Below, piece by piece: positions 1 to 34,009 of a stretch of 34,009 bases of DNA; positions within the stretch are counted from its first letter, which is position 1, and the number at the start of each line of letters is the position of its first letter. The DNA lies in the NCBI GenBank assembly GCA_031288735.1, contig JAITQU010000095.1, forward strand, positions 1 to 34,009, in the 5' to 3' direction. A model generated the notes under the pieces. That model searched no databases. It had not been told where the DNA came from and saw nothing but the letters and a program-made list of their open reading frames with translations. The DNA is from Christensenellaceae bacterium. GTDB lineage: Bacteria > Bacillota > Clostridia > Christensenellales > DTU072. The position numbers and the translations under genes are program-made.

Positions 1-112
1 CTTTTTTTGCTGTTATAAATTATAATCCTTATTCGAAATTAGCACCATTTTTAGCTATGTCTTTAAGGTCTTTTTTCACCCCTAAAAACGACAATTAATT
101 ATACAACTGACC
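1..112 (-). repeat. Terminal segment of a multicopy element (probable IS end); inverted copy of 33893..34004
   Basis: 1..112 is the exact reverse complement of 33893..34004. Identity stops sharply at GGTCAGTTGTATAATT, next to AT-rich flanks. Confidence 0.9.
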
Positions 113-134
113 TTTAAAACAGTAACAGTAAGTG

Positions 135-333
135 GTTACTTCACACCTCAACTGAATTATTAGTCTATGATGCTAAATCTAAAACAAATATCTTAAGTTG
201 CTATTCTAATGAACTTTTTCTGTTTGACATGATTGTGTTTTTGCCCTTTCTGATAGAGCAGTGACATTTATAAAAATATCATGTAACGTGAGAACTTTAA
301 CCCTGTTTTTCCATAGAGGGTGTGAACAGTAAC
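135..333. mobile_element. MITE-like element, copy 1 (TIR GTTACTGTTCACACC)
   Basis: Left end GTTACT--TCACACC (2-nt deletion), right end GGTGTGAACAGTAAC. The interior is colinear with 13579..13779. Confidence 0.7.
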
Positions 334-499
334 CAAAAAATTTGTCATCGAGAATTATGCAAATATTTTTGTTGTAAAAAGTTAATGTTTGTGATATACT
401 CAAAATACTTTTCGATTAGAAGAGCTAAAAAAAAGACGTGCATTAGTGTTGATTTGTTTAACCACATGTACTATCTTTGTTGTGTGCGGAGTTGTATTT

Positions 500-1174
500 A
501 TGAATTTTAAAAACCTGCGAAAACAGTTTTTTGCTATACCTAACATCCTTACGTATATAAGAGCTTTACTCATTCCCGTAACTATGTGGCTAATCATATC
601 TAAAGACACTTACATCTTTAAATCGGATGCGTTTCCAGTCGGCTTTCCTTTGATTGGTCTCTTGGTGTTGTTATTAGCTGCAACTACTGATGTTTTTGAT
701 GGCATGATCGCAAGGAAATTCAATCAAATAACTGAGTGGGGGAAGATGATTGACCCTGTTGCAGACAAACTAATGCATTCTCTTACTGCACTTGCGTTAG
801 CTATTGCTGGGCATCTGCATTGGGCATTTTTTATTGTTCTTGTAGCAAAAGAAGTATTCATGGTTGTATGGGGGGTATATCTCCTTTCAAATTCGAGAAT
901 TATACAAGCCAATATGCTAGGCAAGGTTGCATCAACGGCTATTTCAATAGGTGTCTTTATGACATTTTTTCATGATTTCTTTGCGAAAAAAGTTTTTTAT
1001 CTCGATTGGATCATTGTCGGTATTGGTATTCTCTTAACTTACATGGCGTTTGCAAATTATTGTTATCAAGCAATTAAAATAATACTTGAAATTGTTAGAG
1101 AAAAGAAAAAAGGATCACTTAATATTGACACCAGTGGCGAGACTACTGGTGAAAATACCGAAAAAAAAGATTAA
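500..1174 (+). CDS. pgsA: CDP-alcohol phosphatidyltransferase (phosphatidylglycerophosphate synthase-like)
   Basis: PNILTYIR N-terminal motif; DGMIARKFNQITEWGKMIDPVAD matches the CDP-alcohol signature; hydrophobic. GGAG precedes ATG at 500. Confidence 0.8.
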   Translation: MNFKNLRKQFFAIPNILTYIRALLIPVTMWLIISKDTYIFKSDAFPVGFPLIGLLVLLLAATTDVFDGMIARKFNQITEWGKMIDPVADKLMHSLTALALAIAGHLHWAFFIVLVAKEVFMVVWGVYLLSNSRIIQANMLGKVASTAISIGVFMTFFHDFFAKKVFYLDWIIVGIGILLTYMAFANYCYQAIKIILEIVREKKKGSLNIDTSGETTGENTEKKD

Positions 1175-1414
1175 GGTGATTTACTTTTTAAAGACTTACA
1201 GCTGTTATTCTAAACATATCTAATGAAATCAGTAATGCTTTGAGTCTAGATATCTCAATATTTTTAGCTGTCCTTATATAAAAGTCATAAGAACCACAAA
1301 TTTTGCACAAATCAATGTATGAGCCTTGATTTAGAATTTAGTATTAAATAGTATGAAATAACTAATTTGAGGTCAATATACATTGTAAATATTTACAACA
1401 CGGAGATGAAAAAA

Positions 1415-4039
1415 ATGTCATTACCAAAGCATTTCGATCCTGCTTCTTTCGAGAATGCAATTTACAAAAATTGGGAGGATAAGGGTTATTTCACACCAGA
1501 GATAACAACAGATAAATCACCGTTTTGTGTTGTAATTCCGCCACCTAATATTACTGGGCAGCTTCATATGGGACATGCACTAAATAGCACACTGCAGGAC
1601 ATTATAATAAGACATAAGCGCATGCAAGGCTTTGCAACACTGTGGTTGCCAGGCACTGATCATGCAAGTATAGCGACAGAAACAAAGATAGTAGGAAAAT
1701 TAAAGGAGGAAGGATTATCAAAGGCAGATGTTGGGCGTGATGCATTCTTAGAGCGTGCTTTCAAATGGAAGGATCAATACGGAAGGCTCATTGTTGATCA
1801 ACTTAAAAGACTAGGCAGTTCCTGTGACTGGTCACGAGAAGCATTCACAATGGATGAAAAATGCTCAAAAGCGGTAAAGGATGCATTCGTAAGATTATAT
1901 CATAAAAAAATGATTTATCGTGGCAAACGAATGATAAATTGGTGTCCGTGTTGTAAAACGGCACTATCAGATGCAGAAGTAGATTACAGCGCAGAAAATT
2001 CCTATTTATGGTATATAAATTATCCATTTGTCGATGATAGCGGCTTTGTAACTGTAGCAACAACTCGACCAGAAACTATTCTAGGAGATGTAGCCGTTGC
2101 GGTGAATCCTGAGGACCCTAAATATAAGGAGGTCATAGGAAAGCATCTTAAATTACCACTAACAAGCAAGACGATACCAATAATTGCTGATAATTATGTT
2201 GAAATTGAATTTGGTACAGGTGCAGTTAAAATCACACCAGCACATGATCCTAACGATTTTGAAGTAGGTTTAAGACATAAACTTCAACTAGTTAATGTAA
2301 TGGATGATGCTGGCTATATGAATAACAATGCAAATGAGTATGCTGGCATGAATAGATTTGAGGCTCGTGAGAAAATTGTAACGGATTTAGAAAAGCAGGG
2401 ACTACTCGAAAAAATCGAACCCTATACTCATAATGTAGGTCATTGTTCAAGGTGTGACAGTGTAGTTGAGCCTAGAGCAAGTTTGCAATGGTTTGTAAAA
2501 ATGCAAGCACTTGCAAAGCCTGCAATAAGAGTAGTCAAAGAAAGGAAAATAGTGTTTATTCCAGATAGATTTTCTAATGTCTACTTAAATTGGATGAACA
2601 ACATAAAAGATTGGTGCATCAGTAGACAATTGTGGTGGGGGCATAGAATCCCTGCATGGTATTGTACTGAATGTAATAATATTATAGTAGATGCTAATAC
2701 ACCAACGCATTGTAGTAAATGTGGTTGCACAAATTTAATACAGGATGAGGATGTGCTGGATACATGGTTTAGCAGTGCACTCTGGCCATTCTCGACACTA
2801 GGTTATCCAGAAATGACGGCGGATTTAAAATATTTCTATCCCACTAATGTCTTAGTTACAGGGTATGACATAATATTTTTCTGGGTAGCACGAATGATTT
2901 TTTCTGGGATAGAGCATATGGGTGAAATCCCATTCCCTGAAGTCTTAATTCATGGACTTGTTAGAGATGCTGACGGTAAGAAAATGTCCAAATCTGCAGG
3001 CAATGGCGTAGATCCAATAGAGATAATTGATCGATTTGGTGCCGACACACTGCGGTTTAATATATGTACTGGAATGGCACCAGGTGCTGATATTCGTTAT
3101 AGCGAAGAGAAAATAGAAAATTCAAGAAATTTTCTAAATAAATTATGGAACTCTGCAAGGTTTGTTCTAATGAATTCAGAAAACGTAAAGCTACCAGAAA
3201 TAGGAGAATTTTCGACAAACTCAGCAGATAAATGGATTCTATATAAGATGAATTCAGCAATTTCCGAGGTAAGTATCAATCTTAAAAAGTATGATATAGG
3301 TTTAGCTGGATTAAAATTGTATGATTTCATCTGGAGTGATTTTTGTGACTGGTATATAGAATTGTGTAAAGCAAATATCTACGGAAATGATGTTAAGGCT
3401 CGAGAAAGATCGCTTGCCGTTCTAATGTTTGTTTTGAAAAACATACTTAAACTCTTGCATCCATTTACTCCATTCATAACAGAGCGAATATGGCAGGAAG
3501 TTGGTGAGAATAGAACAATCATGCTAACAAAGTATCCTTCTAATAATTCAAAGTTTTCCTATTTAAAAGATTTTAAACGTTTCGAATCTATTAAAGAAAT
3601 AATCCGAGCTGTTCGCAATATCCGTGCCGAGTATGATGTTGCACCATCTAAGACGTTAAGTCTATTTATCTTGTCAAATGAAAAAATATATATAAAAAAG
3701 AATTTGCAGTTTATAAACAAACTAGCCAACATTTTAAATGTAACCTTTATCGCTGACAAGGGAGAAATAACCGAAAAAACAGTTGGTGTCTCTTTGGACG
3801 GTATTGAACTCTATGTTCCGCTAGGCGAAATAGTGAGCTTTGAAAAAGAGATAACACGATTAAATAAAGAAATTCAAAAGGTCAAAGAGGAAATATCGAG
3901 AAGTGAGAAATTATTAAACACTCAAGGATTTGTAGCTAAGGCGCCTAAAAATCTAATTAGCCAAGAGACAGAAAAATTGAAAATTAATCGAGAGCTCTGT
4001 TTTAAGCTTGAGTCTCGTGTCAGCGAAATGAGTAAGTGA
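1415..4039 (+). CDS. valS: Valine--tRNA ligase
   Basis: PPPNITGQLHMGH (HIGH), DWCISRQLWWGHRIP, KMSKS and a C-terminal coiled coil. GGAG at 1402-1405 suggests a start at ATG 1415. Confidence 0.97.
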   Translation: MSLPKHFDPASFENAIYKNWEDKGYFTPEITTDKSPFCVVIPPPNITGQLHMGHALNSTLQDIIIRHKRMQGFATLWLPGTDHASIATETKIVGKLKEEGLSKADVGRDAFLERAFKWKDQYGRLIVDQLKRLGSSCDWSREAFTMDEKCSKAVKDAFVRLYHKKMIYRGKRMINWCPCCKTALSDAEVDYSAENSYLWYINYPFVDDSGFVTVATTRPETILGDVAVAVNPEDPKYKEVIGKHLKLPLTSKTIPIIADNYVEIEFGTGAVKITPAHDPNDFEVGLRHKLQLVNVMDDAGYMNNNANEYAGMNRFEAREKIVTDLEKQGLLEKIEPYTHNVGHCSRCDSVVEPRASLQWFVKMQALAKPAIRVVKERKIVFIPDRFSNVYLNWMNNIKDWCISRQLWWGHRIPAWYCTECNNIIVDANTPTHCSKCGCTNLIQDEDVLDTWFSSALWPFSTLGYPEMTADLKYFYPTNVLVTGYDIIFFWVARMIFSGIEHMGEIPFPEVLIHGLVRDADGKKMSKSAGNGVDPIEIIDRFGADTLRFNICTGMAPGADIRYSEEKIENSRNFLNKLWNSARFVLMNSENVKLPEIGEFSTNSADKWILYKMNSAISEVSINLKKYDIGLAGLKLYDFIWSDFCDWYIELCKANIYGNDVKARERSLAVLMFVLKNILKLLHPFTPFITERIWQEVGENRTIMLTKYPSNNSKFSYLKDFKRFESIKEIIRAVRNIRAEYDVAPSKTLSLFILSNEKIYIKKNLQFINKLANILNVTFIADKGEITEKTVGVSLDGIELYVPLGEIVSFEKEITRLNKEIQKVKEEISRSEKLLNTQGFVAKAPKNLISQETEKLKINRELCFKLESRVSEMSK

Positions 4040-4422
4040 TAGAAAACATGACAAGGTAAAACCATGATAAATAAAGTAAATACCTAGGTCTAGACTAAAA
4101 TTAAAAGATCAATTTATGTTTAGTTTGATAGGAGTTGCCGATTTTTAAGATATATCACACAATTTAGCTATCTTGGATTTTCATGTTTATTAATGCTAAT
4201 TATGTGTGGCTATTCGAATGAAATGTAATTTTTTTACCATACCTATCGATATGATTTTTGTGTGTTTTAAGCACTCTGTAAGTAAGCAACTAAATCCGTG
4301 AATTTTTCCTACATCTGAATTTTGTAATCTAACTTTCAATTTATCAATTTTTAAAAAATCTCTTCGCTAAATCAAGCATTTTTAGAATTTGTTCCTGCTT
4401 TTTGTAGATACGTTAGCGAAGT

Positions 4423-4468
4423 TTTTTATTATACTTCCCCCTATTTACACATATTAATATACACTCCC
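4423..4468 (-). mobile_element. Orphan IS256-like left end
   Basis: The - strand reads GGGAGTGTATATTAATATGTGTAAATAGGGG..GTATAATAAAAA, nearly identical to the sequence starting at 33719 on +. Family assigned by resemblance to Bacillota IS256 termini. Confidence 0.55.
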
Positions 4469-4488
4469 AAAGTTACCTAAAAAATGCT

Positions 4489-5781
4489 CTAGATCAAATC
4501 AAGTATTTTTTTTAAGAGAGTTTTGTTTTCCTCTGGTAGTTTTAGAGGAGATTCAAATTGTTTCTTCCTGTTGTTTAATTGCACTCCATAAATCATGCCT
4601 ACAGCAAGGAATAAATAAAAATCTCGAGTTGTGTCCATATCAAGAGTCATGCCAGCAAATATGAGACCCACGATTACTATCCACGCAAACGGATTTGTGT
4701 TCTTAGCAGAGTAATATACTAAGAGCGTTAAAAGCACTATAAATAGTGGAAAGCCTAATAAACCGCCTCCTATAAACAATTTCAGATACATATTATGAGG
4801 TAGTATCCCAGACCATTCCTTAGCTAAATATATATACGTTTCAAAATCCCTTCCAACACCAAAGAATATATTTTCGAGTGGGGCAGCCGTAAGAGAATAT
4901 AAATAGTTACCCCATATAATCGTTCTCCCACTCCCAGTCCCTAGATTTGAAATATCAAATCGATCCGCAGTTGCTGGATATGAAAAGGACACTACTAATG
5001 CTAATATAATAGCTGATGTTGCAACTGACCAAAAAACGCGCGGGCTTTTTAGTAAATAAGGTAGAAAGGAGAGACCTATTACCGCAACGTTTGCAAGAAA
5101 GCCACCTCGAGAGCCAGAGCGGATGATGTAAAACATTACGATGTTTAAGGATACCAAGTTCAAAATAAGATTCTTCCCCTTACATATCATTCGAGACATG
5201 TATGCAGTGCAAATAATGAATCCGCAAGCGAAATAATTAGGATCGACAGAACGTGCCATTTCAAACGAGTCAAAAGTTTGACTGTCAAATATCAGTTTAA
5301 TGATGCAGGTCATTGCAAGAACATAACAACTTATTTCAATAGCGCCCTTGAAAAGTTTGAAGTCGACTTCAGAATATTGATAAGTAAATAAGAAAAGAAA
5401 AAGTGCACCGTATAAAATAAACTTAAAGTCAGGAGAGTAAGTCCTAAAATAAAAAATTTCGATTATGTTAGAAACACAATAGTACAGATAAAACAATGTG
5501 GCAAATGCTATTACTGACTTTGAAGCAGAATCTGGATATAGTCTGTCTCTAACACTCAATACCGCAATTTTTATGCTAGTTCTATTTTTTATTGTTCTTA
5601 CAATCCATTTTATTAGTTTAATGAAGTTTAGGACTAAAAGCATTAAAATGATAGCATTTATTATAGCTAATTCTTTAAAAGGTAGTACTAGAACATAATC
5701 TATCGGTGCGATTACTAAGTAAGCGCACATGAGAAGATTCGCTAAATTAAGGTCGTGTTTTTTTAATAAATTTTTAATCAT
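4489..5781 (-). CDS. O-antigen ligase / Wzy polymerase-like membrane protein
   Basis: Many hydrophobic segments; DPNYFA, SGSRGG, GSGRTIIW, FFGVG and PHNMYL motifs typical of the Wzy_C/WaaL family. Confidence 0.85.
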   Translation of the reverse strand: MIKNLLKKHDLNLANLLMCAYLVIAPIDYVLVLPFKELAIINAIILMLLVLNFIKLIKWIVRTIKNRTSIKIAVLSVRDRLYPDSASKSVIAFATLFYLYYCVSNIIEIFYFRTYSPDFKFILYGALFLFLFTYQYSEVDFKLFKGAIEISCYVLAMTCIIKLIFDSQTFDSFEMARSVDPNYFACGFIICTAYMSRMICKGKNLILNLVSLNIVMFYIIRSGSRGGFLANVAVIGLSFLPYLLKSPRVFWSVATSAIILALVVSFSYPATADRFDISNLGTGSGRTIIWGNYLYSLTAAPLENIFFGVGRDFETYIYLAKEWSGILPHNMYLKLFIGGGLLGFPLFIVLLTLLVYYSAKNTNPFAWIVIVGLIFAGMTLDMDTTRDFYLFLAVGMIYGVQLNNRKKQFESPLKLPEENKTLLKKILDLI

Positions 5782-5820
5782 TAACGTGCTCCAAAGGCTT
5801 TAAAATTGAATCTTTATATG

Positions 5821-6035
5821 GGCAACCTCTAAAAATAATGTTTTTTCATGACCATTTAGAAAAAGGCTTTTAAATTTTCCAGCTAAAAATATTTATTCCT
5901 AATTTAACTAAATAATGCAACTATGTATACTTGAAACCAGTAGTAAGGGCATCTGGTGCGAGAAATACACGTTTTAGCTGAAACTGAACTCAGGCAAGTC
6001 CATAGCGAAACACTAGGAGGTTTTTAGAGGTTCCC
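5821..6035. mobile_element. 215-bp MITE with IS5-like terminal inverted repeats
   Basis: GGCAACCTCTAAAAA (5821-5835) and TTTTTAGAGGTTCCC (6021-6035) form a 14/15 inverted match. No ORF and no clear TSD. Confidence 0.6.
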
Positions 6036-6116
6036 TAGGGATAAAGTTATAAGGTTTAACGCTAAGTCGTTGAATTACTAACCTATTAAAAATCCCAGTA
6101 AAGATTTGATTAAATC

Positions 6117-7232
6117 TCAAGTTATTTCGAGTTGTTTACAATAGAATTTCAGTAGATCGCAGGACGCAAGTTTAATATCAAAGCCTGCATGACGCAGTTT
6201 TTGTATGTTGTCAGTCTTATGAGTATTTGATGTGATTTGATTGATATGATCAGCCCAAATGCTAGGGGATTCTAAGCTTAGCATAGTTATTGAATCAGTT
6301 ATCATTATTTCGGTGGTCAAAGTATCAGACACAAGCGTAGGTAGTCCGTTTGCTTGAGCCTCTAATGTTACTACAGGAAATCCTTCAATAAGTGACGGTA
6401 AAACAAAGACATCGCTAGCACTCAGCAAGCCACCTATGTCTCCACGATTCCCTGTCATAATTACATGATTTTCAAGACACATGTCCTTAATTTCTTGGCT
6501 AACATGGTCCTTTAGTTCTCCATCTCCTACAAGAAGGAGCTTTAAATTCTCATTTTTATTAAGACACTCTTTAAGGATTGAAAGAACAAATGAGTGGTTT
6601 TTTAATTTTGAGAATCTTCCTATATGGCATATTACAAATTCATTTGTCAAACCGAATTCTGCTCTTTTAGAAAGTCTCATCTCTTCACTAAAGCAAAAAT
6701 CAGACAAACAGATTGAATTTGGAATGAATCGAAACTTTTTTGAATTAAGAATTTTTTTACCAAAAATTACAGATCCTGATTTTTTTGAGCACGCAAAGCA
6801 ATAATCAGATATGCTAGACAAATTGTGAGATATAATGCGGTTGCGGATTGATTTAAAAAAGGAATTAGAAAACTTATCGCTGTGCGCATGCGTTATGCAA
6901 ACCTTTGTACCATATCGTCTAGCAATTGGAAAAATTAGACGGCTAACTAAGATTTCATGACAGTGCACAATTTGATACTGGTCAGCGTGCTCACGGAAAA
7001 AATTTTTAATGTCGTTTTTTGATTTGGCATATGAGAAAATGCCAGGTCGCTCAAAGTAGAAAACATTACCCCCAGCAGAGAACACCTCAGAGTCGTAGTT
7101 TGATGGCGCATGATAAAAGCAAAGAAAATCAATCGTCAAGTTTGATTTGTCAAAATTTCTAAAATAATTCATAGCAACGTTTGCTATTCCACTACTTTGG
7201 TTGAGAGATGATAATACATATAAAACATTCAT
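6117..7232 (-). CDS. GT4 (GT-B) glycosyltransferase, EpsF-like
   Basis: HIGRFSKLKN, LLVGDGEL and DVFVLPSLIEGFPVVTLEAQANGLP (EX7E) motifs. Confidence 0.92.
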   Translation of the reverse strand: MNVLYVLSSLNQSSGIANVAMNYFRNFDKSNLTIDFLCFYHAPSNYDSEVFSAGGNVFYFERPGIFSYAKSKNDIKNFFREHADQYQIVHCHEILVSRLIFPIARRYGTKVCITHAHSDKFSNSFFKSIRNRIISHNLSSISDYCFACSKKSGSVIFGKKILNSKKFRFIPNSICLSDFCFSEEMRLSKRAEFGLTNEFVICHIGRFSKLKNHSFVLSILKECLNKNENLKLLLVGDGELKDHVSQEIKDMCLENHVIMTGNRGDIGGLLSASDVFVLPSLIEGFPVVTLEAQANGLPTLVSDTLTTEIMITDSITMLSLESPSIWADHINQITSNTHKTDNIQKLRHAGFDIKLASCDLLKFYCKQLEIT

Positions 7233-8294
7233 TTAGAATCCGTCCACTATGCTTTTAGCATTACAATAGTCTATTGCTTCCTTAATTCCATCTCTAAGTG
7301 GAATTTTTGATATAATACCTAGCTTTGATATTTTAGAGCAGTCAACAAGCGTATGTTCAAATTTTGCATATCCCATTTCTTGATTTGTGTTTTGTAAAAC
7401 AACCCTTACATCCCCATATTCAGCGCATATGGATGCAAATTCGAATATACTCATATCGCTATCAATAGAAGCTACATTATACGACTCCCCACATTTGCCT
7501 TGCGTAAGCAAGGATAGTGATGAGCTGGTTAAATCGAAGACATTACAAAATGAAAATTTTGTAATACCTTTTGTAAATAGGACGATATCATCTTTTTTAG
7601 CAGCAGAGCGAATAAAGTGGGAAACCGCCCTTTCATCAGAGTCAATTAATGTTAAACCATATGTCTTAGCTGGACGAACAACAATATAATCAAGGCCAGA
7701 TTCGTACATCTGAGAAAGACATAATAATTCGCCAATACGTTTGCTTTCAGGATAAACGGATCTAGGATCGTCTAATTTCAAATATCCTTGCTGATTTTCA
7801 AAAAATGGTCCCTGTGATGGAAGAGGGTTTCCATAGACTTCAACAGAGGATAAATAAAGAAACCTAGTTGCTTTATTTCTTACAGCACACTGTATTGCTG
7901 ATTTAGTAAGTTCAATGTTAGTAATTAACGTCTGAAGCGGTGCTTTTTTGAACAGTGATGGATATGTTACAGCAGCGCAATGGATTATATAGTCAACAGG
8001 TCCGTTTAAATCAATATGCCCTACGCTATCACATCCTATAAGCTTTAGATTTTCATAAGGCAGGTATTTTTTTAATAAGCAACAAAGCTTTTCTAAATTT
8101 CGGCCACATGCAAAGATTTTTATATTTGCATCAAAACTTAAATTGAGAAACATAATAGTGTCAATGAAAGCTTGACCAATAAACCCTGATGCCCCAGTAA
8201 TTAGAATTGATTTTCCAAAAAGCGCATTGACATGCAGTATATCATTACACACCATAGAAAGTCTGGTATTTAATATTTCTGTTTGTGATCTCAT
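7233..8294 (-). CDS. NAD-dependent epimerase/dehydratase/reductase (extended SDR), probably supplying the alditol-phosphate
   Basis: GASGFIG Rossmann motif, SSVEVYG and YPESK (YxxxK). Overlaps the upstream cytidylyltransferase stop by ATGA. Confidence 0.88.
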   Translation of the reverse strand: MRSQTEILNTRLSMVCNDILHVNALFGKSILITGASGFIGQAFIDTIMFLNLSFDANIKIFACGRNLEKLCCLLKKYLPYENLKLIGCDSVGHIDLNGPVDYIIHCAAVTYPSLFKKAPLQTLITNIELTKSAIQCAVRNKATRFLYLSSVEVYGNPLPSQGPFFENQQGYLKLDDPRSVYPESKRIGELLCLSQMYESGLDYIVVRPAKTYGLTLIDSDERAVSHFIRSAAKKDDIVLFTKGITKFSFCNVFDLTSSSLSLLTQGKCGESYNVASIDSDMSIFEFASICAEYGDVRVVLQNTNQEMGYAKFEHTLVDCSKISKLGIISKIPLRDGIKEAIDYCNAKSIVDGF

Positions 8295-9052
8295 AGCAAT
8301 TGAGAACTATCCCTTTTATCAAAAAATGCGCGAAAGACGAAAAAGTCTTCTGGCGTTGTTAGTTTAATGTTATCGGATCGACATTCAACAATGTGAATTG
8401 CAAAATCGCTATAATTTGAAATAAGCGCACATGAATCAGCGAAATCCTTCCTTTCCTCTTCTATAGCTTTCTTATGTGCCATAACTATATCACCTAATAA
8501 AAAACTTTGAGGTGCACGTGCAATCCATAATCTAGATTTGTCAGTTAATGCAGTTATTTTCCCATCCTCAGCTACTACAACGCTTTCAGACTCTTTTACA
8601 GCAGAGACAGCACACCTGTATTTTTTTACACATTCAATGTTTTTTTTAATCAACTCTGAGTCAATAAAAGGGCGGACACCATCGTGTATTAGAACGATAT
8701 CACAATCCTTGTAAAATTTTTGAGCTTTTAATAATCCGTTGTATATTGAGTCTTGTCCACTTTGTCCACCGGCTGTTATAGCTTTAATTTTAGAAATATT
8801 GTATTTAGCTATGACATCATTAGCATATTCAATTTGATCTGGTGATACGACAACAATGATCCCATCGATTTCAGTGCACCCTTCAAATACTTCTAGTGTA
8901 TGAATTAATACTGGCTTTCCATGAATTACAAGGAATTGCTTTGGTAGTGCACGAGTATTCATTCGAACACCAGTTCCACCAGCAAATATCACCACAAAGG
9001 CTCGTGTCGATTTAGTATCGGGAAATGTAATATTTGTATTATCGTTTACCAT
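8291..9052 (-). CDS. tarI: IspD/TarI family cytidylyltransferase (likely ribitol-5-phosphate)
   Basis: FAGGTGVRM..PKQFL, LIHDGVRPF and NIKLTTPED motifs. The licD/SDR context favours TarI over MEP-pathway IspD. Confidence 0.8.
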   Translation of the reverse strand: MVNDNTNITFPDTKSTRAFVVIFAGGTGVRMNTRALPKQFLVIHGKPVLIHTLEVFEGCTEIDGIIVVVSPDQIEYANDVIAKYNISKIKAITAGGQSGQDSIYNGLLKAQKFYKDCDIVLIHDGVRPFIDSELIKKNIECVKKYRCAVSAVKESESVVVAEDGKITALTDKSRLWIARAPQSFLLGDIVMAHKKAIEEERKDFADSCALISNYSDFAIHIVECRSDNIKLTTPEDFFVFRAFFDKRDSSQLL

Positions 9053-9173
9053 TATCTCTCCTAAAATTTCATAAGAATTATTAAAAATTCTTAATTTGTT
9101 AAGGTCATTAAATACAAAACAACTATTTAAATAAAAGATAAAGAGTATTCCTTCTTACACTATAAATTCTAAA

Positions 9174-10091
9174 CTAGATTTCAGTATTAATGTCTACTAG
9201 TATTGCAAGGTGTCGCTCTTGCTTATCTATTGGTGGGATTTGCATATAGTCACCATAAAGATTTTCCAGATATTCATCGTATCTTCTAGGAACAAAAAAT
9301 TTAGCGTCTAAAAAATCAACCTCAATCACGCTTGAAAAAAATCCAGACTCAAAGATCTCACGAGAATATGAAATCGCACTCGGTATGCCCTCGCGACCAG
9401 TTTTGTAAAGATATCCAGATTCGATTTTTTTAGTTAATTTAGACCAAAGTTTAACTCCTAATAAACGCGAAAGAAAACCAATACGGCGGCGCATGTTGTA
9501 CCATTTTCGGAGTTCCTTATTCGTCTTGCTTATAGCACTAACAGTGCTAGAGGGATATTTACTATCAAAGCAAAGAGTTAGTAAGCGACTAAATAGATAG
9601 TGTAATTTACTTAGTATAATTGTTTTCTTTTCACTTGCACTGACATTGACAACAGGGAAAACATCGATGAACAAGCCTTTATGTGTAGGGAAATTTTCAG
9701 AGCCGATCTCAACATATTTTGAGTTGTTGAGAAAAATTTTAAACATTCTGTGCGGTGATTTTGTAGTATACGGTGGAACTGCAGTATATTTTTTAGGAAA
9801 TTCAGCTAAAAACGCATTGCACAATCGCGTCATATCATTGTGGTAAATAATAACATCGACATCATCATCCCACGGAATGAACCCTTTATGTCTTATAGCG
9901 CCTAGGCAACTACCACCAGAAAGCATGTAGATAATATTGTGTTTTCGACACACATAGTCTAAATCCTTCAACATCATAAGAAGAGTTGCTTGAACTTTTT
10001 TTACAGTTTCAGCTGGCAAAATGTAGTTACTAAAAATTTCATTATACATTTTTTTTGTGTTCTTGACATTTTCAATCATCTTTACCGACAT
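9174..10091 (-). CDS. licD: LicD family phosphotransferase
   Basis: GGSCLGAIRHKGFIPWDDDVD, FIDVFP and YLENLYGDYMQIPP motifs. Confidence 0.92.
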   Translation of the reverse strand: MSVKMIENVKNTKKMYNEIFSNYILPAETVKKVQATLLMMLKDLDYVCRKHNIIYMLSGGSCLGAIRHKGFIPWDDDVDVIIYHNDMTRLCNAFLAEFPKKYTAVPPYTTKSPHRMFKIFLNNSKYVEIGSENFPTHKGLFIDVFPVVNVSASEKKTIILSKLHYLFSRLLTLCFDSKYPSSTVSAISKTNKELRKWYNMRRRIGFLSRLLGVKLWSKLTKKIESGYLYKTGREGIPSAISYSREIFESGFFSSVIEVDFLDAKFFVPRRYDEYLENLYGDYMQIPPIDKQERHLAILVDINTEI

Positions 10092-10341
10092 CTTCCCTAA
10101 AAGCTAATCTATGTTTCCCTAGATCGATTTAATAGCATTCTAATTTTAAAACAATACTGTATAGGTCGAAACTTAACTTAAAATTATAATAATATTTATT
10201 ACAACTAAAATCAAGTTAATTAACTTTAAATTCAAGTTGAGAGGGACTAAAAAGTAAAAATTCACTTAAAATTTAACAAATACACATATCCATGTTAAAA
10301 TTTAAAGCATTTGACCATATAGTAACGCATTTAATATGTGC

Positions 10342-10370
10342 TTGACAGTGTATATGCAATTTGTTAAAAT
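10342..10370 (+). promoter_or_regulatory. sigma-A-type promoter for the RNase H gene
   Basis: TTGACA, 17 nt, TAAAAT, with an extended -10 TG at 10362-10363. Confidence 0.7.
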
Positions 10371-10431
10371 TAAGTAAATAGTTAAAAACTCAAAAATTTC
10401 TTGTATAATTTTTAGTTATGAGGCGAAACCC

Positions 10432-11325
10432 ATGAAAAAAGGCAAGTTCTATGCTGTAAGGAAGGGACATCAAAAAGGAATATTCTACAAATGGGAGGAT
10501 TGCCTAAATGCCACGAACGGCTTTTCGGGTGCTGAGTACAAGTCGTTTGTCACCGAGGAAGAGGCTGACGCTTTCCTTAATTATGTTGATAATGTTGATG
10601 AAAGTAATCGAAAATTTTATGCTGTAAAAAAAGGCATTCACAGAGGTGTATTCAAAACTTGGCCCGAATGTCAGCTAGCAATAAAAGGATATCTGCATCC
10701 TGAATACAAGTCGTTTAAAACCGAGATTGCTGCCAAAGCTTATTTGACAGGTAAGGATTTTATCTTCGAAAACGATATTTTTCCCAGGCTAAGTCTTGGA
10801 AAAATTTGTATCTATACTGATGGCAGTTTTGATAATGTAACTTTCTTTTACAGCTATGGTGCTGTTATTGTATTAAGTGACTCTGATACGATTGAATTGT
10901 GTGGCAAAGGAAATAATAATGAATTCCTAACGTCTAGGAATATAGCAGGTGAGGCTTTTGGTGTTATTGTAGCATTATGGTGGGCAATAAAAAACAAATA
11001 TGATAAAGTAAGCATCTTTCATGAATGTCCTAATCTAAGACAGTGGGCATCGGCGGAGTGGAGTGCTAAAACACCATTATCACTATATTTTCAAAATTTT
11101 ATCTGCCAGCTTAAAGACATAATTGACATCGAATTTGTTGAAACTAAAGGGCATTCAGATAACAAATATAATGAGATTGCTCATAATCTTAGTAGGTATG
11201 CATTCATAGAAGAAACGGATGATGTCTTAAGAGATAGTGATGGCTTTGGTATTAATGACATAAACGAAAATGAGCTTAAAGTATTACTAGAGGAGCTAAA
11301 AAAGAGCAAGCTTAGAAGTAAATAA
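10432..11325 (+). CDS. rnhA: Ribonuclease HI with two N-terminal hybrid-binding (viroplasmin/Cauli_VI) domains
   Basis: KFYAVRKG..W..C..F.GAEYKSF occurs twice in variant form, followed by an RNase H fold with YTDGS, RNIAGE and KGHS..YNE. Confidence 0.85.
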   Translation: MKKGKFYAVRKGHQKGIFYKWEDCLNATNGFSGAEYKSFVTEEEADAFLNYVDNVDESNRKFYAVKKGIHRGVFKTWPECQLAIKGYLHPEYKSFKTEIAAKAYLTGKDFIFENDIFPRLSLGKICIYTDGSFDNVTFFYSYGAVIVLSDSDTIELCGKGNNNEFLTSRNIAGEAFGVIVALWWAIKNKYDKVSIFHECPNLRQWASAEWSAKTPLSLYFQNFICQLKDIIDIEFVETKGHSDNKYNEIAHNLSRYAFIEETDDVLRDSDGFGINDINENELKVLLEELKKSKLRSK

Positions 11326-11345
11326 GAACTAGAAAGATCTAGTAA

Positions 11346-11374
11346 TTGACTACAAACTGTATTAATGATAATAT
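11346..11374 (+). promoter_or_regulatory. Candidate sigma-A promoter for parE
   Basis: TTGACT, 17 nt, TAATAT with TGn. The AT-rich context weakens the call. Confidence 0.4.
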
Positions 11375-11487
11375 TAGGTAAATGGAATTACCTTTTAAAA
11401 GGGTTTAAAAAAACAGCTTTCGTTTTTTAGAACTAGCTAGTTTACACAAAGCTTTTAGGCGATGTAGATTGGCATAAAGGAGCAAAA

Positions 11488-13449
11488 ATGGCAGAAAAAT
11501 ATGATGCGCAAAATATCATAGTACTAGAGGGCCTAGAGGCTGTTCGTCTTAGACCTGGTATGTACATAGGCACAACTGGTGCAAAAGGACTCCATCATAT
11601 TTTGTGGGAAATTGTTGACAATGCAATGGACGAGGCCGCAAATGGGTATGCTGACACAATCAACGTTGTTATTTATGAGGATAATTCTGTATCCGTTGAG
11701 GATAACGGTCGTGGCATACCAGTCGATATAAACAAAAAACACAAAAAAACAGGAGTGGAATTAGTTTTTACTATTCTACATGCTGGTGGCAAGTTTGATA
11801 ATGCCGAATACAAATTTAGTGGTGGATTACATGGAGTAGGTGCTTCTGTAACCAATGCGCTGTCGGAATGGCTAAATGTTGATATTTATAAGGATGGAGA
11901 GGAGTATCGAATAGAATTTCATAGTCCACGCGTGGGCAAGAAAATTAAAAGTGGTGTTTTGAAAACGCCACTCCATAACGTTAAAAAAACCAAAAAACGT
12001 GGAACGAAGGTTACATTTATGCCTGACAGGGATGTTTTTGTCAACGAAGTCTTGAGTTTTGCAACTGTTAGGCAACGACTTAGAGAGCTAGCATTCTTAA
12101 ATAAGGGAATCACCTTGTGTCTAGAGGATAAACGAGCCTTAGATGAGAATGGAAAACCCAAAAAAGTTGAATTCTATTTCAAGGGTGGATTGGTAGATTT
12201 TGTAAATCATATTAACGAGGCAAAAACAAAGCAATCACCAAAGGTTATCTACCTTGATGGAAAAACCGAAAATTTCGAATTAGAGGTTGCTGTACAATAC
12301 ACAACAAACTATGGTGAGACAATAATATCATACGTTAATAACATACCCACAACAGAGGGTGGAACGCATGAGACAGGCTTTAAATCAGCAATGACAAAAT
12401 GTTTAAATGAATATGCCAGAAAAAACAATCTACTAAAGGCTAAGGATGCCAATGTCATAGGTGATGATTATCGTGACGGCATGACTGCAATTGTAAGTAT
12501 ACGAATGCAAAATATCCAATTCGAAGGACAAACCAAGACCAAATTAGGGAATCCTGAGGTTAAGGGTATTGTTGAAAGTATAGTGTCAGAGCGACTAGAT
12601 TTGTTTCTAAATGATAGTAGAAATAAGGATATTGCAAATTTGATAGTCAAAGCGGGGATAAATGCAAGCAAGGTAAGAGAGGCTGAAAAGCGGGCCAAGG
12701 ATGCACAAAGACAAAAAAACGCTATGACCGGGTCGGTTCTTGTAGGGAAATTTAGTGCATGCTCTGGCAAGAATGCTGATATCAATGAACTCTTTATTGT
12801 TGAAGGTGACTCAGCAGGTGGTTCTGCAAAGCAGGGACGTGATAGAAGCTTTCAGGCTGTACTTCCATTACGCGGAAAGCCTATAAATGCTGAAAAAAAG
12901 CGAAAGGAGCAAATAATTGCAAATGAAGAGATCCGCACGATTATTTATGCGCTTGGCACTGACTATGATAAGGAATTTAGCATATCGGAATTGAAATATG
13001 ATAAAGTTATCATCCTTGCAGATGCTGATCAAGATGGAGCACACATTCGTGCAATTTTATTAACGTTTTTCTACCGCTATATGCGTCAGCTTCTATGTGA
13101 TGGCCATGTATATATAGGCATGCCGCCTCTTTACAAGGTAGAGAAAAAAGGCGTATCGCGTTATGCATACGATGATATTGAGCTTGAAAAAATGATAACT
13201 GAATTGAAATCTGGTTATTCATTGCAACGATATAAAGGATTAGGTGAGATGAATCCAGAGCAATTATGGGATACAACACTAGACCCTAAAAAACGCACGT
13301 TACTACGAGTGACTGTAGATGATGCGGCGGAGGCCGACCTTATTATTTCAACTCTTATGGGCGATGATGTCGAGATGCGAAAAGCATATATAAATGAAAA
13401 CGCAAACTTTAACAAACTTGATCTTTTTGCTGAAAAATTTAGTAGTTAA
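11488..13449 (+). CDS. parE: Type IIA topoisomerase B subunit (probably topoisomerase IV ParE)
   Basis: LEAVRLRPGMYIG, EIVDNA, GGLHGVG, EGDSAGGS, PLRGK, DADQDG and YKGLGEM motifs; AAGGAG RBS. ParE rather than GyrB is inferred from the partner subunit. Confidence 0.78.
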   Translation: MAEKYDAQNIIVLEGLEAVRLRPGMYIGTTGAKGLHHILWEIVDNAMDEAANGYADTINVVIYEDNSVSVEDNGRGIPVDINKKHKKTGVELVFTILHAGGKFDNAEYKFSGGLHGVGASVTNALSEWLNVDIYKDGEEYRIEFHSPRVGKKIKSGVLKTPLHNVKKTKKRGTKVTFMPDRDVFVNEVLSFATVRQRLRELAFLNKGITLCLEDKRALDENGKPKKVEFYFKGGLVDFVNHINEAKTKQSPKVIYLDGKTENFELEVAVQYTTNYGETIISYVNNIPTTEGGTHETGFKSAMTKCLNEYARKNNLLKAKDANVIGDDYRDGMTAIVSIRMQNIQFEGQTKTKLGNPEVKGIVESIVSERLDLFLNDSRNKDIANLIVKAGINASKVREAEKRAKDAQRQKNAMTGSVLVGKFSACSGKNADINELFIVEGDSAGGSAKQGRDRSFQAVLPLRGKPINAEKKRKEQIIANEEIRTIIYALGTDYDKEFSISELKYDKVIILADADQDGAHIRAILLTFFYRYMRQLLCDGHVYIGMPPLYKVEKKGVSRYAYDDIELEKMITELKSGYSLQRYKGLGEMNPEQLWDTTLDPKKRTLLRVTVDDAAEADLIISTLMGDDVEMRKAYINENANFNKLDLFAEKFSS

Positions 13450-13578
13450 GCTCATCTTTCATATTAATTCAATTTTTGATTCATTGAAAAGCCATAAAAA
13501 CAAAATAGGAACAAAGGCTTACTTTTAAAAAAATCCTTAAGTTAAAAGACGGATAATAATTCAATTAATACACAATTT

Positions 13579-13779
13579 GTTAATGTTCACACCACAACTG
13601 AATTAATAATAATGTTGATAAAGGCAAGGCGCATTTATTAAATTGCCATTTAAAAGAGCTTTTTTAAATATGAAACGACTATTGCTGTGTCGTTCCCGCT
13701 AAAGTGCTGATCTTTTTAACAAATATCATGCAAAGGATGGACATGGACCATGTTTTCCATATGGGGTGTGAACAGTAAC
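13579..13779. mobile_element. MITE-like element, copy 2, with 8-bp target-site duplication
   Basis: TIRs GTTAATGTTCACACC / GGTGTGAACAGTAAC (14/15). CACAATTT is duplicated at 13571-13578 and 13780-13787. Confidence 0.85.
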
Positions 13780-13880
13780 CACAATTTATAAAACAAACAC
13801 AAAGGAATGCTAATGCTGTGATTTAGACCTTATATTGTGCTACAATATAGTTAGTTTAGTTTAAAGAGGATCAACTTATT

Positions 13881-14357
13881 ATGGAGTCGTTAATTGCAGG
13901 CTTTGCACAAGCTCGATATAACTTAATGGATCAGAATGGAGAGCCATTAGTTAAATTAAACAAAATCATAAATTGGGACGTTTTTAGAGAGATTATTGAA
14001 AAGGCAATACATAGAGAAACAACTAATGTAGGTAGGCCACCATACGACTCACTATTAATGTTTAAAATTATTAATCTTCAGAAGTGGTATACACTCTCAG
14101 ATGCTGGTGCACAGAATGCAATATGCAACCGTTTGGATTTCACTCGCTTTTTAGGACTAGATATTCACGATAAAATACCTGATGCTGCAACAATATGGGA
14201 GTTTAAAAAAACACTTAAAGCACTTGGTGTCTATGATGAGTTGTTTGATATGCTTGATAAAATGATAAAGGAAGCCGGCATCGTTGCACATAAAGGTTGT
14301 ATAGTGGATGCAACGTTTGTAATGATTCCTAAAAGACAAAGTAAGAAAAAAATTTAA
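13881..14357 (+). pseudogene. Truncated IS5-family transposase (DUF772-type N-terminus)
   Basis: PLVKLNKIINWD, GRPPYD.LLMFK, LSD, PDAATIW and IVDATFV (first DDE Asp). The ORF ends just afterwards, so the rest of the DDE domain is missing. Confidence 0.85.
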
Positions 14358-14552
14358 AACTACATTGGATCAAGATTTGAGTTGAAACTATATAAATGAA
14401 AATGAATACATAAACTTAATGCACAAACTAAATAGATTTCTTCTCAGTTAAACAAAATTTTATTTTTTTAGTTCGCATATTTTAGTCAATCTTAGTGGGT
14501 GCTAGGTTTAGCACTCCGATATAAAAAAGCCAAAACTGGAGGATGCTTGTTC

Positions 14553-17027
14553 GTGGCTAAACCTAAATCATCCGATGCGCCATTGGATTTTAAAGAAAAT
14601 ATTATTGAAAGACCGATAGAGAGAGTACTCCCTGATGCAATGATGCCATACAGCGAGTACATCATTCTTGATAGGGCACTCCCACGTGTTGAGGATGGCT
14701 TAAAACCAGTTCAAAGACGAATTCTTTACGCAATGAATGATATGCACATGCGTCCTGATACGCCATATAAAAAATCAGCTCGTGTTGTAGGTGAATGTCT
14801 AGGTAAATATCATCCACATGGAGATTCGTCTGTTTATGATGCGATGGTTAGAATGGCACAGGATTTCAATATGCGTATGCCTCTTGTAGATGGGCATGGC
14901 AATTTTGGATCAATTGATGGTGATTCGGCCGCTGCCATGCGATATACAGAAGTGCGTCTTGAAAAGTTAGCAATGGAGCTTCTTCGAGATCTTGACAAAG
15001 ATACTGTAAAGTGGAATAAAAATTTTGATGACACACTTGATGAACCTGATGTATTGCCAGGTAGATTTCCAAACCTATTAGTTAACGGTGCGACAGGGAT
15101 AGCGATAGGTCTTGCAACAAATATACCACCACATAATTTAACTGAGGTAATTGATGGTTGCGTAGCAATGATAGAAAATCCTAAAATTACACTTGAGGAA
15201 ATGGTAACTATTATTAAGGGCCCAGATTTTCCTACAGGCGCCTACATGTTAAACAATGAATCCATTCTTGAAACATATCAAACTGGCCGTGGGCGTGTAA
15301 GATTGCGGGCTAAGACAACTATAGAAAATGTTGATGGTGGGAAACAGGACATAGTAGTGACTGAAATACCATATAATGTCAATAAAGAGTCTTTGCAAAA
15401 AAGAATATTTGATTTAAAGGAAACACAGAAAGAAATATTAGGCGGGATTACCGATGTGGTTGACGAATCTGATCGCACTGGGATGAGAATTGTTATTCGA
15501 CTACGAAAGGGGGAAAATCCTGAAAAAATATTAGACTATTTGCTATCTAAAACTGATCTAGAGTGTAATTTTAATGTAAACATGGTTGCGATTGCTGATG
15601 GCAAGCCAAAGCAATTAGGTCTTATGGATATACTTAAATGTTATCTCGAATTCCAGCGCAAAATTATATACAAACGTAGCGAGCATGATATCAATATTGC
15701 AAGAAAACGTGCTCACATACTAGAGGGTTTTAAGAAAGTCATTCCTGATATTGATGAGGTAATACGCATAATACGGAGTTCGGATACTAGACCTGAGGCA
15801 AAGCAACGATTAATTGAAAGATTTGAGATCACCGCCGAGCAATCCGAAGCTATACTAGTATTGCAACTAGGTAACATCAACAAACTAGACGTTGGCAAGT
15901 TTGATAGGGAGTTAAAGGAGCTCAAGACGAGCATTAACAAACTATCAAAAATACTTTTATCAGAAAAAGAACAATTAAATGTCGTAAAGAACGAATTAAT
16001 TGAGATTAGAGACAGATTTCCATCACCTAGACAAACTACCATAGTGGGTACTTTTGAAGAAGTCGTTGAATCCAATAAGGCATTTAATCCTACAGTGCGC
16101 ATAACCAAGCGAGGAATAGTTTCAATTGATGCAAATGGTGGTATTAAATTCATGACCAGTAGGAGCTTTGCCGCTGGAGATAGAGGCGTGCTGGCTGGTG
16201 GAGCAGATGCAATATCGAGAGCGGTAGTAAAAATAGAGGTCGATAGCACAACTCTAATATTTGGTAATAAGGGAAATTGCTATAAGCCTGATTTTGAAAC
16301 TTTCAAGGAAAAACGATGGACTGATAGCGGCACACAACTTAAAAGTCTCTTCCTAGATGCTGTAAATACTGAAAAAGCAGTTTCGATCTTATCCTTTAAT
16401 GAAAATGAGGCATCTAGCAAAAAACTCTATTTCTACACTAAGTTTGGGCTAGTTAAGTCGATGTGGTTGAAAAATTGTATTGTTAATCGTGATGTTTATG
16501 ATGTGGTAGCTTTGCAGGATGGAGACGAAATCATTTCCGTCGAACTGGCACTAGAAGGGGCAACAATTATATTCGTAACTAGTGATGGATTAGCAGTAAA
16601 CACTGTGACTAATGAATATCCAATTCAAGGCAGGAGTGCTGGTGGAGTGGCGGGTGCTAAACTAAATAGTGGTGCGAGTGTGATATTTGCAGGTCAAATC
16701 TCGAATAATGCTACAAATGATGATCAAATGGAAGAAATAGCGGTTATTAGTTCAAAAGGATATGCTAAAAAAGTATCGGCAAAGGAGTTTGATTCAGTGC
16801 AACGTAATCGAAAAGGGGTAAAAATAATTGACCTACTTGAGACGGAATCAGTGGTGTTTGCAACAAAAATTACTCAACCATGTGAAATAGCTATTATAAC
16901 TCATGGAAATGAGCTTCAGGTTCTAGAAAGCGAACGAATACGTGTAGATAAGAGAGAAAGCAAAGGCCGTCCGACGTTGTATGGTATTAAATTTAAGAAA
17001 ATAATAAACCACGTAAACGAAATTTAA
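14553..17027 (+). CDS. parC: Type IIA topoisomerase A subunit (probably topoisomerase IV ParC)
   Basis: [27 protein letters not shown] and catalytic AAAMRYTE; pinwheel-like C-terminal domain with no canonical QxRGGxG GyrA box. GGAGG precedes GTG 14553. Confidence 0.78.
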
Positions 17028-17388
17028 ATTAGATACTAAGATTGCACTAGTCTAAAGCACCATCAAAACTAGCATTACTAAATCTATAAAGAGACTTGAG
17101 TTCCTTGTCTTCAGTTGATTAAAATGATAGTAGACTATTAATAAATATTTAATTTGTAGGGAAAAGAGATTAGTCTATTTAAAAAACTGAAACGAGATTT
17201 TACTTTTAAATGTATAAACTAAAAATAAAAAATATATGATTTAGTCTCAATTATTAATTAAAACTTAAAGAAAAAATCTAGCTTTTTTAAATAAACCAAT
17301 AGCTCATTAATATGGATTAAAATTGAGCATTTAAAAAATAGAAAAAGTTAGGAGAACTTTTGTAATTACATGGAGCAAAGAAAGAAAA

Positions 17389-18708
17389 ATGAATAAATTA
17401 GTGGCAATAGTTGGAAGACCTAATGTTGGGAAATCCACTTTTTTTAACAGAATGGTAGGACAGCGTTTAAGCATAGTAAATAACATACCTGGAGTGACGA
17501 GGGATAGATTATATGCAGACACCGAATGGTGTGGGCACGCTTTTACTATAATAGACACTGGCGGTATTGAGTCCATTCCAGATGATCAAATATCTAAGCA
17601 TGTAAAAAAACAGGCTGAAATTGCAATTGAAATGGCTGACGTTGTGCTGTTCATGGTTGATGGCAAAATAGGAATTACATCTGATGATTATGAAGTAGGT
17701 GAATATCTTAGAAAATCAAACAAACCAATAGTTTTAGTTGTAAACAAGATAGACGGACCAGATGATAGTGGAATTTATGATTTCTACTCGCTATGCTTAG
17801 GTAATCCATTTCCAATTTCTTCAGAGCATGGGAGAGGAATAGGTGATGTCTTAGATGCAATAACAGTGCATTTTGGGGCCAGAAGTGAAATTCAAGATAG
17901 TGATGAGAGTGCAATCTCAATTGCGGTTGTTGGGAGACCAAATGTCGGCAAATCGTCACTCGTAAATAAAATTTTAGGATATGAAAGGGTTATTGTAAGC
18001 GATATTAGCGGCACGACGCGGGATGCAATAGATACTCCCTTTACATTAAATGGAAAGCGATATGTCATCATTGATACTGCTGGAATACGAAAAAAGAGCA
18101 AGGTAGATGAAGATTTAGAGTATTATAGTGTTTTGCGTGCAATAGGTGCGATTAAGCGAGCGGACGTTGTCCTTATAGTAATTGATGCTAAGGAAAATAT
18201 CACTGAGCAGGATATAAAAATTTGTGGACTAAGTCACAATGAAAAAAAAGCCTCAGTTCTCGTCGTTAACAAATGGGATATAATAGAAAAAGATAACAAT
18301 ACAATGACAAGGTATGAAAAAAAGCTAAGCGAGGAGCTAAAATACATGAATTATCTTCGCAGTGTGTATGTTAGCGCATTGACAGGACAGCGTATTGGGA
18401 TGATTATAGAATCTGTAAATACTGTATTTGAAAATGCAACTCGTAGAATTGCAACAGGCATATTAAACGATGTAATAGGTGATGCGTTAGCTACAAATGA
18501 GCCACCACATAAAAACGGTGTAAAGCTCAAAATATATTACGCAACACATGTAGCAGTTAAGCCACCTACATTTGTTTTCTTTGTTAATGAACCAGAGATA
18601 CTCCATTTTTCATACAAGAGATATCTTGAAAATGCAATAAGGAAGGCATTCGAATTTTCAGGGACACCAATAAAGTTAATTTTTAGAAAAAACAGCGAAA
18701 ATCAATAA
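17389..18708 (+). CDS. der: Ribosome biogenesis GTPase Der/EngA
   Basis: Two GTPase domains (GRPNVGKS twice, DTGG/DTAG, NKID/NKWD) plus a KH-like tail. Confidence 0.98.
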   Translation: MNKLVAIVGRPNVGKSTFFNRMVGQRLSIVNNIPGVTRDRLYADTEWCGHAFTIIDTGGIESIPDDQISKHVKKQAEIAIEMADVVLFMVDGKIGITSDDYEVGEYLRKSNKPIVLVVNKIDGPDDSGIYDFYSLCLGNPFPISSEHGRGIGDVLDAITVHFGARSEIQDSDESAISIAVVGRPNVGKSSLVNKILGYERVIVSDISGTTRDAIDTPFTLNGKRYVIIDTAGIRKKSKVDEDLEYYSVLRAIGAIKRADVVLIVIDAKENITEQDIKICGLSHNEKKASVLVVNKWDIIEKDNNTMTRYEKKLSEELKYMNYLRSVYVSALTGQRIGMIIESVNTVFENATRRIATGILNDVIGDALATNEPPHKNGVKLKIYYATHVAVKPPTFVFFVNEPEILHFSYKRYLENAIRKAFEFSGTPIKLIFRKNSENQ

Positions 18709-18727
18709 TTAAATAAAGAGGTATAAG

Positions 18728-19984
18728 ATGTATATCAATCTATCTGAAAGTGAAAAAAAAGCATTACTTATTAAAGAGAGTGAAAGTCTTGAAAATTACA
18801 AGAGTAAAGGCCTAAAACTTGATATGTCGCGCGGAAAACCATGCAAAGAGCAGCTAGATTTATCTATGGGCCTATTAGATGTGTTGAATTCATCTAGTAG
18901 TTTAAATAAAGCACAGGATTACAGGAATTATGGCATTATTGATGGCATCAGCGAATTGAAAGATATTTTTTGTACCTTACTAGAGGTAGAGCAGTCTGAG
19001 CTAATAATTTGTGGCAACTCGAGCTTAAATATAATGTATGATACATTACAAAAAGCAATGCAGTTTGGGATACTAGGTAACAAACCACTTAATCAGCAAG
19101 GGAGCATCAAATGGTTGTGTCCAGTGCCTGGTTACGATAGGCATTTTGCAATTACTGAAGCGTTTGGCATTGAAATGATAAATGTTCCAATGAATTCAGA
19201 CGGCCCCGATATGGACATAATAGAAGAAAAAATTAAAGATCCAAGTGTAAAAGGCATCTGGTGCGTTCCTAAATATTCTAACCCACAGGGCATTGTATAT
19301 AGCGACTCAGTAGTCAAGCGTCTAGCTAAACTCAAGCCAGCTCAAAGCGATTTTCGTATTTACTGGGATAATGCATACATGATTCACTCCATTGTAGATG
19401 ATGATGTTAAACTACTAAATATACTTAAAGAGGCAAAGAAATTTGGTAATGAAGACATGATATATATTTTCGGATCAACTAGTAAGATTACTTTTGCTGG
19501 CGGAGGTGTTGCTTTTATTGCAAGCAGTGTTAAAAACATTTCTAGTCTCAAGGAAAAAATGTCTATCCAAACAATAGGATATGATAAAATCAATCAGTAT
19601 GCGCATTTTCTATATTTTAAAAAAGCTAATAACATATTAGAGCATATGAAAAAACATGCGGCAATAATTAGACCCAAATTTGAAGCTGTACTTGAAATAT
19701 TAAAAACGGAGTTAGCTAGCACTGGGATTGCAAATTGGAATATTCCCCAAGGTGGATATTTCATAAGCTGCGACTTGTTTAAAAACACCGCAAAACGCAC
19801 GATAGAACTAGCTAAAAGTGCTGGCGTGATATTCACTCCAGCTGGCAGTACATTTCCTTATATGCAAGATCCTAATGATTCAAATGTACGCATAGCTCCA
19901 ACCTTGCCACCAATTAGCGATCTTCCAATTGCAATGAAAGTGTTTTGTACTGCAGCTAAAATAGCGTATTTAGAGCAGAGCTAG
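18728..19984 (+). CDS. PLP-dependent class I/II aminotransferase (aspartate aminotransferase-like)
   Basis: LDMSRGKP, PGYDRHF, VPKYSNPQG, WDNAY, STSK (PLP lysine) and RIAPT motifs. Confidence 0.88.
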   Translation: MYINLSESEKKALLIKESESLENYKSKGLKLDMSRGKPCKEQLDLSMGLLDVLNSSSSLNKAQDYRNYGIIDGISELKDIFCTLLEVEQSELIICGNSSLNIMYDTLQKAMQFGILGNKPLNQQGSIKWLCPVPGYDRHFAITEAFGIEMINVPMNSDGPDMDIIEEKIKDPSVKGIWCVPKYSNPQGIVYSDSVVKRLAKLKPAQSDFRIYWDNAYMIHSIVDDDVKLLNILKEAKKFGNEDMIYIFGSTSKITFAGGGVAFIASSVKNISSLKEKMSIQTIGYDKINQYAHFLYFKKANNILEHMKKHAAIIRPKFEAVLEILKTELASTGIANWNIPQGGYFISCDLFKNTAKRTIELAKSAGVIFTPAGSTFPYMQDPNDSNVRIAPTLPPISDLPIAMKVFCTAAKIAYLEQS

Positions 19985-20508
19985 ATAACTAAAATATACT
20001 CTACTAGGATTTTAAGTATTTTTTCACGATACTAAAACCCTTATAAAATCGCATAGCTAAACGGCTAGTGGATTTGAGTAAAGCATAATAATTTATTAGT
20101 GTTTAATTTAAAATGTACCAATATTGTTTGATGAAAATTAAATCGATTATGTGCTCTAAAAGCAAGTTTTCATTTCTTAGATTATTAAAATTAATTAATT
20201 AATTAATACCACTAAAAACTTAAAAAACATGGTGCTTTTTAGAAGCATATTCAAAACTAAACTATGAATTTTTAGTCGATATAAAAACTAACAACATGGA
20301 GTATAAAGAATATCAGCTAAACAAAAATATATTTTAAAAAGGAGTGAAAAAGGTAAAAGCACAACATGTTTACTAGATGTGCTAAACTAGCTTTTTTTAA
20401 AAAATATAAATTTAGATATTTTAAAAGTTTCTAATTAAATAGTAAAGGTGCTTTTTACTATTTATTATAGTCGCTAGAAAATATTAATGATGAATAAAGG
20501 AGTCGTAT

Positions 20509-21543
20509 GTGAATATGGAAAGACACTCAGAGCTACAGGTCAATGAGCGTATCAAAGCTGATTATCTTGATTACGAAGATAAATTTTTATCACCACATGC
20601 AACCCGCAGTTCGAAAAGCTTAGGAAGACAAAATTTTCTAAGTCCATGTCCTCTTCGCACGGAATTTCAGCGCGACAGGGATAGAATTTTACACTGTAAA
20701 TCGTTTAGAAGACTTAAACACAAAACACAAGTCTTTTTGTCACCTAATGGTGACCATTATAGAACACGATTAACACACACACTTGAGGTTACGCAAATAG
20801 CGAGAACTCTATCACGAGCTTTAAGATTGAATGAGGATCTAACAGAGGCGATTGCTCTAGGACACGATCTAGGACATACTCCGTTTGGGCATGCTGGAGA
20901 AAAAGTTCTTAATAAATTGACTGGGCATTTCCGTCACAATGAGCAAAGCTTAAGAGTGGTAGAAAAATTAGAAAACGAAGGCAAGGGACTTAATTTAACA
21001 TTCGAAGTGCGAGATGGCATACTAAATCATTGTCTATCAACAACTCCAAATACACTCGAAGGAATGGTCGTTAATTTTTCAGATAGAATTGCATACATAA
21101 ATCACGATATAGATGATGCTATACGCGCAGGAGTAATTAAGGAATCAGATTTGCCACAAAACATTATTGAACTATTAGGAAACAAGCGTGGCAATATGAT
21201 TGATAAATTTGTGTCAGATATAGTCAATATGAGTTATGGAAATGATAAAGTAGTGCAGAGCGACCTATATAGAGATGCACTAATGCAACTAAGAAAATTC
21301 ATGTTTGATAGAGTTTATTTTTCAGAATCGGAGGCTAAGACTGAGGAAATAAAAGCGGATCGTTTAATAGAAGCTCTTTACAATTATTTTTTGATAAATC
21401 CACACGAAGTACCTGATGTATACAAAATACATGCAAAGGATACTGCTATATTCATAACTGACTACATTGCTGGGATGTCTGATACGTTTGCGATAAAAAC
21501 GTTTAGCGATCACTTTTTGCCACACGCATGGGAAGGTGTTTGA
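20509..21543 (+). CDS. dgt: Deoxyguanosinetriphosphate triphosphohydrolase (HD family)
   Basis: RTEFQRDRDRI, RRLKHKTQVF, RTRLTH, GHDLGHTPFGHAGE and DYIAGMSD motifs. Confidence 0.95.
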   Translation: MNMERHSELQVNERIKADYLDYEDKFLSPHATRSSKSLGRQNFLSPCPLRTEFQRDRDRILHCKSFRRLKHKTQVFLSPNGDHYRTRLTHTLEVTQIARTLSRALRLNEDLTEAIALGHDLGHTPFGHAGEKVLNKLTGHFRHNEQSLRVVEKLENEGKGLNLTFEVRDGILNHCLSTTPNTLEGMVVNFSDRIAYINHDIDDAIRAGVIKESDLPQNIIELLGNKRGNMIDKFVSDIVNMSYGNDKVVQSDLYRDALMQLRKFMFDRVYFSESEAKTEEIKADRLIEALYNYFLINPHEVPDVYKIHAKDTAIFITDYIAGMSDTFAIKTFSDHFLPHAWEGV

Positions 21544-23786
21544 TGGATTTTAATATTGATATGCTTAATAGTGCACAACGCTGTGCCGTTGAGGACACAG
21601 AAGGTCCAGTGCTAGTTCTAGCTGGGGCTGGCTCAGGAAAAACTCGTGTACTTACACATAGAGTAGCGCATCTTGTGATGTCTAAGGGGATTTCACAATA
21701 TAGAATATTAGCTATAACATTTACAAACAAGGCAACAAATGAAATGCGCGAAAGATTAAATAAAATGCTAGGCGAAGACAATCGCGTATTTGTTTCTACA
21801 TTTCATAGCCTTTGTTGTACTATTCTAAGAGATCAATGTACAAAATTAGGATACGATAGAAATTTTAGTATCCTTGACCAAAATGATGTTTTAAGAATAG
21901 TCAAGAAGTTGTTGCGAGAGTTTGACTATGATGATGATCTAAAACCCGAGACAGTAATAAATCATATTTCTAAGGCAAAAAGCAGGGGGCTAACACCAGC
22001 GCAGTATTTTATTGAGGATAATGATTTTGAATATAACCGAGAAATATTTGAGCTCTTTAATAATTATAATGAAACCTTACTACAACTAAACGCAATGGAT
22101 TTTGATGATTTATTGTATAAAACAGATGAGCTATTTAATAATTTCCCAGAGGCTTTAAGTAAATACCAGGAGCGATTTCAATACATACATGTTGATGAAT
22201 TTCAAGATACCAATGCAGTGCAGTTTGATATTGTAAAAAAACTGGCTGGTAAATATGGGAATTTGTTTGTTGTAGGTGATGATGATCAGAGTATCTATGG
22301 GTGGCGTGGATCTGTACTAGAAAATATTTTAAACTTTGACAAGATTTTTCCTGGAGCAAATGTGCACAAGCTTTTAAGAAATTATCGCTCGACCGAAAAA
22401 ATACTTGAAGCTGCAAATAATGTAATAAGTAACAACAAAGCTAGGCATGATAAAAATCTGTACACAGAGATTAAAATAGGTGATGATGTCGAATTTAGAA
22501 ATTTTTGGTCAGAGAGAAACGAAGCCGAATGGGTTATTGGAGAAATAGCGTCCTTGAAGCGAAGATTTAATTATTCATATAACGATTTCGCTATACTTAT
22601 ACGTGCTAGCTCGCTAAGTCGACATTTTGAAAATTGTTTTGCAGATTTAAGAATATCATATAATTTTTATGGTGGCCATAAGTTCTTTGATCGCGCAGAA
22701 ATTAAAAACTTGCTTGCATATTTAAGAATAATATGCAACCCTCGCGATGCTGTTGCTATAGAGCGAATAATCAACTTTCCGCACCGTGGTATAGGTGAGG
22801 TTTCTTTTAATAAATTAGTTAAATATGCTCAGGATAACTCGAAGGATCTATTGGAGGTTGTTTTTAACATTCAATCAGCAAACATATTAAGCGGGAAACC
22901 ATTAAAAGGTGTTTTGGATTTTGGCAATCTTATTTTAGACTTTACTACGCATAAGGATATGGACATATCTTCATTTGTCAAATATGTAGTGTCTAAAATA
23001 GGACTTGAGGAAGTCTACATGGCAATGAAAAAGGAAGACAAAGAGGACGATAAATGGGATAATATTAAGCAATTCTTGCAGCACGTTGAGGAATACAGTA
23101 ATGAGTATCCATCGTCAAGTATAGAGGAGTTTTTGCAATCAACAGTTTTAGCATCCGAAAGACATGGTGGGAATGTTGATGAATGTGAGTTTGCAACTAT
23201 CACTACTATGCATTCCGCAAAAGGCTTAGAATTTAAAGTAGTTTTCATAGTTGCTTGTGAGGAAGATATTTTCCCCTCATATCAGTCAAAAGAAAAAAAC
23301 AATGTTGAAGAGGAAAGAAGGTTGATGTATGTAGCTATCACGAGAGCACGGGAAAAACTATATATTACAAATGCTACAAGCCGTATGCGAGGTGATAATG
23401 TTGTCTATGCACTGCCGTCACGGTTTATAAGAGAAGCAAAAGGTGCAAGAAACGTTAACGCTTATGCTGAATATGCCAAAAAGCATAACATCATAAACGA
23501 AAGCATAACCAAAACACAAAGCGGAGTGGAAAGTTATAAAAAGACTGATACAACGAAAAATGAAATTTCAGTTCAACAAATAGTTAACTCATACAAGAAA
23601 ACTGATGTGCAAGAAAAAGATATTTTAAGCTTTACAAATGGCGCAAGAGTTAAACATCCTACTTATGGCGAAGGAAAAATAATTGTTGTGTATGGATCTG
23701 GAGCTGATATAACAGCAAGCGTACTATTTCAAGAATTAGGTGTTAAAAAATTTAAATTGGCAGTCGCGCCGTTAGAGCTAATATAA
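21543..23786 (+). CDS. pcrA: ATP-dependent DNA helicase PcrA/UvrD
   Basis: AGAGSGKT, TFTNKA, DEFQDTN, GDDDQSIYGWRG, NYRS, HSAKGLEF, YVAITRA and a C-terminal Tudor-like domain. ATG overlaps the dgt TGA. Confidence 0.95.
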   Translation: MDFNIDMLNSAQRCAVEDTEGPVLVLAGAGSGKTRVLTHRVAHLVMSKGISQYRILAITFTNKATNEMRERLNKMLGEDNRVFVSTFHSLCCTILRDQCTKLGYDRNFSILDQNDVLRIVKKLLREFDYDDDLKPETVINHISKAKSRGLTPAQYFIEDNDFEYNREIFELFNNYNETLLQLNAMDFDDLLYKTDELFNNFPEALSKYQERFQYIHVDEFQDTNAVQFDIVKKLAGKYGNLFVVGDDDQSIYGWRGSVLENILNFDKIFPGANVHKLLRNYRSTEKILEAANNVISNNKARHDKNLYTEIKIGDDVEFRNFWSERNEAEWVIGEIASLKRRFNYSYNDFAILIRASSLSRHFENCFADLRISYNFYGGHKFFDRAEIKNLLAYLRIICNPRDAVAIERIINFPHRGIGEVSFNKLVKYAQDNSKDLLEVVFNIQSANILSGKPLKGVLDFGNLILDFTTHKDMDISSFVKYVVSKIGLEEVYMAMKKEDKEDDKWDNIKQFLQHVEEYSNEYPSSSIEEFLQSTVLASERHGGNVDECEFATITTMHSAKGLEFKVVFIVACEEDIFPSYQSKEKNNVEEERRLMYVAITRAREKLYITNATSRMRGDNVVYALPSRFIREAKGARNVNAYAEYAKKHNIINESITKTQSGVESYKKTDTTKNEISVQQIVNSYKKTDVQEKDILSFTNGARVKHPTYGEGKIIVVYGSGADITASVLFQELGVKKFKLAVAPLELI

Positions 23787-23790
23787 TTTA

Positions 23791-24094
23791 GTGATACTCC
23801 CGTCGACTAACGCCTACGGCGTTTGAGTCGGTGTCTTCCTTGGAACTTCCCCTTACGGCAAGATGTTTACCAAGCTATCCCCGTGCGTCCCACGGTTCGA
23901 TGTAAAGCGCTATGAGGTCAGTAATCGAAGCCATTCGACGAATGATTATTACTATCCAAGTCCTCTCGAAAATCAGACCTCCTTAATATGCACTGATTCT
24001 ATCACAAATTCTCAAAGGGTCAATACAGGACGGTCGAACAAGGTGTGCCTTCATCTCACCGCCTATAGAGGCGGGAGACTTTTCACACATAAGG
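23791..24094 (-). mobile_element. ORF-less IS200/IS605 derivative (left end fused to right end/omega-RNA region)
   Basis: 23791..~23943 is homologous to 31365..~31524, and ~23942..24094 is homologous to ~32899..33053. Both subterminal hairpins and the terminal TCAC are retained. Confidence 0.9.
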
Positions 24095-24163
24095 GTAAAT
24101 TTAGTAAATTTGACATTTGCATTCTGTCCAAATCAAAAAAATAAAAATTACAAGAGGTATAAA

Positions 24164-27100
24164 ATGTATTCAATTGATAAGCCCAAAAAATTAAGTTATT
24201 TCATTAAAAGAATTAGTGCACTACCAATAAAAGATGAGAATGCAAAAAACTTTGCTAGTATCAGTAGAATGATGGAACTTATTGAGGAAATAAACAAGCA
24301 TAACGCTAGTTATTATGATAAAGATGCTCCTCTTGTTTCAGATGCGGAGTATGATAAACTTTATACTGAGCTTTCGAAACTAGAAAAAACCAAGCGTATT
24401 CAGTTTAAAAATTCGCCTACTTTGCGAGTTGGTGGAAAAATTCTTGACGGCTTTAAACCTTACCAGCATAGAAGCAAATTGTATTCACTAGATAAGGCAC
24501 AATCGTTTGACGAATTAGCTAATTTTTTTGAGCGCATTGGAAAGGATACGAAAAGCCCAAGTCAAGAGTTTGTAGTTGAATACAAGTTTGATGGACTTAC
24601 ACTGTCGCTAATCTATGATAAAGGGGAACTAGTTTTAGGTGCCACGCGTGGTGATGGTGAGGTTGGCGAAAATGTTACAGCGCAAGTAAAGACAATTGAT
24701 TCAATACCACTTAAGATCAAATACAAGGGTCGAGTTGAAATTCAAGGCGAGGCCATAATGAGACTTAGTGCTTTTAACAGATACAATAGTAGTGCAGCGG
24801 TTCCTTTAAAGAATCCTAGAAATGCGGCCGCTGGGGCTATTCGTAATATTGATCCTAAAAATACTGAAAAACGCAAACTATCATTTTTTGCCTACAATGT
24901 AAGCTACTGCGAATTAAATATCAACTCTCAGCTCGAAATGCTAGAGTTTCTTACTTCGAATGGTTTCTATGTGGAAAAACCGCTAGCAGTAGTTCATAAC
25001 ATTAGTGAAGCAAAAATCGTTTTAAATGATGTAGAGAGAGCACGCAAAAATTTAGATTTTTTAATTGACGGTGCTGTTTTAAAATTGAATCCAGTGGGCC
25101 CGCGTGCCAAAATTGGATACACTGAAAAATTTCCCAAGTGGTCGATTGCATATAAGTTTAAGGCAAGCGAGTTAACTACTACCTTGACTGCTGTAGTATG
25201 GAAGGTTTCTAGGACATCAAGAATAAATCCAGTAGCAGTTTTTGATCCAGTTAATTTTGATGGTGTAACTATACAGAACGCATCACTTAACAATATAGCT
25301 GACATTAAGAAAAAAGATTTAAAACTAAACAGTCGCATCCTGGTTCGGCGAGCAAATGATGTTATTCCACAAATTATGGGTGTTTGCACGCATACAGAGC
25401 AGAGCAAGGAAATTGAAATACCAAGAGTTTGCCCATCGTGTAATGCTAATGTCACAAGCGAAAGCGATTTCATATATTGCACAAATCCTGAAAATTGTCC
25501 AGAAACCATTATTGCTACTTTGGTGCATTTTGCCTCTGTATCGTGTATGGACATCAACGGTTTTAGTGAAAAAACTGCAGGATTAATATACAGAGAATTA
25601 AATGTAAGATCTATCGTAGATCTCTATAGGATTAAAGTAGCCGATCTCTTGAAACTTGATGGATTTAGCAATAAAGGTGCTACCAAGATGGTAAGTGCAA
25701 TAAATGAATCTAAAAAAGTCGCACTTTCAAAATTCATATATGCACTAGGCATTCCTGGCATAGGTGGAAAAGCGGCAAAGGACCTAGCGCAAAAATACAA
25801 ATCAACAAGTGGTTTATTGAAAGCAGAATACGGTGAGCTCCTTAGTCTTGACAAGTTTGGTGAAAAGTCCGCAAATAACTTTATTGAGTACATTTCTAAT
25901 GAGAAAAACCGTATTGCAATTGAAAAACTGTCTTGCCTAGGCATTTGCGCTAACACTGATGCTAATGAAACAAAAATTGACTTCATTAAATGGCTAACCC
26001 ATTTTGGATCTGAGAGTTGCATGAATATTTTTGCGCTGACTGAGGAAATGGCTAAGCTTCTATACGAAAGAGTGGATGTTAGAACAATCGTTGACATATA
26101 CAGATTAAAGGAAACTGATTTCTGGAAAATTTCTGAGATAAATAGCGAAAATTTGAAAAGAATGCTTAAATCAATAGAGGAATCTAAAAACACTACGCTT
26201 GATAGATTTATACGCTCCTTTAAAATATTAGGAGTAGGAGAAATGGAGTCAAAGATTTTATCAAATCATTATGGTTCTATAGATAATTTATTTGACACCT
26301 GGTTTGATGAGTTAGCTAACTGTGGCGAGTTTAACAACGAAACAGTTAATAGCATTATGCAATTTGTTTCTAACGAAAACAATCGTTTGTGCATCAAAAG
26401 ATTATTAGCTCTAGGTGTTTGTCGTAACGTCAGCGGTAATGAAAAAGATGGAAGTCTTTCTTTCGAATGTCTAGAGCGATTTGGATCTCGGTTAGGTATG
26501 AATATTAAAGGATTCAATAAAAAGACAATAGAATTAATCTTGAAGTCAAACATAAAGAGTTTCGACGAATTATATACTCTCTCTATTGAGGATCTTAAAA
26601 AAATTGATGGCATTACCGAAACAAGTGCTAAAGCACTAGTTGATGCCATTAAAGAATCAAAAAATGCATCGCTTGCGCAATTCATTTATGCGCTAGGGAT
26701 ATTTGGAATAAAAGAAAAAGAGTCTAATATCTTGGCACAAAGGTATGGGACTTTAGACAATTTCGTCAATGCTTGGTTTGATGAATTAATAAAATTAGAA
26801 ATATTTAATGAGGATGAGATAGTTAATTTGATGAAATATATTTCTACTCCGTCCAATCGTTTGACTATTAAGAACCTTCAAACATTAGGAATTTGCAATA
26901 CAGAAATAACAACAACGCTAAAAGACTTCGTCTGGCAGATTATGCCAGATTCAAAGCTTACAGCAATAGGAATATTTGACAGCATTGAAGTAGGAGGGAA
27001 AAAAGTAGAGTTTGCCGCAATATCAGAAATTGACATGGAGAATATTGATATCAGAGTTGGTGATTTAGTCACTGTTAAGTGTTTTGGTGATAGTTATAAA

Positions 27101-27250
27101 ATAACTAGTAGTCAAAGGCAGACAGAAGATGCTACAAAAATTATGGCACCAAGGGTATGCCCATATTGTGGTGCTCCCTTAAAAACTGTCAATCAGGATA
27201 TGTATTGCACAAATTCTGAAAACTGCAAATCCAAAAGCTTTTCAGGTTAG
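24164..27250 (+). CDS. ligA: NAD-dependent DNA ligase with expanded C-terminus (3x HhH block, second OB+Zn finger, no BRCT)
   Basis: YYDKDAPLVSDAEYD, KFDG adenylation lysine, TRGDGEVGENVT, NPRNAAAG, DGAVLK and a C4 Zn finger. GAGG precedes ATG 24164. Confidence 0.93.
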   Translation: MYSIDKPKKLSYFIKRISALPIKDENAKNFASISRMMELIEEINKHNASYYDKDAPLVSDAEYDKLYTELSKLEKTKRIQFKNSPTLRVGGKILDGFKPYQHRSKLYSLDKAQSFDELANFFERIGKDTKSPSQEFVVEYKFDGLTLSLIYDKGELVLGATRGDGEVGENVTAQVKTIDSIPLKIKYKGRVEIQGEAIMRLSAFNRYNSSAAVPLKNPRNAAAGAIRNIDPKNTEKRKLSFFAYNVSYCELNINSQLEMLEFLTSNGFYVEKPLAVVHNISEAKIVLNDVERARKNLDFLIDGAVLKLNPVGPRAKIGYTEKFPKWSIAYKFKASELTTTLTAVVWKVSRTSRINPVAVFDPVNFDGVTIQNASLNNIADIKKKDLKLNSRILVRRANDVIPQIMGVCTHTEQSKEIEIPRVCPSCNANVTSESDFIYCTNPENCPETIIATLVHFASVSCMDINGFSEKTAGLIYRELNVRSIVDLYRIKVADLLKLDGFSNKGATKMVSAINESKKVALSKFIYALGIPGIGGKAAKDLAQKYKSTSGLLKAEYGELLSLDKFGEKSANNFIEYISNEKNRIAIEKLSCLGICANTDANETKIDFIKWLTHFGSESCMNIFALTEEMAKLLYERVDVRTIVDIYRLKETDFWKISEINSENLKRMLKSIEESKNTTLDRFIRSFKILGVGEMESKILSNHYGSIDNLFDTWFDELANCGEFNNETVNSIMQFVSNENNRLCIKRLLALGVCRNVSGNEKDGSLSFECLERFGSRLGMNIKGFNKKTIELILKSNIKSFDELYTLSIEDLKKIDGITETSAKALVDAIKESKNASLAQFIYALGIFGIKEKESNILAQRYGTLDNFVNAWFDELIKLEIFNEDEIVNLMKYISTPSNRLTIKNLQTLGICNTEITTTLKDFVWQIMPDSKLTAIGIFDSIEVGGKKVEFAAISEIDMENIDIRVGDLVTVKCFGDSYKITSSQRQTEDATKIMAPRVCPYCGAPLKTVNQDMYCTNSENCKSKSFSG

Positions 27251-27358
27251 AATATTAGGTGCTAATTGTGGTTAAAAGATTCTATAACACCTATACTTTG
27301 TTGAACCAAACCTAGTGTTATCACTACAGAAAAGAAGCTGTGAAACTAATTTTCAAAT

Positions 27359-27388
27359 AAAAGGAGCGATATCCTCGCTCCTTTTTTT
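27359..27388. terminator. Bidirectional intrinsic terminator between convergent ligA and ATPase genes
   Basis: AAAAGGAGCGA-TATCC-TCGCTCCTTTTTTT: a perfect stem with T tracts on both strands. Confidence 0.88.
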
Positions 27389-27400
27389 ACACAATAATTT

Positions 27401-29248
27401 TTATTCTGACAGCCTAATAAGATCTCTCCAGATTTTTGTCCAGCTATCAACATACCTGTATGGAATATGGACATCCTTATAAAACGACATAACATTAATC
27501 TTTGTGCGCTTTGCAATCTCGTAGCGGAAGTTTTTTGGTAACTCTATATTCTTAGACTGAGCATGCTCAAATATTTGCACCATGAGACTCTTACTTTGAG
27601 AAAAAGAGAATTTTTCATTGTCGCTCTCTATGTTTTTATCTAAAACCTCGGATATATATAATCTAGAAGACACTTCGACATAATTTATCGGCATTATATC
27701 TTCAATATAAGTAGCACCCTTTAGATAATCAGAAAGGGATTTAACCTTTTCAGGTGAGGCCTTGTATTTACCTTCTAAAAGTCGCTTTTTTATTTCATTC
27801 CCTTCACTATCAGATGCTAAAAGAATGGCTGGTAGGTCTGCACCATCACTAAACATTGCACATATTGAATCAATACCCGATTTTCCAGTGGAAAACACTA
27901 GAGTTTGATATATTGTATTAAGTTTTCCCTTTGAAATTAAAATATTTTTTATAAGTGATAGGTAGGATTCATCCTCCTCATTTAGTACTATTATAGGAAG
28001 ACAGCCTGCTAGAGACTTCTCAGCAACATATAGCCCTAGTGAGGATTGGACTGGGAAAATTGAGAGCTCGTTACTTCGCTCGTCATTGATTACTAAATCA
28101 TGACTTATTATTGTATGTCCAGAGTCATCTTTAAAAACGATCCTTACATTGTTCATATACTTAACAGGAATCATATACGATGAATGGGTATTGTATAAAA
28201 CCTGCGCGCATTCCCCTGCTTTCAAGAAATACTCAGCTAGCTTTCGTTGCGTTATTGAATGCATTGCCGCACCAGCTTCGTCAAACATGAGTACTGTATG
28301 ATGATCATTTTTTGACATAAGGCCAGTGATTGAGAAAGTAAGGAAGTGTGCAAAAAAGCGCCTAAAGCCAGTGCTTCGATTTTCTAGGTTATAAAGCTTT
28401 CCAGTTTTGCGGTCGATTATTTTTATAGTTATTCCTCTATCATAGCTTTCAAACCCTATTGAAGTATCGTCTTTACCCCAGCATTCTAAAAACTGTTCGT
28501 TTAGTCTTTCGAACCCACGCTTAATACGATTATGGAAGAGAGGGACCAATTCGAGCACCCTGCGAAAATCAAGTGATTTGACATCAACCTTTAATTTCTC
28601 GCAAGCCTCGGATATGGATTTTTCAAGATTATTTTCCCAAATATCTAAGCAGTTTAGAAGTCGGCGAAACCGTCTTTCATCGGCGGTTAAAACGTTATCA
28701 CTAAGCTTTCCACTTAATTTGTCCACTAAGGTTAAAAGATCAATATTACTTGACGCTTCTGTAACCTCATGGAAGTATTGAAATCTTGGCATTGCTAGTA
28801 AAATTTCAGTCTCAACACTTTTTTTAATGTCAACTGGCATATCGCTAGTTAAGCTAATTTCATAGTTGCCACTATAAGTTCTTGCAATTACTAAGGAATC
28901 TTTTTTTACATAGTCTTTGTATATATCCTTGATTCGCATATTGAGCTTATCATCTATGCTAAGCTCTGCCCTTACAAATGTAGTGCTTTCAATGCGAGGT
29001 AATAACTCCTCAGCACGATCAATCGGGACGTCAGCCTTTAGATTAATTTCAGCTATGCGATAAATATCAGCACGGCTTGTACGTAGGATGTCGAGTCTGT
29101 TAGGTGGCATTATTTTCATAAGTGCAAAAAATAGCGTAGTTTTTCCCGACTCGTTGTCCCCTGCAAAAACCGTCACGTTTTCACAATCGATCCACCCACT
29201 GTCGATAATAGAACGGAAATCTGTTACTCTAAACTTAAGTAATCTCAT
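27401..29248 (-). CDS. OLD-family-like ABC ATPase with degenerate C-terminal TOPRIM domain
   Basis: DFRSI N-terminus, Walker A GDNESGKT, signature RSTGF, Walker B LMFDE and H-loop THS. The TOPRIM-like region reads IIVLNEED and LLASD. Confidence 0.8.
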   Translation of the reverse strand: MRLLKFRVTDFRSIIDSGWIDCENVTVFAGDNESGKTTLFFALMKIMPPNRLDILRTSRADIYRIAEINLKADVPIDRAEELLPRIESTTFVRAELSIDDKLNMRIKDIYKDYVKKDSLVIARTYSGNYEISLTSDMPVDIKKSVETEILLAMPRFQYFHEVTEASSNIDLLTLVDKLSGKLSDNVLTADERRFRRLLNCLDIWENNLEKSISEACEKLKVDVKSLDFRRVLELVPLFHNRIKRGFERLNEQFLECWGKDDTSIGFESYDRGITIKIIDRKTGKLYNLENRSTGFRRFFAHFLTFSITGLMSKNDHHTVLMFDEAGAAMHSITQRKLAEYFLKAGECAQVLYNTHSSYMIPVKYMNNVRIVFKDDSGHTIISHDLVINDERSNELSIFPVQSSLGLYVAEKSLAGCLPIIVLNEEDESYLSLIKNILISKGKLNTIYQTLVFSTGKSGIDSICAMFSDGADLPAILLASDSEGNEIKKRLLEGKYKASPEKVKSLSDYLKGATYIEDIMPINYVEVSSRLYISEVLDKNIESDNEKFSFSQSKSLMVQIFEHAQSKNIELPKNFRYEIAKRTKINVMSFYKDVHIPYRYVDSWTKIWRDLIRLSE

Positions 29249-30918
29249 GTTTTTTTACCACCTTTTCTTATTCTCTTAAACATAAGGAATTTATTGTTTT
29301 CGTCTGATATTGTACTATTACCTACTAGTCTTCTAATCGATGCTGCCTTTTTCATATTCGACAAAATCAACCATATGAATGCACCAATAGCACCTGCAGT
29401 CAAAATTGATAAACAGACTATCAGTGCGACATTAGGTTTATCTATCTCAAATGTTACACTGCTCTCATTACCAGCTAGATCGTAGACAAAAACAGTGTAA
29501 AAACCAGATTTTGTAAAGGTTATATTTCCTGCATCGTCAAATTTAGCATCTAGCTCACGTTCATTAAGAGTAACCTTTGAACTTGAAAGGTCTTTAACTG
29601 AAACTTTAACATTTTTGTTAAAGATCTTGACAGACTGAGATGTTACATCATTGTCTTGAACTATCAGCTTGAGCTCAGGGAGGGTGATGTCGAGATTTTT
29701 TACATCAACATAAAAATCATCAGAAACTTCCCCCGCTCCGCTCACCGCATAGAATCTGTATATGCCAGGTCGGAATATTTCCAATTGTGACTTAGTGTGC
29801 TCTACAGGAGGCTCACCCTCTATTGCATACCATACTTTGACACCGCTCGTGTTTCTGCTTGTGGTAATTTCAAGGGTGACCTTTTCCCTAGAAAGAATAG
29901 TTGGATCCCCTTTTTGCTTTACCTCTATTGTTGGGACTTCAGTGTCTACCCATGGGATAAACTTAAAAATATCGGCACTGGGTGCTACATACTCATAGGT
30001 CACACCAGAGCCACTAACGGCACCAAATTTAATTATATCATTATTGGTTTTAGGATATACTGAAATGACGCATTTTGTGTCTTCATCATCCTCCGCAAAT
30101 ACCTTATCTACACTATTTGCATCTAGTGACCACCAGTAACGTACGCCGGAAACAGGAATAGCATGGGCTAATATTACATAAGTAGCAACAGTGCCCCACA
30201 CCTGATTGTATCCCTTTTCAAACGGTGCTACAACAGTGAATGCTGGGATCTCTGTATCAATTTTAGTAGCCTTGTATACAGCATCCCTCACTGCACCAGT
30301 ATTACTTGTTATAGTAACGATGTAGTTACCATTTTCATTAACAGCAAATTCAGTTACTCCAGGCGAGATTACGGTTGGTGTGGACGTAGGATCTGTTATT
30401 ACAACGGTATATCCTACATAAGACACACCTAGGTTAAATCCTACTTGGTATGAGGTTTGAAAATAAGATTCTGGCTCTATAAAACTTGTGATTTCTGGAG
30501 CTGAATCTATAAAAATTTTATGCTCATATGAAGACTCGGCTACAGTGATGCCATCCCCGTTCACCATTCTAAAGGATATCGATGCGTTTTTTACAGTCTC
30601 ATATATAGTGACACTGCTGGCATTTTCAGGAAAGTCTATCCAGGTTGGGGCATCTATTTGCTCTGACTCAACAAGACTGTACTGAAACCTATGGCCTACT
30701 TTAAGAGGTGAGGTTAGCGTAAATGTGTATGAGTTGTAATAGACAACCCCCCCTGCATGAGCACCACTGCCTCCACCTGCGCCCTCGATAGTTATTGAAT
30801 CTAAAGCATCAGCGTTTGCCTGTCCATTATTTGCAAATAGTATCGAAAAAAACATGCAGAAAGCAAGTATTGCTATAACTGGTAGCAAATAAATGAGGCG
30901 TTTTACTAGCTTTTCCAT
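29245..30918 (-). CDS. Secreted, C-terminally membrane-anchored protein with tandem Ig-like repeats
   Basis: GGAGG precedes ATG 30918; signal peptide ends in ANA; repeated (I/V/L)DxxxP linkers and GxYxxxxxxxAG strands (e.g. GFYTVFVYDLAGNES); C-terminal TM helix and basic tail. Confidence 0.8.
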   Translation of the reverse strand: MEKLVKRLIYLLPVIAILAFCMFFSILFANNGQANADALDSITIEGAGGGSGAHAGGVVYYNSYTFTLTSPLKVGHRFQYSLVESEQIDAPTWIDFPENASSVTIYETVKNASISFRMVNGDGITVAESSYEHKIFIDSAPEITSFIEPESYFQTSYQVGFNLGVSYVGYTVVITDPTSTPTVISPGVTEFAVNENGNYIVTITSNTGAVRDAVYKATKIDTEIPAFTVVAPFEKGYNQVWGTVATYVILAHAIPVSGVRYWWSLDANSVDKVFAEDDEDTKCVISVYPKTNNDIIKFGAVSGSGVTYEYVAPSADIFKFIPWVDTEVPTIEVKQKGDPTILSREKVTLEITTSRNTSGVKVWYAIEGEPPVEHTKSQLEIFRPGIYRFYAVSGAGEVSDDFYVDVKNLDITLPELKLIVQDNDVTSQSVKIFNKNVKVSVKDLSSSKVTLNERELDAKFDDAGNITFTKSGFYTVFVYDLAGNESSVTFEIDKPNVALIVCLSILTAGAIGAFIWLILSNMKKAASIRRLVGNSTISDENNKFLMFKRIRKGGKKT

Positions 30919-30946
30919 AAAACCTCCCGTTTTTTGACTATTAAGG

Positions 30947-31105
30947 ATATCTATTACCACACCGACACAAACTACCATGAGAGGCCACTATGAGTGCAGT
31001 AGCACATCTGGGAAGGTAGACTGTGTCGCTTTAATTTCGTTTATGTCAGCAAAAACTTACTATTCTAGCCTCAGGCAGGTTATATAGGTGGCAAGGTTAA
31101 GATAC
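30947..31105 (-). ncRNA. Candidate structured 5' leader RNA
   Basis: Nested complementary segments: 31088-31104 with 30948-30960, 31015-31028 with 30963-30976, and 30998-31003 with 30984-30989. It starts just after an extended -10. Confidence 0.4.
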
Positions 31106-31109
31106 TGTT

Positions 31110-31118
31110 AGTATATCA
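31110..31118 (-). promoter_or_regulatory. Extended -10 promoter element for the Ig-protein/ATPase operon
   Basis: TG-A-TATACT on the - strand; no convincing -35. Confidence 0.45.
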
Positions 31119-31487
31119 TTAATTTAGGAGCGGTGGATTAGCAAATGTCTTAGCAGCTCAATCTTTTGACTATCAGCTAGTGACATCCACCATTGATAAG
31201 AAAGTTGTTTTTGCTTTTTCATTTTCCAATTTAGCGTAAATTGTAGTTATATTATATTAGAATCCACTGCCTCCTCTGCTCTGTTTCTAACTTTATCTCA
31301 AATTTTTCATTAGTATACTAACTAAGAATTTCTACCAACTCCCTTTATTACCTTGTCTGAGAGAGTGACGTACTCCCGCCGCCTAACGCCTACGGCGTTT
31401 GAGGCGGGGGCTTCTTGGGAACTCCCACTTGCGGCAGGATGTTTTACCAAGCTATCCCCCGTGCGTCCCACGGTTCGATGTAATGCG

Positions 31488-32539
31488 CTATGAGGTGAGT
31501 AATCGAAGCCCTTCGCGCCGAATGTTGCGTGCTAGTTTGATGTCTCTATGATAATTGGCACCACAGCTTTCGCATGTCCACGACAATCGCTTAATGTCAG
31601 TCTGTCGTTGACATAGCCACATACATGACACAGTTTACTTGACGGAAACCACTTATCAATCGTCAAGGAACTTTCCACGTTTCGTCAACTTGTATCCGAG
31701 GAAACCTAAACATTCCAAAGCCGTGTCAGATACGCTTTTTTGAAAATTCAGAGATTGCGCCATTCCCCGCATATTTAAGTCCTCAATGCATACAGCATCG
31801 TATCGTTCTATCCGTCCCCTCTGCTGACGCAGGAAGTCTTTACGTTGAGCGAGATATGCGTGGAATCCGCAACTTTTTCCGCTGCTTTGCTCTATTCTTG
31901 CCACTTTTCTTGCGGCGGGATAACTTGCGTTGTTCTGGCGAGTTTTTATGCGATCGCAGGTAAAATCGTGCTACGCGGCTGTCGCCATTGATGCCCACGT
32001 AGTTGGGCATCGAAAAATCCAACCCCAGAACATTTACAGTCTTAATGGGTTCAACGGTCATTTCATGCTCGTAGAGTATGGATGCGTGATACTTTCTAGA
32101 CGGAGCCGTGACACTGCCTGATTTCAACTTGTAATCAGCGGGAATGCCGATGCTGTTTTACACTGACACGTCCTAACTTCGGGAGTTTCAAGTAACTTGC
32201 GAGCTCTATGTTCCCGAAAGCAAGGTTTGTCGTATAACTGTTGTGCCCTTTGTGCTTACTTTTGAACCGTGGAAAGCCTATTGATTTATCACAAGAAATT
32301 TTTGAAAGCCGCTTCTAGATGTAACTGCGCTTCGACAGTGCGAGTGAATCCACTTCCCTCAGCCACTCAAACTCGGTTTTGTATTGCGCAGGCGTTGCAG
32401 AACGACTCCTTAGTGGAGTCATAACGTAATTTTATCTCAGAGCCTACGGTTATAGACAAATCGGCACACTCAAAAGTTTTTGAAAACAGCTCGCACTGTG
32501 CGTTTGTTGGCGCAAGTCTCATCGAAACGCTTTATTCAT
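31488..32539 (-). pseudogene. tnpB: TnpB RNA-guided nuclease pseudogene, heavily frameshifted
   Basis: Fragments in different frames: MNKAF.., FSKTF, KYHASILYE, VLGLDFSM (RuvC I), QRKLSRRKK, CIEDLNMRGM (RuvC II) and [18 protein letters not shown] (RuvC III). Confidence 0.9.
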
Positions 32540-32922
32540 ATGCATTTTCCTTGGCTTTTATGTATCGTTTAATTACTTCTATAGGAGCACCGAAGCGCAA
32601 ACAAACAAAAGCTCGGGCTTCAAAAATATTTTTTCCAAAGACTTTTGTGTATTCGCGGGAACTCTTTTTTTACAATGCGGATACTTTGCTTCTTTTTGCG
32701 TTGATAAATTTGCTGATCTCCGCTTTTGTCTCAGCCCTGAAAAGTATGCATGGTCCGTGTCGTGATTCCACTGCTAAGGGTGATTTTGTAGACTGGAGAT
32801 ATAGTCAAAGATTTCTTTTAGCCGTGCTGACGTTGCATCGAATGACACTCAGTCGATACTTTACAACAAGCACAAGGTGATAGCACATCTTGAAGCACAT
32901 GATTATTACTATCCAAGTCCAC
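32536..32922 (-). pseudogene. tnpA: IS200-type Y1 HUH transposase pseudogene
   Basis: Fragments across frames: DLDSNNH, YHLVLVVKYR, RLKEIFDYI, WNHDTDH, ISKFINA, KKEFP and GAPIEVIKRYI. Confidence 0.88.
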
Positions 32923-33053
32923 TCGAAAATCAGCACTCCCTTATGTGCACTGATTCTATCACAAATTCTCCGAAGCGTCAATATAGGACGGTCGAACAAG
33001 GTGTGTGATTCATTTCACCGCCTATAGAGGCGGGAGACTTTTCACACATAAGG

Positions 33054-33366
33054 TTAAAATGAATAAATACCACCTGCTAAGTCAAATGTTAAGGCATATT
33101 CGATAGTTTGCGCTTCATTATTTGCATAGAGTGTCATGTTATAGATTGTGCTACCAAACAAAAATGCGTTCTTTTAGAGTTGATCTTTGCTTTGTAGCTC
33201 ACTATTGAAATTGAAGATATAACTAGTCGGAGCGACATTATCAGTAGTGTTAAATAATAGGAGCGTCAACAATGGAACCATATTCATAACAGAACGAATA
33301 ATTGAAAGAGATATTGGCTAAGTAAAGTTGTTGATTTTCTAGATGGATAGAGTGTAACTGTAACAT
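33054..33366 (-). pseudogene. Remnant of a repeat-containing surface protein gene (InlB B-repeat-like)
   Basis: Broken frames give YEYGSIVDAP, PTSYIF, NMTLYA and EYALTFDLAGG. A similar TTIYAKL fragment lies near 31230-31255, on the other side of the IS. Confidence 0.3.
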
Positions 33367-33718
33367 TGTTGATCGTTGATAAATCAGATCTTTATATGCA
33401 ATGCAATCACCCTCAATATTATCGCTACACTTTTAGCAGACTATTAGATTATAGTAGTTCTTTTGAATATGCTAGACTCAGTGATTTCGATATGCCGTAT
33501 GTGCGCTCAGAGTTAGACATCTCTTCCCCTACTATTATAGCACTATTTGTAGGCTTTTTTTCATATTTTATAAGATATTTTATAAGTGGCCATTGAGCAA
33601 GAAATGTAATATCAGTTGATTATTTTTCACACGCTATATGATATTTGGCTAAAACGTCACAGCTTCAGCGAATAAACCCGTCTTTAGAGTTTTTCACCAT
33701 TTTGTTTAGTTTCTTCTT

Positions 33719-33860
33719 GGGAGTGTATATTAATTTGTGTAAATCGGGGAGGAGGAGGTATAATAAAAACACAAATTAGGAGGACACCCAATTTGGAACT
33801 TAAACTGTATATAATTTTCATCTTTTTTGTATACTTACACACACAAAATAGCGAAGAGCC
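33719..33860 (+). mobile_element. 142-bp IS remnant/MITE (IS256-like left end; right end IS256- or ISL3-like)
   Basis: Starts GGGAGTGTATATTAATTTGTGTAAA (shared with 4468, - strand), then TATAAT and AGGAGG with no ORF. The other end reads GGCTCTTCGCTATTTTGTGTG on -. Flanks TTTCTTCTT/TTTTTTCTT match 8/9 but are low complexity. Confidence 0.5.
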
Positions 33861-33892
33861 TTTTTTCTTCTATTTTTGTTTTAATTTTTTTG

Positions 33893-34004
33893 GGTCAGTT
33901 GTATAATTAATTGTCGTTTTTAGGGGTGAAAAAAGACCTTAAAGACATAGCTAAAAATGGTGCTAATTTCGAATAAGGATTATAATTTATAACAGCAAAA
34001 AAAG
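33893..34004 (+). repeat. Terminal segment of a multicopy element; inverted copy of 1..112
   Basis: Exact reverse complement of 1..112. Confidence 0.9.
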
Positions 34005-34009
34005 TGAAG

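Follow-up and report, generated by a model that had tools for sequence, protein, structure and literature searches.

Characterised bacterial members of the OLD family are anti-phage proteins, according to the available portions of two reports (PMC10568477, PMC12392090). The class 1 OLD proteins (P2 Old, Thermus scotoductus OLD and Vibrio cholerae OLD) are single polypeptides of ~600 aa, in which an N-terminal ABC ATPase with a helical insertion is followed by a C-terminal TOPRIM fold, and no UvrD-type helicase gene adjoins them. In PARIS (AriA/AriB) and in Septu or retron PtuA-PtuB, the OLD-type ATPase is itself non-cutting and holds a partner protein. The accessible part of another report describes the Toprim domain of YbjD as dispensable (PMC13261556).

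Here we describe a gene pair whose ATPase resembles the class 1 proteins in length, domain order and the lack of an adjacent UvrD-type helicase gene, and is coupled to a gene for a surface-exposed membrane protein. The two genes make up the conserved core of a cassette for surface proteins, which a giant gene leads in most close copies. It was analysed in a stretch of 34,009 nucleotides (hereafter, the window) from a Christensenellaceae bacterium of the termite gut. Both genes lie on the minus strand, both open reading frames (ORFs) are full length, and all conserved motifs are present. The features of the locus are as follows.

27359..27385, minus strand: terminator-like hairpin, 16 nt past the ATPase stop (folding statistics)
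27401..29248, minus strand: gene 2, 615 aa, OLD-family ABC ATPase with a degenerate TOPRIM domain
27401..28018, minus strand: OLD-like TOPRIM-fold domain and C-terminal helices of gene 2, residues about 411-615 (alignment, Atlas structure match)
28019..29248, minus strand: ATPase head with helical insertion of gene 2, residues about 1-410 (invariant motif columns, structure matches)
29245..30918, minus strand: gene 1, 557 aa, type I membrane protein with signal peptide and five Ig-like beta-sandwich domains
29248..29358, minus strand: conserved basic cytoplasmic tail of gene 1, residues 521-557
29359..29430, minus strand: transmembrane (TM) helix of gene 1, residues 497-520 (AF2 model and alignment)
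30906..30950, minus strand: relic of the 3' end of a giant gene, its last 14 codons, in another frame and overlapping the start of gene 1
31365..33060, minus strand: decayed TnpB-type insertion element, about 1.7 kb
33060..33616, minus strand: internal relics of the giant gene, approximately residues 3481-3678 of a 3925-aa paralogue, in broken frames

The upstream ORF extends over 29245..30978 (minus strand), and a Met codon at 30918, preceded by GGGAGG, yields the 557-aa gene 1 product. The junction reads ...AAAGGTGGTAAAAAAACATGAGA, so that the start codon of gene 2 (ATG) and the stop codon of gene 1 (TGA) overlap as ATGA. The Shine-Dalgarno sequence of gene 2 sits within the final codons of the gene 1 tail, which are also constrained by this ribosome-binding site. 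This arrangement firmly predicts translational coupling of the two genes. Downstream, the hairpin at 27385-27359 has an 11-bp stem (dG -16.8 kcal/mol, z -4.9; 0 of 200 shuffles were equally good), and its 3' flank reads UUUUAUUU. With an A-run ahead of it and a U-run behind, it could serve the convergent ligA gene as well; a simple scan for terminators missed it. A preliminary description had proposed both the ATGA overlap and a common terminator, and the junction sequence and the hairpin folding bear this out. Gene 2 adjoins ligA, and pcrA (21528-23786, on the strand opposite to the pair) belongs with it to a pcrA-ligA housekeeping pair. Scanning the window for Rfam families and tRNA genes gave zero matches.

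The ATPase head of gene 2 is well conserved. It scores 45.4 bits for the Pfam family AAA_15 (E 1.1e-11), above the cut-off of 32.1 bits. Among 30 aligned homologues, the Walker A residues G30, N32, G35 and K36, the signature-like motif RSTG (291-294), the Walker B residues D323 and E324 and the H-loop residue H355 are invariant columns, as expected from the earlier reading that these motifs are intact. The top Foldseek match is PtuA (8eea, E 3.1e-12), and the best match among solved structures by sequence is 6p74 (E 8.8e-11). Residues 1-409 of the model superimpose on SMC, Rad50 and PtuA heads with Z 18-20. A fold match to class 1 OLD spans residues 2-615 with Z 17.5, but its rmsd is 15.5 over 348 residues. 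When the entire gene 2 model is used as the query, the ATPase head dominates the structure search.

The PADLOC models that match this ATPase part are AbiLi, AriA (E 8.5e-11), PtuA (E 9.8e-11), GajA and Old, with the GajA matches restricted to ATPase segments, and PADLOC called no defence system at the pair. Genes for an AriB TOPRIM protein, a PtuB HNH protein or an AbiLii-like protein are absent beside the pair and in all five copies in this genome. No GajB UvrD-like helicase gene is adjacent to gene 2, so the pair is not classed as Gabija.

The C-terminal part of gene 2 aligns column by column with relatives that carry VEGxSDQ...DxD. A profile of canonical C-terminal domains found 0 matches among PDB sequences at E up to 10, and gene 2 itself has no Pfam TOPRIM match. 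The TOPRIM assignment therefore rests on the alignment, on Pfam matches of more distant homologues (P0045 and P0049 exceed the OLD-like_TOPRIM cut-off) and on the Atlas, where residues 402-611 match an "OLD family endonuclease" cluster model with TM 0.80 and 23 of 30 feature matches fall in PF20469-bearing clusters.

Where distant relatives have VEGxSDQ and DxD, gene 2 reads IIVLNEEDESYL (419-430) and ILLASDSEG (475-483), which puts L422 in place of the catalytic Glu and A478 in place of the first DxD Asp. Comparable substitutions occur in 14 of 14 close loci (Glu to L, M, V or T; first Asp of DxD to A, S, P, G or T). None of these 14 keeps the Glu together with DxD, whereas both are retained at 58 of the 62 distant loci whose C-terminus could be read. 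The degenerate TOPRIM motifs that were noticed at the outset are thus a property of the whole close group. In T. scotoductus OLD (Ts OLD), the available part of PMC7049728 gives the metal-A ligands as the Glu of beta1 and both Asp residues of DxD (E377, D431, D433), gives the metal-B ligands as D381, S478 and E480, and reports that metal-A mutants still nick plasmid DNA. When residues are mapped solely by motif spacing through canonical relatives, two of the three metal-A ligands are missing from gene 2 and only D480 remains. Candidate metal-B residues persist: D426 (the Glu position +4) and E516/D517 do not vary, whereas Y, F or K stands at the start of the canonical E-x-E-D motif here. On these substitutions, gene 2 is likely to be nuclease-dead; because D426, D480, E516 and D517 are retained, residual metal binding or nicking is possible.

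Gene 1 encodes tandem Ig/FN3-like beta-sandwich domains behind an export signal, which places its product among bacterial Ig-like surface proteins. The AF2 model (pLDDT 79) has an N-terminal helix (3-28), five beta-sandwich units at about 43-137, 143-217, 226-310, 331-406 and 415-492, and a helix from residue 497. Its Foldseek matches are Ig/FN3 arrays, and its Atlas matches are Big_13, Big_3_3 and BiPBP_C clusters (0.89-0.91). Searches of Pfam, NCBIfam, PADLOC and PHROGs assigned no significant family, and no Pfam cut-off was reached. The layout first proposed for gene 1 (signal peptide, about five Ig units, TM helix and tail) stands, with a tail of 37 rather than ~38 aa. The core of this tail reads ...SIRRLV..ST.SD..NKFLMFKRIRKG. 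Mean pairwise identity is 34% in the ectodomain, 53% in the tail and 68% in the tail core; among paralogues in this genome, it is 83-91% in the tail versus 43-45% in the ectodomain. Related tail motifs also reappear in distant subclades with unrelated ectodomains. Such strong conservation of the tail would fit a cytoplasmic partner.

The genome carries five paralogous pairs, with the Ig gene directly upstream of the ATPase gene in all five. Gene conversion of the tail jointly with the adjoining ATPase gene could explain part of the tail conservation within this genome. In three of the four other copies, the operon opens with a giant gene for a Listeria-Bacteroides-repeat (Flg_new) surface protein, and this gene also comes first in three of five orthologous loci from metagenome-assembled genomes (MAGs). 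The paralogous giant gene directly precedes gene 1 and overlaps its start. It encodes a protein of up to 3942 aa with a C-terminal TM anchor and 12-13 Flg_new repeats in the paralogues on C75, C157 and C194, or 7-10 in the MAG loci L001 and L004. Natural two-gene forms lacking the giant gene also exist, one at C171 of this genome and two more at the MAG loci L002 and L003. Of the initial proposal of a two-gene system, co-conservation of the pair therefore holds, but the giant gene leads the operon in most close copies.

The window copy retains only wreckage of its giant gene. The last 14 codons, ISLIVKKREVLWKS followed by the stop, overlap gene 1 as in intact paralogues, compare with the paralogue tails KKREGLWKSR and KKRENLWKSH (tblastn match 30944-30909) and have stop codons just upstream. 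Farther upstream, tblastn matches at 33616/33619-33458/33470 (E 5.7e-10 and 2.9e-10) and weaker collinear pieces at 33291-33060 bring the remnant to these 14 codons and about 200 internal codons. The relics were revealed by giant proteins of the same genome as queries; tblastn with the MAG giant and downstream proteins found nothing in the window at E 1e-3. The TnpB element belongs to a family with 143 blastn matches over 93 contigs of this genome. Its PF07282 match (31521-31703, minus strand; 26.6 bits) contains 3 internal stops, and 27 of 28 such matches genome-wide have internal stops. The element of the window lies inside the former giant gene, which was lost to it. The full-length ORFs, the giant-gene relics and the decayed TnpB element agree with the original description of intact genes amid decaying accessory DNA.

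Linkage to surface-protein genes extends well beyond the close copies. The TOPRIM-degenerate clade comprises 32 loci, all in Bacillota and mostly from termite gut; in an ATPase phylogeny computed with FastTree, a branch with 100% support separates the degenerate group from the rest. In 25 of the 32, a directly flanking gene on either side of the ATPase gene encodes a secreted or membrane-anchored protein, although about 1 in 5 loci of the set are poorly informative short contigs and the surface status of several neighbours is assigned by a hydropathy heuristic only. A profile of the Ig protein matches a neighbouring gene in 7 further loci (E 1e-43 to 5e-5). Gene order tracks the ATPase tree, and the adjacency reappears across subclades at 40-66% ATPase identity, with varied gene orders and unrelated ectodomains. 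The gene-neighbourhood comparison suggested earlier thus finds the pair co-conserved both within the genome and across the clade. At L007, L008 and L100 (one syntenic place beside ribosomal-protein genes, both flanks readable), the ATPase gene has no surface-protein neighbour, and one clade member is instead fused to hemerythrin and YjbR domains; the ATPase can therefore exist without a surface partner.

The cassette is patchily distributed: of 61 related genomes, 4 have it. Synteny of one form extends over two genera, and the neighbours are housekeeping genes: ligA here, and an aldo-keto reductase gene with a cation-efflux-like gene (labels from sequence reading) in the syntenic two-gene form. 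Of 42 neighbour proteins encoded at 34 canonical loci, 19, spread over 17 loci, belong to restriction, helicase or other defence or mobile-element types. We considered and dropped an origin of the cassette from a mobile element or phage, because PHROGs searches of gene 1 and of the giant protein found nothing and because, at the cassette loci, ORF lists and Pfam searches revealed no integrase and no transposase other than the TnpB remains. A hybrid histidine kinase gene downstream in L001, L004 and L012 was likewise dropped as a cassette part, because it is absent from the copies in this genome.

The explanation that we prefer, to which we give roughly even odds on sequence evidence, is that an OLD-type defence ATPase-nuclease has been re-used as a non-nucleolytic cytoplasmic partner of surface proteins. 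The ATPase would descend from stand-alone defence-type OLD nucleases and would have dropped nuclease chemistry on re-use. It might dock on its cognate surface proteins at their conserved, basic cytoplasmic tails, and ATP-driven engagement of its heads, as in other ABC/SMC-type heads, might link or latch those tails. An adhesin-like surface complex could thereby be organised, anchored or switched from inside the cell, and the five copies with fast-diverging ectodomains could provide several binding specificities. Precedents are YbjD, with its dispensable Toprim domain, and the non-defence OLD protein Cran1, discussed below. Co-conservation of the pair, the degenerate TOPRIM domain and the conserved tail favour the repurposed ATPase of the preliminary description. 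Its suggestion of phage detection fares poorly: there is no effector gene, defence-island context or PADLOC system, and only the ATPase ancestry points there. A bolder version, which we consider improbable, is a non-immune OLD class in which the dead TOPRIM pocket docks the basic tails of giant adhesins and Ig-repeat co-receptors for ATP-controlled inside-out switching, clustering or movement. If true, it would be a bacterial counterpart of the cytoplasmic control of adhesion receptors, in a Gram-positive gut bacterium.

A surface-linked anti-phage or exclusion module is an unlikely alternative that still deserves weight. The Ig or giant ectodomains would serve as phage receptors, decoys or sensors, and the tail would signal to an ATPase that stops infection but cuts no DNA; it might, for instance, hold incoming DNA in a clamp at the membrane or set off an effector whose gene lies elsewhere. 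The characterised bacterial relatives are anti-phage in the available portions of the reports cited above (PMC10568477, PMC12392090), defence models (AbiLi, AriA, PtuA, GajA and Old) match the ATPase part, and canonical relatives frequently adjoin restriction or defence genes; multiple copies, fast-diverging ectodomains and the patchy distribution also have the look of an arms race. However, two of three metal-A ligands are gone, the cassette has no conserved gene for a further enzyme, PADLOC is empty for gene 1, and the cassette lies among housekeeping genes with one form syntenic across genera. Giant Flg_new repeat proteins, moreover, are generally regarded as adhesin-like.

Less probable again is linkage without partnership, in which the ATPase works alone on nucleic acid, either with residual nicking activity or as an ABC clamp that binds DNA or RNA, and co-travels with surface-protein genes through block duplication. 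The linkage is partly inherited, because the four closest paralogues form one clade, and the loci with the ATPase alone, the persistence of metal-B-type residues and one DxD Asp, and the plasmid nicking by Ts OLD metal-A mutants (PMC7049728, available part) all suit such a reading. It sits badly with an adjacency that reappears in different orders beside unrelated ectodomains, with the predicted translational coupling and with tails far more constrained than ectodomains. It is also rather unlikely that the window copy is a dying remnant, unexpressed since TnpB took the giant gene and promoter, with lesions yet to accumulate. This would be compatible with any function proposed for intact copies. 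The giant gene survives only as relics, the decayed insertion element lies 450 bp upstream, and the 14 promoter-like sites found do not exceed the 15.0 expected from shuffles. Among the public sequencing runs listed, the sequence occurs in one termite-gut DNA metagenome, which may be its source, and in no RNA run. Because it has neither a giant gene nor a recognisable promoter, the window copy may be silent; both ORFs are nevertheless full length with all conserved motifs, and the two-gene form exists elsewhere (C171, L002, L003).

If the link between tail and ATPase in our preferred explanation is true, it would show how an immune ATPase can be turned into a switch or scaffold close to the membrane, and the cassette would offer a handle on the handling of giant adhesins by gut Firmicutes, which to our knowledge is almost unstudied. 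As a natural experiment, the degenerate clade also allows the action of an OLD ATPase domain to be studied apart from its nuclease.

Relative to named systems, the cassette appears to be new; its ATPase clade may be one of the unnamed clades U1-U11 of PMC12796447. The claim that no described system has such a pairing holds for PADLOC and for the literature on OLD-family/Toprim and Listeria-Bacteroides-repeat proteins, in which we found no pairing with a surface protein described. Class 1 OLD proteins differ from the gene 2 clade, which lacks the catalytic Glu and first DxD Asp (metal A), is coupled to a membrane-protein gene and has no defence-island context. Compared with PARIS and Septu, the partner is a surface-exposed single-pass membrane protein rather than a cytoplasmic nuclease. 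In Mycoplasma mobile gliding, giant Gli surface proteins are driven by a cytoplasmic F1-like ATPase; the combination is similar, but the proteins and ATPase class are unrelated, and the likeness is an analogy only. Large Clostridia proteins with the Flg_new repeat have been noted (bioRxiv 10.1101/2023.11.21.568195), and the available part of that source describes no ATPase partner or conserved cytoplasmic tail. The archaeal Cran1 is a precedent for recruitment of the OLD lineage to a non-immune cellular role; in the available part of its description (PMC12796447), it is an active nickase linked to chromatin and the cell cycle, whereas gene 2 has a degenerate nuclease site and a link to the cell surface. 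Alongside anti-phage bacterial OLD proteins and a cell-cycle archaeal member, there is thus one clade in which the ATPase is kept, key nuclease residues are dropped and the genomic link is to surface proteins.

The host genome (2.57 Mb in 264 contigs, 85% complete) carries the pair on a contig of 34,009 bp that makes up the entire window (C230), and a search of public runs found a termite-gut metagenome as the sole public holder of the sequence. GGGAGG lies 5' of the gene 1 ATG; the ATG of gene 2 follows AAGGTGG and overlaps the stop of gene 1 as ATGA. A hairpin of 11 bp, with a U-run after it, lies 16 nt 3' of the gene 2 stop (dG -16.8 kcal/mol, z -4.9; none of 200 shuffles folds equally well). 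The remaining genes are housekeeping genes: valS, a teichoic-acid/LicD-type cluster, topoisomerase subunits, der, pcrA and the convergent ligA. Features discussed here are as follows.

10432-11325, plus strand: protein of 297 aa with two N-terminal RNase H1-type (Cauli_VI) domains and no further Pfam match
13881-14357, plus strand: DUF772 transposase fragment between two type II topoisomerase subunit genes
24110-27250, plus strand: ligA, 1046 aa, with three HHH_2 stretches, an extra HHH_5 and two OB-domain stretches (Pfam)
27401-29248, minus strand: gene 2, OLD-family ATPase, 615 aa
29245-30918, minus strand: gene 1, Ig-repeat membrane protein, 557 aa
31365-33060: decayed TnpB-type element of ~1.7 kb, with 143 blastn hits on 93 contigs at ~83-90% identity

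Bacterial LigA is usually ~670 aa, far below the length of the window protein, in which Pfam lists no BRCT domain and whose C-terminal half may be duplicated internally. The last ~112 bases of the contig (33893-34004) are the exact reverse complement of 1-112, which probably reflects misassembly or a repeat shared by the two ends. A possibly MITE-like repeat of ~70 nt (33719-33790) is 90-98% identical to copies on at least six other contigs.

Gene 2 belongs to Pfam AAA_15 (E 1.1e-11). The PADLOC models for AbiLi, AriA, PtuA, GajA and Old match it in the ATPase part only, and its nearest solved relative by sequence is the Class 1 OLD of Thermus scotoductus (Ts OLD, 6p74). The AF2 model (pLDDT 87.6) retrieves PtuA, Ts OLD and GajA in Foldseek (E about 1e-11 to 1e-12) and aligns with SMC, Rad50 and PtuA heads at Z 18-20. 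The C-terminal 220 residues have an OLD-like TOPRIM fold (Atlas structure TM 0.80, residues 402-611); 23 of 30 Atlas feature hits fall in clusters carrying PF20469, and two distant homologues score above the Pfam threshold for OLD-like_TOPRIM.

As the preliminary description had proposed, the ATPase motifs are intact (all invariant among 30 homologues) and the TOPRIM active-site residues are replaced. Where relatives at 27-30% identity have VEGxSDQ...DxD...E-x-ED, gene 2 reads VLNEEDE...ASD...Y-I-ED. In 79 genome loci examined, the Glu and first Asp are both kept at none of the 14 closest loci and at 58 of the 62 distant loci whose C-terminus can be read; a further three are cut short. The equivalent positions in Ts OLD are the metal-A ligands E377 and D431, and the triple metal-A mutant of that enzyme loses activity 12-15-fold and retains nicking (excerpts of PMC7049728). 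The nuclease site is thus degenerate at the sequence level, and the protein is probably nuclease-dead.

Gene 1 has no significant family in Pfam, NCBIfam, PADLOC or PHROG. Its AF2 model, built from an alignment of 10 relatives (pLDDT 79), starts with an N-terminal helix corresponding to a signal peptide and followed by ANA-DA, continues through five beta-sandwich units to a helix that begins at residue 497, and is disordered at its end. Foldseek matches are solely generic Ig/FN3 arrays, and Atlas matches are bacterial Ig-like clusters (0.89-0.91). On these grounds, the product is predicted to be a type I membrane protein with a basic cytoplasmic tail of 37 aa, in agreement with the single-TM surface protein originally envisaged.

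The tail is the best conserved part of this protein. Averaged over all pairs of 10 Ig proteins, identity rises from 34% for the ectodomain and 35% for the TM segment to 53% for the tail as a whole and 68% for its core (residues 539-554), although the last tail codons also serve gene 2 as its ribosome-binding site. Gene 1 shares 83-91% of its tail residues with the three nearest paralogues in this genome, compared with 43-45% of its ectodomain; similarity among paralogues could be inflated by gene conversion that includes the neighbouring ATPase gene. The tail motif is kept across genera and in distant subclades.

The pair was initially regarded as a two-gene system. Pairing itself is borne out: the genome has five ATPase paralogues (three at 81-83% identity, one at 59%), each with a gene 1 homologue directly upstream (46-50% identity; the fifth ~34% over the C-terminal third). 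However, the conserved unit is usually a trio. Contigs C75, C157 and C194 each carry a giant ORF (3925, 3942 and at least 1631 aa, respectively) that ends within the start of gene 1; its product has 12-13 Listeria-Bacteroides (Flg_new) repeats and, after a C-terminal TM helix, the short tail KKRExLWK. The trio also occurs at three loci of metagenome-assembled genomes (L001, L004, L012), and the two-gene form is found on contig C171 and at L002 and L003, flanked by aldo-keto reductase-like and cation-efflux-like genes. At the three trio loci, which belong to a sister genus, a hybrid histidine kinase of ~1180 aa (CHASE4-PAS-HisKA-HATPase-REC) lies downstream of the ATPase on the same strand; it is absent beside the cassette copies of the window genome. 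At L005, the product of 1244-2917, upstream of an Flg_new protein and the ATPase, is a membrane-tethered regulator, a single-pass protein with a C-terminal LuxR/GerE HTH.

In the window, the giant gene is wrecked. Just before the gene 1 start and across it, 14 codons in a different frame read ISLIVKKREVLWKS and end in a stop, with further stop codons upstream of this relic; giant-protein residues ~3481-3678 persist as relics at 33616-33060, beyond the 1.7-kb TnpB-type repeat (tblastn, E 3e-10 to 6e-10). The zinc-ribbon match of this repeat has three stops, and 27 of 28 such matches genome-wide have internal stops; the element has spread across the genome and subsequently decayed. Its ~160-nt ends (31365-31524 and 32899-33059) occur in many solo copies, one at 23942-24109 just upstream of ligA. 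Both genes of the pair are indeed intact amid decay, as first noted, but the loss of the first gene of the operon had been overlooked. The window copy might accordingly be a silent remnant, which we consider distinctly unlikely and which could coexist with any reading of the cassette.

Conservation of the neighbourhood extends across genomes. At 25 of 32 loci of the degenerate clade (five from this genome, 13 from species genomes and 14 nonduplicate termite-gut metagenome loci), an adjacent gene encodes a predicted secreted or TM-anchored protein. L007, L008 and L100, one syntenic place by ribosomal-protein genes, are clear negatives; L009, L011, L097 and L098 are short or begin at a contig end. 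At L011 (177-3518; also representative P0053), the ATPase is fused to hemerythrin and YjbR-like domains in a protein of 1113 aa. The Ig-protein profile matches neighbours at L103, L104, L112, L111, L013, L101 and L102 (E 1e-43 to 5e-5), some upstream and others downstream, the latter from at least 755 to more than 2300 aa and several cut by a contig end. In another subclade, the upstream proteins share a second tail motif, KKYGMKR(R/H).SSF(L/M)D.F; 'TLYAIW'-like repeat ends and the FxGW count lead us to read them as probable Flg_new-type proteins, and the one tested (L010) has no Pfam family.

In a 92-row FastTree, which omits four ATPase fragments below 480 aa, two partial metagenome copies and three duplicates, a branch with 100% SH-like support separates the degenerate group from the other rows, and partner type tracks subclades. 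Every degenerate row with a taxon label is from Bacillota, whereas the canonical group spans many phyla. The degenerate clade numbers about a dozen of 1.84 billion representatives (50% clustering); among 61 related genomes, the ATPase occurs in this genome and in 3/3 of one sister genus, and in 0/57 others searched.

Of 42 neighbour proteins at 34 canonical loci, 19, spread over 17 loci, fall into restriction and helicase families or other families of defence systems or mobile elements, among them HpaII, BsuBI/PstI and AlwI endonucleases, Eco57I/MmeI-type enzymes, type I S and R subunits, an Mrr-helicase-methylase fusion, Schlafen AlbA_2 (twice), RES, UvrD-like (twice), YhcG, RhuM, T5orf172, TniQ and IS66. 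None is an Flg_new or Ig surface protein, and the 1962-aa neighbour at L025 has no hydrophobic segment. We regard a surface-linked anti-phage or exclusion role for the present cassette as rather unlikely. Linkage of the ATPase to surface genes without any partnership, to which the three negative loci might point, seems very unlikely.

What the sequences show directly is the architecture, the coupling of the genes and their co-conservation, along with intact ATPase motifs and lost metal-A ligands. To the reading that the ATPase is an ATP-driven cytoplasmic partner that binds the tails of surface proteins, we give about even credence. The ATPase would bind their conserved basic tails, and ATP-dependent head engagement would link, anchor or switch them; its ancestor would have been a stand-alone defence nuclease. 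More speculatively, the former active site, if anything more acidic (NEEDE, SDSEG, IED), could receive the KRIRKGGKK tail.

PADLOC contains no system of this pairing and no match to gene 1, and we found no published description of an Ig-protein/OLD-ATPase pair. The report of Cran1, an archaeal nondefence OLD ATPase, lists 11 OLD clades that are uncharacterised, and the portion that describes them gives no details of their neighbourhoods (PMC12796447). Among known proteins, gene 2 is filed as a divergent OLD-family member in which two of the three metal-A ligands have been lost.
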